A DNA stretch of 64,000 nt from an uncultured bacterium. GTDB lineage: Bacteria > Eisenbacteria > RBG-16-71-46. Each line of letters opens with the position of its first letter. The stretch's first letter is position 1. Positions 1 to 64,000 of the stretch are shown here, piece by piece. Location of the stretch: the NCBI GenBank assembly GCA_964655175.1, contig CAZZLY010000004.1:15465-79464 (forward strand), written 5' to 3'. The translations under genes and the position numbers were made by a program. The notes under the pieces are model-generated. The model did not search any database, was not told the DNA's origin, and was given only the letters and a program-made list of their open reading frames with translations.

Positions 1-1026
1 ATGTTCACGAACGGCGACAACGACACGTTCCCGCTCTGGTACATCCAGCAGGTCGAGGGCTTCCGCAAGGACGTCCGCATCGTGAACCTGTCGCTCCTCA
101 ACACCGACTGGTACATCCGTCAGTTGCGCGACGAGGAGCCCAAGGTGCCGATCACGCTCGACGACCGCACGATCGACGTGCTCGGCGCCGGTGCGTTCCA
201 GGACGAGTCCGGCAAAATCATCTACACGAACGATTACATGGTGCGGCACATCATGACCAACGCCCTGACCGACAGTGGCTGGGTCAAGCAGCCGTACTTC
301 GCCGTGACCGTGCCGCAGGACTTCGGCTACCAGAAGTACTTCCTGCAGCAGGGCATCGTGCAGAAGGTGCTGCGCGATTCCACGTTGGCCGGGTTGGACG
401 TCGAGGCCACGCGCAAGGCCATGTACGAGACCTACCGCTATCGCGGCCTGCTCACCGCCGACGGTAGCTGGGACCCCAAGGTCTACAAGGACGACAACGC
501 GCAGAACCTGTCGAAGAATTACGCGTTCGCGCACGTGCAGCTGGCGCAGGAGTACAAGCGCCGGCAGGACTTCCCCAAGGCGATCGCCGAGATGGAGCGC
601 GTCGTGCGCATGTTCCCCACGTGGGTCGAGATCCAGTTGCCGTTGGGCGGGATCTACCTGGCGACGGGGGATTCGACGAAGGCGTGGGCGTTCTACGACG
701 ACCTCGTGAAGCGCGCGCCCATGAGCGCCGACGCGCACTACTACCGCGGGGCCTCGCTCGGCTACCGTGACAAGGTCGCCGAGGCCATCGAGGAATTCCG
801 TCGCGCGATCAAGCTCGACCCGGAGTTCGGCTACGCCTACTACGACCTGTACGGCACGCTCATGCAGGCCGGGCGGGTCCCGGAGGCGGCCGACGTCCTG
901 CGCGAGTGGGTGAACCGCCATCCCGACGACCAGCAGAGCGCGCAGCGACTGCGGCAGACCGAGGACCTCATGCGGCAGGGTGGGGGCTCACCGCTGGGCG
1001 ACCCGAACCTCGCGAGGCCGCGCTGA
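1..1026 (+). CDS. DUF2723/TMEM260-like (PMT-like GT-C) protein, C-terminal part with TPR repeats; probably 5'-truncated by the window edge
   Basis: Translation contains the DUF2723 signature GDNDTFPLWYIQQVEGFRKDVRIVNLSLLNTDWYIRQL, followed by TPR-like helical repeats (AWAFYDDLVKRAP, YYRGASLGYRDKVAEAIEEFRRAIKLDP). The expected polytopic N-terminal domain is missing. Confidence 0.55.
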   Translation: MFTNGDNDTFPLWYIQQVEGFRKDVRIVNLSLLNTDWYIRQLRDEEPKVPITLDDRTIDVLGAGAFQDESGKIIYTNDYMVRHIMTNALTDSGWVKQPYFAVTVPQDFGYQKYFLQQGIVQKVLRDSTLAGLDVEATRKAMYETYRYRGLLTADGSWDPKVYKDDNAQNLSKNYAFAHVQLAQEYKRRQDFPKAIAEMERVVRMFPTWVEIQLPLGGIYLATGDSTKAWAFYDDLVKRAPMSADAHYYRGASLGYRDKVAEAIEEFRRAIKLDPEFGYAYYDLYGTLMQAGRVPEAADVLREWVNRHPDDQQSAQRLRQTEDLMRQGGGSPLGDPNLARPR

Positions 1027-1030
1027 TCCC

Positions 1031-1981
1031 ATGACCCACGCCCTCGTCACCGGCGCCGCCGGCTTCATCGGATCCACGCTCACCGACCGTCTGCTCGCGG
1101 ACGGCGTGCGCGTGACCGGCGTGGACCTGTTCACCGACTACTACGATCCGGCACTCAAGCGGCGGAACCTCGAGGGCGCGCTCAAGCACCCGTCGTTCCG
1201 GTTGCTCGAGCTCGATCTGGGGGCGGCCGATCTCGCAGGGCTGCCCGAGGTGGACGTGGTGTTCCATCAGGCGGCGCAGCCCGGCGTGCGCGCGTCGTGG
1301 GGGCGCGAGTTCGCGGCCTACACGCACCACAACGTGCTCGCGACGCAGCGGTTGCTCGAGCGCTACCGGCAGTCGAAGCTGGAGCGGTTCGTGTACGCGA
1401 GTTCGTCGAGCGTGTACGGCGACGCCGAGAGCTACCCGACGCCCGAGTCCGCGCTGCCGCGACCGTTCTCGCCCTACGGCGTGACCAAGCTGGCCGGCGA
1501 GCATCTGGTGCTGCTGTACGGACGCAACTTCGGCCTGCCGGTGGCGGCGCTGCGCTACTTCACGGTGTACGGGCCCCGGCAGCGTCCCGACATGGCGTTC
1601 CATCGTTTCTGTCGGGCGATGCTCCAGGGCGAGCCGATCGCGGTGTACGGCGACGGCAAGCAGTCGCGCGACTTCACGTTCATCGCCGACGCCATCGAGG
1701 CGAACGTGCGCGCGTGGCGCCGCGCCGCGCCGCAGGGCGTGTACAACATCGGCGGCGGTTCGCAGGTCGAGGTGCTCGAGGCCATCCGGTTGCTCGAGGA
1801 GCGCCTGGGCGTCAAGGCGCAGCTGCGATTCGAGGAGCGCCCGCCGGGGGACCCGCTGCGCACGCGTGCCGATTCGGCGCGTCTGGCGGCCGACCTGGAC
1901 TACACCACCACGGTGAGCATCGGCGACGGTCTGGCCGCGGAAGCCGAGTGGGCGCGCACGCTGTACGGAGGTGCCCGATGA
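1031..1981 (+). CDS. SDR-family NAD-dependent sugar epimerase/dehydratase
   Basis: N-terminal Rossmann motif TGAAGFIGS and catalytic YGVTK (YxxxK) motif. ATG at 1031. The stop overlaps the next start (ATGA at 1978). Confidence 0.85.
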   Translation: MTHALVTGAAGFIGSTLTDRLLADGVRVTGVDLFTDYYDPALKRRNLEGALKHPSFRLLELDLGAADLAGLPEVDVVFHQAAQPGVRASWGREFAAYTHHNVLATQRLLERYRQSKLERFVYASSSSVYGDAESYPTPESALPRPFSPYGVTKLAGEHLVLLYGRNFGLPVAALRYFTVYGPRQRPDMAFHRFCRAMLQGEPIAVYGDGKQSRDFTFIADAIEANVRAWRRAAPQGVYNIGGGSQVEVLEAIRLLEERLGVKAQLRFEERPPGDPLRTRADSARLAADLDYTTTVSIGDGLAAEAEWARTLYGGAR

Positions 1982-2919
1982 GCGAGCCGCGCCTGTCCGC
2001 GGTCGTCCCCGCCTACAACGAGGCGGAGAGCCTGCCCGAGCTGCATCGTGAGCTGTGCGCGGCGCTCGACGCGCTGGGGATGACGTGGGAGATCCTGTAC
2101 ATCGACGACGGCTCGCGCGACGGCACCGACCGCGTGATCGAGTCGCTGTGCGCCCAGGAGCCGCGTGCGCGCGGCGTCCTGCTGTCGCGCAACTTCGGCA
2201 AGAGCGCGGCGCTCGCGACCGGCTTCAAGCTCGTGCGCGGCGAGTACGTGTGCACGCTCGACGCCGACCTGCAGGACGACCCCAACGAGCTGCCCAAGCT
2301 GTTCGCGGCGCTCGAGGGCGGGCTCGATCTGGTGTCCGGTTGGAAGGTCAAGCGGCTCGACCCGATCACCAAGCGGCTGCCGAGCAAGCTCTTCAACGCG
2401 GTCACGAGTCGGGTCGCGGGCGTGCGCCTGCACGACTTCAACTGCGGCTTCAAGCTCTACCGGCGCGAGGTCGTGGACGCGCTCGAGGTGTACGGCGAGC
2501 TGCACCGGTTCCTGCCGGCGCTCGCGCACTGGCGCGGCTTCCGCGTGGGCGAGGTGGGGGTGAACCACCGCGCGCGCCGCTACGGCGTGTCCAAGTTCGG
2601 CGCGTCGCGGTTCGTGAACGGGTTCCTCGATCTGCTCACCGCCGCGTTCATCTCGACCTCGGCGCTCAAGCCGCTGCACGTGTTCGGCCGCATCGGCCTG
2701 TTGTTCCTGCTCGCGGGCTTCGGGCTCGGCGGCTGGTTCGTGGCGCAGTGGCTGCACGGCGATCCACTGCGCGTGCGACCGCTCATGTTGTTCGGGGCCG
2801 CTGCGGTGCTGCTGGGCATCCAGTTCATCCTCATGGGACTGCTCGGCGAGATGATCGCGCACCAGTCGGCGCGCGACGATTACCCGGTGCGGCGTCGCTT
2901 CAACCTCGAGCGTCCATGA
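1978..2919 (+). CDS. GT2 polyprenyl-phosphate sugar transferase (GtrB/CsbB/ArnC-like, lipid-linked monosaccharide donor synthase)
   Basis: N-terminal GT2 catalytic domain (SAVVPAYNEAESLPEL, YIDDGSRDGT, DADLQDDP) followed by two C-terminal TM helices, typical of the GtrB/ArnC family. Confidence 0.8.
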   Translation: MSEPRLSAVVPAYNEAESLPELHRELCAALDALGMTWEILYIDDGSRDGTDRVIESLCAQEPRARGVLLSRNFGKSAALATGFKLVRGEYVCTLDADLQDDPNELPKLFAALEGGLDLVSGWKVKRLDPITKRLPSKLFNAVTSRVAGVRLHDFNCGFKLYRREVVDALEVYGELHRFLPALAHWRGFRVGEVGVNHRARRYGVSKFGASRFVNGFLDLLTAAFISTSALKPLHVFGRIGLLFLLAGFGLGGWFVAQWLHGDPLRVRPLMLFGAAAVLLGIQFILMGLLGEMIAHQSARDDYPVRRRFNLERP

Positions 2920-3605
2920 AGGCGTTCGTCCTGGCGGGTGGCCTCGGCACGCGGTTGCGGCCCCGGTTCGGGGACACGCCCAAGCCGTTGGCGCCCCTCG
3001 GTGGCCAGCCGTTCCTGGTGCGCCAGCTCGCGGTGCTCGCGGGCCACGGCGTGCGACACGCGGTGATCCTGGCCGGGCACGGTGCGGCGCAGCTGCAGGC
3101 CGAACTCGGTGACGCGGCCTCGGGCGTGACGCTCGCGTGGTCGGTCGAGCCCGAGCCCATGGGCACCGGTGGCGCGCTCAAGTGGGCCGAGCGGCACGTC
3201 GACGGCCCGGTGCTCGTCGTCAACGGCGACACGCTCGCCGACGGCGACCCGTGGGCGGTCGAGCGGGATCGCTGGGAGCGCGGTGCGATCGGCGCCGTCG
3301 CCCTGTACGAGGTGCCCGATGCGCGCTCGCGCGGCCGCGTCGAGGTGGGGGCCGACGATCGCATCGCGCGCTTCACCGAGAAGGACGACGCGTGGCACGG
3401 CGCCGCGTGGGTCAACGGTGGGGTGTACGCGTTCGCGCCCGCGCTGTGGCGGTTCCTGCCCGAGGGCGCCAGCTCGCTCGAGCGCGACGTGCTGCCCGGG
3501 CTCGCAGCGGCGGGTCGCCTGCACGGACGCCGTTGCACGGGGACGTTCTGGGACATCGGCACGCCCGAGGATTTCGAGCGCGCCGAACGGGAGCTGGCAC
3601 GATGA
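2916..3605 (+). CDS. hddC: Sugar-1-phosphate nucleotidyltransferase (HddC-like, GDP-heptose-type)
   Basis: MKAFVLAGGLGTRLRP nucleotide-binding motif. Short (229 aa) NTP_transferase. Translationally coupled (ATGA) to the following GHMP kinase. Confidence 0.65.
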   Translation: MKAFVLAGGLGTRLRPRFGDTPKPLAPLGGQPFLVRQLAVLAGHGVRHAVILAGHGAAQLQAELGDAASGVTLAWSVEPEPMGTGGALKWAERHVDGPVLVVNGDTLADGDPWAVERDRWERGAIGAVALYEVPDARSRGRVEVGADDRIARFTEKDDAWHGAAWVNGGVYAFAPALWRFLPEGASSLERDVLPGLAAAGRLHGRRCTGTFWDIGTPEDFERAERELAR

Positions 3606-4633
3606 AGACCGACATCCGTTACTACCGCGCGCGCGCGCCGCTGCGTCTGTCGTTCTGCGGCGGCGGCACCGACGTCTCGCCGTACCCCGAGGAGCACGGC
3701 GGCTGCGTGCTGTCGGCGACGATCAATCACTACGCCTACGCCTCGCTGCGCCCGCGCCGCGACTCGCGATTGACGCTCGCCTCGCTCGACTACGACGTCG
3801 TCGCCAAGTACGCGCACGCGCGTCGCGTCAAGTTCGACGGCCAGCTCGATCTGCTCAAGGCGGCGGTCAAGGCGCTCAAGGTGAAGCGCGGCGCCGACCT
3901 GTGGACGCACTCCGACGCGCCCCCGGGCTCGGGCCTCGGGGCCTCGAGCACGCTCATGGTGGCGTTGCTCGCGGTGCTGCGCGAGTGGCTCAAGCTGGAT
4001 CTGTCGGCCTACGACATGGCCGAACTGGCCTACCGCGTCGAGCGTCAGGACCTGAAGCTCGCGGGCGGCCGACAGGATCAGTACGCGGCCTCGTTCGGTG
4101 GCTTCAACTACATCGAGTTCGACGCGCAGGGCACGGTGGTCACGCCGCTGCGCCTGCGGCGCGAGACGCTCGAGGAGCTCGAGTACCGCCTGCTGCTCTG
4201 CTACATGGGGCAGACGCGGCAGAGCGCCAAGATCATCGAGCGTCAGACGAAGGGCTACACGAGCGGCCGCAAGAGCACCATCCAGGGCCTGCACGCGCTC
4301 AAGGCGCAGACCGCCGAGATGAAGCGCGCGCTGCTGCTGGGGCACGTGGACGGGTTCGGCGAGCTGTTGCATCAGGCGTGGCTGCACAAGAAGAAGCTCG
4401 CGGAGGGCATCTCGACGCCGATCGTCGACAAGATGTACGAGGTCGCCCGCAAGGAGGGGGCGCTCGGCGGCAAGATGACCGGCGCCGGCGGTGGCGGCTA
4501 CTTCCTGTTCCTGACGCGTTTCGACCGTCGTCATCGCGTGTCGGCCGCACTCGAGAAGCTGGGCGGGCAGGTCGTGCCGTTCCAGTTCGAGTCGCGCGGC
4601 GTGCGGTCGTGGTCGGTCGCGCACGAGCGCTGA
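3602..4633 (+). CDS. hddA: GHMP-family sugar kinase (HddA-like D-glycero-D-manno-heptose 7-phosphate kinase type)
   Basis: GHMP motif PPGSGLGASST; C-terminal KMTGAGGGGY motif; 343 aa. Confidence 0.65.
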   Translation: MKTDIRYYRARAPLRLSFCGGGTDVSPYPEEHGGCVLSATINHYAYASLRPRRDSRLTLASLDYDVVAKYAHARRVKFDGQLDLLKAAVKALKVKRGADLWTHSDAPPGSGLGASSTLMVALLAVLREWLKLDLSAYDMAELAYRVERQDLKLAGGRQDQYAASFGGFNYIEFDAQGTVVTPLRLRRETLEELEYRLLLCYMGQTRQSAKIIERQTKGYTSGRKSTIQGLHALKAQTAEMKRALLLGHVDGFGELLHQAWLHKKKLAEGISTPIVDKMYEVARKEGALGGKMTGAGGGGYFLFLTRFDRRHRVSAALEKLGGQVVPFQFESRGVRSWSVAHER

Positions 4634-4637
4634 CGCC

Positions 4638-5807
4638 GTGCGCACGCCCCCCGCGGAAGGCACCCGCGAGCGTCGCATCGCGCTCGTGGGCCCGGTGCAC
4701 CCGTGGCGCGGGGGACTGGCGCAGTATCTGCAGCTGCTGGGCGAGACGCTGCAGTCGCACGCCGAGGTGCGCGCGGTCACGTTCACGCGGCAGTATCCCG
4801 ACTTCCTGTTCCCGGGCACGAGCCAGTTCGATGCCGACGCGCCGCGACCGCGCTTCCCGACCGAGGCGATGCTCGATTCGATCGGCCCGTGGACCTGGCG
4901 GCGCGCCGCCGCGCATCTCGAGCGTTTCGCACCGGGCGCGGTGATCCTCAAGTGGTGGATGCCGTTCTTCGCGCCGGCGTTCGCGTCCACGGTGGGGCCG
5001 CTGCGCAAGCGCGGCACGCGCGTGATCCTGGTGTGCGACAACCTCGTGCCGCACGAGCCCAAGCCGTACGACCGCGCGTTCTCGGATTGGATGCTGCGCA
5101 ACTCGGACGGCTATCTGGTCATGAGCGACTCGGTCGAGCGCGACCTGGACCGGCTCAAGCCCGGCGCGCCGCGCCGTCGTGTGGCGCATCCGTTCTACGC
5201 GCAGTTCGATCGCGGCCGGCACACGCGCGAGTCGGCGCGCGCGGCACTCGGCCTGACGGGTGAGGTCGCGCTGTTCTTCGGCTACGTGCGCCATTACAAG
5301 GGGCTCGACACGCTGCTCACCGCGTGGAAGCAGGTGCGTGCCGAGCGACCCGGCGCGACCCTCGTGGTCGCGGGCGAGTTCTACGAGAAGCCCGAACTGT
5401 ACGAGACGCTCGCGCGCGAGGCGGGCGGCGTGCGACTGCTCAACCGCTACATCCCCGACGACGAGGTCGAGGCGCTGTTCCGTGCCACCGACGTCACCGT
5501 GCTGCCGTACCGTTCGGGCACGCAGAGCGGTGTGACGCACGTGGCGTACGCGCTCGGTTCACCCGTCATCGCGACGCAGGTGGGCGGCATCACCGAGACG
5601 GTGCACGACGGCTCGACCGGGCTCACCTGCGCGCCCGAGGACCCGGACGCGTTGGCACGCACGATCGTGCGCTTCTTCGCCGACGACCTGCGCGGCACCA
5701 TGGCCGGGCCCATCGCGGCGCTGCGCGAGGCGCACTCGTGGGAGACGCTCGCGCACGAGACGCTGGGACTCATCGACGACCTGCGGCCGGGACGGGGGTG
5801 GGCATGA
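4638..5807 (+). CDS. GT4 glycosyltransferase
   Basis: GT4 C-terminal domain (EX7E-like region ...GVTHVAYALGSPVIATQVGGITETVHDGSTGL). GTG start at 4638. Confidence 0.8.
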   Translation: MRTPPAEGTRERRIALVGPVHPWRGGLAQYLQLLGETLQSHAEVRAVTFTRQYPDFLFPGTSQFDADAPRPRFPTEAMLDSIGPWTWRRAAAHLERFAPGAVILKWWMPFFAPAFASTVGPLRKRGTRVILVCDNLVPHEPKPYDRAFSDWMLRNSDGYLVMSDSVERDLDRLKPGAPRRRVAHPFYAQFDRGRHTRESARAALGLTGEVALFFGYVRHYKGLDTLLTAWKQVRAERPGATLVVAGEFYEKPELYETLAREAGGVRLLNRYIPDDEVEALFRATDVTVLPYRSGTQSGVTHVAYALGSPVIATQVGGITETVHDGSTGLTCAPEDPDALARTIVRFFADDLRGTMAGPIAALREAHSWETLAHETLGLIDDLRPGRGWA

Positions 5808-7348
5808 GCCGCACCGCATGGACGATCGCACTGGCGGCGTTCCTGACGTTCGCCGTCACCGGCGGCGGTCGCATCGTGGGCAGCGACGAGGTGACCATGT
5901 TCACGCTCGCGCGCACGATGCTGCACGGCGGCCTCGCGGTGCCCGAGGGCGCCACGCTGCAGGGCCCCGACGGCCGCTTCTACAGCAAGAACACCGCCGG
6001 ACAGGCCGTGCTCGCGATGCCGCTCGTGGCGTTGGGCGACGGGGCGGCCGCTGCCGCCGGCTTCGCGGGCGAGCGGCGCGAACTCGCGGCGCGGTTCGTG
6101 GCGTCGTTCTTCAACGCGTTCGTGGCGGCGCTGCTGCTCGCGGTGCTGTACGACGCGTTGCGTCGTCTGCGCGTGAACGTGGCCGCCGCGTTCGCCGCCA
6201 CGGTGCTGTGCGGCTTCACGACGCCGCTCTGGGTGTACGCCAAGAGCTTCATGGCCGAACCGCTCGAGGCGCTGGGACTGCTGCTCGCGCTCACCGGTGC
6301 GGCGAGCGCGGGGGCGGCCCCGTCGCCGATCGAGACGCGCGCGGGCGAGCGGCGCGCGGCCCTGGGCGTGTTCCTCGCGATCTCGGCCAAGTTGGGCGTG
6401 GCGCCGCTCGCGCTTTTCTGCCTGACGGCCGCCGGGTTCAAGCGACCGCGTGCCTGGGTGCTGCCGATCGTCGGCGTGGGGTTGGCGCTCGCGGTCCATG
6501 CGCTCTACAACGCGGCCCGGTTCGGGACCCCGTTCGAGACCGGTTACGGCGCGCAGGCGTCGGCGAGCGCGTTCACGACGCCGCTGCTGGTGGGCCTGTA
6601 CGGACTGCTGCTGTCGTCGGGCAAGGGTGTGGCGTGGTTCGCGCCGGCGCTGTGGCTCGCGCCCTGGGGCGTGGCCGCCATGGTGAGGTCGCGTCAGCAC
6701 TCCGACGCCGCACGCCGCGGCGACGACGTGCGCCGCGCGGCGTTCGCGCTGCTCGCGGCGTGGGCCGTGGGGCTGTTCCTGTACGGCCGCTTCCAGCACT
6801 GGGGCGGCGACGGCTCGTGGGGGCCGCGCTATCTCGTGCCGCTGCTGCCACTGGCGTTCCTCGCGGTGGGCTTCGCGCTCGAGGGCGCCTCGCGCGTGCG
6901 CCGTCGCCTCGCGTGGGCGCTCGCGGCGCTCGGGTTCGTCGTCACGCTCGGGGGCGTGGGCATCTACTTCGGTGCGCAGATGCGCGAGGCGGGGGACTAC
7001 CCGTACACGCTCGCGCTCGAGGATCCGCACTTCATGGAGGCGAGCCACTGGAACCCGCGCTACACGCCGATCGCGGGCCACTGGCGCATGCTGTCGCGCA
7101 ACGTCGGCGAGCATCTGCGCGGCGAGGCCCCGGTGCTGGGTGAGAAGGGCACGCCCGACCCGCGCACCGGGATCTCGCCCGAGGAGCAGCGCACGCTGCT
7201 GCATGCGATCGACGTGTGGTGGCTGTACGCGGGTTACGCCGGCCTCGCGCGCGGGCCGCTGTTCGCGGTGGCGTTGCTGCTCGCGGGGGCGGCGGTGTGG
7301 GCGTGGACCCGGGCGTGGCGCGTCGCGCGCGCGGAGTCGCGCGCATGA
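5804..7348 (+). CDS. Polytopic GT-C-type glycosyltransferase (PMT/ArnT-like, uses lipid-linked sugar donor)
   Basis: At least 10 predicted TM helices. Conserved acidic DE motif in the first extracytoplasmic loop (GSDEVTMF), as in the PMT/ArnT GT-C families. ATGA overlap with the upstream gene. Confidence 0.65.
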   Translation: MSRTAWTIALAAFLTFAVTGGGRIVGSDEVTMFTLARTMLHGGLAVPEGATLQGPDGRFYSKNTAGQAVLAMPLVALGDGAAAAAGFAGERRELAARFVASFFNAFVAALLLAVLYDALRRLRVNVAAAFAATVLCGFTTPLWVYAKSFMAEPLEALGLLLALTGAASAGAAPSPIETRAGERRAALGVFLAISAKLGVAPLALFCLTAAGFKRPRAWVLPIVGVGLALAVHALYNAARFGTPFETGYGAQASASAFTTPLLVGLYGLLLSSGKGVAWFAPALWLAPWGVAAMVRSRQHSDAARRGDDVRRAAFALLAAWAVGLFLYGRFQHWGGDGSWGPRYLVPLLPLAFLAVGFALEGASRVRRRLAWALAALGFVVTLGGVGIYFGAQMREAGDYPYTLALEDPHFMEASHWNPRYTPIAGHWRMLSRNVGEHLRGEAPVLGEKGTPDPRTGISPEEQRTLLHAIDVWWLYAGYAGLARGPLFAVALLLAGAAVWAWTRAWRVARAESRA

Positions 7349-8256
7349 GCACGCTGGCGATCGTGGTGCTGTCGTGGAACGGACTCGCGCTCACGCGCGA
7401 CACGCTCGCGTCGCTCGCGGCCTGTCGCCTGCCCGAGGGCTGGCGCCTGCACACGATCGTGGTGGACAACGCCTCGCACGACGGTTCGCCCGCCATGGTC
7501 GCGCGCGAGTTCCCCGACGTCGAGGTGATCGCGTTGTCCGAGAACCGGCGCTTCGCGGGCGGGAGCAACGTCGGGGTGGCGCGCGCACTCGAGGCGGGCG
7601 CGGACGCGGTCATGCTGCTCAACAACGACGTCGTCGCGGACCCCGATCTGCTCGTGAAACTGCTCGCGGCGCTCGCCGAGCGCCCGGATGCGGGCGCGGT
7701 GGCGCCGCTCATCTATCATGCGCCGCCGAGCGACTCGATCTGGTACGCCGGCGGCGTGTGCCGGCCCGCGTGGGCCCACAGCGCGCACCGCGCGATCCGC
7801 CAGCGCGACCGGGGGCGGTTCCGTTCGCTCGAGGAGACGGGCTACCTGACCGGTTGCTGCCTGCTCGCCACCGCGGCCGCCTGGCGGACGGTGGGGCTGC
7901 TCGACGAGCGCTACTTCATCTACGCCGAGGATGCCGACTGGTGTCTGCGGGCGCGTGCGGCCGGTTATCGTCTGCTGTTCGTGCCGACGGCGCGGCTGTG
8001 GCATCGCGTGAGTGCGAGTTCCGGAGGGGCGATGAATCCGTGGAAGGTGTACCAGCGGCTGCGCGCGAACCTCGTGCTGTGGTCGCGCCATGCGCGTGGG
8101 TGGGGTCGTCTCACGTGGTTGCCGTCGCTGCTCGCGCAGCAGACCGCGTTCGCGTTGCTGATGCTCGTCCGCGGGCAGGCGGCCGCCGCACTCGCCGTGC
8201 CGCGCGCGCTCCTCGATGCACTGCTCGAACGCGATCCGGCGGAGGTGCGGCTGTGA
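7345..8256 (+). CDS. GT2 glycosyltransferase (rhamnosyltransferase-like)
   Basis: IVVLSWNG...VVDNASHDGS...LLNNDV (DXD-containing GT2 core). Confidence 0.8.
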   Translation: MSTLAIVVLSWNGLALTRDTLASLAACRLPEGWRLHTIVVDNASHDGSPAMVAREFPDVEVIALSENRRFAGGSNVGVARALEAGADAVMLLNNDVVADPDLLVKLLAALAERPDAGAVAPLIYHAPPSDSIWYAGGVCRPAWAHSAHRAIRQRDRGRFRSLEETGYLTGCCLLATAAAWRTVGLLDERYFIYAEDADWCLRARAAGYRLLFVPTARLWHRVSASSGGAMNPWKVYQRLRANLVLWSRHARGWGRLTWLPSLLAQQTAFALLMLVRGQAAAALAVPRALLDALLERDPAEVRL

Positions 8257-9065
8257 GTCTGCGCGCCGACAAGCCGGTCCGTGGGACGCACGAGCGTCCG
8301 GTGTTCCTGCGCGAGGTGATCGCGGCGCTGCCCGCGGGCGCGCGCGTGCTCGATGCGGGCTGCGGCCCGGGTTCGTGGCCGTACGCGTTGCGCGACGACC
8401 TCGACGTGACGGGCTTCGACATCAAGTTCCCGCCGGGGCCGCCGCCGCGCAACGCGCGCACGCGCGTCTTCCGTGGCGACCTGGCGCGCCTGCCGCTGCG
8501 TGACGGGCTGTTCGACCTCACGGTGTGTCACTACGTGCTCGAACACGTCAGCGAGCTCGAGGCGTGCTGCGACGAACTGGCGCGCGTGACGCGACCCGGT
8601 GGGCAGTTGTACCTGTCCGTGCCGCGCGCGGCCGCGTTCGATGATCGCCTGTACCGCTTCGCGGGCTACTTCGCCAAGTACGCCCTGTTCAAGTTCAAGA
8701 AGCGCGTCGAGCACCAGCAGCGGTTCGACTTCCACACCGTGATCGACCTGTTCTACGCGCGCGGCCTGCGACTGACCGCCACCGCGCGCGTGCCGGCGGG
8801 CTTCAGCTGGATGAACGATCGCCGCACCAAGCCGCTGCAGGCCGCGTTCACCGACACGCTCGCGGCGCTGCATCGCGCGTTCGGTCTCGATCTGGCGGCC
8901 GACGCCAACTTCGTGCTCACGTTCGAGAAGGTGGGCGAGGTGGGCTGGCGCAAGGTGACGCACGTGTGCCGCGAGTGCGGGGAGCACTCGGTCGTGAGCG
9001 GGGACGGCACCACGTGGGACTGCCCGTACTGCCACAAGCCCAACCCGTTCGGGCGTCCGCGCTGA
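8253..9065 (+). CDS. Class I SAM-dependent methyltransferase fused to a C-terminal Cys4 zinc ribbon
   Basis: SAM motif I VLDAGCGPGSW and a Methyltransf_11-like core. C-terminal CRECGEHSVVSGDGTTWDCPYCHKPNPF (two CxxC pairs). GTG start overlaps the upstream stop (GTGA). Confidence 0.75.
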   Translation: MSLRADKPVRGTHERPVFLREVIAALPAGARVLDAGCGPGSWPYALRDDLDVTGFDIKFPPGPPPRNARTRVFRGDLARLPLRDGLFDLTVCHYVLEHVSELEACCDELARVTRPGGQLYLSVPRAAAFDDRLYRFAGYFAKYALFKFKKRVEHQQRFDFHTVIDLFYARGLRLTATARVPAGFSWMNDRRTKPLQAAFTDTLAALHRAFGLDLAADANFVLTFEKVGEVGWRKVTHVCRECGEHSVVSGDGTTWDCPYCHKPNPFGRPR

Positions 9066-10075
9066 TGCGTGTCCTGCACGCACCGTCGGAGATCGCCGGG
9101 CAGCCGAGCATCCTCGCGCGCGCCCTGCGCGACCTCGGGGTCGAGGCGTGGTCGCTCGCGACCAATCCGACGTTCGCGCAGTACCACCCCGACGAGCACC
9201 CGCCGCTCGATGCGCAGCCGCTGCTGCCGCGTTATCTGGGTTACGCCGGGCTCGTCGCCCGACACCTGACGCGGCACGACGTGTTCCACTTCCATTTCGG
9301 GCGCACGTTGATCCCGCCGCACAACCTCGACCTGCCGCTCTACCGCGCGGCGGGCAAGAAGCTCGTGTTCCACTACCACGGCTGCGACGTGCGCGATCGC
9401 GCGCACATGCTGGCCACGCATCGCTGGTCCACGTGCACCGAGTGCGAGCCGTTCTGCCTGCCCAAGCGCCAGCAGCGCATCCTGGGCGAGGCGCGCGCGC
9501 ACGCGCACGCGCAGATCGTCTCGACGCCCGACCTGCTCGAGAGCGTGCCCGACGCCGAGCAGGTGCACGTCGCCGCGTGGCTGCCGGACTACGAACCCGC
9601 GCCGTTCCGCGAGACGCCGCGCCTCGTGCTGCACGCGCCCACGAACCGCCTCATCAAGGGCACGCGCTTCGTCGAGGCGGCGTTCGAGGCGTTGCGCCCG
9701 CGATTCCCGGGCGTGGAGTTCCGCACCGTCGAGCGCCTGCCGTGGCGCGAGCTGCGCGACCTCATGCGCACGTGCGACGTGCTCGTGGATCAGACGTTCA
9801 TGGGCTGGTACGGCATGGTCGCGGTCGAGGCGATGGCGCTGGCGCGACCGGCGCTCGCGTATCTGCGGCCCGACTTCGAGTCGCGCGCGACCGGTTGCCC
9901 GCTCGTGCGCATCACGGTGGACACCCTCGCCGACGAACTGGCGGCGCTGCTGCAGGACGCCCCGCGTCGGCGCGCCCTGGGCGAGGCCGGGCGCGCCTGG
10001 GTCGAGCACACGCACGACGCGCACGTCATCGCGCGCCGACTGGTGGCGCTGTACCAGCGGATCGGGGCCGCATGA
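9065..10075 (+). CDS. GT4-like glycosyltransferase
   Basis: GT-B fold C-terminal half (LVLHAPTNRLIKGTRFVEAAF...MGWYGMVAVEAMALARPALAY). TGATG overlap with the upstream gene. Confidence 0.65.
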   Translation: MRVLHAPSEIAGQPSILARALRDLGVEAWSLATNPTFAQYHPDEHPPLDAQPLLPRYLGYAGLVARHLTRHDVFHFHFGRTLIPPHNLDLPLYRAAGKKLVFHYHGCDVRDRAHMLATHRWSTCTECEPFCLPKRQQRILGEARAHAHAQIVSTPDLLESVPDAEQVHVAAWLPDYEPAPFRETPRLVLHAPTNRLIKGTRFVEAAFEALRPRFPGVEFRTVERLPWRELRDLMRTCDVLVDQTFMGWYGMVAVEAMALARPALAYLRPDFESRATGCPLVRITVDTLADELAALLQDAPRRRALGEAGRAWVEHTHDAHVIARRLVALYQRIGAA

Positions 10076-11514
10076 GCCTGCGCGACTCGCTGCGCAAGCT
10101 GTCGGGCGAATCGCTCGTGTACGGCCTCGGGCAGGTGAGCGGCCGCGCCGTCAACCTGCTGCTCGTGCCCGTGCTCACGCGCGTGCTGCTCAAGCAGCAG
10201 TTCGGCGTCGCCGAGCTCGTCACCGGTTATTCGGCGAGCCTGCTGCTCGTGCTCGTGTTCGGCATGGACGGCGCGCTCGCGCGGTTCTTCTACCAGCAGG
10301 ACGACCGCGCCGCGCGCGTGCGCATGACATCGTCGTCGTTCCTGTTCCGGCTCGTGACCGGCGGCACGATCGCGGGGCTGCTCGCGGTGGGGGCGGGGCC
10401 GCTCGCCGAACATCTGATGGGCGGCGGCGTCTACGCCAAGTACCTGCGGCTCGGCGCGCTCACGCTGCCGTGCACGCTGCTGGTGTTGTGGTGCAACGAC
10501 GTGCTGCGCGTCACGTTCCAGCCGTGGAAGTTCGTCACGCTCAACGTCACGCAGACCGTGCTCGTGGGTGGGATCACGCTGTATCTGGTGCTCGTGCGGC
10601 AGTTGGGCGTGGTGGGCGTGCTGTACGGCAAGCTCGCGGGCGATGCCCTCGCGGCGCTGCTCGGCGTCGTGCTGTGCCGCCATCACATCCGGCCCGCGTT
10701 CGACCCCGCGATCCTGCGTCGCATGCTCGCGTACGGGGTGCCGCTCGTGCCGGTGGCGTTCGCGTACGGTGTGATCGGCTCGGTGGACCGGTGGGCGCTG
10801 CAGCGGTTCGCGTCGCTCGACGAGGTCGGCACCTACGCGCTCGCGATCAAGTTCTTCGCCGTCGTGACCATGGGCGTGTCGGCGTTCCAGTTGGCGTTCA
10901 TGCCGTTCGCGTTCGCGCGTGCCCAGGACCCGGAGGCGCCGCGGCTGTACGCGCGCGTGCTGGGGCTGTACGTGGCGATCGCCACCGCCGGGGCGCTCGC
11001 CTGCGGCCTGCTGGCGCCGCTCGGCATCCAGTTGCTGGCCACCCGCGACTACGCCGCGGCCTCGCGTCCCGCGCTCTGGCTGGCCTTTGCCGCGGTCGCG
11101 CAGGGCGCCTATTATGTGGCCGCTCTGGGCATCAACCTGTCCCTCCGCAACGGCCTGCTCGGGGTCTCGGCGGGACTCGCCGCGCTGCTCGCGGCGGTCG
11201 CGAACGTGGTCCTGGTGCCGCGCCTGGGCGCGGAGGGGGCGGCGATCGCGACGTTCGCGGGCTACACGGCGTCGGCGGTGTTCACCTACGGCCTCGCGCA
11301 ACGCGTGTATCCGCTGCCGTACCGCGGGGCACGGCTCGCGGTGCTGTTCGGAGTGGGAGTGGCGATCGGCGCCGTCGCGGTGCGCTTCGCCCCGGCCGGT
11401 GTCGCCGGGGTGGGGTGGCGCATCGCGGCGCTCGCGGCCTACGCGCTGCTCGCCTGGAAGAGTGACGTGTGGAAGGACCGAGGCGCGATCCGGCACCGGC
11501 CGGCATCGGCCTGA
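10072..11514 (+). CDS. wzx: Wzx-type oligosaccharide flippase (MOP/polysaccharide biosynthesis protein family)
   Basis: Polytopic with about 12 to 14 TM helices. N-terminal SGESLVYGLGQVSGRAVNLLLVPVLTR is typical of the Polysacc_synt family. Confidence 0.75.
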   Translation: MSLRDSLRKLSGESLVYGLGQVSGRAVNLLLVPVLTRVLLKQQFGVAELVTGYSASLLLVLVFGMDGALARFFYQQDDRAARVRMTSSSFLFRLVTGGTIAGLLAVGAGPLAEHLMGGGVYAKYLRLGALTLPCTLLVLWCNDVLRVTFQPWKFVTLNVTQTVLVGGITLYLVLVRQLGVVGVLYGKLAGDALAALLGVVLCRHHIRPAFDPAILRRMLAYGVPLVPVAFAYGVIGSVDRWALQRFASLDEVGTYALAIKFFAVVTMGVSAFQLAFMPFAFARAQDPEAPRLYARVLGLYVAIATAGALACGLLAPLGIQLLATRDYAAASRPALWLAFAAVAQGAYYVAALGINLSLRNGLLGVSAGLAALLAAVANVVLVPRLGAEGAAIATFAGYTASAVFTYGLAQRVYPLPYRGARLAVLFGVGVAIGAVAVRFAPAGVAGVGWRIAALAAYALLAWKSDVWKDRGAIRHRPASA

Positions 11515-11535
11515 ACAACCGAAAGGCGGAAGACC

Positions 11536-13611
11536 ATGTGCGGCATCGCGGGACTCTATGACCGACACGGACGCGCGGACCTGGGTCGCCTGCAGGCCAT
11601 GTCGCATCTGCTGCGCCATCGCGGCCCCGACGACGAGGGCATGGTGCAGATCGACGCCCTCGGTGGGCAGTCGTTCACGCACGGCGGCGCCGACACGCCG
11701 AGCGCGGTGTTCCGCTCCGGGCTGCCGTGGGCGCCGGGGCAGGCGCGCGGCGAGTCGCGCACCGCGTCTTACGGTGTGGCGCTGGCGCACCGCCGCCTGT
11801 CGATCGTGGATCTGGAGCCCACGGGTCACCAGCCCATGTGCGACCCGCAGGCCCGCCACTGGATCGTGTTCAACGGCGAGGTCTACAACCACGTCGAGCT
11901 GCGCGCCGAACTCGAGCAGAAGGGCGTGAAGCTGGTGGGCAAGAGCGACACCGAGGTGATCCTGGCCGCCTACCGCACGTGGGGCGAGGACTGCCTGTCG
12001 CACTTCAACGGCATGTTCGCGCTCGCGATCTGGGACGCCGACCGCCGCCATCTGTTCTGCGCGCGCGACCGCATGGGCGTGAAGCCGTTCTACTACCAGT
12101 TCGACGGCTCGTCGTTCGCGTTCGCCTCCGAGGCGAGCGCGCTGGTGCTCACGCAGTCGTGGCGCATCCAGCCGCACCTGCCCGCGGTGCGCGACCTGCT
12201 CGCGCTCGACTGGGTGGACCACGAGACGCACACGTTCTTCCAGGGCACGCAGCAGCTGCCCGCCGGCCACTGGCTCACGGTGGGTGAGGACGGCCTGCGC
12301 GTCGCGCGCTGGTGGGGACTCGACCCCGAGCGTCGCGCGAGCGGCACGAGCGCGGATCTCGCGCAGCAGTTCGGCGAGCTGTTCACCGACGCGGTCAAGC
12401 TGCGCCTGCGCGCCGACGTCGAGGTGGGTTCGTGCCTGTCGGGCGGCCTCGATTCCAGCGCGGTGGTCACCACCGCGGCGAAGCTCGCCCCCAAGGGCCT
12501 GCACGCGTTCACCTGTGCCTACGACGAGGGCCCGGCCTTCGACGAGCGCCCGTACGTGCGCGCCGTCGCGGAGGCGAGCGGTGCCTCGTCGCACGTCACC
12601 GTGCCGGACGGCGGCGACCTGTGGAGCGTGATCGATGCGCTCGCCGCCGAGCAGGGTGAACCCACCGCGGGCCCGGGCGTGTACTCGCAGTGGCACGTCA
12701 TGAAGCTGGCGCGCGAGAAGGGCCTCAAGGTCCTGCTCGACGGTCAGGGCGGCGACGAGACCCTGGCGGGCTACTTCCGTTATCTGCCCACGCGCCTGCG
12801 CGACCTGGCGGTCGCGGGGCAGTGGGGCGAGTTCGGTCGTCTGTGGGGGCCGGTGACCGACAAGCTCGGCGTCGGCACCGTGGCGCTGCACACGTTCGAG
12901 CCGTTCCTGCCGGGCCCGCTCGTGGCCGCGCTGCGCCGTCGCTACGGGCAGGGCAAGGATCGCGTGCTCTCGAGCGCGCTGCGCAAGGTGGGCTCGCACG
13001 CGCCGCACGTGCACGGCTCGTCGCGTTCGGCCCTGTGGGACCAGCTCGCGTTCGACGTCACCGTGCGTCAGCTGCCGAGCCTGCTGCGTTACGAGGATCG
13101 CAGCAGCATGGCGTTCGGCATCGAGACGCGTCTGCCGTTCCTGGATTACCGCCTCGTGGAGTTCGCGTTCTCGCTGCCCGACACGGCGCGGCTCGACGGC
13201 ACCACGACCAAGGCCATCGCGCGCCGTGCGCTCGGCGACCGCGTCCCCAAGAGCGTGCTCGAGCGTCGCGACAAGATGGGCTTCGAGACGCCCACGGACC
13301 TGTGGCTGCGCGGTCGTCACGCGGCCGAGCTGCGCGCCCGACTCACGCGCCGTGGCCCGTTCCAGGACTGGGTCGATCCGGCGGTCGTGCAGGCGTCGCT
13401 CGACGACTACCTCGCGGGCCGTCGCGCCATCGGGCTGCAGATCTGGCGCTGGCTGTCGCTCGAGGCGTGGTCGCAGCACTGGCTCGCGCGCGATCCGCGG
13501 GTGACCGGTCGACCGCTCGGCACCTCGATCCACGCCGGTCAGCACGTCGGCTACGTCGAGGCGGTGGAGCGACTCGAGTCCGACCTCGCGGCGGGCGTGT
13601 ACGCCGGCTGA
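11536..13611 (+). CDS. asnB: Asparagine synthase (glutamine-hydrolysing) family amidotransferase
   Basis: N-terminal MCGIAG (Cys2 nucleophile). ...FNGEVYNH...; SGGLDSS PP-loop motif. Confidence 0.9.
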   Translation: MCGIAGLYDRHGRADLGRLQAMSHLLRHRGPDDEGMVQIDALGGQSFTHGGADTPSAVFRSGLPWAPGQARGESRTASYGVALAHRRLSIVDLEPTGHQPMCDPQARHWIVFNGEVYNHVELRAELEQKGVKLVGKSDTEVILAAYRTWGEDCLSHFNGMFALAIWDADRRHLFCARDRMGVKPFYYQFDGSSFAFASEASALVLTQSWRIQPHLPAVRDLLALDWVDHETHTFFQGTQQLPAGHWLTVGEDGLRVARWWGLDPERRASGTSADLAQQFGELFTDAVKLRLRADVEVGSCLSGGLDSSAVVTTAAKLAPKGLHAFTCAYDEGPAFDERPYVRAVAEASGASSHVTVPDGGDLWSVIDALAAEQGEPTAGPGVYSQWHVMKLAREKGLKVLLDGQGGDETLAGYFRYLPTRLRDLAVAGQWGEFGRLWGPVTDKLGVGTVALHTFEPFLPGPLVAALRRRYGQGKDRVLSSALRKVGSHAPHVHGSSRSALWDQLAFDVTVRQLPSLLRYEDRSSMAFGIETRLPFLDYRLVEFAFSLPDTARLDGTTTKAIARRALGDRVPKSVLERRDKMGFETPTDLWLRGRHAAELRARLTRRGPFQDWVDPAVVQASLDDYLAGRRAIGLQIWRWLSLEAWSQHWLARDPRVTGRPLGTSIHAGQHVGYVEAVERLESDLAAGVYAG

Positions 13612-13615
13612 CGCC

Positions 13616-14740
13616 TTGGACCTGCTCGTCCTCTCGGAGGTGCGCTGGGGCTACTTCCGCACGCGGAAGCAGTTCCTGCTCTCGCGGTTCCCGGAGCCCT
13701 GGCGCATCTTCTTCGCCCAGCCGCCGGCGTTCGGTTCCGACGACCCGTGGGAGCCGCGACAGGAGGGGCGGGTCACCGTGTTCACGGTGCCGTTCCTCAA
13801 GCCCGGCACGACGAGCCCGCTGTACAACCGCGTCGCGGCCACCGCGCCCGGACGGGCCCTGATCGAGGGGGTGGCCGAGGTCTGGCTGACCCGGATGCTG
13901 GCCCGGCTCGGGGTGGACCCCGAGCCCGTGGTGCTGGCGTCCAACATCTACGCGCCCGCACTCCTTTCGCGGCTCCGTAAGAAACTGGTACTCTACGACT
14001 TCAACGACCATCCGCTGCAGTTCGCGGCCTCGCCGACGTGGGCGCCGCCGTACCTCCAGCGCACCCTCGCGCAGGCGCAGGGGGTGTTCGTGGTCTCGGA
14101 GTACTACCGCCGCACCCTGGCCGCGGAGACCGACCGTCCCTTGATCCTGCTCGGCAACGGAGTCGAGATGGCGCATTTCGAGGCGCCCCGCACCCTGCCC
14201 GCCGACCTCGCCGCCCTGCCGCGGCCGCGGATCGGCTACGTCGGGCTGCTCTCGCACTTCCTGGACTTCGAGCTGCTCGAGTCGCTGCGCCGGAACCGGC
14301 GCGGGGGCACCGTGGTACTGGTGGGGCCGGGCAGTCCCGCGACCGACGCGGCGGTGGCCGAGTTCGCGCGCCGCGAGGGCGTCGCCGTGCTGGGCCCGCG
14401 CCCGTACGCCGACGTGCCGGCCTACATGCAGGGCCTCGACGTGGGCGTCATCCCGTTCCGTGCCGCCGATCCGTTCGTGCAGGGCATCAATCCCAACAAG
14501 GTGTACCAGTACCTCGCCGCCGGTCTGCCCGTGATCACGACGCCGCTGCTCGACCTCGCCCCGAGCGCCCCCGACCTGCTGTTCGCGGGGACGCCCGACG
14601 AGGTCGCGGTCGCGTTGGGGCAGGCGCTCGACGCGCAGGCCGACCCCGCACGGCGGCGCGCGCTCGCGCGTCCGCACGACTGGGACGTGCTGGCCGCGCG
14701 CATGGTGGCCGAGATCGAAGCGCGACTCGCCGTCGCCTGA
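13616..14740 (+). CDS. GT4 glycosyltransferase (TuaH-like)
   Basis: GT-B C-terminal domain (IGYVGLLSHFLDFELL...GPRPYADVPAYMQGLDVGVIPF...NKVYQYLAAGLPVITTP). TTG start at 13616, so the start is uncertain. Confidence 0.7.
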   Translation: MDLLVLSEVRWGYFRTRKQFLLSRFPEPWRIFFAQPPAFGSDDPWEPRQEGRVTVFTVPFLKPGTTSPLYNRVAATAPGRALIEGVAEVWLTRMLARLGVDPEPVVLASNIYAPALLSRLRKKLVLYDFNDHPLQFAASPTWAPPYLQRTLAQAQGVFVVSEYYRRTLAAETDRPLILLGNGVEMAHFEAPRTLPADLAALPRPRIGYVGLLSHFLDFELLESLRRNRRGGTVVLVGPGSPATDAAVAEFARREGVAVLGPRPYADVPAYMQGLDVGVIPFRAADPFVQGINPNKVYQYLAAGLPVITTPLLDLAPSAPDLLFAGTPDEVAVALGQALDAQADPARRRALARPHDWDVLAARMVAEIEARLAVA

Positions 14741-14761
14741 TCCCCCGGAGAACGAACCCCG

Positions 14762-17248
14762 ATGAGCCACGCCGACCCCCGCAAGACCTCCCGCAAGAGC
14801 GGACCCACCACGACGCGCCGTGCTGTTGCGCCCGCGTCCGGCGGCTTCACGCTGACGACCGGTGTGGTCGCCGCGCTGCTCGGGCTGCTGACGGTGATCT
14901 TCTTCCGCGAGGTCGTGTTCGCGGGCCGCACGTTCGTCTCGCCCGACGCCACCGCGCCGCTCGGGTTCGTGCGCATCGGTGAGCTGTCGCTGTGGAAGGA
15001 TCACGTCTATCCGCTGTGGAACCCGTTCACGTTCCTCGGCATGCCGTCGTTCGGTTCGGGCGCTTACAACCCGCTCATCTACCCGCCCGATTGGCCGCTC
15101 GCGCTGGTGCAGAAGGTGCTGCCGCTGCCCGAGATGACGTGGCTGCTGCTCTACTACTTCCTGGGCGCGTTCTTCATGTGGCAGCTGGCGCGCGAGTGGG
15201 GCGCGCGCAGCGAGGCCGCGCTGGTCGCGGCGTTGGCGTTCGTGTTCCAGCCCAACCTGATCGCGGTCGGCGTGCACGGTCACGGCAGTCAGCTCGTGGA
15301 CTCGGCCTATCTGCCGCTCATGCTGTGGCTCGCCTCGCGCTGGCTGCGCGCCGGGCGCACGCCGGATCTGGGTTGGCTCGCGCTCGCGGGCGGCTTCCAG
15401 TTCCTGCGCGGTCACGTGCAGATCTGCTTCTACACGTGGATGGCGATCGGCCTGTACGCGCTGGTGCAACTCGTGCGCGGCGTGCGCACGGACGAGCGCA
15501 ACACCGTGATCGTGCGCGTGCTCGCGCTGGGCGCGGCCGCGGCGCTCGCGTTCGGCGTGGCGGGCGTGTACAACCTGCCGCTCAAGGACTACGCGCAGTA
15601 CTCCATGCGTGCCTCGGCCGCCGGCGGGGGCGCGCCGCTCGAGTACGCGACCTCGTGGAGCATGGCGCCCTACGAACTGCCGAGCCTCGTGTTCCCCAAC
15701 TTCGTCGGCTTCGGCGGACAGGGGTACTGGGGCGGGATGCCGTTCACGGACTACCCGAACGGCTTCATCGGCGTGATCATCGCGCTGCTCGCGATCGTCG
15801 GCTTCGTCGCGCGCGGCACCTCGACGCCGGGCGCCAAGCCGTTCGCGATCGGGCTCGGCGTGCTCGCGCTGCTCGTGGCGATGGGCAAGAACATGCCGCT
15901 GTACGCGGTGCTCTACGACCACCTGCCGATGTTCAACAAGTTCCGCATCCCGGTCATGATCCTGATCCTGTTCCAGTTGGCGACCGCGCTCGCGGCCGCC
16001 TGGGGCTGGACCGCGCTGACGCGACCCGCGAGCAAGGGCGGGCGCGACGCGGTGGACACGGCGCTGCTCGTGTGCGCGGGGCTGCTCGCGCTGTGCGGCG
16101 TGCTCGGCGTGTTCGTGGGCGAGGGGCTGCGGCCGTGGTACGTGAATCAGGCGCTGTCGCACAATCCGCAGTTCCCGGGCGAGTTCGCGCGCGGCATCTT
16201 CCCGCTGTTCCTCGGTGACCTGCGCGGGGTGGCGTTCCTGGGCCTCGCCGTGGTCGCGGTGGCGTGGTTCACGCGTCGCGGCACGCTGTCCGCGTTCGTG
16301 GGCTCGGGGATCGTGCTCGTGCTGCTGCTCGTCGAACTGTGGCCGATCAGCACGCAGGTCATGGCGCCGACGATCGGCGACCCGGTCACGCGCAACACCG
16401 ATCAGGGCCGCGACGACGTCATCCAGTGGCTCGAGCAGAACGCCGGGCCGGCGGGGACGTACCGCGTGTTCTATCCCGAGTCCGAGTGGTTCCAGGACAA
16501 TCGCGCCGCGGGCTTCGGCATCGCGGTGACCGGTGGGCGGCACTCCGCCAAGACGCGGCTGTGGCAGGAACTCAGCGACCGCCGTGCGTTCTACCAGTTG
16601 CCGTGGAACGCGCTCCTCAACACGCGCTACTGGGTGTTCTCGCGTCCGTTCTCGCCGCAGGACGTCCCGGCGGGCTGGGCCGACATGCTCGAGCAGGTCT
16701 ACGTGGGCGCGTCCGGCGTCGTGTACCGGTTCCGGCTCGCGATGCCGCGCGCCATGCTCGTGGGCTCGTGGACCGTCGTGCCCGACACGGGCACCGCGGT
16801 GATCGATTCGGTGGCCGCGGTCGAGCGCAACATCGCCTCGCACACCTACCTCACTCAGGACCCGGGCATCCCGTCGGGGGCGGCCGATTCGGTCGGCACC
16901 GCCACGATCACCGAGTACGGCCTGCACCGCGTCGCGATCACCACCGAGGGCTCGCGCCCGGCGGTGCTGCGGCTCGCCGACCTGTACTACCCCGACTGGC
17001 GGGTGACGGTCGACGGCAAGGCGTCGCCGCTGCTGCGTGCGGATCACGCGCTGCGCGGTGTCGCGGTGCCCGCGGGACGACACGAGGTCGTGTTCACGTT
17101 CCACTCGGGCGCGTTCACGCTCGGACTGTGGACCTCGATCGTCAGTGCCGCGATCGCCGTGGCCCTGTTGCTGCTGGGCCTGCGTCGGCGCGTCGAGCCG
17201 GCCGCGGCGGCGAGCGACGCGGCGAGCGGGGAGGGGGCGACCGCCTGA
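14762..17248 (+). CDS. YfhO-family GT-C membrane glycosyltransferase
   Basis: 828 aa polytopic N-terminal domain plus large extracytoplasmic C-terminal domain. YfhO-like hallmarks (NPFTFLGMPSFG, QFLRGHVQICFYTWM) and a late TM helix near the C-terminus. Confidence 0.7.
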   Translation: MSHADPRKTSRKSGPTTTRRAVAPASGGFTLTTGVVAALLGLLTVIFFREVVFAGRTFVSPDATAPLGFVRIGELSLWKDHVYPLWNPFTFLGMPSFGSGAYNPLIYPPDWPLALVQKVLPLPEMTWLLLYYFLGAFFMWQLAREWGARSEAALVAALAFVFQPNLIAVGVHGHGSQLVDSAYLPLMLWLASRWLRAGRTPDLGWLALAGGFQFLRGHVQICFYTWMAIGLYALVQLVRGVRTDERNTVIVRVLALGAAAALAFGVAGVYNLPLKDYAQYSMRASAAGGGAPLEYATSWSMAPYELPSLVFPNFVGFGGQGYWGGMPFTDYPNGFIGVIIALLAIVGFVARGTSTPGAKPFAIGLGVLALLVAMGKNMPLYAVLYDHLPMFNKFRIPVMILILFQLATALAAAWGWTALTRPASKGGRDAVDTALLVCAGLLALCGVLGVFVGEGLRPWYVNQALSHNPQFPGEFARGIFPLFLGDLRGVAFLGLAVVAVAWFTRRGTLSAFVGSGIVLVLLLVELWPISTQVMAPTIGDPVTRNTDQGRDDVIQWLEQNAGPAGTYRVFYPESEWFQDNRAAGFGIAVTGGRHSAKTRLWQELSDRRAFYQLPWNALLNTRYWVFSRPFSPQDVPAGWADMLEQVYVGASGVVYRFRLAMPRAMLVGSWTVVPDTGTAVIDSVAAVERNIASHTYLTQDPGIPSGAADSVGTATITEYGLHRVAITTEGSRPAVLRLADLYYPDWRVTVDGKASPLLRADHALRGVAVPAGRHEVVFTFHSGAFTLGLWTSIVSAAIAVALLLLGLRRRVEPAAAASDAASGEGATA

Positions 17249-17964
17249 TGGAGAAGCTCGTCATCATCCCCACCTACAACGAGGTCGAGAACATCGACGT
17301 CCTGCTCGAGCGATTGCTCGCGCTGCCGTACGGGCTCGACGTGCTCGTGGTGGATGACGGCTCGCCCGACGGCACGGCCGACCACGTCAAGGCGTGGCAG
17401 GCCAGGTCCTCGCGCGTCCATCTGCTGCAGCGGCCCGGTAAGATGGGGCTGGGCTCGGCGTACCGCGACGGCTTCCGTTACGCGCTGGCGAACGGTGCCG
17501 AGTACATCTTCGAGATGGATGCGGATTTCTCGCACGACCCGGATGCGATCGGCGACTTCCTCGAGGCCGCCAAGGACGCCGACATCGTGCTCGGCTCGCG
17601 CTATCTGCACGGCGTGACGGTCGTGAACTGGCCGTTGTCGCGACTGATCCTGTCGTACTCGGCCAACGTCTACACGCGCATCATCACGGGCATGCCGCTC
17701 GCCGATGCCACGGGTGGTTTCAAGTGCTTCCGTCGGCGTGCGCTCGAGGGCATCCGGCTCGACCGCGTCAAGACCGAGGGCTACGGCTTCCAGATCGAGA
17801 TGTCGTTCCGCTGCTGGAAGCGCGGCTTCCGCATCAAGGAGATCCCGATCGTGTTCGTGGATCGTCGCGCGGGCGTCTCCAAGATGAACAAGAAGATCGT
17901 GTATGAGGCCGCCGGGTTGGTGTGGAAGCTTCGGTTGCTCGACCTGTTGGGGCGCCTCGAATGA
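17248..17964 (+). CDS. Polyprenol-phosphate mannose synthase (Ppm1/DPM1-like GT2)
   Basis: MEKLVIIPTYNEVENI...VVDDGSPDGT...EMDADFSHDP...GFKCFRR. Soluble DPM1-type architecture, 238 aa. Confidence 0.85.
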   Translation: MEKLVIIPTYNEVENIDVLLERLLALPYGLDVLVVDDGSPDGTADHVKAWQARSSRVHLLQRPGKMGLGSAYRDGFRYALANGAEYIFEMDADFSHDPDAIGDFLEAAKDADIVLGSRYLHGVTVVNWPLSRLILSYSANVYTRIITGMPLADATGGFKCFRRRALEGIRLDRVKTEGYGFQIEMSFRCWKRGFRIKEIPIVFVDRRAGVSKMNKKIVYEAAGLVWKLRLLDLLGRLE

Positions 17965-20261
17965 ACCGCCTGCGCGGACTCCTGCTCGGGATCGTGCTCG
18001 GCCTCGCGGTCGCGCCCGCCGTGCGCGCCCAGGGCCAGTGGTCCACCTATCTGCACATGGCCTCGTGCAACGACCTGCTGCCGCTGCGCGACACGGTCTG
18101 GGTCGCCACCGGCGAGGCGGGCCTGCTGCGCTACGTGCGCAGTCAGGACGCGTGGAGCTCGATCACGCGCGAGCCGAGCGGGCTGGCGAACAACAACGTC
18201 ACCGCGATCCGCTTCGATCGCAGCGGCAACCTGTTCTGCGCCGTGCCGGGCAAGGGCGTGAGCCGCCTCGACACCGACGGGCGCTGGTCGCTGCTCAACG
18301 CCTTCGACGGTCTGCCCTCCGACACCGTGCTCACCATGCGAGCGCAGGGCGACTCCATGTGGATCGGCACGACGCGCGGGCTCGCGCTGTGGGACGGCAA
18401 CACGGTCGCGGGTTCGATCCCCGACCTCGGCACGCCGTCGCCGTTCGTGGACGACCACATCAACGGCTTCGCGATCGTCGGCGACAGCGTGTTCGTGAGC
18501 TCGCCGGTGGCCGTCTACCTGGGGCTCTTGTCGCAGCGGCTCGCCAACTGGAAGCGGTTCGACACCGGGCTGCCGATCGGCGCGGCGCGCAACATCCGCG
18601 GCCTGGCGACCGACGGGCACGACGTGCTGGCGTTGGCGAGCGGGTTCAATCCGCAGAACCCCGTGCAGGGCGTGTACACCAGCTTCCGCTGGTTCAAGCG
18701 CGACTCGGTCTGGATCAGCGACTTCCCGTCGTTCTCGAGCGTCCGGCGGTTGCGCGACGACTTCGGCATCGTGCTCGCGACGACCGCGGGCGGCGGCGTG
18801 TTCCGGCATCGCAACGGCGGCGGCTGGGACGCGGTCGCCAACTCGCCCAGCACCGACAACGCCGATCTCGCCCTGCTCGACGTGGCGGCCGATCCCGACG
18901 GCAAGGTGTTCGCCTCCACGGGCGGCGTGCTCCTGGAGGAAGCGCCGAGCGTGTGGACCGTGCGCACCCCGCCCGGCCCCGTGGCCAACAACAGCCGCAA
19001 CGTGCTGTGGGCGAACGGTTCGGTGTACGTCTCGTACGCGGGCGAGGGCGTGAGTCGTCTGCGCGCCGGCCAGTGGCGCAACTACCGCGCTTCCGTGGGC
19101 TGCGTCGGGGCGGGCTGTGACACCACGTTCGAGAACGTCGCGTTCCCCGCCGGCATGGGACTCGATCCGCTGGGACGCAAGTGGGTGAGCAACTGGTCGG
19201 GCCCGCTCACGCGCATCGACGACGAGGTCTCGCCGCCGAGCTTCGGGAACTTCACGTGGGCCGCGTCGTCCGACCCCTCGCTGCAGCATCTGCACTCGTG
19301 CATCCACGCCATCGCCGCCGACGGTCGCGACGGGGCGGCCTCGGGCATGTGGATGGGCCTCGACTCGGACATCATCGGGTGCAGCGGCTGTTCGACGGGC
19401 GACCCGCAGGGCATCGACCTGTACGACCTCGCGGGCAACTTCATCCGCAACTACGGGCTCACCTATCCGGGGATCAAGAACGGCCTCGTGCGCGGGCTCG
19501 AGTACGACGCGCGCACCGGCCGCATGTGGGTGGGCTACAAGCAGAGCGGTCTCTCGACCTTCCTCGTCGAGGGCGCGCTCGGCAGCGACATCGCGCTCGA
19601 CGACGTGACCGCCGCGGGCGACCTCGACGTGTTCGGTGTCGCCCTGCACGGCGACTCGCTGTGGGTGCTCGCGTCCGAGGGTCTGCGTCGCTTCCGCGCG
19701 TCGAGCCAGTCGCTCGCGGCCTCGTTCACGATCGCCGCGCCGCCCGTGCTCGCGGGCATGCACCCGATCGACACCGCGCCCGACGGCAGTGTGTACGTGG
19801 GCACCGAGGGCGGGCTGCGCGTGTACCGTCGCGGCCAGGCGCCCGTGGACTACACGCCCGACAACTCGCCGCTCGCGGACCTCTCGGTGCGCGCGGTGCG
19901 CGTGGACCCCACCGGCGTCGTGTGGATCGCGACCGCGGGCGGCGTGAACCGCTTCGACCCCAGCTACGTCCCGCCGGCGCCGCCGCGGCTCACGTCGCTC
20001 GCGATCGACCTGTATCCGAACCCGGTCTGGCGCACGGGCGCGGGCTTCACGCTGCGGCTCAAGGGCGGCGGCACGACGTACGGGGGTGAGATCCTCGATC
20101 TGACCGGCCGGGTCGTGCATCGCTTCGCCGCCGACGGCAACGGTCGCGTGATGTGGGACGGCCGCGACGCGGACGGTCGCGGCGTCGAGCCCGGCGTGTA
20201 CTTCGTGCGCGCGCGCAGCGGTGGCGCCGAGGCGACCGCGCGCGTGGTCGTGCTGCGGTAG
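17961..20261 (+). CDS. Secreted beta-propeller (two-component-regulator-propeller-like repeat) protein with T9SS-type C-terminal sorting domain
   Basis: Signal peptide MNRLRGLLLGIVLGLAVAPAVRA|QG. Repeated Reg_prop-like blades (LLRYVRSQDAW, MWIGTTRGLALWDG). The C-terminal roughly 85 aa begin LYPNP and end VYFVRARSGGAEATARVVVLR, matching the T9SS C-terminal domain / FlgD-Ig-like pattern. Confidence 0.7.
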   Translation: MNRLRGLLLGIVLGLAVAPAVRAQGQWSTYLHMASCNDLLPLRDTVWVATGEAGLLRYVRSQDAWSSITREPSGLANNNVTAIRFDRSGNLFCAVPGKGVSRLDTDGRWSLLNAFDGLPSDTVLTMRAQGDSMWIGTTRGLALWDGNTVAGSIPDLGTPSPFVDDHINGFAIVGDSVFVSSPVAVYLGLLSQRLANWKRFDTGLPIGAARNIRGLATDGHDVLALASGFNPQNPVQGVYTSFRWFKRDSVWISDFPSFSSVRRLRDDFGIVLATTAGGGVFRHRNGGGWDAVANSPSTDNADLALLDVAADPDGKVFASTGGVLLEEAPSVWTVRTPPGPVANNSRNVLWANGSVYVSYAGEGVSRLRAGQWRNYRASVGCVGAGCDTTFENVAFPAGMGLDPLGRKWVSNWSGPLTRIDDEVSPPSFGNFTWAASSDPSLQHLHSCIHAIAADGRDGAASGMWMGLDSDIIGCSGCSTGDPQGIDLYDLAGNFIRNYGLTYPGIKNGLVRGLEYDARTGRMWVGYKQSGLSTFLVEGALGSDIALDDVTAAGDLDVFGVALHGDSLWVLASEGLRRFRASSQSLAASFTIAAPPVLAGMHPIDTAPDGSVYVGTEGGLRVYRRGQAPVDYTPDNSPLADLSVRAVRVDPTGVVWIATAGGVNRFDPSYVPPAPPRLTSLAIDLYPNPVWRTGAGFTLRLKGGGTTYGGEILDLTGRVVHRFAADGNGRVMWDGRDADGRGVEPGVYFVRARSGGAEATARVVVLR

Positions 20262-20279
20262 GGCGGTGCGGGGCCACCG

Positions 20280-21299
20280 GTGATCCCCCCGAACGCGGCG
20301 ATCCTCGACCGCGTCCCCGAAGGTTGGGACGCGTTGCTGGCGAGCGACCCCGGCGCCACGCCGGCGCATCGACCGGCGCTGTGGGAGGCGTTCGCGAGCG
20401 CGCTGCCCGGTGTGGCGTGGCGCGTGATCGCGGTGCACGAGGGCGGACGGCTCGCGGGGGGCGCGGCCGTCATGCGCACGCAGCGCGGTCCGTGGCGGGA
20501 GCTGCACGCGCTACCGTGGATGCTGCCCGGTGCGCCGCTCGCCACGCCCGGGACGCACGCGCGCGTGGACCGCGCGGTCGCGCACGGCATCGCCGGACTC
20601 GCGCGTGAGTGGCGCGTGTGCGGCGGGACGTGGTCGCTCTATCGTGCGGACGGTCCCGTGACCGACGAGACGACGCTCGCGCACGTCGCGGGACGCACCC
20701 GGCACGTCGAGACGGCGGTGCTGCCGCTCGGTGCGGGCCTCGAGACGCTGCGCGCCGGGATCGCGCGCAAGCAGCGTCAGGCGCTCGATCAGGCGCTCGC
20801 GCGACCGTTCACGTTCGCCGAGGAGCCCGCCGCGCTCGACGAGGCGTACGCCCTGCATCTCGCGCAGTCGCGCGGTTGGGGACACCATCGGCCGCTGCCG
20901 CTCGAGTTGTCGCGACGACTGCTCGCGGCGCGCGACGCGCACGGTCCCGTCGCGCGGCTGTACACGCTGCGCACCGCGGCGGGGCTGGCCACCGCGACGC
21001 TCGTGCTCGAGGGCGCGCACGAGACGTTCCTGTGGTGGGCGGGCACGCACGTGAGCGCGCGGCGTTCAGGGGCGTTCCTGCGGCTCGTGTGGGAGATCGC
21101 GCGCGTGGCCGAGTCGCAGGGTCGTCGGCGCGTCAATCTGGGCGCCAGTCTCGACCTGCCGTGGGTCGCCGCGTTCAAGCAGTCCCTGGGGGCCGAGGTC
21201 GTGACGCATCCGGTGCGCGTGCTCGACGGTGCGACCGCCCCGTGGCCGCTGCGCGCGTGGGCGGTGCGGCGCGCGGCGCGCATGCTGGGGTCGGCATGA
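20280..21299 (+). CDS. FemAB/GNAT-superfamily (BioF2/CelD-like) acyltransferase
   Basis: Acetyltransf_6-like C-terminal region (LYTLRTAAGLATATLVLEGAHETFLWWAG). GTG start. Weak assignment. Confidence 0.5.
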   Translation: MIPPNAAILDRVPEGWDALLASDPGATPAHRPALWEAFASALPGVAWRVIAVHEGGRLAGGAAVMRTQRGPWRELHALPWMLPGAPLATPGTHARVDRAVAHGIAGLAREWRVCGGTWSLYRADGPVTDETTLAHVAGRTRHVETAVLPLGAGLETLRAGIARKQRQALDQALARPFTFAEEPAALDEAYALHLAQSRGWGHHRPLPLELSRRLLAARDAHGPVARLYTLRTAAGLATATLVLEGAHETFLWWAGTHVSARRSGAFLRLVWEIARVAESQGRRRVNLGASLDLPWVAAFKQSLGAEVVTHPVRVLDGATAPWPLRAWAVRRAARMLGSA

Positions 21300-22375
21300 G
21301 GATCGCCACGCTCGGCAACGCGTCGGTGGGACACACCGTGAACTGGGTGTCGTGGTTCCGTGCGCAGGGTCACGAGGTGCGGCTGTTCTCGCTCGAGCCC
21401 GCGCCCGCGGGATTCCCCGACGTCACCCCGCTGCCCGCCGCCTCGCTGCCGGGCGTGCTGCGCTATCCGCTCGCGGTGCCCCGGTTGCGGCGGGAACTCG
21501 CCGCGTTCGCGCCCGACCTCGTGGATGCGCACTACGTGCCCAACTACGGGTTCATGGCCGCGCTCGCGGGCCGCCATCCGCTGTCGATCGCCGCGTGGGG
21601 GAGCGATCTGCTGCTCGCCGCGCACGCGGGCCCGTTGCAGCGCGCCCGTGCGGCGTTCGCGCTCGAGCGTGCCGACCTGGTGATCTGCGACGCCGACAAC
21701 CTGGCGGCCGCCGCACGCCGCGTGGGTGCGCGCGCCGACACGGTGCTCGCCTGTCCGTGGGGCATCGACCGGGCGCGCTTCGTCCCGGCCGCCACGCGCA
21801 CCCCGGGACTGATCGTCTCGACGCGCATGCACGAGGACGTCTACGACCTGCCCACGGTGATCGAGGCGGTCGGCCGCGTGCTCGGTGAGCGACCGCACGC
21901 GACGTTCGTCGCGGTGGGCGACGGTTCGCGTCGTGCGGCCCTCGAACGCCTCGCCGCGGAGCGACTGCCCGCGGGGCGCTGGCGCTTCACGGGCCGGATC
22001 GCGCCCGCCGAGATGGCGGCGCTGCTCGCGCGCGCCGAGGTCGCGATCTCGGCGTCGCGTTCGGATTCCACGTCGCAGTCGCTGCTCGAGAGCATGGCGT
22101 GCGGCGCGGTGCCGGTGGTGAGCGACCTCGAGGGGAACCGCGAGTGGGTCGCCGACGGCGACGGCGCGCGACTGTTCGCGGTGGGCGATGGCGCCGGCGC
22201 GGCGAACGCGCTACGCCAGGTGCTCGACGATGCGGCGTGGGCCGCCACCGCCCGCACGCGCAACGCGGCGGTGGTCGCCGCGCGCGGCGACGCGGGCCGC
22301 AACATGGCGCGCATCGCCGAGGCGTTCGCGCGACTCGTCGCGGACCACGGCCGCCGCGGGGGGCGCACCGCATGA
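21296..22375 (+). CDS. GT4 glycosyltransferase
   Basis: GT-B fold. C-terminal ...SRSDSTSQSLLESMACGAVPVVSDLEGNREWV (E-x7-E region). Confidence 0.8.
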   Translation: MRIATLGNASVGHTVNWVSWFRAQGHEVRLFSLEPAPAGFPDVTPLPAASLPGVLRYPLAVPRLRRELAAFAPDLVDAHYVPNYGFMAALAGRHPLSIAAWGSDLLLAAHAGPLQRARAAFALERADLVICDADNLAAAARRVGARADTVLACPWGIDRARFVPAATRTPGLIVSTRMHEDVYDLPTVIEAVGRVLGERPHATFVAVGDGSRRAALERLAAERLPAGRWRFTGRIAPAEMAALLARAEVAISASRSDSTSQSLLESMACGAVPVVSDLEGNREWVADGDGARLFAVGDGAGAANALRQVLDDAAWAATARTRNAAVVAARGDAGRNMARIAEAFARLVADHGRRGGRTA

Positions 22376-23661
22376 AGCGCCTGCTCGTGATGAGCTACTT
22401 CTATCCGCCGCTCGCGGGCGGCGGCGTGCATCGCGTGCTGGCGTTCACGGATCATCTGCGCGCGCACGGTTGGGCGTGCACCGTGATCTGCGCCGGCGAG
22501 CACGACTACTGGGTGCGCGACCCCTCGCTGTCGGCGCGCGTGCCCGCCGAGACCGAGGTGGTCCGCGTGAGCGGGGGCAGCGCGCTCGCGACGCTGCTGC
22601 GCAGCGGTCGTGCGGCGCGCACCGATGGACGTCGCTCGAGCGCGGGCTTCGCGCTGCTGCGTCCGCTCTCGGAGTGGTTCCTGCTGCCCGATTCGTACGT
22701 GGGCTGGTCGCACCGCGCGGCGCGTGCGGCGGCCGCTCGCGTGGCCCATGGCGACGTCGATGCGATCCTGAGTTCGTCGCCGCCCGACAGCGTGCATCTG
22801 GCCGCGGGCCGGGTGGCGCGCGCGAGCGGGCTGCCGTGGGTCGCCGACTTCCGCGATCCGTGGATCGGGCTCAACTTCAAGCGTCCGCCCACGCCGTGGC
22901 ACGCCGCACGTCAGCGTGCGCTGGAGTCGCGCGTGACCGGCGGGGCGGACCTGGTGCTCGCGGCCTCGCGCACGCACCACGACGAACTCGTCGCGCGGGT
23001 CGAGGGCCGCCCGCGACAGGTGCTGCACCTGCCCAACGGCTTCGAGCCCGCGCCCGAGGCGGCGAGCGAGGCGATGCCGTCGACGCACTTCACCGTGGTG
23101 TTCACCGGGACGTTGTCGGGCATGCGCGACGCGGGCACGCTGCTCGACGCGGTCGACCGCGTCGTGCGCGGGACGCCCGAGGCGCGCGGTCGGCTGCGCG
23201 TCGTGCTCGCCGGACCGCTCGACGATGAATGGCCGAAGCGCGCGCACGCGCTCGGGCTCGACGACGTCGTGCACTGGCCGGGCCCGTTGCCGCACGCCGC
23301 GACGCGGGCGCTGCAGCGTTCCGCCGACGTGCTGCTGCTGTGGAAGCCGCAGGGGGAGGGATTCCGAACCATGGTGCCGGGCAAGACCTACGAGTATCTC
23401 GATAGCGGCCGGCCGGTGGTCGCACTGCTGCCCGCCGGCGACGAGGCGGCCGGGCTCGTCGAACGCGCCGGTGGCACGCGGCTCGAGCCCGGGGACGCCG
23501 CGTCGCTCGCGCGCGAACTGGGGGCACGGTTCCAGCGTTGGCGCGACGGCGAGCGCATCGCCGCCGCGCGGCCCGCGTGGCTCGACGAGCATCGTCGCGA
23601 TCGGCTCGCGGCACGTCTGGCGGAATCACTCGCGGCGCTGCCGTCGCGGGGGCGCGCATGA
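22372..23661 (+). CDS. GT4 glycosyltransferase
   Basis: N-terminal MSYFYPPLAGGGVHR (GT4 N-terminal signature) and C-terminal ...PGKTYEYLDSGRPVV. Confidence 0.75.
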   Translation: MKRLLVMSYFYPPLAGGGVHRVLAFTDHLRAHGWACTVICAGEHDYWVRDPSLSARVPAETEVVRVSGGSALATLLRSGRAARTDGRRSSAGFALLRPLSEWFLLPDSYVGWSHRAARAAAARVAHGDVDAILSSSPPDSVHLAAGRVARASGLPWVADFRDPWIGLNFKRPPTPWHAARQRALESRVTGGADLVLAASRTHHDELVARVEGRPRQVLHLPNGFEPAPEAASEAMPSTHFTVVFTGTLSGMRDAGTLLDAVDRVVRGTPEARGRLRVVLAGPLDDEWPKRAHALGLDDVVHWPGPLPHAATRALQRSADVLLLWKPQGEGFRTMVPGKTYEYLDSGRPVVALLPAGDEAAGLVERAGGTRLEPGDAASLARELGARFQRWRDGERIAAARPAWLDEHRRDRLAARLAESLAALPSRGRA

Positions 23662-25178
23662 CCGGGACGCGACTCGAGCGCGCGGCGTGGCTCGTCGCGC
23701 TGCTGTTGTGCGCGGGGCTCGCGTGGCCGCTGCGCGACTACGTCACCGACGACACGTTCATCCATCTGCAGTACGCGAAGCATCTGGCGGCCGGGCAGGG
23801 CTTCGTGTTCAACCCGGGCGAGCCCGTCTACGGCAGCACCAGTCCGCTCTGGGTCATGGCGCTCGCGACCGGCATGGCCATGGGGATCGAGGGCCTGCTC
23901 GTCTCCAAACTGCTCGGTGCGCTCGCCACGCTGGCGGCGCTGTTCCTGTGGTGGCGACTCGCGCAGCAGACGATCGCCGACGCGCGCCTGCGCGCACTGT
24001 CGCTGGTGGTCTGGGCCGCGCACGCGTGGATGTCGCGCTGGTCGCTCTCGGGCATGGAGACGCCGCTCGCGGTCGCGCTCGTGCTGGGCGGTTGGGTGGC
24101 GTACACCGCCACCGAGCGTTGGGGCGAACGGCCGCACGCGGCGGCACTGCTGTGGGCGCTCGCGGCGCTCACCCGGCCCGAGTGCACGCTGCTGCTCGTG
24201 CTGTGGGCGGGGCTGCTCGTCGTGCAGCACGGGCCGCTCGAGGGCGCGCGCCGTGCGCTGCGCGGATTGTGGCCGGCCATGCTCGTCGAGGGCGCGTGGC
24301 TCGCGTTCGCACGGGTGTACTTCGGATCGTTCTGGCCCAACACGCTGGCGGCGAAGGCGGCCGGTGGGGTGGGGCTGGCGTACCACCTCGAGCAGTGGCT
24401 GCGGCAGGGCGCGATCGTCGGGGCGACCGATGCGACGCTGCTGCTCGTGCTCGTCGTGTCGGGGGTCGTGCTCGTGCGACGCGGCGGGCCTCGCACGGCC
24501 ACGCCGTGGACGCACGCGTTGCCGTGGGCCTGGCTCGTGCTCGTGCCCGTGCTGTATTCGCTGCGCGGGGTGCCGGTGCTGTCGCGCTATCTCGTGCCGC
24601 TGCTGCCGGTGCTGGCGTGGCTCGGGTGGTGCTCGCTCGACCGCGCGCTCGTCGGCGCGCGCGCGCGTACGGTCGTCACGATCGCCGGGTTCGTCACGGT
24701 GATCGCGGTGGCGCAGAACGTCGTCGCGTGGCAGCGCCTCGTGCGACCGCAGGTGACGTCGTTCAGCGCGGGCATGCGCGCGAGCCTCATCCCGTGGGGC
24801 CACTGGTTCGAGCGTCACGCCGCACCCGATGCGATGATCGCCGCGCCCGACATCGGTGCGCTCGGTTACTACGGGCAGCGGCGCGTGCTCGACCTGGCGG
24901 GGCTCGTCACGCCCGCGATGGTGCCGGTGCTCGAGCGCATGCCGCAGGAGGACGCGACCGCGCGCTTCGCGTTCGAGTCGTTCGCGCGACCCGAGTTCCT
25001 GGTCGATCGCGCGCCGCGCGCGTGGGATCTGCTCGAGCGCAGTCCGTGGCGTGCGGCGCTCGTGCCCATCGGGCAGGCGTCGCTGCCCAATCTGGGCGTG
25101 GCGCGCCCGGATTCCGCGGTCTATTCGTTCTATCGCATCGATTGGGCGCAGTACGATTCGCTCGCGATGCAGCGCTGA
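23658..25178 (+). CDS. Polytopic GT-C-like membrane glycosyltransferase (ArnT/PMT_2/arabinosyltransferase-like)
   Basis: About 11 TM helices. First-loop acidic motif YVTDDTFIH. C-terminal extracytoplasmic domain. Last gene of the co-directional cluster. Confidence 0.6.
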   Translation: MTGTRLERAAWLVALLLCAGLAWPLRDYVTDDTFIHLQYAKHLAAGQGFVFNPGEPVYGSTSPLWVMALATGMAMGIEGLLVSKLLGALATLAALFLWWRLAQQTIADARLRALSLVVWAAHAWMSRWSLSGMETPLAVALVLGGWVAYTATERWGERPHAAALLWALAALTRPECTLLLVLWAGLLVVQHGPLEGARRALRGLWPAMLVEGAWLAFARVYFGSFWPNTLAAKAAGGVGLAYHLEQWLRQGAIVGATDATLLLVLVVSGVVLVRRGGPRTATPWTHALPWAWLVLVPVLYSLRGVPVLSRYLVPLLPVLAWLGWCSLDRALVGARARTVVTIAGFVTVIAVAQNVVAWQRLVRPQVTSFSAGMRASLIPWGHWFERHAAPDAMIAAPDIGALGYYGQRRVLDLAGLVTPAMVPVLERMPQEDATARFAFESFARPEFLVDRAPRAWDLLERSPWRAALVPIGQASLPNLGVARPDSAVYSFYRIDWAQYDSLAMQR

Positions 25179-25299
25179 CGCGCATGCGGGAGAGGGGCCG
25201 TGCGGGAGTGCACCGCACGGCGCGCACGCCGGGAGCCCACCGGTGACGCGACTGCACGGGCGTGCAGTGCGTCCTTCGTCGCCCCGATGATCTTTTGCT

Positions 25300-25328
25300 T
25301 TGACGCCTCGCCGGGCTTGGCTTATGTT
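25300..25328 (+). promoter_or_regulatory. Sigma70-type promoter of the dcw operon (TTGACG-N17-TATGTT)
   Basis: -35 TTGACG at 25300..25305, a 17 nt spacer, -10 TATGTT at 25323..25328. It sits 75 nt upstream of the mraZ ATG in the only sizeable intergenic gap (225 nt) before the dcw cluster. Confidence 0.5.
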
Positions 25329-25336
25329 GCGCCCTC

Positions 25337-25382
25337 GTGGGGAGCAGTGGGGAAAATTGGTAGCAGAGGGGAAGCAGTGGTT
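25337..25382 (+). promoter_or_regulatory. MraZ-box array: five GTGG(G/T)-type direct repeats with exact 10 bp phasing
   Basis: GTGGGG 25337, GTGGGG 25347, TTGGTA 25357, AGGGGA 25367, GTGGTT 25377. MraZ proteins are known to bind phased GTGGG direct repeats in their own promoter regions. Confidence 0.5.
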
Positions 25383-25402
25383 CCCCATGGAGTGACCCTT
25401 CG

Positions 25403-25852
25403 ATGGCGACGTTTCTCGGCACCGAGAACTACTCGATCGACGACAAGAACCGTCTTGTCGTGCCGGCGGGTATGCGTCGCGTCACCGGTCACAAGGAGCC
25501 CCTCAAGGATTTCGTGCTGATGCGGGGACTCGACGGCTGCATCTGGTTGTACGCCGAAGAGGATTGGAAGCGCCTCGAGGAACTGCTTCAGCGGTTGTCG
25601 ACGGGGAACAAGGACCAGCGCATGTTCGCGAGGACGGCGTTGGTCGGTGCGAACAAGGTGACGGTGGATAAGCAGGGACGCATCACGATCACACCGTCAC
25701 TGATGGACCATGCAGGTCTCCGCAAGGATGCGGTTCTGCATGGTCAGGTCGGACGCATCGAGCTGTGGTCGCCGGAACGGTTCCAGCAGGCGCTGGTCGG
25801 CGACGCGGCGGACTTCGATGCACTGGGCGAGAAGGTCCTGGGAGGCGAATGA
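25403..25852 (+). CDS. mraZ: Transcriptional regulator MraZ
   Basis: Duplicated MraZ/AbrB-like halves with DxxxR motifs (SIDDKNRLVVPAGMRR and TVDKQGRITI). Confidence 0.9.
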   Translation: MATFLGTENYSIDDKNRLVVPAGMRRVTGHKEPLKDFVLMRGLDGCIWLYAEEDWKRLEELLQRLSTGNKDQRMFARTALVGANKVTVDKQGRITITPSLMDHAGLRKDAVLHGQVGRIELWSPERFQQALVGDAADFDALGEKVLGGE

Positions 25853-26310
25853 TGATCGCGCAGACGCTGCCCCGCGATCCGCGGACGTCGGTGGCCATGA
25901 ACCTGCAGCTCACGCGGGGCCGTCACGGCGCCGCGGCGAGGCTGGAGGTGCACGAGCGCCCCGTCGGTCGCGTGGGCCTGCTCGCACTGCGCGGTTGGGT
26001 GGACCTGTCGGCGGCGCAGGGGATCGAGCGCGTGCTCGACGACCTCGCGGTGCGCGGCGTGTCGCGCCTCGTGGTGGACTGCTCGCAGTTGCTGCACGTG
26101 GACTACCGGCTCGTGCCGCGGCTCGCCGAGGCGCTGACGCGCTTCGAGGCGCGCACCGGCGTGGTCGTCATGTGCGGTCTGTCGCGCTACCTGCGCGACC
26201 TGTTCCGGATCGCGGGTTGCGAGTCGCGCCTGTGCTGCTGGCCGAACGCCTCGGACCTGCTGGAGGCCGCTCCCGCGGCCGCGGACTTCGGGTGTGAGCG
26301 CGCGTCATGA
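25849..26310 (+). CDS. STAS-domain protein (anti-sigma-factor-antagonist fold) inserted between mraZ and rsmH
   Basis: ATG overlaps the mraZ stop (ATGA) and the 3' end overlaps the rsmH start by 17 nt. STAS-like pattern ...RVGLLALRGWVDLSAAQGIERVLDDLAVRGVSRLVVDCSQLLHVDYRLVPRLAEALTRFEARTGVVVMCGLSRYLRDLFRIAGCE. The canonical phosphorylatable Ser of the SpoIIAA DSSG motif is replaced (VDYRL). The ORF exactly fills the 440 nt mraZ-rsmH gap. Confidence 0.6.
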   Translation: MMIAQTLPRDPRTSVAMNLQLTRGRHGAAARLEVHERPVGRVGLLALRGWVDLSAAQGIERVLDDLAVRGVSRLVVDCSQLLHVDYRLVPRLAEALTRFEARTGVVVMCGLSRYLRDLFRIAGCESRLCCWPNASDLLEAAPAAADFGCERAS

Positions 26311-27214
26311 ACCGGTCCTCCTGCGCGAGACGCTCGCCTTCCTGGCGCCCGGTCCCGGCCTGTGGCTCGACGCCACGCTGGGCGACGGTGGCCATGCGGA
26401 GGCCCTGCTGCTCGCCTCGAGCGAACTCCGTCTGCTCGGCAGCGATCGGGACCTCGGCTCCCTCGCCTTCGCGCGTGCGCGGCTCGCGCGTTTCGGGGAT
26501 CGCGTGACCACCGTGCACGGCACCTTCCGCGACCTGCCCACCGCGCACGCCGCGCTGGGCGGTGAGAAGCTGCGCGGGGCGCTGTTCGATTACGGCCTGT
26601 CGTCGGCGCAGATCGACGACCCGGCCCGTGGCATGAGCTTCCGTTTCGACGGCCCGCTCGACCTGCGCATGGACACGAGCCGCGGTGAGACGCTCGCCGA
26701 TCGCCTCGCGACCGTGACCGAGGAGACGCTGGCCGACGTGCTGTGGACGTACGGCGACGTGCGCGCCTCGCGTGCGGTCGCGCGCGCGATCGTGGCGGCC
26801 GGGCGCGAGGGTGCGCTGCGCGGCACGCAGGATCTGGTGACGGTGGTGGGTCGCGCGCTGCGCGACACGAGCCCGGCCGCGGTCGCGCCCGTGTTCCAGG
26901 CGCTGCGCATCTGGGTCAACGACGAGATGGCCGACCTCGAGGGCGCGCTCGCGTGGCTGCCCGAGGCCATGGCCGACGGTGGGGTGGTGGTCACGCTCGC
27001 GTACCACTCGGGCGAGGACCGGCGCGTGAAGCAGGCGCTGCGCGGTCCGCAGCGCACGGTGTCGCGTCGGCTGCCGCCGAGCGCGGACGCGGTGATCGCG
27101 AGCCCGTGGGAGGAGCTCACCCGCAAGGTGGTCGTACCGTCGGACGAGGAGCAGGCCCGTAATCCCCGCGCGCGCAGTGCGCGTCTCAGAGCGTTCCGGA
27201 GGAAGCCGAGATGA
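26294..27214 (+). CDS. rsmH: 16S rRNA (cytosine1402-N4)-methyltransferase RsmH (MraW)
   Basis: GTLGDGGH and SAM-binding motifs; FDYGLSSAQIDDPARGMSF; HSGEDRRVK. Confidence 0.9.
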   Translation: MSARHEPVLLRETLAFLAPGPGLWLDATLGDGGHAEALLLASSELRLLGSDRDLGSLAFARARLARFGDRVTTVHGTFRDLPTAHAALGGEKLRGALFDYGLSSAQIDDPARGMSFRFDGPLDLRMDTSRGETLADRLATVTEETLADVLWTYGDVRASRAVARAIVAAGREGALRGTQDLVTVVGRALRDTSPAAVAPVFQALRIWVNDEMADLEGALAWLPEAMADGGVVVTLAYHSGEDRRVKQALRGPQRTVSRRLPPSADAVIASPWEELTRKVVVPSDEEQARNPRARSARLRAFRRKPR

Positions 27215-27648
27215 AGAACCCGTGGCGGCATTCCGTCCCGTCGTGGCATGCGGTCGAGCCGCGTGCCGGTCAGCTCCTGCGCCTGTGGTGGGTGCCGGTG
27301 CTGGCGCTGGTCCTGTTGTTCGAGGTGTGGCAGCACACGCAGGTCGCCAGTCTCTCGGTGCAGGCCGACAAGGCCGGTGAGGCGCGGCGACTCGCGGACA
27401 ACGAGCTGGAGTGGATGCGCACCCGGCTCGACCGTGCCGCGACGCGTGCCGAGGTGAGCGAGTTGGCCGCCGAGGTGGGGGTGCGTCCGGGGGACACGAA
27501 CCAGATCGTCTGGCTCCCCGCGGATTATCTCGAGGAGGACGGAGGCGTGGCGAACCCGGACGGTTCGCCGGCGCTGCTCGCTCAGGCGGGCCGTGCCCTC
27601 CAGTCGCTCGTGCCGGACGCCTCGGCGCGGGGACGTCATTTGGACTGA
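27211..27648 (+). CDS. ftsL: Cell division protein FtsL-like (single TM plus coiled coil)
   Basis: Position between rsmH and ftsI. One TM helix (LLRLWWVPVLALVLLFEVW) followed by a coiled-coil-like segment. ATGA overlap with rsmH. Confidence 0.6.
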   Translation: MKNPWRHSVPSWHAVEPRAGQLLRLWWVPVLALVLLFEVWQHTQVASLSVQADKAGEARRLADNELEWMRTRLDRAATRAEVSELAAEVGVRPGDTNQIVWLPADYLEEDGGVANPDGSPALLAQAGRALQSLVPDASARGRHLD

Positions 27649-27754
27649 TCCGATCCGTCGGACATCCGAGGATCGGCCCGTTGGGGGGCCGCGCCTCAGC
27701 ACCGCGCAAGTGGGTCGGCGGCCTGCGTGAACCGCCGTTCCAAGGAGGGAACAG

Positions 27755-29914
27755 TTGGCCCACAAGGAGTTGCGCAAGAGTCGGGTGCTGGTGGTGGCGG
27801 CCCTTCTTCTTTCGGTTTTCATCGTCGTCTGGCTGCGCGTCTTCACGCTGCAGACCGTGCTGCACGAGCACTTCGCCGCACGCGCGCGTGAGAACCAGCA
27901 GCACCACGAGAAGATCCTGCCCCGTCGTGGCGTGATCAGCGACCGTCACGGCGAGGTGCTCGCGCACGACATCGGCGTGAGCCAGGTCGCGGTCTATCCG
28001 CCGCAGCTCAAGGAGCACGCGCGCGCCGCGAAGGTGATCGGCGAGGCGCTGGGGATCCCCGAGGCCAAGCTGCTCAAGCAGCTCAAGTCGCTCAAGAGCT
28101 ACACCTGGATCGCGCGCGAGGTGCCGCCCGAGCAGGGCCTGCGCATCCGCCAGGCGCGCCTCGAGGGCGTCGTCGTCGAGGACGAGACGCGGCGGTTCTA
28201 CCAGCTCGGCAACGCCGCGTGCGAGGTGCTGGGGCGCACGAACCTCGACAACGTCGGCGTGGACGGGATCGAGTACCAGTACGAGGACGCGCTCGCGGGC
28301 CGCGTCGGTTGGACGACCACGGTGCCCACCGGCAGCTCGCGCGTGCAGCTGCGCCTGCCCGGCGCCGAGGGCCGTCCGGCGCGCGACGGCAGCTCGATGG
28401 AGCTCACGATCGACGCCGAGCTGCAGAGCATCGTCGAACAGCATCTGGCCCGCGCCGTCGATTCGCTCAACGCCAAGCGCGGGTTCGCGATCTTCATGGA
28501 CCCGTGGTCGGGCGAGATCCTCGCCGCCGCCTGCGCGCCGCACCTGCCGCCGGGCGCGGCCAAGAACTGGAACTTCACCGACCAGTACGAGCCGGGCTCG
28601 ACGTTCAAGGTCGTGGTCGCGGGCGCGACGCTCGAGGAGCACAACGCGCGGCCCGATCAGGTGTTCAACGCCGGCACGAACGGCGCGGCGGAGCTGACCC
28701 CCGGCTGCGTCATCCACGACACGCACCCGCACGGCGCGCTCACGTTCCGCCAGGCGGTGCAGTACTCGAGCAACATCGTCATGGGCCGTCTCGCGCTGCT
28801 GCTGGGCGCCGAGAAGCTGCACCGCTACGCGACCGCGCTCGGCTTCGGCAGCATGACCGGTGTCGAGTTCCCGGGCGAGAGCGCGGGGCGCCTGCGCCCG
28901 CTGAGCGTGTGGCAGCCGCGGTCCACGCCCACGGTCGCGATCGGGCAGGAGGTCACGGTCACGCCGCTGCAGCTCGCGCTGGCGTACTCCGCCATCGCCA
29001 ACGGCGGCGTGCTCATGGAACCCATGCTGGTGCGGTCGATCCGCGACGCCAACGGCCGCGAGGTCCGCCGCAACACGCCGCAGTCCTCGCACCGGGTGTT
29101 CAGCGAGGCCACCACGCGCACGCTCATGGACATGCTGTGCGCGGTCGTGGACAGCGGCACCGCGACGACCGCACGCCTGCCCGACGTGCGCATCGCGGGC
29201 AAGACCGGCACCGCGCAGAAGGTGGACCCGCGCACCCGTCGCTACGGCGCCGGCATGTACATGGGCTCGTTCGCCGGCATCGCGCCGGCCGATCACCCGC
29301 GCATGGTCGGCGTGGTCGTCATCGACGAGCCGCACGGCGCGCACTACTACGGTGGCCTCGTGGCCGCGCCGGTGTTCCGCGAGGTCGTGCTCGACCTGCA
29401 GCGCGTGGGTTGGTCCGGGTTCGACAACACCAATGCGGCGATCGCGCTGCGTCCGCCGGTCGTCCCCCCGGTGACCGCGCCCGATCTGCGGCTGCTGCCG
29501 CCCCAGGCCGCCGAGCACCGGCTCGCCGAGTACGGTCTGCACGTGCGCTTCGAGGGCAAGGGGCCGCGCGTGCTGTCGCAGGTGCCGCCCGCGGGGCAGG
29601 CGATCGATCGCGGTGCGGTCGTGCTCGCCTATCTGGCGGCACCGCAGGACTCGGTCGGCCGATCGCTGCCGAACCTCGTGGGTCTGCCCGTGCGCGAGGC
29701 GATGCGCCGGCTGTCGCAGCGCGAGGTGTCCGTGCACATCACCGGCAACGGCTTCGTGACCCGTCAGGAACCGCCCGCGGGCGTGCCGCTGCCGCTGCAG
29801 GGCCCGTGTCGGCTCTGGTGCGCACCGCACGAGGACGGTCGGGTCGCGGTCGTGAGCGAGCGCGCCGAGCGCGGCGTCGTGACGCCGACGTCCGGACGGA
29901 CCCGTCGACCGTGA
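27755..29914 (+). CDS. ftsI: Peptidoglycan D,D-transpeptidase FtsI (PBP3 class B) with two C-terminal PASTA domains
   Basis: TTG start preceded by an AAGGAGGG RBS. N-terminal TM, PBP dimerisation domain, transpeptidase motifs (STFK, SSN, KTGTA), then two PASTA-like repeats (LPPQAAEHRLAEYGLHV..., LVGLPVREAMRRLSQREVSV...). Confidence 0.9.
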   Translation: MAHKELRKSRVLVVAALLLSVFIVVWLRVFTLQTVLHEHFAARARENQQHHEKILPRRGVISDRHGEVLAHDIGVSQVAVYPPQLKEHARAAKVIGEALGIPEAKLLKQLKSLKSYTWIAREVPPEQGLRIRQARLEGVVVEDETRRFYQLGNAACEVLGRTNLDNVGVDGIEYQYEDALAGRVGWTTTVPTGSSRVQLRLPGAEGRPARDGSSMELTIDAELQSIVEQHLARAVDSLNAKRGFAIFMDPWSGEILAAACAPHLPPGAAKNWNFTDQYEPGSTFKVVVAGATLEEHNARPDQVFNAGTNGAAELTPGCVIHDTHPHGALTFRQAVQYSSNIVMGRLALLLGAEKLHRYATALGFGSMTGVEFPGESAGRLRPLSVWQPRSTPTVAIGQEVTVTPLQLALAYSAIANGGVLMEPMLVRSIRDANGREVRRNTPQSSHRVFSEATTRTLMDMLCAVVDSGTATTARLPDVRIAGKTGTAQKVDPRTRRYGAGMYMGSFAGIAPADHPRMVGVVVIDEPHGAHYYGGLVAAPVFREVVLDLQRVGWSGFDNTNAAIALRPPVVPPVTAPDLRLLPPQAAEHRLAEYGLHVRFEGKGPRVLSQVPPAGQAIDRGAVVLAYLAAPQDSVGRSLPNLVGLPVREAMRRLSQREVSVHITGNGFVTRQEPPAGVPLPLQGPCRLWCAPHEDGRVAVVSERAERGVVTPTSGRTRRP

Positions 29915-31410
29915 TCCTGCGCGACCTGCTCGCCGCGGTGGAGACGCGGTCCGTCCGCGGCACCACCGACCGTGAGGTCGCCGGACTCGCGCTGGACAGC
30001 CGTCGCGTGAAGCCGGGCGATGCGTTCTTCGCGCTGCCCGGTGTGAACGCCGACGGGGGGCGCTTCGCCATGGCCGCGGTGCAGGCCGGCGCGGTCGCCG
30101 TGTTCGGCTCGGGACTGCCCGAACTGCCCGGCGTCACCCAGGTCGAGGTCGTCGAGCCGCGGCTCGCGCTGGCGCAGGCCGCGTGCCGCGTGAACCACGA
30201 TCCGTCGCAGCTCATGCAGGTCGTCGCGGTGACCGGCACCAACGGCAAGACGACGACCACGTACCTGCTCGAGGCGATCCTCGATGCGGCCGGTCGTCGT
30301 GCGGGTGTGATCGGCACCACGGGCGTGCGACTCGCAGGGCAGCGGCTGCCGTCGTCGTTCACCACGCCCGAGGCGCCCGAACTGCAGTCGCTGCTCGCGC
30401 TCATGCGCGGGGCGGGGGTGGCCACCGTGGCGTTGGAGGCGAGCAGCCACGCGCTCGTGCAGCGGCGCACGTGGGGTCTGGCGTGCGACGTGTGCGTGTT
30501 CACCAACCTCACGCAGGACCATCTCGACTATCACCGCACCATGGCGGCGTACCTCGACGCCAAGCTCATGCTGTTCGACGGCCGCAACGGCGGTCAGGGC
30601 AAGCGTCCGGTGGCGGTGGTGAACGCCGACGACCCGCACCACGACGCGGTCGCCGCGGCAGCGGCGCAGGGCTGTCGCATGGTCTGGCGTTATGGCTCGG
30701 CCGAGGCGGTCGGGATGCGGGACGGCGTCGCGCTGGTGTCGGTCACGCCCAGTGCGAGCGGGCTCGCGCTCGTGCTGCGCGAGCGCGTCGGCGACCACGT
30801 GCGCGAGCACGGCTGTGCGCTCCCCATGCTGGGGCGGTTCAACGCGTGGAACGCGGCGGCCGCGTTCGCCGCCGCGCGTGCCCTCGGGATCGACGCGGCC
30901 CTGGCGGTGCGTGGACTCGAGCAGTCGCCCGGCGTCCCGGGCCGGCTCGAGCGCGTGCAGGCCGGCCAGCCGTTCGAGGTGACGGTCGACTACGCGCACA
31001 CGCCGGACGCGCTCGAGCGCGCGCTCGCCGCGTGCCGCGAGCACACGCGCGGTCGCGTGCTGGTGGTGTTCGGCTGCGGCGGCGATCGCGATCGCGGCAA
31101 GCGCCCGCTCATGGGCGAGGCCGCAGGGCGCGGCGCGGATCGCGCATGGGTGACCAACGACAATCCGCGCAGCGAGGATCCCGCCGCGATCGCGGCCGCG
31201 ATCGTGGCCGGTGCCCCCGCGGGCGCGCTGCAGGTGGTCCTCGACCGGCGCGCCGCCATCGCGGCCGCGCTCGCCGAGGCGCGCCCCGGCGACCTGGTGC
31301 TCATCGCCGGCAAGGGGCACGAGACGACGCAGACCGTGGGCGCCGAGGTGCTGCCGTTCGACGATCGTCGCGTGGCGCGTGAACTCCTGCTGGGTGCGGG
31401 GGCCGCATGA
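29911..31410 (+). CDS. murE: UDP-N-acetylmuramoyl-L-alanyl-D-glutamate--2,6-diaminopimelate ligase MurE
   Basis: Mur ligase motifs: VTGTNGKTTTT and the DNPR motif (NDNPRSEDP) typical of meso-DAP-adding MurE. GTGA overlap with ftsI. Confidence 0.9.
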   Translation: MILRDLLAAVETRSVRGTTDREVAGLALDSRRVKPGDAFFALPGVNADGGRFAMAAVQAGAVAVFGSGLPELPGVTQVEVVEPRLALAQAACRVNHDPSQLMQVVAVTGTNGKTTTTYLLEAILDAAGRRAGVIGTTGVRLAGQRLPSSFTTPEAPELQSLLALMRGAGVATVALEASSHALVQRRTWGLACDVCVFTNLTQDHLDYHRTMAAYLDAKLMLFDGRNGGQGKRPVAVVNADDPHHDAVAAAAAQGCRMVWRYGSAEAVGMRDGVALVSVTPSASGLALVLRERVGDHVREHGCALPMLGRFNAWNAAAAFAAARALGIDAALAVRGLEQSPGVPGRLERVQAGQPFEVTVDYAHTPDALERALAACREHTRGRVLVVFGCGGDRDRGKRPLMGEAAGRGADRAWVTNDNPRSEDPAAIAAAIVAGAPAGALQVVLDRRAAIAAALAEARPGDLVLIAGKGHETTQTVGAEVLPFDDRRVARELLLGAGAA

Positions 31411-32825
31411 GCGCACCGACCCCGCTCGTCACCCTGGTGCAGCTCGCGCAGTGGGCGGGGGGCGACCTCGTCGTGCACGACGTGCCCACCGATCCGCTCG
31501 CGCGCGAGGCGCTGCTCAAGAGCGGCATCACCGGTGCGACGCTCGACACGCGCAAGGTCGTTCCGGGCATCCTGTTCGTGCCGTTGCCGGGTAGCCGCAC
31601 GGACGGCCACGCGTTCCTCGACGAGGCGTTCGCGCGCGGGGCGGGGGCGGCGCTCTGTGCGCGCGCCGTGCATCCGCGCATCGCGCATCTGCCGCTCGGG
31701 CCGCTCGTGCTCGTGGACGACGTGACCGCGGCGCTGCAGCGGCTGTCGACCAAGCTGCGCGAGCTGTGGGGCGGCTGGGTCATCGCGGTCACCGGCAGCG
31801 CGGGCAAGACCACGACCAAGGAGCTCGTCGCCGCCGTGCTCGGCACCGCCGGGTCCGTGCTGCGCACCGAGGGCAATCTCAACAACCATTGGGGCGTGCC
31901 GCTCACACTGCTGGCGCTGCGCCCGGGCCACGCGATGGCCGTCGTCGAGATGGGCATGAACCACGCCGGTGAGATCGCGGCGCTCGCGGCGATCGCCAAG
32001 CCGAACGCCTGCATCATCACCAACGCCGGTTCGGCGCACCTCGAGAACCTGGGGTCGCTCGAGGCCATCGCGCGCGAGAAGGCCTCGCTCGCGTGGTCGC
32101 TCGACAAGGGCGCACCCGCGTTCGTGTGCGCCGACTCGCCGCGGCTCGTGGCCGCGGTGCAGGGCGCGCGGGCCGAGGTCGTGACGTACGGACTCGCGCC
32201 CGAGGCACAGGTGCGCCCGAGCGAATGGCAGGACCTGGGTGACCGTGGCTCGCGGCTGGTGGTGCCCGGGTTCCCGCCGATCCATCTCAAACTGGTCGGG
32301 CAGCACCAGATGGTCAACGCGCTCGGCGCGCTGGCGGTGGCGCGCCACCGCGGACTCGATCCCGTCGCCGTCGCGGCCGCGCTCGAGGCGCATGCGCCCA
32401 TCAAGGGCCGCATGGAGATCCGCCACGCCGCGGGCGCGACGCTGGTGCTCGATCATTACAACGCCAATCCCGATTCGATGCAGGCCGCGCTCGCCGCGCT
32501 GGCCAAGTGGCCGGGCACGACGCGTCGCATCGCGGTGCTCGGCGACATGCGCGAACTGGGCGAGACCGCGGCGGACCTGCACGTCCAGGTGGGCGCCGCG
32601 GTGCGTGAGGCGGAACTGTGGGTGGTGGGCGAGCACGCGGCGGATTACGCCGCGGGCGCGGCCCGCGTCGGCATCGAGGCGCGGGTGTTCCCCGACAAGG
32701 CGACCCTGGGTGCGGAGCTGCGAGCGCAGCTCGCGCCGGGGACGGTGATCCTGTTGAAGGCGTCGCGCGGTGCGGCGCTCGAGGACGTCCTGACCGGCTG
32801 GCCGGTCGAGACCCGGGAGGCGTAG
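31407..32825 (+). CDS. murF: UDP-MurNAc-tripeptide--D-alanyl-D-alanine ligase MurF
   Basis: VTGSAGKTTTKE; Mur ligase middle and C-terminal domains. Confidence 0.9.
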   Translation: MSAPTPLVTLVQLAQWAGGDLVVHDVPTDPLAREALLKSGITGATLDTRKVVPGILFVPLPGSRTDGHAFLDEAFARGAGAALCARAVHPRIAHLPLGPLVLVDDVTAALQRLSTKLRELWGGWVIAVTGSAGKTTTKELVAAVLGTAGSVLRTEGNLNNHWGVPLTLLALRPGHAMAVVEMGMNHAGEIAALAAIAKPNACIITNAGSAHLENLGSLEAIAREKASLAWSLDKGAPAFVCADSPRLVAAVQGARAEVVTYGLAPEAQVRPSEWQDLGDRGSRLVVPGFPPIHLKLVGQHQMVNALGALAVARHRGLDPVAVAAALEAHAPIKGRMEIRHAAGATLVLDHYNANPDSMQAALAALAKWPGTTRRIAVLGDMRELGETAADLHVQVGAAVREAELWVVGEHAADYAAGAARVGIEARVFPDKATLGAELRAQLAPGTVILLKASRGAALEDVLTGWPVETREA

Positions 32826-32828
32826 CGC

Positions 32829-33920
32829 GTGTTCTACGAGTGGCTGTATCCGCTGCACACGGTGCAGGGACTCTCGTTCCTCAACCTGTTCAAGTACATC
32901 ACGGTGCGTTCGGCGCTCGCGGCGCTGCTCGCGCTGCTCATCAGCTTCCTGCTCGGGCCCACGATGATCGAGTGGCTGCGGGCGGTGAAGCTGGGGCAGA
33001 AGGTGCGCGAGGAGGGCCCGCAGACGCACTACGTGAAGGCCGGCACGCCCACGATGGGCGGCCTGCTCATGCTGGTCGCGATCGGCGTCTCGGTGCTGTT
33101 GTGCGGCAACTTCCACAACCGGCAGGTGTGGTTGGCGCTCGGCACGACGCTGTGGCTCGGCGGACTGGGGTTCCTGGACGACTGGCTGCGCGTGGTCAAG
33201 AAGTTCCCCAAGGGACTGCTCGGCCGCTACAAGCTCGTGGGTCAGTTCGCGATCGGCGCGATCGTCGCGGCCTGCATCCTGCTGTGGCCCGAGCCGGGCC
33301 CCGGCCCGACGATGACGCACGTGCCGTTCATGAAGAGCTTCTACGTGTCGCTCGGGGTGCTGTTCATCCCGTTCGTCATGCTCGTGATCACCGGCACGTC
33401 GAATGCGGTCAACCTCACCGACGGCCTCGATGGCCTCGCGTCGGGGTTGGTCGCGATCGCGGCCATCGCGTTCGCCGGCATGTGCTACCTGACCGGTCAC
33501 GTCAAGTTCAGCGAGTACCTCAACACGGGCTACCTGCCGTTCGCGGGTGAACTCACGGTGTTCTGCGCCGCGGTGCTCGGTGCCGCGCTCGGATTCCTCT
33601 GGTACAACTGCCATCCGGCCCAGGTGTTCATGGGCGACACGGGCTCGCTCGCTCTGGGCGGTGCGCTCGGCGTCGTCGCGGTGCTCATCAAGCGCGAGTT
33701 CTGGCTCGTCATCGTGGGCGGCGTGTTCGTGGCCGAGGCGCTCTCGGTCATGCTGCAGGTGGCGTCGTTCAAGCTGACGGGCAAACGCATCCTGCGCATG
33801 TCGCCGCTGCACCATCATTTCGAATTGATCGGCTGGGCCGAGTCCCGCGTCGTGCTGCGCTTCTACATCGCCGGCGCGCTGCTCGCCCTGCTCTCGCTGT
33901 CCACGTTCAAGGTGCAGTGA
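32829..33920 (+). CDS. mraY: Phospho-N-acetylmuramoyl-pentapeptide transferase MraY
   Basis: NLTDGLDGLA, MGDTGSLALGG and HHHFE motifs; 10 TM helices. Confidence 0.95.
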   Translation: MFYEWLYPLHTVQGLSFLNLFKYITVRSALAALLALLISFLLGPTMIEWLRAVKLGQKVREEGPQTHYVKAGTPTMGGLLMLVAIGVSVLLCGNFHNRQVWLALGTTLWLGGLGFLDDWLRVVKKFPKGLLGRYKLVGQFAIGAIVAACILLWPEPGPGPTMTHVPFMKSFYVSLGVLFIPFVMLVITGTSNAVNLTDGLDGLASGLVAIAAIAFAGMCYLTGHVKFSEYLNTGYLPFAGELTVFCAAVLGAALGFLWYNCHPAQVFMGDTGSLALGGALGVVAVLIKREFWLVIVGGVFVAEALSVMLQVASFKLTGKRILRMSPLHHHFELIGWAESRVVLRFYIAGALLALLSLSTFKVQ

Positions 33921-35302
33921 CGCACGATCCCCGGCACCCGTTCCCGGGTCGCACCGCGCTCGTCGCGGGTGCGGCCCGCAGTGGGCTGGCGGCGGCCCGC
34001 CTGCTGGCGCGTCGCGGCCTCGCGGTCACCGTGTGCGATCGCCGTCCCGCCGACGCGGCGCCCGAGGCGGCGACGGCGCTCGCGTCCGAGGGCGTGCGGT
34101 TCGCGTGGGGGCGCGACGACGCGGGGCTGCTCGAGGGGCACGACTTCGTGGTCTGGAGCCCGGGCATCGCGGTGGACCATCCGCTCGCGGTGGCCGCGCG
34201 CGCCTCGGGCCGTCCCGTGCTCGGCGAACTCGAGGTGGGGTACCGCGCCGCGGTCGCCCCGTTCGTGTGCATCACCGGCACCAACGGCAAGAGCACGACG
34301 ACCGACCTGACCGGTGCGCTGCTGCGCGCGGCGGGCAGAACGGTGGCGGTGTGCGGCAACATCGGGCGCGCGCTGTGCGAGGTGGTGGACGAGGTGCCCG
34401 CGACCGGGCTGTTGGTGGTCGAGGTCTCGAGCTTCCAGTTGGAGACCGTGGACCGGCTGCGGCCCACGGTCGCGACCTGGCTCAACCTGACGCCGGACCA
34501 CCTCGATCGCCACGGCTCGATCGAGGTCTACGGCGCCATGAAGCAGCGCCTGTTCGCCCAGCAGACCGCGGCGGACTGGGCGGTGGTGAACGCCGACGAT
34601 CCCGAGGTCGTGTCCCGCCGTGCCGGGCAGGGGCGGCCGGCCGCGTTCTCGTGCCGTGGGCCCGTGCGCGACGGCGCGTTCCTCGACGCCGACGGCACGA
34701 TCGTGCTGGTGCGCGCGGGCGAGCGCACGCCGCTCATGCCGCGCGCCGAGGTCCGTCTGCCGGGGCCGCACAACACCGCCAACGTGCTCGCCGCGCTCGC
34801 CACCGTGCTGCCGTTCGACCCGCCGCTCGCCGCGCTGCGCGAGGTGCTGCGCACCTACGGTGGCCTGGAGCACCGGCTCGAGCCCGCGGGGACCCGGGAC
34901 GGGGTCCGGTTCGTCAACGACTCCAAGGCGACCAACACGGATTCGCTGCGCGTGGCGCTGCAGAGCTTCCCCGAGCCGGTGGTGCTGATCGCCGGTGGGC
35001 GCGACAAGGGTCAGGATTTCCGTCCCCTCGCGCCACTCGTCCAGCAGGCCGTGCGGCGTCTGATCCTGATCGGGGAGGGGGCGGAGCCCATGGCGGCCGC
35101 CTGGTCGGGGACGCCCCACGAGCGGGCGACCACCCTGGCCGACGCGGTCCGTCGGGCGTACGAGGCGGCGCGGCCCTCCGGGGCCGTCGTTCTCCTCTCG
35201 CCTGGATGCGCTTCATTCGATATGTTCCGGGACTATGAGGACCGTGGGCGCCGCTTCAAGGATGAAGTGAGCCGACTCATGGTCGAGGGAGAGCCGTGTT
35301 GA
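33917..35302 (+). CDS. murD: UDP-N-acetylmuramoylalanine--D-glutamate ligase MurD
   Basis: ITGTNGKSTTT; Mur ligase domains; position between mraY and ftsW. Confidence 0.9.
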   Translation: MTHDPRHPFPGRTALVAGAARSGLAAARLLARRGLAVTVCDRRPADAAPEAATALASEGVRFAWGRDDAGLLEGHDFVVWSPGIAVDHPLAVAARASGRPVLGELEVGYRAAVAPFVCITGTNGKSTTTDLTGALLRAAGRTVAVCGNIGRALCEVVDEVPATGLLVVEVSSFQLETVDRLRPTVATWLNLTPDHLDRHGSIEVYGAMKQRLFAQQTAADWAVVNADDPEVVSRRAGQGRPAAFSCRGPVRDGAFLDADGTIVLVRAGERTPLMPRAEVRLPGPHNTANVLAALATVLPFDPPLAALREVLRTYGGLEHRLEPAGTRDGVRFVNDSKATNTDSLRVALQSFPEPVVLIAGGRDKGQDFRPLAPLVQQAVRRLILIGEGAEPMAAAWSGTPHERATTLADAVRRAYEAARPSGAVVLLSPGCASFDMFRDYEDRGRRFKDEVSRLMVEGEPC

Positions 35303-36435
35303 AGCGTGGTGATGGTCTGCTGCTGGCGTTGGCGCTGGGACTCACGTTCATCGGGTTCCTCATGGTGTACTCCGCCGGTTCGTTCTCGGCGTTCATCCAT
35401 TACAGCGACAGCCTGTATTACCTGAAGCAGCAGATCTTCCGCATCGTCATCGGACTGGCCGCGCTGTTCGTCGCCACCAAGGTGAGTCTGCGCTGGCTCG
35501 AGGAGCACGCGCACTGGCTGCTCGGCATCGCCTGCACGCTGCTGCTGCTGGTGATCGTCATGGGCCACATGTCGAACGGCGCGACGCGCTGGCTGCGAGT
35601 CGGATTCATGTCCCTGCAGCCCACGGATCTCGCGCGGCTCGCGGCGGTGATCTTCATGGCCGCGTGGCTCAAGCGCCGTCCCATCGAGTCGCTCGGGTTC
35701 TGGAAGGGCACGGCCCTGCCGCTCGTCATGATCGGCGTGGTCTGCGGGCTCATCCTCAAGCAGCCGAACCTGAGTTCGGCCGCGATGCTGTTCCTGACCG
35801 GGTTCGGCATGTTGATGCTGGCGGGGGCGCCGTGGCGCCATCTCGCGATCCCGCTCGGCGCCGGCGCGGTCGGGGCGATCGGGGCGGTGCTCACGCACCC
35901 GTACATGATGACGCGCGTCAAGACGTTCACCGGTTTCATCTTCGGGGGTCATCTCGACGCCCGCGGGGCCGGTTGGCAGCTCGATCAGTCCCTCATCGCG
36001 ATCGGTTCGGGGGGCGTGCTCGGTCGTGGTCTGGGCGGGGGGATGCAGAAGTTGCTCTACCTGCCCGAGGCCCATACGGATTTCATCTTCTCGATCATCG
36101 CGGAGGAGCTGGGGCTCTGGGGCGTCACGCTCCTCTTCGCGATCATGGCGGTATTCCTGTTGCGGGGCCTGCGGGCCGCCGCGCGGGCCTCGGATCCGTT
36201 CGCCAGCCTGTTGGCCGGTGGGCTCACCCTGCAGATCGGCCTGTACGCGCTCGCGAACCTCGCGGTCGCGACGGGGCTTGCGCCGACCACCGGGTTGCCG
36301 TTCCCGTTCGTCTCGTACGGCGGCTCGGCGCTCATGGTCAATCTGGCGGCGGTGGGCATCATTTACCGGGTCAGCGCGATGAACGATCACGAGGACGCGT
36401 GGGCGCGTCAGCGTTGGTCCCGGGAGGCGGCATGA
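35296..36435 (+). CDS. ftsW: SEDS protein FtsW (peptidoglycan polymerase / lipid II handling)
   Basis: FtsW/RodA family motifs (HTDFIFS, PFPFVSYGGSA); position in the dcw cluster. Confidence 0.9.
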   Translation: MLKRGDGLLLALALGLTFIGFLMVYSAGSFSAFIHYSDSLYYLKQQIFRIVIGLAALFVATKVSLRWLEEHAHWLLGIACTLLLLVIVMGHMSNGATRWLRVGFMSLQPTDLARLAAVIFMAAWLKRRPIESLGFWKGTALPLVMIGVVCGLILKQPNLSSAAMLFLTGFGMLMLAGAPWRHLAIPLGAGAVGAIGAVLTHPYMMTRVKTFTGFIFGGHLDARGAGWQLDQSLIAIGSGGVLGRGLGGGMQKLLYLPEAHTDFIFSIIAEELGLWGVTLLFAIMAVFLLRGLRAAARASDPFASLLAGGLTLQIGLYALANLAVATGLAPTTGLPFPFVSYGGSALMVNLAAVGIIYRVSAMNDHEDAWARQRWSREAA

Positions 36436-37583
36436 AGATCCTCATCGCGGGCGGCGGCACCGGTGGACACGTGTTCCCCGGTATCGCCGTGGCCGAGGAA
36501 TTGCGCGCGCATCATCCCGGTGTCGAGGTCGTGTTCGTGGGCGGACCGCGGGGCATCGAGGCCACCGCGGTGCCCGAGGCCAAGTTCCGCCTGCTCACGC
36601 TGTCCACCGCGGGCTTCCCGCGGCGCCAGCCGTGGCGTTGGCCGGGTGCGGCGTGCATCAACGTGTTCGGACTGTTCCAGGCGTTCGCGATCCTGTTGCG
36701 CGAGCGGCCCCGCGCCGTGCTCGGTACGGGCGGCTACGTGAGCGGCCCGGTGTCCTTCGCCGCGCGCGTGCTGGGCATCCCGCTGCTGCTGCAGGAGCAG
36801 AACAGCATCCCGGGCGTGACCAATCGCCTGTTGAGCCGGATCGCGAACGAGGTCCACCTGTCGTTCCTCGAGGCGCGCAGCCATTTCCCGCGCCGTGACC
36901 ACCTCAAGGTGACCGGCAACCCCGTGCGCGCCCACATCCTGTCGGGCGACCGCGAGCCGTCGCTGCGCGAGTTCAAGCTGTCCACCGCGAAGCCGACCCT
37001 GTTCATCTTCGGCGGCAGTCTGGGCGCCAAGCGCATCAACGCCGCGGCGGTGGATGCGCTGCGTCGTCTCAAGGGCCGCGTCGACGTGCAGTGCATCCTG
37101 CAGACGGGCAAGGAGGACCACGAGGCGACCAAGGCGCTCGTCGCCGCCGAGCAGCTGCCCGCGATCGTGCTGCCGTTCGTGAAGAAGATGCACCTCGCGT
37201 ACGCCGCCGCGGACCTGGTGGTGTGCCGCGCCGGCGCCATGACGCTGGCGGAGATCGCGGTCTGCGGGCGGCCCAGCATCCTCGTGCCGTACCCGTACGC
37301 GGCGCACGATCACCAGCGCGTCAACGCCCAGAACCTCGCCGACCGCGGCGCCGCCGTGGTCATCGAGGACGCCGACCTGACCGGCGAGCGGCTGGCCAAG
37401 GAGATCGCGCACCTGCTCGCCGACCGCACCGCGCTGTCGCGCATGTCGGCCAATGCGCGGCTGTTCGCGCGCCCCGACGCGGCCGCCCGCCTGGCGCGCG
37501 CGCTCGTCTCGTGGGCCGAGGGCCATCGTGGCGAGGAGCCCACCTCGCTCGACCCGGCCGACTACATGGAAGAGGGGAACTGA
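36432..37583 (+). CDS. murG: UDP-GlcNAc--undecaprenyl-PP-MurNAc-pentapeptide GlcNAc transferase MurG
   Basis: MKILIAGGGTGGHVFP; GT28 N-terminal and C-terminal domains. Confidence 0.9.
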   Translation: MKILIAGGGTGGHVFPGIAVAEELRAHHPGVEVVFVGGPRGIEATAVPEAKFRLLTLSTAGFPRRQPWRWPGAACINVFGLFQAFAILLRERPRAVLGTGGYVSGPVSFAARVLGIPLLLQEQNSIPGVTNRLLSRIANEVHLSFLEARSHFPRRDHLKVTGNPVRAHILSGDREPSLREFKLSTAKPTLFIFGGSLGAKRINAAAVDALRRLKGRVDVQCILQTGKEDHEATKALVAAEQLPAIVLPFVKKMHLAYAAADLVVCRAGAMTLAEIAVCGRPSILVPYPYAAHDHQRVNAQNLADRGAAVVIEDADLTGERLAKEIAHLLADRTALSRMSANARLFARPDAAARLARALVSWAEGHRGEEPTSLDPADYMEEGN

Positions 37584-37584
37584 C

Positions 37585-38976
37585 GTGTACGGGAGCACGC
37601 ACCGGATCCACTTCATCGGGGTCGGCGGCAGCGGCATGAGCGGGCTCGCCGAGGTGCTCCTCAACATGGGCTACATGGTGAGTGGCAGCGACCTCAAGGC
37701 GACCGAGGTCACCGACCGCATCGTGAGTCGCGGCGGCCGCGTGTTCACGGGTCACGCCGGCTCCAACGTGGACGGCGCCCAGGTCGTGGTCTACTCGTCC
37801 GCGGTCAAGCCCGACAACCCCGAACTCGTCGCCGCGCGCGCGGCCGGCATCCCCGTCATCTCGCGCGCCGACATGCTGGCCGAGCTCATGCGCATGAAGT
37901 ACGGCGTCGCGGTCGGCGGTTCGCACGGCAAGACGACCACGACCAGCATGGTCGCGGCGGTGCTGCAGCGCGGCGGGCTCGACCCGACCATCGTCGTGGG
38001 CGGCCGACTCAAGACGCTCGGGGCCAACGCCCAGCTCGGGCACGGCCGCTTCCTCGTGGCCGAGGCCGACGAGAGCGACGGATCGTTCCTGCGGCTCGCG
38101 CCCGCGGTCACGGTGATCACGAACATCGATCGTGAGCACCTCGACCACTACAAGGACCTCGACGACATCCGGCAGGCGTTCGTGTACTTCGCCAACCGTG
38201 TGCCGTTCTACGGCGTCACGGTGCTGTGCGTGGATGACGAGAACGTGCGCGGCATCCTGCCGCAGTTGACCAAGCGCCACATCCTGTACGGCACCGTGCC
38301 CGAGGCCGAGGTGCGCATGACCGGGCTCGAGCTGGTCGGCTCGGGCTCGCGCTTCACGGTCGAGGGCGGGGGGCGCGTGCTCGGCACGGTCACCCTGCAG
38401 GTGCCCGGTCGGCACAACGCCATGAACGCGCTCGCCGCGGTGGCGGTGGGGCTCGAGCTCGAGATCGGGTTCGCGCACATCGCCGAGGCGCTGGCGGGGT
38501 TCCACGGCGTCGGCCGCCGCTTCGAGCTGCGCGGCGAGGTCGCGGGCGTGCGCGTGGTGGACGACTACGGCCATCATCCGACCGAGGTCGCGGCGACGCT
38601 CGCCGCGGCGAAGCAGGTGGGCGGCCGCGTCCTGGTCGTGTTCCAGCCGCACCGCTACTCGCGCACGGTGGCGCTGCAGCGGGAGTTCGGCGCGTGCTTC
38701 GGCGATGCCGACCGCGCCTTCGTCATGGACGTGTACGCCGCCGGCGAGGCGCCGATCCCCGGCGTGAGCGGGCGGACCGTGGTCGAGGCGGCCGTCGCGC
38801 AGGGCGCGACGCACGTCGTCCACACGCCCACGGCCGAGGCCGCGCTCGAGGCGGTCCTGCGCGAGGCGCGCGCCGGCGACCTGGTGCTCACGCTGGGCGC
38901 GGGCGACGTCTCGAAGCTGGGCGACCGGGTACTGGACGGCCTGCGCGCCGCCACGGGTGCGGGGGAGACGCGATGA
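37585..38976 (+). CDS. murC: UDP-N-acetylmuramate--L-alanine ligase MurC
   Basis: HFIGVGGSGMSGLA; GSHGKTTTTSM; GTG start two nt after the murG stop. Confidence 0.9.
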   Translation: MYGSTHRIHFIGVGGSGMSGLAEVLLNMGYMVSGSDLKATEVTDRIVSRGGRVFTGHAGSNVDGAQVVVYSSAVKPDNPELVAARAAGIPVISRADMLAELMRMKYGVAVGGSHGKTTTTSMVAAVLQRGGLDPTIVVGGRLKTLGANAQLGHGRFLVAEADESDGSFLRLAPAVTVITNIDREHLDHYKDLDDIRQAFVYFANRVPFYGVTVLCVDDENVRGILPQLTKRHILYGTVPEAEVRMTGLELVGSGSRFTVEGGGRVLGTVTLQVPGRHNAMNALAAVAVGLELEIGFAHIAEALAGFHGVGRRFELRGEVAGVRVVDDYGHHPTEVAATLAAAKQVGGRVLVVFQPHRYSRTVALQREFGACFGDADRAFVMDVYAAGEAPIPGVSGRTVVEAAVAQGATHVVHTPTAEAALEAVLREARAGDLVLTLGAGDVSKLGDRVLDGLRAATGAGETR

Positions 38977-39803
38977 GCCGTTATCAGGGGAAGGCGCTGG
39001 CGCGCGAGCCGCGCGAGCGGGGTCCGCGCCGCAGTCCGGTGCAGCGGGTGCTGCGGGTGCTCGTGGCCATGGCGATCCTGGGTGGGCTCGCCATGGTGCC
39101 GTGGGGCCGCATGCGTCGCGAGCTGCTGGTGCTCGATCACGTCAAGGTGAGCGGGCTGCGCTATCTGGACGAGAGCGTCATCCGCAAGCGGTCGGGGCTC
39201 AAGAACGGGCAGGATCTGCTGGCGCTCGATCTGACGCGGGTGCGGCAGCTGGTGCTGCTCGAGCCGCGCCTCGAGTCGGCCAAGGTGCATCGCCACGGGT
39301 TGCGCGGCGTCGAGATCAAGGTCGTCGAACGCGTGCCCGCGCTCATGGTCGAGCACGGCGAGCCGTGGGAACTCGATGCCGAGGGCGTGCTGCTCGAGCC
39401 GTTGCAGACCGGGGTCGTCGCCGACGTGCCCATGCTGGTCGGTCCCAACCTGGAGAATCGTCTCCCCGGCAGCCTCGTGCAGACGCCCGAGGTGAAACGA
39501 GGACTGGCGTGGACGGCCGTTTTGAATGACAATGCGCTCCGGCTCACCGGACAGGTCTCGGAGGTCGACGTCACCGATCCGCGTGTCACCCGTCTCGTCA
39601 TGATGAATGGCGTGCGCGTCGTGGCACCGGCTTGGCCGAACGGCGCCCGACAGTTGTCCGGACTGCGAGCCACACTCGCCGACCTCCACGCGAAAGGCAT
39701 GATGCCACGCGAGGTCGACGTGCGTTTCAAGGATCAGATCGTCGTGCGCGGCGCGAGGCCCGAAGCCCCGGTCGCCACGACCACGACATCTCGCGAGAGT
39801 TAG
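38973..39803 (+). CDS. ftsQ: Cell division protein FtsQ (POTRA domain)
   Basis: N-terminal TM (VLVAMAILGGLAMV), then a POTRA-like region (LVLDHVKVSGLRYLDESVI). Sits directly between murC and ftsA. Confidence 0.75.
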   Translation: MSRYQGKALAREPRERGPRRSPVQRVLRVLVAMAILGGLAMVPWGRMRRELLVLDHVKVSGLRYLDESVIRKRSGLKNGQDLLALDLTRVRQLVLLEPRLESAKVHRHGLRGVEIKVVERVPALMVEHGEPWELDAEGVLLEPLQTGVVADVPMLVGPNLENRLPGSLVQTPEVKRGLAWTAVLNDNALRLTGQVSEVDVTDPRVTRLVMMNGVRVVAPAWPNGARQLSGLRATLADLHAKGMMPREVDVRFKDQIVVRGARPEAPVATTTTSRES

Positions 39804-39824
39804 CCCACGAGGGAGGGACCCCCC

Positions 39825-41063
39825 ATGGCGCAGGCGACACGGGTGTACGCCGGACTGGACATCGGCACGACCAAGATCTCGTGCATCATCGCCGATCGGA
39901 ACGCGGCGGGTGAGATGCGCATCCTCGGTGTCGGCAACGCGCCGAGCGACGGTCTGCGTCGCGGCGCCGTGGTCGACCTCGAGAAGACCGTCGCCAGTGT
40001 CACCAAGGCCGTCGAAGAGGCCGAGCGCATGGCGAACGTGCAGGCCAAGGGCGTGCACGCGGGCATCGCCGGTGACCACATCCGCAGCCTCAACAGCCGC
40101 GGTGTCGTGTCGGTCTCGCGCAAGGACAACGAGATCGCCGCCGCCGACGTGTCGCGCGTCATCGAGGCCGCCAAGGCGATCGCCATCCCCATGGACCGCG
40201 AGATCATCCACGTGATCCCGCAGGAGTTCATGGTCGACGAGCAGGCCGGCATCAAGCAGCCGGTCGGCATGAGCGGCGTGCGCCTCGAGGCCGAGGTCCA
40301 CATCATCACCGGTGCGGTCACGAGCGCGCGCAACATCTGCCGCGCCATCCAGCGCGCCGACCTCAAGGTGTACGACCTCACGCTGCAGCCGCTCGCCTCG
40401 GCGGCGGCCGTGCTCGACCACGACGAGAAGGACCTGGGCGTCGTGCTGCTCGACATCGGCGGCGGCACCACCGACGTCGCCGTGTTCCACGAGGGCGCGG
40501 TGCGGCACACGAGCATCATCCCGTTCGGCGGCGCCAACGTGACGAGCGACATCGCCATCGGGTTGCGCACGCCGATCGACAAGGCCGAGGCCATCAAGAT
40601 CCAGTACGGCGCGGCGCTCGCCGCGATCGTCGGCGGGGACGAGATGGTGGGCGTCTCCGGCGTGGGCGGACGCGCCGAGAAGGAGATCTCGCGCCACACG
40701 CTCGCGTCCATGATCGAGCCGCGCATGGAGGAGATCTTCCAGCTCGCGAACAAGGAGGTCCGCAAGAACCACTTCGCGCCCCTGATCGGTGGCGGCGTCG
40801 TGCTGACGGGCGGGACCTCGCTGCTGCCCGGTGCGGTCGAACTCGCCGAGCAGGTGTTCGAGATGCCGGTGCGCATCGGTCTGCCGCGCGGGCTGACCGG
40901 GTTGTCCCCGAATCTCGCCGATCCCCGTTACGCGACGGGCATCGGTCTGGTGCTCCACGCGGCGCAGGCCGAGGCGGAGCCCATGCAGGATCTGGTCGAA
41001 TCGGGAGCGGGCCGGACTCGCCCGCTGCTCGACATCAAGAGCTGGTTCTCCAACCTCTTCTAG
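39825..41063 (+). CDS. ftsA: Cell division protein FtsA
   Basis: Actin-like ATPase motifs (GLDIGTTKISC, DIGGGTTDVAVF). Confidence 0.9.
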   Translation: MAQATRVYAGLDIGTTKISCIIADRNAAGEMRILGVGNAPSDGLRRGAVVDLEKTVASVTKAVEEAERMANVQAKGVHAGIAGDHIRSLNSRGVVSVSRKDNEIAAADVSRVIEAAKAIAIPMDREIIHVIPQEFMVDEQAGIKQPVGMSGVRLEAEVHIITGAVTSARNICRAIQRADLKVYDLTLQPLASAAAVLDHDEKDLGVVLLDIGGGTTDVAVFHEGAVRHTSIIPFGGANVTSDIAIGLRTPIDKAEAIKIQYGAALAAIVGGDEMVGVSGVGGRAEKEISRHTLASMIEPRMEEIFQLANKEVRKNHFAPLIGGGVVLTGGTSLLPGAVELAEQVFEMPVRIGLPRGLTGLSPNLADPRYATGIGLVLHAAQAEAEPMQDLVESGAGRTRPLLDIKSWFSNLF

Positions 41064-41126
41064 TCCATCACGCCGAGCGCACTCGGGCCGGGAGCCCGGG
41101 GCCTCGAACACTGGAGGGTTCCCCGC

Positions 41127-42338
41127 ATGTCCTCGTTCGAACTCGAGATCGACCGCACCGACTCCGCCAAGCTCAAGGTCATCGGCTGTGGTGGTGCCGG
41201 AGGTAATGCCGTCAACCGCATGATCGGTGCGGGGTTGCGCGGCGTCGAGTTCATCGTGGCCAACACGGACACCCAGGCGTTGGCGCAGTCGCTGGCGCCC
41301 ACCCGGCTGCAGATCGGCGCGGTCACCACGCGCGGTCTGGGCTCGGGCGGTGACCCCTCGACGGGCCGTCGCTCCGCCGAGGAGGACGAGGCGGTGCTGC
41401 TCGACGCGCTGCAGGGCGCGGACATGGTGTTCATCACCGCCGGCATGGGCGGCGGCACGGGCACGGGCTCGGCGCCGGTGGTGGCGCGGCTCGCCCGTCA
41501 GGCCGGTGCGCTCACCGTGGCGGTGGTCTCCAAGCCGTTCATGTTCGAGGGTCGCAAGCGCATGCAGCAGGCCGAGCAGGGGCTGGCCGAACTGCGCGCC
41601 GAGGTGGACACGCTGCTCGTGATCCCGAACGAGCGCCTGCTCGCGGTGGTCGACAAGAGCACGCCGCTGTCCGAGGCGTTCGCGGTCGCCGACAACGTGC
41701 TGCTGCAGGCCACCAAGGGCATCTCGGAGCTGGTCACGGTGCCGGGTCTCGTCAACCTCGACTTCGCCGACGTCAAGAGCATCATGGCCAACCGCGGCAA
41801 CGCCCTCATGGGCTCGGGCCGCGCCTCGGGCCCCAACCGCGCACTCGAGGCGGCGAGCCAGGCGGTCGCGAGCCCGCTGCTCGAGGACGTCTCGATCCAC
41901 GGTGCGCAGGGCGTGCTCGTCAACATCACCGGTGGGCGCGACCTGTCGCTGTTCGAGGTGAACGAGGCCGCGCAGGTCGTCACGCAGGCGGCCGGCGAAG
42001 AGGCCAACGTGATCTTCGGTGCGGTCATCGACCCGTCGCTCGAGGGCGAACTGCTCATCACGGTCGTGGCGACCGGCTTCGGGGTGCAGCCCGCTCGCGG
42101 CACGCGCACGATGGCCACGCCGCGTGCGGCGGCGACCACGCCCAGCTCGAGCACGACCACGCCGACCCCGGCCGCCGAGCCGGCCGTCGCCGCGACCGTG
42201 CCCGACGAGTACGAGGGCATGTCCACGCCGGCGTGGCAGCGCCGTGGGGATTCGAGCCGTCCGCGCTTCGGCCGCGAGGCCACGTCGCGCGGCGATTCGC
42301 TCGAGATCCCGACGTTCCTCCGCCGTCAGATGGACTGA
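41127..42338 (+). CDS. ftsZ: Cell division GTPase FtsZ
   Basis: Tubulin signature GGGTGTG, a T7 loop, and the C-terminal conserved peptide [12 protein letters not shown]. Confidence 0.95.
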
Positions 42339-42349
42339 GGTCCGCGTGG

Positions 42350-43989
42350 CCTTCCTGAGGTCGTTGGTGAAGTGGGGGCACAACCGCCGCTACAACGAGG
42401 GCATCCTCCACTTCAATCAGGGCGACTTCGAGCGGGCCGCCGAGTGCTTCGAGCGGGTCCTGCAGGAGGTCCGGGATCCGGACGATCCCGACCACTGCCT
42501 GGCGCTCGTGCACGCGGCGGAGGCGCGCGCCAATCTGGGACTCGCGTACCTGCAGGCGGGCGACCACGCCCGCGCGGAAGCCGAGTTCACGCGCGCGCTC
42601 GACGAGAACCCCACGTTCCCCGACCTGCGCTACCAGCGCGCGCGCCTGTACGAGCGCTCGGGCCGACTCGCCGAGGCGGTGGCCGACCTCGAGCGTGCGA
42701 TCGACGAGCACCCGCACTACATGGAGGCGCACCTGCTGCTCGCGGTGTGCCTCGGGGCGCTGGGCGATCGCGAGCGCTCGTCGGCCGAACTGGGCGAGGC
42801 CCTCACGCTGGGACTCGAGGCGCCCGACTGGGTGACGCCCGAGGTCGCGCGCGAGTGGAGCGGGGAGCAGTGGCGTCGGCTGTTGCCCGGCAGCAGCGAC
42901 CGCGCCGTGCATCGCAGTCCTCTCGATGACGCGCTCGCGCGGCAGCAGGCGGGCGATCTCGACGGTGCGGTGGCGGCGTTGCTGCAGGCGGTCCACGACA
43001 AGCCCGGCTACGCCGACCTGCGCTGCCGCCTCGCGGGCCTGCTGCTCGAGGCCAAGCGCCTCGACGAGGCGTTGGGCCATCTGCGCGTGGCGCTCGAACT
43101 CAATCCGCGTTACCTCGAGGCGCGCCTGCTCGCCGCGCGCGTGCAGTTGGAGCGCGGGGATGCGCGCGGCGCGGAGGCGCACGCCCTCGCCGCGCTCGAG
43201 ACGTACCCGCAGTACCCCGACCTGTGGTTCTGGCTGGGGCTGGCGCGGTTCCGTGCCGCCGACCTCGAGGGCGCGCGCGAGCCGCTCGAACGCGCCGTCG
43301 ATCTCAATCGCCAGTTCGCGCGCGCCCAGCGCCTGCTCGGGCTCGTCTACCACGCGCTCGGTCGTCAGGACGACGCGCTGCGCGCGGTCCGGCGCGGGCT
43401 CGCGCGTGGCAGCGAGGCGCCGCGCGCCGCGCTCGCCGAGTCGCAGATGCTGTACGAGCTCGGTGACCTGAACGGGGCGGAAGAGGCGGTGCGGCGCGCG
43501 CTGGGGCTGTCGCCCGAGTGGCCCGATCTGCACTTCGCGCTCGCACGCATCCTGCGCGCGCTCGACCGGCTCGAGGAGGCGTCGGCCGCCTACGATCGCG
43601 CGCTCGAGTTGGCGCCCGGCTACGACGCGGCCGCGCTCGAGGGTGCCGCGCTCGCGATCGAGATGGCGCGACCCGAGCGGGCCGAGGGCCGCCTCGTCGC
43701 CCTGCTCGGTCGTCGGCCCCGCTGGGCCGACGCGCATGCGCTGCTGGGCCGGGTGCGGCTCATGCGCGACGATGCCGCCGGGGCCGAGACCGCGTTGCGA
43801 GCGGCGCTCGAGTTGCACCCGGGCTTCGCCGCCGCCCGCGCCGACCTGGGCTGGGCGCTGCTGCGACTGGGCCGCGCGACGGAGGCCGATGCCGAGTTCG
43901 CGCAGGCGCTCGAACTCGACCCGTTGCACGCGCTGCCGCGCGAGCAGATGGCCTGGCGCGAGCTGCTCGTGCCGACCCGCGACGCCTGA
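42350..43989 (+). CDS. TPR-repeat protein immediately downstream of ftsZ
   Basis: About 14 TPR-like repeats (for example AEARANLGLAYLQAGDHARAEAEFTRALDENPTF). Start codon uncertain: GTG at 42350, with TTG/GTG at 42368/42371 as alternatives. No terminator between ftsZ and this gene. Confidence 0.65.
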
Positions 43990-44010
43990 CCCGCGCGCGG
44001 GGGACATGAA

Positions 44011-44044
44011 GAAGGCCCGGTTCCCTCGCGGGGACCGGGCCTTC
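44011..44044. terminator. Bidirectional stem-loop between the convergent TPR gene and rpmB
   Basis: GAAGGCCCGGT TCCCTCGCGGGGA ACCGGGCCTTC: an 11 bp perfect outer stem plus an inner TCCC/GGGA pairing. Lies between the stops of two convergent genes. Confidence 0.5.
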
Positions 44045-44064
44045 GTCGTGGAGCAGAGGACGCG

Positions 44065-44280
44065 TCAGACGGCTGCGGTGGCCTTACCGCCGCGGACGGC
44101 CTTCTCGATCTTGCCGCCCCGCAGGCAGCGCGTGCACACGGCGACCTGCTTCGGACGCCCCGCGACGAGCGCGCGGATGTTCTGGATATTGGGCTTGAAG
44201 GTGCGCTTGGTCACATTGTTGGCGTGGCTGACATTCTGGCCCGCCATGCGCATCTTGCCGCAAACGAAGCACTTCGCCAT
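44065..44280 (-). CDS. rpmB: 50S ribosomal protein L28
   Basis: 71 aa, MAKCFVCGK...[18 protein letters not shown]... matches the L28 family. AAGGAG RBS 7 nt upstream on the - strand. Confidence 0.9.
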
Positions 44281-44537
44281 GGGAATCTCCTTCAGGAACC
44301 GGGCCCGCGGACGCGTCGGCGCGCCACACGCAGGCCACTCGAAATCATGAGCCGGGGACTATAGCGGGGACGGGGGGCCGTGTAAAGCCGCACCCGGCCC
44401 GGCGCCCGCCCGGGGCCCGCGCGAGCGGTCGGACGGGGGCGGGGCGCCCCGGGCGAGCCCCGGGCCGCCCCGCGGGCCCTTCCCGAACCGCCCCCGGGGC
44501 GCGTATGGTGCCGCGGCCCGCCCCCGGCGGCCCCACC

Positions 44538-46646
44538 ATGACCACGAAACGCCCCTCCGGCTCCGCGCCCCCACTCGACCCCCGCACCCGGCTGCAGTTC
44601 CTGCCCGGGATCGGGCCGCAGCGCGCGCTGGCGTTCGAGCGGCTGGGCCTCATGACGCTCGAGCACCTGGTGCGGCACGTGCCGCGCACCTGGCTCGACG
44701 CGAGCCGGTTCGTGAAGGTGCGCGACCTGCGCCCGGGCGAACTCGTCACGGTGATCGGGACGATCAAGCACGCGACCCCGCTGCGCACGCGCGGGGGACG
44801 CGGCGACTTCGCGGCCTCGCTCGCCGACGAGACCGGCACCCTGGGCCTGTACTTCTTCGGGCAGTCGTGGCTCGCGCGCACCCTGGCGCCGGGCACGCGC
44901 GTCGTCGTGAGCGGCGAACTGGGCGAGGGGCACGAGCGGCAGATGCTCAACCCGATGTTCGAGGTGCTCGAGGGCGAGGTCGAGGACCTGCTGCACACCG
45001 GACGACTCGTCCCCGTGCACGCGCTCACGCGCGGCGTCACCGCGCGCGGCATGCGGCAGGCGGTGCATCGCGCGCTCGAGGCGGTCGCCACGCAGATGAC
45101 CGACGGCATCCCCGCCGAGGTCGTGGCGGCGCAGGGGCTGTCGCCGTTGGCCACCGCCCTGCGCGACATCCACTTCCCACCCGATGCGCGCGCCCTCGAG
45201 GCGGCCCGCACGCGACTCGCGTGGGAGGAGCTGTTCCACCTCCAGATGGTCATGGAACTGCGCCGTCGCGTGCTGAGCGAGGAGGGCCGCGCGCTGGCGC
45301 TGACCGGCCCCGGGACGCTCGCGGCCACGGTGCGCGCGTCGCTGCCGTTCACGCTCACCGAGGGACAGGACGAGGCGCTGCGCGACATCGCGGCCGACCT
45401 CGCGCGCCCGTGCCCCATGCACCGCCTCGTCGTGGGCGACGTGGGCAGCGGTAAGACCGTCGTCGCGCTGCTCGCCGCCTGCGCCGCGCTCGAGGTGGGG
45501 CAGCAGGCGGCGCTGCTCGCACCCACCGAGATCCTGGCGCGCCAGCACGGCGCCAGCCTCGTGCGTCACGCGGCCGCGAGCGGCGTCCCGGTGGCGGTGC
45601 TCACCGGCGCGACGCCCGCCGCCGAGCGCCGCGCACTGCAGAAGCGTCTCGACGCGGGTGAGCCGCTGCTCGTCGTGGGTACGCACGCGCTGCTCGAGGA
45701 CAAGGTCCGCATCCCGAACCTCGCGCTCGCGATCGTCGACGAGCAGCATCGCTTCGGGGTGCGTCAGCGCGCCGCGCTCGCGTCCAAGGGCGTGCTGCCG
45801 CACGTGCTCGTGCTCACCGCCACGCCCATCCCGCGCACGCTGCAACTGGCGTGCTTCGGTGACCTCGACCTGAGCCTGCTCAAGGGGCGTCCGGCGGGCC
45901 GCGGGCGGATCGTCACGCGCGTGACCCACGAAGGCAAGTTCCCGCAGGTGATCGAGTTCATGTCGCGCGAGCTCGCGGCGGGCCGACAGGCGTACGTGGT
46001 CGTACCGGCCATCGAGGACAACACGCGCATCGAGCTCAAGGCCGCCGAGAGCGAGGTCGTGCGGTTGCGGTCGCAGCCGCTGCTCGCCCCGTACCGGGTC
46101 GGACTGCTGCACGGGCGCATGAAGGCCGACGAGAAGCAGCGCATCATGGACGAGTTCCGAAGCGGCGCGCTGCACGTGCTCGTGGCGACCACGGTCATCG
46201 AGGTCGGCGTGGACGTGCCCAACGCCACGATCATGATGGTCGAGAACGCCGAGCGGTTCGGGCTCACGCAGCTGCACCAGCTGCGCGGGCGCGTCGGGCG
46301 CGGCGCGCACCGCTCGGTGTGCGTGCTCATCGCGGGGCGTTCGGCCGGCGCGCGGGCGCACGAGCGGCTCAAGGTCATGACCGACACCGACGACGGCTTC
46401 GCGCTCGCGGAGGCCGACCTGCGATTGCGCGGCTTCGGCGAGCTGTGGGGCACGCGCCAGGCGGGTCTGCCCGAGTTCAAGTTGGCCGATCTGAGCCGCG
46501 ACGAACCGCTGCTGCTCGCCGCGCGCGACGCCGCCCGTGCACTGATCGCCGGCGATCCGCACCTGCTCGCGCCCGCGCACGCCGCACTGCGCACGCTGTT
46601 GCGCGAGCGGTTCCGCGAGCCGCTCGAGATGGCGCTCGCGGGCTAG
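44538..46646 (+). CDS. recG: ATP-dependent DNA helicase RecG
   Basis: Wedge domain, helicase motifs ([25 protein letters not shown]) and the C-terminal RecG TRG motif region. Alternative upstream ATG at 44505. Confidence 0.9.
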
Positions 46647-46706
46647 GGCCACGACCCCGGATTCCGCCCGTGACGACGGGGCGGGGGACGCGTTAGGCTG
46701 CGGCGC

Positions 46707-47096
46707 ATGACCGGACTCTCGCTGCAGTGCCCCGCCTGTCACACCGCCTATCTGCTGCCGCCCGCACTGCTCGGCGACGCCGGGGCGCGCGTGCGCTGCC
46801 CGTCGTGCGAACACGAGTTCACGGTGGACGCGAGCGGTCGGCCGGTCGGTGCCGCGGCCGGCGATCCGCATCGCGAGGTCGCGCACGCGGTGCTCGAGGA
46901 ACTGGCGCAGCGCATCGGGCCGGGGCTCGAGATGGCGCTCGCCGAGCGGCGGCTGTTCGCCGACCATGGTCCGGCGATCATGGCGAGTTGGGACGAGTAC
47001 CGCCGCCGCATCGGGCCCGACGCGCCGTCGCACGCGTTCCGCGAGGCGCTGCGTGCGCGCTTCGGCGTCGAGTTGTTCCCCGCCGGCGGCGACTGA
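46707..47096 (+). CDS. MJ0042-type zinc-ribbon domain protein
   Basis: N-terminal LQCPACHTAYLLP...RVRCPSCEHEF (two CPxC pairs); no other recognisable domain. Confidence 0.5.
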   Translation: MTGLSLQCPACHTAYLLPPALLGDAGARVRCPSCEHEFTVDASGRPVGAAAGDPHREVAHAVLEELAQRIGPGLEMALAERRLFADHGPAIMASWDEYRRRIGPDAPSHAFREALRARFGVELFPAGGD

Positions 47097-47118
47097 GCGT
47101 TCGCATCGAATCCCGTGC

Positions 47119-47160
47119 ACACGAGGACGGCCACACCCGCGAGGGTGTGGCCGTCTCGTG
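47119..47160. terminator. Bidirectional stem-loop between the convergent zinc-ribbon gene and the PAP2-like gene
   Basis: ACGAGGACGGCCACACCC gcga GGGTGTGGCCGTCTCGT: about a 17 bp stem with one bulge and a 4 nt loop. Confidence 0.45.
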
Positions 47161-47177
47161 ATCCGGACCGATCGCGA

Positions 47178-48962
47178 TCAGCGCGCGATCAGCACCCGGT
47201 TCGTCGTCGTGGTGGTCCCGCGGCGCACCTGCACGAAATACATGCCGGGTGCCTGCCGCGAGCCGTCCCACGTGATCGAGTGGGCACCGGACGCGAACGG
47301 CGCGTCGGCGATCACCGCGATCTCGCGGCCCTGCAGGTCCACGACGCTGGCGCGGACGTGTTCGTCACGCGACACCGCGAAGCTCAACGTGATGCGTCCC
47401 GCCGTCGGGGTCGGCCCGACGTTCACCCGCAGCGCACCGTCCAGGCCCGCCGCCGTCGGCTCGGTCGAGCGGCCATCCCGCTCGTTCTCGACGACCGGCG
47501 CATCCGAACCCATGATGTGCTGCATGCCCTTGGCCCACACGAGGGCGGCCACGTCACGGCCCATGCGGCGCGAGATCAGGTCGCCGTCCTCGAAGTGGAT
47601 GCCGCCCAGACGCCGCGAGATGCCGGCCTCGTCGGCCGCCTCGCTGAACGTGCGCCAGCGCAGCGTCACCGGACGCGACGGGGCGAAGCCCGGCTCGACC
47701 TTGCTGCTGCCGGCGGCGATCGTCACCGAGTGATCGAAGTCGTCGCTGCCCGTGAAGCGCTTGAGGATCTCGGCCGACGACGAGCTGAACGCGCTGTGGC
47801 CCGACGGGAACTCGGAGAACGGCGGCGTCACGAACGTGGCCGGCTGATAGGGCATCCACGCCTCGCCATCGACCAGCCCACGACCCTGGAACGGGATGTA
47901 ACCGCGCACCTTCTGGCCCGCGAACAAGTAGCGCACCGCGGTGATCGGGCGCTCGGAGTCGTAGTACACCTTGGCGTCCCACACCGCGATGCCGGCGTCC
48001 ATGACCGCGTTGCCGAGCAGGAAGAACATCTTCACGTCCTGATCGAACGTGTGGTGGTCGCGCGCCGACACCAACTCGGCGAACAACGTCCAGTGGCCCG
48101 GGGGCAGTTCCGACTTCGGGCCGTCCGCCCAGTACTCGGCGATCACCTTGCCGCGGTCGTCGAGGTGCTCGGTCAGTTCCATGACGTCGCGCGCCTGACG
48201 CTCGTACTCACGGCTCGGGAAGCGGGCCGGGCCCACCGCGGGGCGCAGCGCGTCGCCCGTGGGCATGCCGAACGGCTTCACGTGACCCCAGTGCGCACCG
48301 ATGTAACCCGGCACCACGAAGCCACCCGCACCGTTCGAGAACCGCAGCGGCTGCCAGCGATTGGGGTCGCGGATCGCATCCACCGTGTTCACCGGCTGAT
48401 AGCCGGTGTAGTCGGTGTACGCCCCGGCGTGCAGGTCGCCCAACTGGTTCGAGCCGTCGTGGTGACGCTCGTCGAGCAGCACCTTGGAGCAGGTGTTCCC
48501 CACGCCCTGCGCGGTCGTGGTGCCGAGCGTCTGGTCGTCGGCGTCGTAACCGAGCGCCAGCATCTTGGCGCGGATCAGGTCGCGGCCGGCGGGGAAGATA
48601 TCCTGCATGGTGCGCGCGACCGCGTAGCTGTACGCCTTCTCGCGGTTGGCGGCGGTGCGTTCGGCGGCCGGCCGACGGAAGTCGCCCATCGGGACCGTGG
48701 GCACGGCGACGTCGTCGTAGCACGACCACGCGTCGAAGCCGGCGGTGTGCACCAGGCCGATGCCGCGTGCGACCATGGGCGGGCCGAGCTTCTGGATCCG
48801 GATGCACTGCAGCAGCACCTCGTTCCACTGCACGACCAGCGTGGGGTCCGTGGCGGGTTCGATCACGTGACCACGGCCGTCCTCGGCGTGAGCGGCGGCG
48901 GCGAGGACGAGGCTGGCGGCGAGGGCCAGTGCGGACAGGAGGCGGATGTGACGGGACTTCAT
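47178..48962 (-). CDS. Secreted PAP2 / vanadium-dependent haloperoxidase-like protein with T9SS-type C-terminal domain
   Basis: Signal peptide MKSRHIRLLSALALAASLVLAAAAHA. PAP2 / acid-phosphatase-haloperoxidase motifs (PSGHSAFSSS and SRRLGGIHFEDGD). The C-terminal roughly 80 aa (...GRITLSFAVSRDEHVRASVVDLQGREIA...GMYFVQVRRGTTTTTNRVLIAR) resemble the C-terminal domain of the 17961..20261 protein. Confidence 0.75.
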   Translation of the reverse strand: MKSRHIRLLSALALAASLVLAAAAHAEDGRGHVIEPATDPTLVVQWNEVLLQCIRIQKLGPPMVARGIGLVHTAGFDAWSCYDDVAVPTVPMGDFRRPAAERTAANREKAYSYAVARTMQDIFPAGRDLIRAKMLALGYDADDQTLGTTTAQGVGNTCSKVLLDERHHDGSNQLGDLHAGAYTDYTGYQPVNTVDAIRDPNRWQPLRFSNGAGGFVVPGYIGAHWGHVKPFGMPTGDALRPAVGPARFPSREYERQARDVMELTEHLDDRGKVIAEYWADGPKSELPPGHWTLFAELVSARDHHTFDQDVKMFFLLGNAVMDAGIAVWDAKVYYDSERPITAVRYLFAGQKVRGYIPFQGRGLVDGEAWMPYQPATFVTPPFSEFPSGHSAFSSSSAEILKRFTGSDDFDHSVTIAAGSSKVEPGFAPSRPVTLRWRTFSEAADEAGISRRLGGIHFEDGDLISRRMGRDVAALVWAKGMQHIMGSDAPVVENERDGRSTEPTAAGLDGALRVNVGPTPTAGRITLSFAVSRDEHVRASVVDLQGREIAVIADAPFASGAHSITWDGSRQAPGMYFVQVRRGTTTTTNRVLIAR

Positions 48963-49271
48963 GGGACGATCTCCTGACTGGGGGGGAAGGGCGGCGGTCG
49001 GGCCGTTGCCTGCAGGGCGGGGCACCGTTCGTCGTCAGGCGACCTGGGGGGACGCGGTCGCGTCCCGGGTCGTGCATGGAGTGAGGTTCGACTACACGAA
49101 GTTCATCACCAATGAAGAAGCGCCCTCGGGGTGCGGTGAGGCGTGATTTCGTTCACCCGGGCGAAACCCCCCGGGGATCGAGCCGCACCCCGGGTTCCGC
49201 AGGGCCGTACGAAGTTCGATGCTACTGAACTCGGTGGGTGCGCCGGATGCCGACGCGGGACGACGGGACGC

Positions 49272-50534
49272 TCAGGCGGTGGGCAGGGCGGAGGCGCCGC
49301 GGCGGTGCCACAGCAGCGCGAGCACGCCCGCGACCGCGATACACGCGGCCGCCACGATGAGCGTCGTGGTGGTGCCCAGACGCGGCGTGAGCAGCGTGGC
49401 GACCGCCATCGAGACGAGCAGCAGCAGGCGCATCGCGAAGTCGCGCAGGCTGAAGACGCGGCCGCGCTCGTGCAGCCCGGTGCCCTCCTGCACGAGCGTC
49501 TCGGTGAGCACGAACGCCGGCGCGATGCACGCGCCGATCAGGAACGCGGCGATCGCGAACACGGCGTAGCGACTCGACACCGCCAGCGCCACGAGCCAGC
49601 CGCCCGCGAGGATCATGCCCACGCCCAGCAGCAGCGCGCGCGGCCGAGTGCGACCCCGCGTATTGACCCACCACGTCGCGAGCGCGGCCCCCACGCCCAG
49701 CGCACCACCCAGACCGGCGATGCGCTCGGCGCCGGGGATGCTCGCGGCGCGCTGGATGTGCTGGATGCCGGCGACCTGGATGAAGCCACCGCCGAGCCAG
49801 ACCGCCCCGAGCGCGGTGAACGCCAGCCCCACCGCGGGCGAGCGGCGCACGGTGCGCAGACCCTCGAGCAGCTCGTGCCAGTAGCCGCCGAGCGAGACCT
49901 CGTGCGTCGGGCGCGGGCGCGGCCGGTAGCGCACGAGTGCGAGCGACAGCACCGAGACGCCGTAGGTGATCGCGTCCATCGTGAGCGCCACCTTCCAGCC
50001 CCAGTGATCCACGACCCAGCCGCCCATGGCGAAGCCGATCACCGTGCCGGCGATGCCGGCGACCGCGAGCAGCGTGTTGGCCGACAGCAGCTGCGACGGC
50101 GGTACGATCTCGGGCGTCATCGCGCTCTTGGCGGGCAGGAAGAACACGTTGGCCGTGAACATGAGGAACACCGTCGCCCACACGGGGGCCGCCAGATGCG
50201 TGGCGCTGTACACGAGCGGGATGCCCAGCACGAGCAGGGCGCGCACGAGGTCCGACACGATGAGCACGCGCCGCAGGTTCCAGCGGTCGACCCATGGGCC
50301 CACGAACGGCGCGAACATCAGCACCGGCAGCACCGTGACGGTGCCGTGCAGGCTCAGCATGAGCGACGAGTGCCCCACGTCGTGGTAGCCGCGCGTGTGC
50401 TCCTGCACGAGGCCGTTGAGCGCGAGGTAGTTGACGCGATCGCCCCAGAGCGAGATGAGCTGCCCCCACCAGAGCGCGGCGAAGTCGCGCTGCAGCAGCA
50501 GCGGGCGGCTCGAGGGCGCGGGAGGGGAGGTCAC
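49272..50534 (-). CDS. MFS transporter
   Basis: 12 predicted TM helices. The start is assigned to the GTG at 50534 (VTSPPAPS...) because the listed ORF's extended N-terminus overlaps the upstream GT4 gene; the start is uncertain. Confidence 0.6.
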   Translation of the reverse strand: MTSPPAPSSRPLLLQRDFAALWWGQLISLWGDRVNYLALNGLVQEHTRGYHDVGHSSLMLSLHGTVTVLPVLMFAPFVGPWVDRWNLRRVLIVSDLVRALLVLGIPLVYSATHLAAPVWATVFLMFTANVFFLPAKSAMTPEIVPPSQLLSANTLLAVAGIAGTVIGFAMGGWVVDHWGWKVALTMDAITYGVSVLSLALVRYRPRPRPTHEVSLGGYWHELLEGLRTVRRSPAVGLAFTALGAVWLGGGFIQVAGIQHIQRAASIPGAERIAGLGGALGVGAALATWWVNTRGRTRPRALLLGVGMILAGGWLVALAVSSRYAVFAIAAFLIGACIAPAFVLTETLVQEGTGLHERGRVFSLRDFAMRLLLLVSMAVATLLTPRLGTTTTLIVAAACIAVAGVLALLWHRRGASALPTA

Positions 50535-50554
50535 CGGAGCGGACCGGTCCGCGC

Positions 50555-51706
50555 TCAGGCCGCGGACGTGCCGGCGAGCGTGGCGGCGCGCTTCCCGGCC
50601 GCCTCGCGATAGACCTGCTCGATGCGGTCCACGACGCGCGGCCACGAGAACTCGAGCGCGCGCTGTCGGCCGGTCTCGGCGATGCGACCGCGGCGCTCGG
50701 GGTCCTCGACGAGCTGCGAGATCGAGCGCGCGAGCGCGGGCACGTCGCCGGGCGGGAACACGACCGCGTCGCGGTTGGGCGTGACCACCGTGCGATAGCC
50801 GGGGATGTCCGAGCAGACCACGGCGCGCCCCGCGGCCATGGCTTCGACGAGCACGATGCCGAAGCTCTCGTTGCCGGTGGCGGGCGAGCAGAAGATGTCG
50901 CCGGTGGCGTACCAGCGCGGCAGGTCGGCGCTCGGCACGTGCCCCAGGAAGTGGACGTGCTCGCGCACCGAACCGGGCACGCCGGCCATGATCTGCGGGC
51001 GCAGGTAGGAGTCACCCACGACGAGCAGGCGGGCGCGGCCATCGGTGCGCTGCACGACCTCGGGCATGGCGGCGATCAGGTCCTGCACGCCCTTGCGCGG
51101 GTCGAGCCGGCCCACGAACAGCAGGTTCGTGAAGTTGGGGTCGCGCCACTCGTGGAACGGTTCGACCAGCGGATGGAAGCGCTGCACGTCGACGCCGTTC
51201 GGGATCACGTGGTACGGGCCGGGGTGGTAGAGCTCGGCGGTCGCCAGCGCCGTGCTCGAGACCGCGATGCGCGCATCGAGGCGCTCCATCGCGTTCACGA
51301 CGATCGGCCGGAACAGGTCCTGCAGTGCGGTGCGCCCGCCGGTCGAGTGGAACGTGCCCACGGTGGGCCGGTCCGAGACCTGGGTGGCGAACAGCGGCAG
51401 CGTCGGCGCGGTGGGGCAGTGGATGTGCACCACGTCCAGATCGAGCTCGCGGATGGCGCGCTTGAGGCGACCCTTGAGCGACAGGCCGATCGCGAAGTCC
51501 ACGAACGCGCGGTTGAACGGCACCAGGATGTTCCAGCCGATCCGCTTGACGCCGTCCTTGAAGCCCTTCTCACCACGGCGGAAGAAGCTCGTGATGATCG
51601 TGACCTCGTGACCGCGTTGCCGCAGCTCGTGGGCGAGCGCGTGCACGTGCTCGGTCACCCCGCCGTAGCGCGGGTAGTACGACTGCGAGACGATGCCGAT
51701 CCTCAC
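50555..51706 (-). CDS. GT4 glycosyltransferase, PimA/MgtA-like (glycolipid mannosyl/glycosyl transferase type)
   Basis: RIGIVSQSYYPRYGGVTEHV N-terminus. EX7E region (NESFGIVLVEAMAAGRAVVCSDIPGYRTVV). GTG start overlaps the upstream acyltransferase stop. Confidence 0.8.
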   Translation of the reverse strand: MRIGIVSQSYYPRYGGVTEHVHALAHELRQRGHEVTIITSFFRRGEKGFKDGVKRIGWNILVPFNRAFVDFAIGLSLKGRLKRAIRELDLDVVHIHCPTAPTLPLFATQVSDRPTVGTFHSTGGRTALQDLFRPIVVNAMERLDARIAVSSTALATAELYHPGPYHVIPNGVDVQRFHPLVEPFHEWRDPNFTNLLFVGRLDPRKGVQDLIAAMPEVVQRTDGRARLLVVGDSYLRPQIMAGVPGSVREHVHFLGHVPSADLPRWYATGDIFCSPATGNESFGIVLVEAMAAGRAVVCSDIPGYRTVVTPNRDAVVFPPGDVPALARSISQLVEDPERRGRIAETGRQRALEFSWPRVVDRIEQVYREAAGKRAATLAGTSAA

Positions 51707-52593
51707 GCGTCCACCGTGGCGGCGGCGGGTTCGACCGCGGTCGAGGTCGCGGGCTCGGCCCACAGCGGCCGGAAGATGCACCACTGATCCAGGTGCTCGC
51801 GGATGTGCCGCTCGGCCACGCGCGCGACGGCCTGATGCACGTCGGCGGTCGAGGCGAAGGTCGCGGGGTCGATGGGCGGCTCGAGCACGATGCGGAACCG
51901 CCCCGGCGTCGTGCGCGCGCAGTAACCCGGCACGATGAGCGCCCCGGTGCGCTGCGCCAGCACGCCCGGACCGGCGGGGAAGCGCGAGGTCCGCCCGAAC
52001 CACTCGACCTCGATGCCGTGCGTGTAGACGTCGCCGTCGACCATGAGCGCGACCGGGTCGTTGTGGTCGAGCGCGCGCATGATCTTGCGGAAGCCGTCCT
52101 CGGGCGAGATCGTGGTGATGGACAGTTCGGTCTTGGTCTCGCGCACCGCGCCCGACAGCCAGCGCGACAGCTGCACCCCGGCGACCGCGTGCAGCGCGTA
52201 GCCCCACTGCGCCACCATGACGCCCGCGAGTTCCCAGTTGCCCAGATGGGTCGCGGTCAGGATGACGCCACGCCCGCGCGCCAGCGCGTGGTCGAGGTGC
52301 TCCTTGCCCACGACCTCGACCGCACCGAGCAGGTCCTCGCGCGACAGGTGGGGCAGGCGGAAGAACTCGAACATCATGCGGTTGTAGCTGCGCATCATGC
52401 CGCGGGCGACCCGGGCCCGGTCGGCGCGCGAGGCGCGGGGCATGATCACCGCCAGATTGGCCATGACGGCGTGCCGGCGGGCGGGGAACGCCAGCCAGTG
52501 GATACCCGTGGCCGCGTCGGCCAGTGCGTAGCCGAGCCAGGGCGGGAGGCTGGCGATGAACGCGGTGAGCCAGCCGTAGACGAGTCGCGACAT
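51703..52593 (-). CDS. Lysophospholipid/lipid A-type acyltransferase (LPLAT, HtrB/PatA-like)
   Basis: LPLAT family signature (ATHLGNWE) and N-terminal membrane anchor. GGAGG RBS 7 nt upstream. ATG at 52593. Confidence 0.75.
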   Translation of the reverse strand: MSRLVYGWLTAFIASLPPWLGYALADAATGIHWLAFPARRHAVMANLAVIMPRASRADRARVARGMMRSYNRMMFEFFRLPHLSREDLLGAVEVVGKEHLDHALARGRGVILTATHLGNWELAGVMVAQWGYALHAVAGVQLSRWLSGAVRETKTELSITTISPEDGFRKIMRALDHNDPVALMVDGDVYTHGIEVEWFGRTSRFPAGPGVLAQRTGALIVPGYCARTTPGRFRIVLEPPIDPATFASTADVHQAVARVAERHIREHLDQWCIFRPLWAEPATSTAVEPAAATVDA

Positions 52594-52847
52594 TCCGTTG
52601 CCTCCAGGCCCCCGGGGCGGGTGGGCGGGGCCGCGGGGCCTGCCGCAAATGGGGTCCGCGAGCGACCGTAGGCGGGGCATGGGGGGGTGTCAAGGTTCGG
52701 CAGGACCTGCCGCACACGGGGGCCGTTGGTCCCCCGCGGACAGGTTCGTGTGGGGCCGAGCGCCCGGGCGGTGTAAGGTGGAGGCCGCTCCCGGGGGCCG
52801 TCACCGCGCCCATCCACGCGGGTCCCGTCGGGCGCCAAGGAGGCCTC

Positions 52848-53264
52848 ATGTCCAGCCAGAAGATCGTGCGCTGCCAGTTGGTCCGTAAGGGGAGCGACGC
52901 CAAGCCGCAGGTGCGCTACGTCCCGCTCGAGATCTACGGTCTGTGGGAGCACCTCATGTCCTCGAAGCACGGCTTCGAGGTGCGTGATGCACGCGCCTCG
53001 CTGTGGCTCGACATGGAGGACTCGCCCGAGGCCGCGTACACGCAGGACCAGTACGACCGCGTCGTCGAGGTGACGGCCTACGTGTACTCGCAGCGCGACG
53101 ACATGTTCACGCGCGCGCGGCGCTACTTCCGCGCCGACGAGGCCGACCAGCTCAAGCGCATCTTCCTGTCGCACTACACGGGTGAGGAGTCGCGCATCCA
53201 GACGCAGGTCCACGAGCGCTCGGGCATCTGGATCGTCCGTGAGGCGCTGGTCGGCAACGTCTAG
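52848..53264 (+). CDS. Hypothetical cytoplasmic protein
   Basis: AAGGAGG RBS directly upstream. Codon usage consistent with coding. No recognisable motif. Confidence 0.45.
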   Translation: MSSQKIVRCQLVRKGSDAKPQVRYVPLEIYGLWEHLMSSKHGFEVRDARASLWLDMEDSPEAAYTQDQYDRVVEVTAYVYSQRDDMFTRARRYFRADEADQLKRIFLSHYTGEESRIQTQVHERSGIWIVREALVGNV

Positions 53265-53288
53265 CCCACCGTCCCATCGTTCGCGCCG

Positions 53289-53330
53289 GGGCGCGGTCCC
53301 GCCGGTCGTCACGGCGCCGGGACCGCGCCC
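53289..53330 (+). terminator. Stem-loop downstream of the hypothetical gene
   Basis: GGGCGCGGTCCCG (16 nt loop) CGGGACCGCGCCC: a 13 bp perfect stem followed by TTCGCG. Only a short U tract. Confidence 0.4.
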
Positions 53331-53658
53331 TTCGCGTGTCCGCCCATGGCGCCGCGCACGCGGTGGGGGCCCGATCCGCGCGGTCCGCCGCGTCCACGCC
53401 CCCCGCGTCACGGGCCCACACGGGTTCCGCAAGATTCTCCTCAAGTCCGCGGTGGGGGCGCGCCGATACCCTGCCCGCAGCGTTCATCCCCGCAGTGTCT
53501 CCAAGCAGGGAAGCTCGGGCGTCACGCCCGACCGTTGTGGCGACCCCATCCGTGAACGGCTTCGCCGTTCGCCTCGGGGCCCGTGGAGAAAGGGCGGCAA
53601 GGGGCTCCATGGATCACCCCGTGAAGGGGTGGGGTCACCACTAGGGAAGGAGAGCAAC

Positions 53659-54813
53659 GTGGTCGTCGTCAGCTATTCGGGTAAGGAAATCAACGCCAAG
53701 CTGGTCTATTACGGTGCCGGCCTGAGCGGCAAGACGACGAACCTGGAAGCCATCTACGAGGCCGTGCCCGATGCGAGCCGCGGCAAGATGGTGAGCATGA
53801 AGACGCAGTCCGACCGGACGCTCTTCTTCGATCTGCTCCCCCTCGATCTCGGCGAGATCATGGGGTTCAAGACGCGCTTCCTTCTTTACACGGTGCCGGG
53901 TCAGGTGTTCTACAACGCGACCCGCAAGCTGGTCCTCAAGGGTGCCGACGCGATCGTGTTCGTGGCCGATTCCGAGGTCGGTAAGATGGAGGAGAACAAG
54001 GAGTCGCTCGCGAACCTGCGTGCGAACCTGGCCGAGTACGGCCTCTCGCTGGACTCCATCCCGTGGGTGATCCAGTACAACAAGCGTGATCTGCCGAACG
54101 TCTACACGGTCGACGAGTTGAACGCCGAGCTCAATCCCACGGGCGTGCCGTCCTTCGAGGCGGTGGCGAGCGAGGGGCGGGGAGTGTTCGAGACCTTCCG
54201 CGGCGTGTCGCACCTGTTGATGGAGAAGGTCACCAAGGACCTGCGCCGTCCCTCCGCGACGACCACCCCGCGCCCCGTGAGCACGCCGGTGAGCCCGGAG
54301 CCCGTCGCCGAGACGCCGGTCGCCACGGTCACCCCGATCCGCAGCGCGCCCACGCTGGCGCCGATCCAGGCGATCCGGCAGGAGTCGCTGACGTCGCACG
54401 AACCGGCGCCCGAGCCCGTGTTCGAGATCGAGCGCACGCCCGCGCCGCGCATCCCGGCCACGCTGCACGTGGAGCCGCAGGTGCCCGAGCCCGTGACGAC
54501 CTCGGCCGCCAACGACGAGCCGTTCCGCACGGTGCCGCTGCCGCGCCCCTCGGGTCTGATGTCGCGCCCGACGTTCGCGACCGAGCCGACGCCCGAGGTC
54601 ACGGCCCCGACGCCGACCTTCGAGTCGCCCGAGCCCGCGGTCACGCCGCTCGCCACGGTGACGCCGATCCCGGTGACGCATGCGGTCGAGCCGACGCCCA
54701 CGACCGACGAGGTCGAGGTGCGGCACATCGTGGTCCCGGTGCAGCTGCCGCCGGGTGGGAAGTACGAGATCGTCATCAAGCTCCAGATCGACACCCAGCA
54801 GCAGGCGGCCTGA
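53659..54813 (+). CDS. mglA: MglA-like Ras-superfamily small GTPase with a roughly 190 aa Pro/Thr/Glu-rich C-terminal extension
   Basis: The N-terminal 195 aa align motif-for-motif with Myxococcus MglA (YSGKEINAKLVYYGAGLSGKTTNL; TQSDRTLFFDLLPLDLGEI; FLLYTVPGQVFY; ADAIVFVADS; VIQYNKRDLP). GTG start with a GGAAGGAGAG RBS. The C-terminus is low complexity, with internal imperfect repeats (EPVAETPVATVTPI / EPAVTPLATVTPIP). Confidence 0.8.
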   Translation: MVVVSYSGKEINAKLVYYGAGLSGKTTNLEAIYEAVPDASRGKMVSMKTQSDRTLFFDLLPLDLGEIMGFKTRFLLYTVPGQVFYNATRKLVLKGADAIVFVADSEVGKMEENKESLANLRANLAEYGLSLDSIPWVIQYNKRDLPNVYTVDELNAELNPTGVPSFEAVASEGRGVFETFRGVSHLLMEKVTKDLRRPSATTTPRPVSTPVSPEPVAETPVATVTPIRSAPTLAPIQAIRQESLTSHEPAPEPVFEIERTPAPRIPATLHVEPQVPEPVTTSAANDEPFRTVPLPRPSGLMSRPTFATEPTPEVTAPTPTFESPEPAVTPLATVTPIPVTHAVEPTPTTDEVEVRHIVVPVQLPPGGKYEIVIKLQIDTQQQAA

Positions 54814-54869
54814 GTCGTCCGGCGCTCGTCAACTCCTCGGGAACCCGCGTCACCCCTCACGGTCCGCCG

Positions 54870-54898
54870 TTGACAGGGGCGGCGCGGGTTCCTAGCTT
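54870..54898 (+). promoter_or_regulatory. Sigma70-type promoter candidate (TTGACA-N17-TAGCTT)
   Basis: Exact TTGACA at 54870..54875, a 17 nt spacer, TAGCTT at 54893..54898, then the GGAGG RBS and the ATG at 54918. Confidence 0.45.
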
Positions 54899-54917
54899 CT
54901 GGGGCGGGAGGACCACC

Positions 54918-55391
54918 ATGATCCGTCGCCGTGCCGTGATGTCGCTCGCCGTGCTCGTCGGTTCGCTGCTGCTCGTCGCGCCCCGCGCGCGGGCCAACGG
55001 TTTCATGGACGACGGCGGCTACGTGCCGCGCGTGCCCGTCTCGGCGTTCGCGCATCCGGCGGCGTGGTTCGATCCCTCGCGCCTGCACTTCAACTCGACG
55101 ATCGCGTTCGGCACCGGTGGGGGCGGCCGCTCCAGCGCGCTGCAGACGCTCGGCTTCAGCTACCAGTTCCGCGCGCCGCTGACGCTCAACGTGAGCGTCG
55201 GGAACACGTTCGGCACCGAGAGGTCGGGGCAGAACCCGTTCTTCCTGCAGGGGCTCGACGTCACCTGGCGTCCGAGCCGCAACGCCACGTTCCGCGTCGA
55301 GATGCGCGACGTCCGGTCGCCGCTGCAGTACGGCTACGGCCCGTTCGGCCGCCCGGCGATCGGCGCCGACCCGTTCACGTCGCCGTACTGA
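54918..55391 (+). CDS. Small secreted protein, possible outer-membrane beta-barrel
   Basis: Signal peptide MIRRRAVMSLAVLVGSLLLVAPRARA. Alternating hydrophobic pattern and a C-terminal aromatic residue (...DPFTSPY), consistent with a small OMP. Confidence 0.45.
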   Translation: MIRRRAVMSLAVLVGSLLLVAPRARANGFMDDGGYVPRVPVSAFAHPAAWFDPSRLHFNSTIAFGTGGGGRSSALQTLGFSYQFRAPLTLNVSVGNTFGTERSGQNPFFLQGLDVTWRPSRNATFRVEMRDVRSPLQYGYGPFGRPAIGADPFTSPY

Positions 55392-55395
55392 CGAC

Positions 55396-56187
55396 TTGAG
55401 CGCCTCGCGTCTGGCCTCGGCGTTCGCGTCCCGCACGGGCGCGACCGGGCTCATCCCGTTCCTCACCGCGGGCTATCCGTCGCTCGACGCCTCGCTCGCG
55501 ATGATGCACGCCCTCGAGCACGCCGGGGCGCTCGCGATCGAGGTGGGGGTGCCGTTCTCGGACCCGATCGCCGACGGCCCCGACATCCAGCGCGCCTCCG
55601 AATGGGCGCTGCGCGCCGGCGTCGGCGTGCGCGACGTGTTCGCCCTGGTGGCGCGCTTCCGCGAGCGCTCGTCGTTGCCCGTCGTGATCATGACCTACGC
55701 GAACCCCGTCGCGCGGATCGGCGCCGAGGCGTTCGCGCGTGAGGCCCGTGCGGCCGGCGTGGACGGCATCATCCTGTCCGACCTGCCGCCGGACGAGCTG
55801 CCCGAGACCTGGGCCGCGATGGACGCCCACGGCCTCGACACCGTGCTGTTGATCGCCCCGACGACCGCGGCCGAGCGTCTGCCTCGATTGCTCGCGCGCT
55901 GCCGCGGCTTCGTGTACTGCCTGTCGCGCACCGGGGTCACCGGGCAGTCGGGCGGCTACGCCGGGTCCCTGGATGAGCGCCTGACGCAGGTCCGCGCCGC
56001 GAGCTCGCTGCCGATCGGTGTGGGCTTCGGCATCTCGACGCCGGCCGATGCCGGGGCGCTGCGCGGCAAGGTGGATGCGGCGATCGTCGGGGCCGCCTTC
56101 ATGCGCCTCGTGACGCAGGACCCCGCCCACGGTGTCGTGGAGCGCGTCGAGACGCTGGCGCGCGGGCTGGTGGACGCGCTGCGCTGA
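55396..56187 (+). CDS. trpA: Tryptophan synthase alpha chain
   Basis: TrpA motifs (LIPFLTAGYP, IEVGVPFSDPIADGPDIQ, GFGIS). TTG start. No trpB adjacent. Confidence 0.9.
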   Translation: MSASRLASAFASRTGATGLIPFLTAGYPSLDASLAMMHALEHAGALAIEVGVPFSDPIADGPDIQRASEWALRAGVGVRDVFALVARFRERSSLPVVIMTYANPVARIGAEAFAREARAAGVDGIILSDLPPDELPETWAAMDAHGLDTVLLIAPTTAAERLPRLLARCRGFVYCLSRTGVTGQSGGYAGSLDERLTQVRAASSLPIGVGFGISTPADAGALRGKVDAAIVGAAFMRLVTQDPAHGVVERVETLARGLVDALR

Positions 56188-56342
56188 AGTCCTTGGGCGC
56201 GGCGCGCTTGCCGCGTGGGCTTCGCGTGATCGCTGCGCTGGTGCGAGGCTCGGGGGAGTGCCGTCGTCGCCCCGAGGGAGAACGCAGAGGGGGCGTCCGG
56301 CCTTCCGGCGATGGACGCCACCCGGTCCGGTCGGTATTGTCA

Positions 56343-56370
56343 TGAAGTCGCTTGCCCGACCTGCCGATAC
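56343..56370 (+). promoter_or_regulatory. Candidate sigma28 (FliA)-type promoter upstream of csrA-flgM
   Basis: tGAAGtcg-N12-GCCGATAC, compared with the TAAAGTTT-N11-GCCGATAA consensus. The -10 half matches 7 of 8, the -35 half is weak. About 125 nt upstream of csrA. Confidence 0.3.
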
Positions 56371-56496
56371 GACTTCAAGTCCGTGCGGAGGTCGGCAGAC
56401 GTCCGCCCGGTGTGTGTCCTTTCCCGAGCGGGCAGCACCGTGTGCTGCATCCGGGGACCTTCGGGTCCGCGGGGTCGAAGAGCGGAGGCTCGTACC

Positions 56497-56715
56497 ATGC
56501 TGGTCCTAACAAGGAAGTTAGGAGAGAACATCCGGATCGGTGATTCGGTGAAGATCACCGTGCTGGAAGTGCGCTCGGGGCAGGTCAAGCTCGGCATCGA
56601 AGCGCCGCCCGAGGTCAAGGTGCACCGCGAGGAGATCTACGCGCGCATCCAGGAGGAGAGCCGCAAGTCCGGCGCCCCGCGTCCGACCGCGACTCCCGAC
56701 CCCGGCAAGAAGTGA
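56497..56715 (+). CDS. csrA: Carbon storage regulator CsrA
   Basis: [48 protein letters not shown] is near-canonical CsrA. GGAGG RBS. Confidence 0.9.
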
Positions 56716-56761
56716 ACCGGTCACGCACCGCCGCAGGTGCGTCCCGCTTCCACGAGGTTCC

Positions 56762-56953
56762 ATGAGCATCCGTCGCAAGTCTGGCCCGTCGCGCCCGAAC
56801 AAGGCGCGCGTCACGCCGTCGTCCGCGTCCGGTATCGTGCGTCTGGATCGTGTCGTCGAAGCCCGCCGTCGGATCGAGCAGGGTTGGTACGACCGTCACG
56901 ACGTCCGCGAGCGTCTCGTCGAGGCCGTGCTGAACACGCTGCAGACGAGCTGA
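56762..56953 (+). CDS. flgM: FlgM-like anti-sigma28 factor (short)
   Basis: 63 aa. The C-terminal RLDRVVEARRRIEQGWYDRHDVRERLVEAVL resembles the FlgM C-terminal sigma28-binding helices (…KV..iK.aI..G.Y.vd...iA..l). Located between csrA and a strong terminator and near fliA. Confidence 0.5.
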   Translation: MSIRRKSGPSRPNKARVTPSSASGIVRLDRVVEARRRIEQGWYDRHDVRERLVEAVLNTLQTS

Positions 56954-56974
56954 GTATCGGGCGGTGACGCCCTT

Positions 56975-57012
56975 CGAAGAGCCGCCGGGTCCCATCGGAC
57001 CCGGCGGCTCTT
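56975..57012 (+). terminator. Strong intrinsic-terminator-like hairpin after flgM
   Basis: GAAGAGCCGCCGGGTCC catc GGACCCGGCGGCTCTTC: a 17 bp perfect stem and 4 nt loop, followed by ACTTGGG. Confidence 0.55.
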
Positions 57013-58270
57013 CACTTGGGACGAGCGGGTGGGTGCGTTAGGCTGCCCGCTGGACCAAGGACGGCTCCCATGACCCCCAGCAAGACCCCGCGGCGACCCG
57101 CCGCGTCACGCTCCGAACCGCAGGCCGCGTTCCCCATCGAGGACGGCTTCCGCGTCCTCATGGACGACGCCGAGTCCGGCGTGCTCGTGCTCGCGCCCGA
57201 TCGCACGGTCGCTTCGGCGAATCCCGCGGCGCTCAAGCTGCTCGGGGTGTCCGCCGCGCAGGCGCGCCGCGCCGAAGCCTCGGCGCTGCTGTGCACGGTG
57301 GTCGCGGGCGAGGACCTGGTGCGCGACCTGTTCGCGGCCGCGTCGCTCGAACGTCAGGCGGTGCTGCACACGCCGGGGGCCGGCGACGTGCCCGTGCTCG
57401 TGACCGCGCATCGCGTGGGCCGGCCGGCGTGGGTCATCGTCACGTTGCACGACCTCACCCGCATGCACCGCATGCAGCAGGAACTGCGCCGGCACGAGCG
57501 TCTCGCCACGCTGGGCCAGCTCTCGGCGGGCGTGGCGCACGAGATCCGCAACCCGCTCGCCGGCATCGGCACGAGCGCGCAGGTGCTGTTCAAGCGCTTC
57601 GAGCCCGGCGACGATCGCGCGCGCTTCGTGCAGGTCATCCTCGACGAGGTCGCGCGGCTCGATCGCATCGTCACGAGCCTGCTGCAGTACGCGCGGCCGC
57701 GGCAGCCCGAACTGCGGCCCACGCGACTGGCCGACGTCGTCGAGCGCGTGCTCGCGGTGCAGCGGCAGCGCGCCGAGGGCCAGGGCGTCGTGGTCGAGGT
57801 CGAGGTGGCGCCGCGTCTGGCGCCGGTCTACGTCGACGCCGACCTCATCCAGCAGGTGCTGCACAACGTCACCACCAACGCGCTGCAGGCCATGCCCACG
57901 GGCGGGTCGCTGCGCTACGAGGTGCGACTCGTGCGCCGCCGCCGCATCCCGCGCGGCGCGGGCCGTCGCGCCGAGGACACCGCGCCGCATCCCGGTCGGC
58001 GCGCCTCGGATCGCGCGCCGGAGTCGTTGCCCGGCGAGTCGGCGTGGATCGAGACGCAGCAGATCCGCGTGATCGACACCGGTGTCGGCATCCCGAGGGG
58101 CAACCTCGCCAAGATGTTCGACCCGTTCTTCACCACCAAGGCGGCGGGCACGGGGCTCGGCCTGAGCATCTCGCAGACCATCATGCAGGAGCACGGCGGT
58201 TCCATCGCGGTCGACAGCAAGGAAGGCCGCGGCACCACGGTGCTCCTCAATTTCCCGCTGGAGAAACGCA

Positions 58271-59689
<1,419 letters not shown>

Positions 59690-60033
59690 GGCGCACCCCG
59701 CCCCGGACCGGGGGCGGTCAAAATCCGTCGCCCCGCGTGCCGGGGCGGTCGGGAATCGAGCGGCCGGACCCCTCGCGGGACCGGCCGTTCGCCTTTCTGG
59801 CCGGGAGGGCGACGGTCGGGAGGGTCGGCCCGGGACCGATCGGGCATGCGAATCGCAAGGTGATGCCGTGCAGCATGTTGTGCGATTCCAAAAGGCGTGG
59901 CCCAGGGCTCCGGGACCGCCCGGACGGGGGGCCAGAGGTGGTCCGAGGGGGCCGCCGGGCGTCGTGGCACGAGGGGTGCAAAACAGTCCGGTGAACGGAT
60001 TCTCGCCAACCCCCAGCGCACGGAGCCACACGA

Positions 60034-60431
60034 TGCCCCACATCCTGATCGTCGAAGACGAGCCGACGATGTCCTGGGCCCTCGCCGAAGGGCTCTCGGA
60101 CGACGGCTACACGATCGACACCTTCCGCACCGCGGAAGAGGCCCTGCACTGGCTCAAGACGAACCGCAGCGACCTCGTCATCACCGACTACCGCCTGCCC
60201 GGCTTCTCGGGCCTCGAACTGGCGACCAAGCTGTCGCGCGGCCGCAACGCGCAGCCGGTGATCGTGGTCACCGCCTACGGCAACACCGACACGATGCGCG
60301 AGCTGCTGCGCGCCGGCGTCGCCGAGGTGTTCCCCAAGCCGTTCCACGTCGACGAGCTGCGCCGCGCCGTGCGCCGCGCGCTCCTGAGCCGTCCCGAGCG
60401 TCGTCGCGCCCCGCTGCGGAGGGCCGCATGA
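60034..60431 (+). CDS. CheY-like single-domain response regulator receiver
   Basis: ILIVEDEP...DLVITDYRLPGFSGLEL...VIVVTAY...K: a complete receiver fold with no output domain in this ORF. Confidence 0.8.
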
Positions 60432-60432
60432 A
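60415..60432 (+). repeat. 18 nt exact direct repeat TGCGGAGGGCCGCATGAA (copy 1) at the receiver / sigma4 gene junction; copy 2 at 60660..60677
   Basis: The identical 18-mer spans stop, RBS and start at two consecutive gene junctions 245 nt apart. Both upstream proteins end in (L/M)RRAA. Confidence 0.8.
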
Positions 60433-60676
60433 CGCCCGCCTGCCGAAGAAGGTCGCCGCGCTGCCGCTGCGCGTGCGTCTGGCCGCCGCCCTCGAGGCGC
60501 TGCCCGAGACCGATCGTCGCGTCCTCACGCTGCGTCTGCTCGAGGGCCTGTCGGCCAGCGAGACCGCCGGCGCGCTGAACCTGCGCCCCGCCGACGTCGA
60601 GCGCCGCACGACGCTGGCGCTCACGACTCTGTCCACCGAACTGGGCGTCCGTACCCCGATGCGGAGGGCCGCATGA
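60428..60676 (+). CDS. Sigma70-region-4 (ECF sigma region 4_2)-only protein; possibly the split-off output domain of the upstream receiver
   Basis: LPETDRRVLTLRLLEGLSASETAGALNLRPADVERRTTLALTTL is a sigma-70 r4_2-like HTH. ATG overlaps the receiver stop (ATGA). Receiver plus this ORF total 214 aa. Confidence 0.55.
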   Translation: MNARLPKKVAALPLRVRLAAALEALPETDRRVLTLRLLEGLSASETAGALNLRPADVERRTTLALTTLSTELGVRTPMRRAA

Positions 60677-60900
60677 AGCCGTTCGTCCCCGTCACCGCGT
60701 TGAGCGACCCCCGTCGCGCGATGCCGACCGATCCGACGCTGCGCCTGCGCGCCGCCGACGCGGCGGTCGAGTCCCTGACCGCCGAGCAGCGCCGCCTGGA
60801 CCGCATGGGTCTCGAGTGGCCGCTCGCGCGCACGCAGCAGCAGCTGCGCTACTGGCGATTCGTGCGTGCGCTGTGCGCCGTCGCCGCGGAGGCCGCGTGA
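60673..60900 (+). CDS. Small hypothetical protein (75 aa) upstream of the FlhG-like ATPase
   Basis: ATGA-coupled to the previous ORF and GTGA-coupled to the next. No recognisable motif; it occupies the position where flhF is usually found. Confidence 0.35.
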   Translation: MKPFVPVTALSDPRRAMPTDPTLRLRAADAAVESLTAEQRRLDRMGLEWPLARTQQQLRYWRFVRALCAVAAEAA

Positions 60901-61793
60901 GCAAGCGTGCGTCGAAGGGCCCGATGAAGGTCGTCGAGGGGGGCCGCACGGCGGCCGAGTTCGGTCCGGCGCACGCCGCCGAACTGACCCGTCCCAAGGT
61001 CCGCACGATCGTCGTCGCCAGTGGCAAGACGGGCGTGGGCAAGAGCAGTGTCGCGGCGAACCTCGCGGTCGCGCTGGGTCAGCGCGGTGCGCGCGTCGTG
61101 CTCGTGGACGCCGACCTCGCGCAGTCGCATCTGGACCTGCTCCTGGGCGTGCACCCGCGTTACGACCTCGGTCACGTCATCGAGCGTCAGCGCACGATCG
61201 ACGAGATCGTCGTGCCGGGGCCCACGGGCGTGACGCTCGTGCCCGGACCCGCCAGCACGCGCGCCATCACGTCGCTCGACGACTTCCGTCGCGAGACGTT
61301 CCTGCGCTCGCTCAGCATCGTGGACCCGGCCGCGGACCTCATGATCATCGACGCGCCCTGGGGCTTCGGCCGCGAGACGCTCGAGCTGTGCCGCATCGCC
61401 CACGAGGTCCTCGTCGTCGCCTCGACCGAGGTCATGTCGCTGCCGGACGCGTACGCGCTGCTCAAGGCGCTGCAGAAGGCCGACGCGCTCACCCGTGCGC
61501 CGCGTCTGCTCCTCAACATGGCCACCACCGAGGACGAGGCGGACGAGATCGCCGCGCGCATGTCGGTGTTCGCCCGCCACTTCATGAAGCTCGACATCGA
61601 GTCGCTGGGCAGCATCCCGTACGACCACGCGGTCACGCGGGCCGAGCACGCCCAGGAGCCCCTCGTGCTGTCGCAGTCGCAGTCCCCGGCCGCCGTCGCG
61701 ATCCGTGCGCTGGCGACCCGGATGTGGAAGCCCGCCCCCACGGGTCCCGACTTCGTCGAAGAGTCGGATCTCTCTCGCCGCCTCGGAGCCTAA
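60897..61793 (+). CDS. flhG: MinD/ParA-family ATPase, FlhG (FleN)-like flagellar number regulator
   Basis: Deviant Walker A SGKTGVGKSS; ParA/MinD core; located directly upstream of fliA. The start may be the ATG at 60924. Confidence 0.65.
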   Translation: MSKRASKGPMKVVEGGRTAAEFGPAHAAELTRPKVRTIVVASGKTGVGKSSVAANLAVALGQRGARVVLVDADLAQSHLDLLLGVHPRYDLGHVIERQRTIDEIVVPGPTGVTLVPGPASTRAITSLDDFRRETFLRSLSIVDPAADLMIIDAPWGFGRETLELCRIAHEVLVVASTEVMSLPDAYALLKALQKADALTRAPRLLLNMATTEDEADEIAARMSVFARHFMKLDIESLGSIPYDHAVTRAEHAQEPLVLSQSQSPAAVAIRALATRMWKPAPTGPDFVEESDLSRRLGA

Positions 61794-61803
61794 GGAGACC
61801 GCC

Positions 61804-62700
61804 ATGCCCCGCGCCGCCGCCCCCGCCGCGTCCGCCCGCAAGAAGACCACGACCTCGCGCCGCCCCGCGCTCAAGGTCGTCAACGGTCGTCGTCCGCAGA
61901 CCGTGGCCCGTCCGGCCACGACGTCCAAGGCGACCACCGCCGTCGTCGAGGCGCCCAAGGCCACGAAGGCCGCCACGTACAACAAGAACGACCTGCTCAA
62001 GCGCTTCGCGCCGCTCGTGCGCCACGTCGTCGAGCGCGTCGCCGCGACGCTGCCGCGCAACGTGGATCACGAGGACCTGTACTCGGCCGGCGTCCTGGGC
62101 CTGCTGGACGCGCACGCCAAGTTCGACACGCACAAGGGCGTGAAGTTCGAGACCTACGCCGTGTGGCGCATCAAGGGTGCCGTGCTCGACCAGCTGCGCG
62201 CGCTCGACTGGGCGTCGCGTTCGATGCGTCGCAAGGCGCGCAACCTCGACGGCGTGACGCGCAAGCTCGACCAGAAGCTGGGTCGCGCCGCGTCCGAGGA
62301 CGAGGTCGCCCGCGAGCTCAAGATGTCGCGCGAGGACTTCTACCGTCTGCTCGACCACGTCCGTGGCGCCGTGCTCGTGTCGCTCGACGAGACGCGCGGC
62401 AACGACGGTGACGACAACAGCACGCTGGCGGACCACCTCGCCGATCCGAACGTGGTCGACCTCGAGGCGCGCCTCATGGACGACCAGACCCGCCGCATGC
62501 TGCTGCGCACGATCGACCAGCTGCCGGAGCAGGAGCGACTCGTGGTCGCGCTGTACTACTACGAGGCGCTGACGCTCAAGGAGATCGGTCGCACGCTCAA
62601 CATCTCCGAGTCGCGCGTCTCGCAGGTGCACACCCGCGCCATGTCGCGTCTCAAGCTGCGCATGCAGAAGACGGCCGTCGCGTTCGACGAGGCCGCGTGA
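61804..62700 (+). CDS. fliA: Flagellar sigma factor FliA (sigma28) with a roughly 60 aa basic N-terminal extension
   Basis: Sigma70 regions 2, 3 and 4 (DLYSAGVLGLLDAHAKFD; TYAVWRIKGAVLDQLR; LTLKEIGRTLNISESRVSQVHTRAM). AGGAGA RBS. The N-terminal Ala/Thr/Lys-rich 60 aa are not typical of FliA. Confidence 0.85.
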   Translation: MPRAAAPAASARKKTTTSRRPALKVVNGRRPQTVARPATTSKATTAVVEAPKATKAATYNKNDLLKRFAPLVRHVVERVAATLPRNVDHEDLYSAGVLGLLDAHAKFDTHKGVKFETYAVWRIKGAVLDQLRALDWASRSMRRKARNLDGVTRKLDQKLGRAASEDEVARELKMSREDFYRLLDHVRGAVLVSLDETRGNDGDDNSTLADHLADPNVVDLEARLMDDQTRRMLLRTIDQLPEQERLVVALYYYEALTLKEIGRTLNISESRVSQVHTRAMSRLKLRMQKTAVAFDEAA

Positions 62701-62720
62701 GTCACGGGGGAGAGGCCACC

Positions 62721-63101
62721 ATGTCGAAGCTGCCCGCACCGCCCTACGAAGCCCTGGTCGAACGCCTCGAGGCGTTCGCGGTGGCGCTGGAGCAGGCGGG
62801 GCAGACGACCTCGGCGACCGAGCTGCGGGACACCCTGGCCCGGTGGGCGGGGGAGCAGGACGAGTGGAACCAGCGGGTGCGCGAGATCCTGGGCGTGCAC
62901 CACGAGATCAACAACGCGCTGGTGGGCGTGCGCGGCAACGCGCAACTGATGCTCATGCAGTCGGCCGGGCAGGCGCCCGGCGTGCGTGAGCGACTGGAGG
63001 TCGTGCTCCGTGAATCCAGCCGAATCCAAGAAGCGACCGGCCGACTCGGTGAACTCAAAGGCGTCCTCGGACGCGCCGTCCAGCGACCGCATGCCGCGTG
63101 A
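62721..63101 (+). CDS. Stand-alone HisKA (DHp) dimerisation/phosphoacceptor-domain protein
   Basis: H-box-like VHHEINNALVGVRGNAQLM flanked by predicted helices; no HATPase domain. GGGGGAGAGG RBS before the ATG at 62721; the alternative GTG at 62697 overlaps the fliA stop. Confidence 0.5.
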   Translation: MSKLPAPPYEALVERLEAFAVALEQAGQTTSATELRDTLARWAGEQDEWNQRVREILGVHHEINNALVGVRGNAQLMLMQSAGQAPGVRERLEVVLRESSRIQEATGRLGELKGVLGRAVQRPHAA

Positions 63102-64000
63102 TCGGAACACCGCGCCCGCGCTGACCCCGCCGCGCGACCGCAAGGGCGACACGCCCTCGCCGTCGGCGGAGCCGCGTACCGACCGCCGGGCCGCCTCGGG
63201 CTGCCTGTGGGACGCGTGCGAGGCCCTGTTGTCGTCGCGCTTCGAAGCGGCGGCGCTCGAGCGTGCGCTCGACGCGCTCGTCACCGCTTTCGACTGCGAC
63301 GGCGTCGCGCTGCACGGGTTGGGCGATGCGGGCCTGCTCGAGCCGTGGTGCGCCCGCGGGGCGTGGGACCGTGCGCCCGGCGATCTGCGTCAGGCCATGA
63401 GCGTGCCGCTGTTCCGGGGCGAGGAGCGCGTGGGCGCGCTCGATCTGCTCGCCAAGCCGGGTCAGCGTTGGCGCCCCGATCAGCTGTCGCTCGTGCGCAC
63501 CGCCTCGGGGGCCCTGGGGGCCGCCGTCGGCGCGCGTCTCGAGCTCGAGCGTCTGCAGCACGCGCCGCATCGCGACCCGGTCACGGGTCTCGCGGACGGT
63601 CGTGCGTTCCGGCATCACCTCGTCGAGGCCATGGGCCGCGCCGAGGCCGACGGCACGCCGCTCGGTGTCGTGGTCGTGGACCTCGACCTGTTCGCCTCGC
63701 TCAACGAGAAGTACGGCCGGCACGTGGGCGACCAGGTGCTCGCCGAGTGCGCGCTCGTGCTCAAGCTGGCGCTGCGCGAAGGCGACGTCATCGCGCGTCT
63801 GTCGGCCGATCGCTTCGCGGTCGCGCTGCCGGACTGCGATCTCGCGCCGGCGCGTCGTCTGGCCGAACGTCTCCGTCATGCGCTCGAGGAGCATCGCTTC
63901 CCGCGCGTCGGCCGTCTGAGCGTGTCCGCCGGTGTGGCGGCCTCGCCGCGCGACGGCATGGACCCCGCCGAACTGCTGACGTCGGCCGAGCGCATGCTCG
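63091..64000 (+). CDS. GAF-domain plus degenerate-GGDEF protein, 3'-truncated by the window edge
   Basis: Absent from the ORF track because it has no stop inside the window. Translating from the ATG at 63091 gives a GAF-like region (VPLFRGEERVGALDLLAK) and a GGDEF domain (RDPVTGLADGRAF...VVVVDLDLFASLNEKYGRHVGDQVL...) whose signature reads RLSADRFAV (SADRF in place of GGEEF). It overlaps the DHp gene by 11 nt. Confidence 0.7.
   Translation, partial: MPRDRNTAPALTPPRDRKGDTPSPSAEPRTDRRAASGCLWDACEALLSSRFEAAALERALDALVTAFDCDGVALHGLGDAGLLEPWCARGAWDRAPGDLRQAMSVPLFRGEERVGALDLLAKPGQRWRPDQLSLVRTASGALGAAVGARLELERLQHAPHRDPVTGLADGRAFRHHLVEAMGRAEADGTPLGVVVVDLDLFASLNEKYGRHVGDQVLAECALVLKLALREGDVIARLSADRFAVALPDCDLAPARRLAERLRHALEEHRFPRVGRLSVSAGVAASPRDGMDPAELLTSAERML

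Follow-up and report, generated by a model that had tools for sequence, protein, structure and literature searches.

A long-tailed MglA GTPase with a sigma-28-type promoter and a candidate leader RNA in Candidatus Eiseniibacteriota

MglA is a model of Ras-like polarity control in bacteria. To our knowledge, the MglA proteins characterised to date consist of a G domain alone, are localised and cycled by the separate proteins MglB and RomR/RomX, and are tied to pili or gliding. In the eukaryotic Ras, Rho and Rab GTPases, the G domain is followed by a hypervariable flexible region and a membrane anchor, the lipidated CAAX box. Among the relatives of MglA in Myxococcus xanthus, SofG also has terminal extensions. 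This GTPase works via the landmark bactofilin BacP (PMC4316618, PMC4085708). In the MglA family at large, coupling to mglB is typical and not obligatory, with 390 of 449 members having mglB within four genes (PMC4316618), and the MglA of Bdellovibrio bacteriovorus functions without any MglB (PMC3983030). In published surveys, a glycine at position 21 of MglA (G21) usually accompanies a GAP (PMC3983030).

We analysed a long form of mglA in a stretch of DNA of 64,000 nt (64 kb), which we call the window. Its product shares with the MglA proteins of M. xanthus (5YMX/6H17) and T. thermophilus (3T12) the P-loop GxxxxGKT with G21, the pair R53-T54, the motif TVPGQ with Q82, and NKRD. It differs from them in several respects. 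The protein has 384 aa instead of ~195 aa because of a C-terminal linker and motif. The gene has no mglB within four genes, it is preceded by a sigma-28-type promoter and a structured leader RNA, and the host belongs to an uncultured phylum with flagellar regulators. Compared with the MglA of Bdellovibrio, which carries S21 (predicted to be GTP-locked) and has no tail, long MglA has both G21 and a tail. Since G21 is kept, a hydrolysis cycle is expected.

The G domain and tail of long MglA

The open reading frame of long mglA lies at 53659-54813 on the plus strand and runs from a GTG start in a single uninterrupted frame. The Shine-Dalgarno sequence AAGGAG stands at 53647-53652, 7 nt 5' of the GTG, and both the start and the Shine-Dalgarno sequence were invariant across 48 aligned orthologous leaders. 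From phmmer searches against the PDB, motifs and an alignment of orthologues, the G domain was assigned to aa 1-195/196 (53659-54246, plus strand). An earlier note on this DNA had taken the first ~195 aa for MglA and not for a generic Ras or Rab GTPase. In agreement with this, the PDB matches at E <= 0.001 were MglA entries exclusively: residues 3-193 matched M. xanthus MglA (6h17; also 5ymx) with an E-value of 1.6e-73, and the match to T. thermophilus MglA (3t12) had an E-value of 5e-72. The identity of the G domain to M. xanthus MglA was 59%, and the Pfam Arf model scored 20.7 bits on the protein, under its cut-off. The P-loop G19AGLSGKT26, T78VPGQ82 (G3) and N141KRD144 (G4) were present and invariant in 48 orthologues. 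The same was true of G21 and of D52-R53-T54, which aligns with R53-T54 of M. xanthus, and almost all columns of the G domain were invariant in this set. The arginine finger R53 is intrinsic and adjoins the G2 threonine T54, as in the Group 1 defined by Wuichet and Sogaard-Andersen (2015, PMC4316618). Judged by its sequence, long MglA is a bona fide Group-1 MglA with all catalytic motifs intact. Because G21, R53 and Q82 are retained, a GAP is probably still required for it to hydrolyse GTP. In size the protein departs from the family, whose members are usually single domains of ~160-200 aa, and the median length of its orthologues was 370 aa.

The tail is in frame with the G domain. In the same frame, GC3 was 0.90 over the G domain and 0.97 over the tail. 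The +1 frame contained 7 stops; the +2 frame contained 0 stops, but had its GC peak at the first codon position (0.97), a non-coding pattern. A terminal motif of the tail, described below, was kept in frame in complete orthologues. The GC3 values and the stops in alternative frames rule against a separate ORF reached through a frameshift, which the earlier note had named as one outcome that would overturn its reading. The long form was found at >200 loci of Candidatus Eiseniibacteriota. The homologue search gave no fewer than 120 long homologues, and the loci comprised 80 from genomes, almost all of them of Candidatus Eisenbacteria, and 120 more from metagenomes. The long-tailed MglA is the standard form of this phylum and no oddity of one genome. 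Among its members, the median pairwise identity was 91% in the G domain and ~32% in the tail. The G domain is near-frozen, whereas the linker varies in length from ~130 to 340 aa, and its composition also differs, being Pro/Thr/Ala-rich here and Glu-rich in a lower-GC genome.

The tail comprises 189 aa with 20% P, 15% T, 11% V, 9.5% E and 9.5% A, in line with the long Pro/Thr-rich extension of the earlier note. Composition, repeats and conservation islands delimit a low-complexity Pro/Thr/Val/Glu/Ala-rich linker at aa 197-356 (54247-54726, plus strand). The imperfect internal repeats in that note are real: aa 216-227 and aa 326-337 share 9/12 residues, and the DNA of 54306-54340 shows 83% identity to that of 54636-54670. 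However, they are restricted to the close relatives of the window, and this lineage-specific repeat is not the conserved feature. As the alignments indicate, the conserved elements of the tail are an island in the linker, APIQAIRQE (QAIR; aa 234-242, nt 54358-54384), and a terminal motif of ~22 aa, both absent from the earlier note. A further island, DYGxEIELP, is present in most orthologues and degenerate in the window protein. The terminal motif, IVVPVQLPPGGKYEIVIKLQID, occupies aa 357-378 (54727-54792, plus strand); its family consensus is VVPVxLPxGGxxEIVLRI. Among 84 genome and JGI loci, divergent sub-clades included, it stands at the extreme C terminus in essentially all intact complete ORFs, and it is also kept in the Glu-rich homologue of chromosome CP070702.1.

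The terminal motif was the sole part of the tail with an AlphaFold2 pLDDT of 70-89. The full-length model had a mean pLDDT of 52 and was poor even in the G domain, where the alignment was too invariant; it gave no confident placement of the tail on the G domain and, by DSSP, contained no strands in the terminal motif. The motif may form a strand-turn-strand element, and its profile found no relatives in the PDB. By analogy only, the combination of a conserved G domain, a variable flexible C-terminal region and a short conserved end element is like that of eukaryotic Ras, Rho and Rab. There is no homology, however, the linker is 5-10 times longer, and the end element is a hydrophobic/charged peptide of ~22 aa and not a CAAX box. 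The earlier note had suggested that such a tail implies a different mechanism of localisation or regulation. The conservation of the architecture across the family makes this more plausible, and the function of the tail is what we still infer.

Promoter and leader RNA of long mglA

Upstream of long mglA, pattern search and conservation identified a sigma-28 (FliA)-type promoter, TCAAG-N16-GCCGATA, at 53441-53468 (plus strand). It was the sole match to the strict pattern in the 64-kb window, against 0.02 expected. The relaxed pattern gave 2 matches against 0.09 expected, the second of which (TGAAG-N15-GCCGATA; 56343-56369, plus strand) lies upstream of csrA (56500-56715, plus strand; PF02599 with E 1.4e-24, TIGR00202). 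A sigma-28-type site was found upstream of csrA in 33/51 orthologous loci. Among 157 unique mglA upstream regions, 127 fit T-x-A-A-G / N15 / GCCGATA when anchored on CCGAT(A/G), and most of the remaining ones carry GCCGACAA or GCCGAAAA; with these variants counted, the promoter element is kept in ~155 of the 157. The published sigma-28 elements are TCTAAAG at -35 and GCCGATAA at -10 (PMC12784957). The sites found here resemble late flagellar promoters in their -10 element GCCGATA(A/C/G) and -35 element T(C/G/A)AAG, in having fliA nearby and in a consensus that csrA shares. They differ in that the driven gene is MglA and in that their gap mostly exceeds that of P. aeruginosa fliC by 1 nt (the commonest distance from the -35 AAG to the -10 GCCGATA is 15 nt, compared with 14 in fliC).

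A gene for a FliA/WhiG-family sigma factor (sigma-28) is located ~8 kb downstream of the mglA promoter, at 61804-62700 (plus strand). Its score against TIGR02479 was 246.8 bits (cut-off 189.6), Pfam recognised the sigma-70 regions r2, r3 and r4, and a MinD/FlhG-like ATPase (60897-61793) precedes it. This FliA/WhiG protein is the factor expected to read both promoters. On the evidence of these promoter elements, long mglA appears to belong to the sigma-28 regulon and to be switched on with the late flagellar genes. There were no flagellar structural genes in the 64-kb window; we infer flagellation from the regulators FliA, MinD/FlhG-like ATPase and CsrA. A full-text search of the literature turned up no previous account of an MglA as a FliA regulon member.

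Covariation, conservation and fold point to a structured 5' leader RNA of ~105 nt at 53537-53641 (plus strand). Its helix P1 pairs 53537-53551 with 53627-53641. Within P1 are a variable hairpin (53552-53572), helix P2 (53575-53579 with 53617-53621) and helix P3 (53580-53588 with 53605-53613), and between the strands of P3 is an invariant 16-nt loop, AAAGGGCGGCAAGGGG, at 53589-53604. A 24-nt core of the leader is invariant in orthologues. Of 149 unique leaders, 97% had every pair of P2 formed, compared with 48% when partners were permuted and 0% when they were slid. Compensatory changes were seen at 4/5 of the P2 pairs, and 99.4% of cells were paired, against 34-57% in slid controls. The covariation score of P2 was 0.308 versus 0.217 +/- 0.013, and 0/500 shuffles reached 0.308. 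The P1 duplex was present in 142/142 leaders with a locatable 3' strand, with a median of -27.6 kcal/mol, and is supported by conservation together with few compensatory changes. P3 is invariant and therefore uninformative for covariation. The minimum-free-energy fold of the single sequence recovered the leader structure, and among the copies of the leader in metagenomes, 74 of the 75 testable ones were positioned 47-56 nt 5' of an mglA start.

The leader shares several traits with riboswitch-like and protein-binding leaders, namely its position in the 5' UTR between promoter and Shine-Dalgarno sequence, a long closing helix around a junction, one covarying helix and invariant loop nucleotides. 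Unlike them, it precedes one gene family only and belongs to no family of Rfam 15, where a search of 4227 families at E <= 10 returned only chance-level matches to unrelated families. A known riboswitch or sRNA was rejected on this ground. The GGA motifs in the leader are, by eye, not conserved except for the Shine-Dalgarno sequence, so CsrA binding is not supported. We regard the leader as a previously undescribed structured RNA dedicated to mglA.

Neighbouring genes and the absence of mglB

The earlier note had observed that mglB is not adjacent to long mglA, and this extends well beyond the adjacent genes. In the orthologous loci, the precomputed Pfam annotation of neighbours shows no Roadblock gene up to a distance of 10 kb from long mglA. 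Six-frame phmmer and hmmsearch searches with MglB of M. xanthus and T. thermophilus as queries covered the window and 207 loci (1.46 Mb). They found no Roadblock/MglB in the 64-kb window, and the one MglB match in the 207 loci was on contig L176 (1.1 kb), which is probably chimeric. This contig joins the leader and N terminus of long MglA to the C terminus of the short MglA described below and to mglB. Its MglA is ~90% identical to the long family as far as the segment QYNKRDLPNV, common to both, and precisely there changes to the L209 type; given this switch, we treated L176 as a probable chimera and not as an ancestral leader-mglA-mglB operon. With L176 excepted, no mglB was found within four genes of long mglA in the window and the 207 loci. 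The absence of mglB holds for the gene neighbourhood of long mglA alone.

The gene upstream of long mglA in most of 84 loci (52848-53264 here, plus strand) encodes a conserved 138-aa protein without assigned domain, which we call up138. The copies in loci L001 and L003 are 73% and 82% identical. A word-indexed search gave 462 homologues; among the matches listed, lengths were 134-188 aa, most of them 137-139, and the few with an organism name were mostly Candidatus Eisenbacteria. An exhaustive profile search gave 174 remote representatives, one of them fused to a receiver domain. The remote homologues had no Pfam domains, and of two contexts examined, neither was MglA-linked. No match to up138 was found in Pfam, NCBIfam or the PDB. 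Its AlphaFold2 model (pLDDT 81) has a beta-beta-alpha-beta-beta-beta-alpha-beta topology, and a Foldseek comparison with the PDB, MglB structures included, gave no match, with a best TM of 0.28. The earlier note had seen no Roadblock pattern in this gene, and the searches bear this out. A cryptic MglB was rejected, as up138 has no Robl_LC7 (PF03259) signature, no profile match and no Roadblock alpha-beta-beta-alpha-beta-beta-beta fold. The protein is absent from some tail-keeping loci and from at least one leader-keeping locus, which weakens the case for up138 as an obligatory partner. In locus L042 the leader is kept and no up138 is present within 6 kb; a role as leader-binding protein is weakened by this locus, and up138 looks acidic by eye.

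Between up138 and long mglA lies the hairpin to which the earlier note had pointed. It is GC-rich and terminator-like but without a U-tract (53278-53342, plus strand; -46.6 kcal/mol, z -2.66), and since it lacks a T run, it went unrecognised in the consensus terminator scan. On the 3' side of mglA, most loci have a conserved ORF of 150-173 aa (54870-55391 here, plus strand), whose N terminus resembles a signal peptide; the ORF matched nothing in Pfam or NCBIfam. It is directly followed by trpA (55396-56187, plus strand).

A tethered switch and its alternatives

Our best reading, held with moderate confidence, is that long MglA is an MglA switch of the flagellar regulon, tethered by the linker and a docking motif. 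It would act as a nucleotide-dependent polarity or localisation switch, co-produced with late flagellar-regulon genes. The linker would provide flexible tethering, and the terminal motif, probably a beta-hairpin that is hydrophobic on one face, would dock and thereby hold the G domain at a partner or landmark. The leader RNA may add post-transcriptional control through ligand or protein binding. The GAP for long MglA could be an unlinked MglB or a non-Roadblock protein, and the co-conserved up138 would be one candidate.

A lesser but appreciable chance belongs to the reading that long MglA is a SofG-like second paralogue, the canonical short mglA-mglB (with pilB) being also present. The long orphan MglA would then not be the master polarity switch but an accessory GTPase with a specialised task, for example the positioning of a component of the flagellum or pilus. 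Similar high-GC soil metagenomes do contain a short mglA-mglB-pilB module, so that long MglA, instead of being "the" MglA, may represent a second paralogue. The short MglA of this module has 205 aa and is 53% identical to the G domain of long MglA. Its neighbours are a Robl_LC7 MglB, a PilB-type ATPase, PATAN-REC and REC-Roadblock genes, with mglB directly 3' of mglA in the canonical order. The join in L176 is also what is expected when an assembler crosses paralogues or co-occurring genomes, and M. xanthus itself has a pair of this kind, MglA and the orphan SofG (PMC4316618, PMC4085708). Long MglA is like SofG in being an orphan Group-1 MglA-family GTPase uncoupled from mglB. Nevertheless, it has no N-terminal extension, its G domain resembles MglA proper far more closely, and its terminal motif has no detected relative. 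The short module is known from metagenome contigs without taxon assignment, and the long G domain and the short MglA hardly differ in their identity to M. xanthus MglA (59% and 58.5%). The constraint on the long G domain is also stronger than would be expected for an accessory paralogue. The paralogue reading is compatible with the tether model.

It seems improbable that the tail acts in cis, with the terminal motif or the QAIR helix folding back on the G domain as an autoinhibitor or as a GAP-like or GEF-like element that replaces MglB. Such a role would fit the absence of mglB at the locus in ~200 genomes and contigs and the invariant surface of the G domain. It would also have a short-peptide precedent in the C-terminal helix of M. 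xanthus MglB, which regulates MglA allosterically (PMC6785124). However, the full-length AlphaFold2 model showed no confident docking, and a linker of free length (130-340 aa) would more typically serve to reach a partner at a distance than to form a latch within one molecule. Moreover, catalysis in Group 1 uses the intrinsic Arg and Gln, which MglB only positions (PMC4316618). We are similarly doubtful of a joint reading in which the Eiseniibacteriota would have rebuilt the MglA module. Here their own tether and docking peptide would replace partners of the MglB/RomR type, membership in the sigma-28 regulon would control a flagellum-related polarity decision, and a new class of leader riboswitch would sense guanine nucleotides, (p)ppGpp, c-di-GMP or some other nucleotide or second messenger.

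The canonical position of mglB directly 3' of mglA, and tail islands (helix, then strand-turn-strand) that look by eye loosely colinear with Roadblock elements, might suggest that the tail is a degenerate remnant of a fused MglB; this was rejected as highly improbable, because profile-profile comparison of the tail with the MglB alignment (hhalign) gave a probability of 0.3% with one aligned column, and the tail has no Pfam Robl_LC7 match. Scarcely credible, too, is a tail of neutral low-complexity sequence tolerated at high GC, or one produced by frameshift or misassembly, with only the G domain mattering: the linker is indeed poorly conserved, with a composition that tracks genome GC, and short variants occur on two contigs (L072 and L176), but the frame is continuous with a coding-type GC3 of 0.97, the extension recurs in ~200 independent assemblies, its QAIR island and terminal motif are conserved phylum-wide in a fixed position, and both short variants are at contig ends or chimeric-looking.

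Returning to the tethered switch, long MglA offers a natural experiment in the gain of targeting regions by a small GTPase, in parallel to the hypervariable region of eukaryotes. Its gene is possibly the first link of MglA to the flagellar hierarchy, and its leader is a new and well-supported candidate for a cis-regulatory RNA that would act on a GTPase alone.

Reading frame and MglA identity

The long mglA gene on the forward strand starts with a GTG at 53659, stops at 54811-54813 and encodes 384 aa. The start codon is secure, since neither the GTG nor the Shine-Dalgarno sequence (AAGGAG, 53647-53652) varies among 48 aligned leaders of orthologues. G domain and tail are read in a single frame, free of the frameshift that the earlier note had named as a way its reading could fail: GC3 was 0.90 for the G domain and 0.97 for the tail, the tail region had 7 stops in its +1 frame, and the +2 frame, with 0 stops, had its GC maximum at codon position 1, which is a non-coding pattern. 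The frame and conservation data exclude the tail as an artefact.

The only solved structures matched by residues 3-193 were those of MglA, with E about 1.7e-73 for M. xanthus MglA (6h17/5ymx) and E 5e-72 for T. thermophilus MglA (3t12). The G domain was 59% identical to M. xanthus MglA. The protein has every Group-1 MglA hallmark that Wuichet and Sogaard-Andersen list (PMC4316618); its motifs include the P-loop G19AGLSGKT26, the intrinsic arginine R53 with the adjoining T54, T78VPGQ82 and N141KRD144. The N-terminal part is thus MglA, as first read. It also keeps G21, in contrast to the MglA of Bdellovibrio, an organism with no MglB, which has Ser at this position and is predicted to be GTP-locked (PMC3983030). 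On the strength of this residue, a hydrolysis cycle would be expected.

A phylum-wide family with a conserved C-terminal end

The best 120 database homologues were each 317-488 aa long. A one-genome-per-species scan yielded 80 loci, nearly all in MAGs titled Candidatus Eisenbacteria or Eiseniibacteriota, with the complete chromosomes OY970178.1 and CP070702.1 among them; all the organisms with long MglA are uncultured. For the 55 unique complete long proteins, the median pairwise identity was 91% in the G domain versus 32% in the tail. The G domain is an intact Group-1 MglA under extreme constraint.

The 189-aa tail of the window protein is composed of P (20%), T (15%), V (11%), E (9.5%) and A (9.5%) as main residues, and its net charge is negative. 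The imperfect internal repeats noticed earlier are real (aa 216-227 and 326-337 share 9/12 residues; DNA at 54306-54340 and 54636-54670 is 83% identical), but they are confined to the closest relatives of the window protein. The elements that recur in the family are a conserved junction, EKVTKDLRR, the island APVQAIRxE (QAIR island, aa 234-242), the island RIDYGxEIELP, degenerate in the sub-clade of the window protein, and the motif (V/I)(V/I)P(V/I)x(L/V)..G..xE(I/V)(V/I)(L/I)(R/K)(I/L) at the extreme C terminus, with which every intact complete long-MglA ORF closes. The linker-plus-terminal-motif architecture is conserved. The linker encoded on CP070702.1, a chromosome of lower GC, spans about 320 aa and is Glu-rich rather than Pro/Thr-rich, with QAIR island and terminal motif both retained. 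Since the linker varies while these elements persist, the conserved design is a G domain, a linker free in length and composition, and a terminal peptide.

In the terminal motif, hydrophobic and polar residues alternate around a PxGG turn, which suggests a beta-hairpin that is hydrophobic on one face. AlphaFold2 modelled the full-length protein poorly (mean pLDDT 52); pLDDT reached 70-89 for aa 351-380 only, with no strand assigned there, and a profile of the motif had no match in the PDB.

The MAG JANNWR01 contains two distinct long-mglA loci (L005 and L016), whose products share 69% and 58% identity with the window protein; this suggests a mixed bin rather than paralogues. Another MAG contig (L072, 5581-6162) codes for a 200-aa MglA whose first 175 aa or so are identical to the long family; a differing, canonical-looking helix and a stop follow, the stop lying 23 nt from the end of the contig. 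This would be a short variant or else an assembly artefact.

Promoter and leader RNA

As the earlier note had proposed, a GC-rich hairpin (53278-53342, -46.6 kcal/mol, z -2.7) separates mglA from the upstream gene, lying 3' of the latter. Between this hairpin and mglA we found a sigma-28-type promoter, TCAAG-N16-GCCGATA (53441-53468), the one match to the strict pattern in 64 kb (0.02 expected). When 157 unique orthologous upstream regions were anchored on CCGAT(A/G), 127 aligned, with the frequencies T (0.83) x A (0.87) A (0.77) G (0.91), 15 nt, G (0.82) CCGATA; most of the others had TCAAG followed by GCCGACAA or GCCGAAAA. Published sigma-28 elements are TCTAAAG at -35 and GCCGATAA at -10 (PMC12784957). 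The relaxed pattern gave 2 matches in the window versus 0.09 expected. The second site (56343-56369) lies before csrA and shares T[CG]AAG-N15/16-GCCGATA with the first; 33 of 51 loci have such a site in front of csrA. The window also codes for a FliA/WhiG sigma factor (61804-62700; TIGR02479, 247 bits). From the consensus match, the csrA site and the encoded FliA, we infer that long mglA may be transcribed by sigma-28 with the late flagellar-regulon genes. A full-text literature search returned no paper connecting MglA with FliA.

The 5' UTR of long mglA contains a structured leader RNA (53537-53641). Helix P1 pairs 53537-53551 with 53627-53641 and is followed by a variable hairpin, by P2 (53575-53579 with 53617-53621) and by P3 (53580-53588 with 53605-53613), which closes an invariant 16-nt loop; the minimum-free-energy fold of the window leader gave the same P1-P3 arrangement. 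Throughout the phylum, its 24-nt core (GGAGAAAGGGCGGCAAGGGGCUCC, 53585-53608) does not vary. P1 was present in all 142 leaders with a locatable 3' strand (median -27.6 kcal/mol), with a few compensatory changes. P2 shows textbook covariation. Full pairing was seen in 97% of 149 unique leaders; permuting the partners lowered this to 48%, and sliding them to 0%. In an unfitted MAFFT alignment, four of its five pairs changed on both sides with 99.4% of cells paired (slid controls, 34-57%), and its covariation score, 0.308 versus 0.217 +/- 0.013, was reached by none of 500 shuffles. The core occurs once in the window, and 74 of the 75 testable copies in a metagenome scan were located 47-56 nt ahead of an mglA start; in the sub-clade that lacks the leader, the promoter is retained and lies about 57 nt ahead of the start codon. 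No Rfam 15 family matched. The leader is a structured, previously uncatalogued RNA dedicated to long mglA, and we consider it the most novel concrete item of the analysis.

Neighbourhood without mglB and a proposed switch

Synteny around long mglA is conserved among orthologous loci. Genes for an MFS transporter, a GT4 glycosyltransferase and a lipid-A-type acyltransferase lie upstream on the reverse strand. On the forward strand, up138 (52848-53264, a 138-aa protein) is followed by a gap of 300-800 nt, long mglA, an ORF of 150-173 aa and trpA, and further downstream by csrA, a histidine kinase and sigma-54 response regulator, a receiver protein, a MinD/FlhG-like ATPase and a FliA-family sigma factor.

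The upstream gene indeed lacks a Roadblock pattern. Family searches with up138 gave no assignment, AlphaFold2 predicts for it (pLDDT 81) a beta-rich alpha/beta topology that differs from Roadblock, and Foldseek found no match in the PDB. The protein is nevertheless strongly conserved: a word-indexed search returned 462 homologues, in this search apparently specific to the Eisenbacteria phylum, with identities down to about 62% in the first search and 35-43% in divergent loci. An exhaustive profile search added 174 remote representatives with no Pfam domains; one (P0348) carries a fused receiver domain, and both of the readable gene contexts were without an MglA link. The gene is missing from one sub-clade with tailed MglA (L071, L073, L076, L081-L083) and from L042. 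It is a candidate MglA partner, no more.

Several other features of the window were observed. The conserved ORF directly 3' of long mglA (54870-55391), beta-rich with a signal-peptide-like N terminus, had no family match and abuts a lone trpA (55396-56187). A cluster of motility and signalling regulators (56500-62700 and 62986-64000) starts with csrA and includes a 63-aa ORF without matches where flgM often sits, the kinase-regulator pair, the receiver protein, an 82-aa protein consisting of sigma-70 region 4 alone, the ATPase, FliA, and a GGDEF protein running past the window end. The near-perfect GC-rich palindrome 3' of the 63-aa ORF (56956-57014, GAAGAGCCGCCGGGUCC...GGACCCGGCGGCUCUUC) had only chance-level Rfam matches and is probably a terminator. 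On the reverse strand, 47178-48962 encodes a secreted protein with DUF6851, a vanadium-chloroperoxidase-like helical domain and a T9SS C-terminal sorting domain, the last of which would imply a type IX secretion system. Judged from ORF starts and GC3 gene calls alone, 1-25000 resembles a glycosyltransferase/polysaccharide cluster, and 26000-44000 a cell-division/cell-wall (dcw) cluster with ftsA/ftsZ-like genes last.

The absence of an adjacent mglB is solid for the locus neighbourhood. No neighbour of long mglA at orthologous loci had Robl_LC7. M. xanthus MglB (identical to 6h5b_B) and T. thermophilus MglB, from the PDB alignment, were searched against six-frame ORFs of at least 60 aa from the window and 207 loci (1.46 Mb, 13,030 ORFs). 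They matched nothing in the 64-kb window, and the lone match was on L176, a 1.1-kb metagenome contig. This contig carries the leader and the N-terminal 150 aa of the long family, changes at the shared segment QYNKRDLPNV to the C terminus of another, short MglA, and continues with a Roadblock gene; it is probably an assembly chimera or a recombinant of a short-MglA module and a long mglA locus. Its Roadblock gene led to the canonical module, seen in several high-GC soil metagenome assemblies (L208, 1-760; L209, 1038-1905; L210/L211, 3781-11125), with PATAN-REC, REC-Roadblock, short MglA, MglB and a PilB-type ATPase with an MshEN domain. The short MglA has 205 aa and is 53% identical to the window G domain.

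The locus combines the lack of a linked mglB with a sigma-28-type promoter and a structured leader specific to long mglA. In our model, long MglA would be a GTP/GDP switch produced with the late flagellar regulon, the linker would act as a flexible tether, and the terminal motif would dock the G domain onto a partner or landmark. The leader may contribute post-transcriptional control. Ras and Rab proteins have a hypervariable region and an anchor, to which the linker and terminal motif would be functionally analogous. Since G21, R53 and Q82 have been retained, long MglA would still be expected to have a GAP, a role that an unlinked MglB or some non-Roadblock protein could fill. The main rival, that long MglA is a SofG-like second paralogue alongside the canonical mglA-mglB-pilB module, is compatible with the tether model. 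That the tail folds back on the G domain, replacing MglB, is possible but unsupported. A degenerate MglB fused as the tail was rejected by profile-profile comparison of the tail with MglB.

The finding of the earlier note is real. What is new is an MglA family with a conserved C-terminal motif and a putative tether, in a new regulatory setting.
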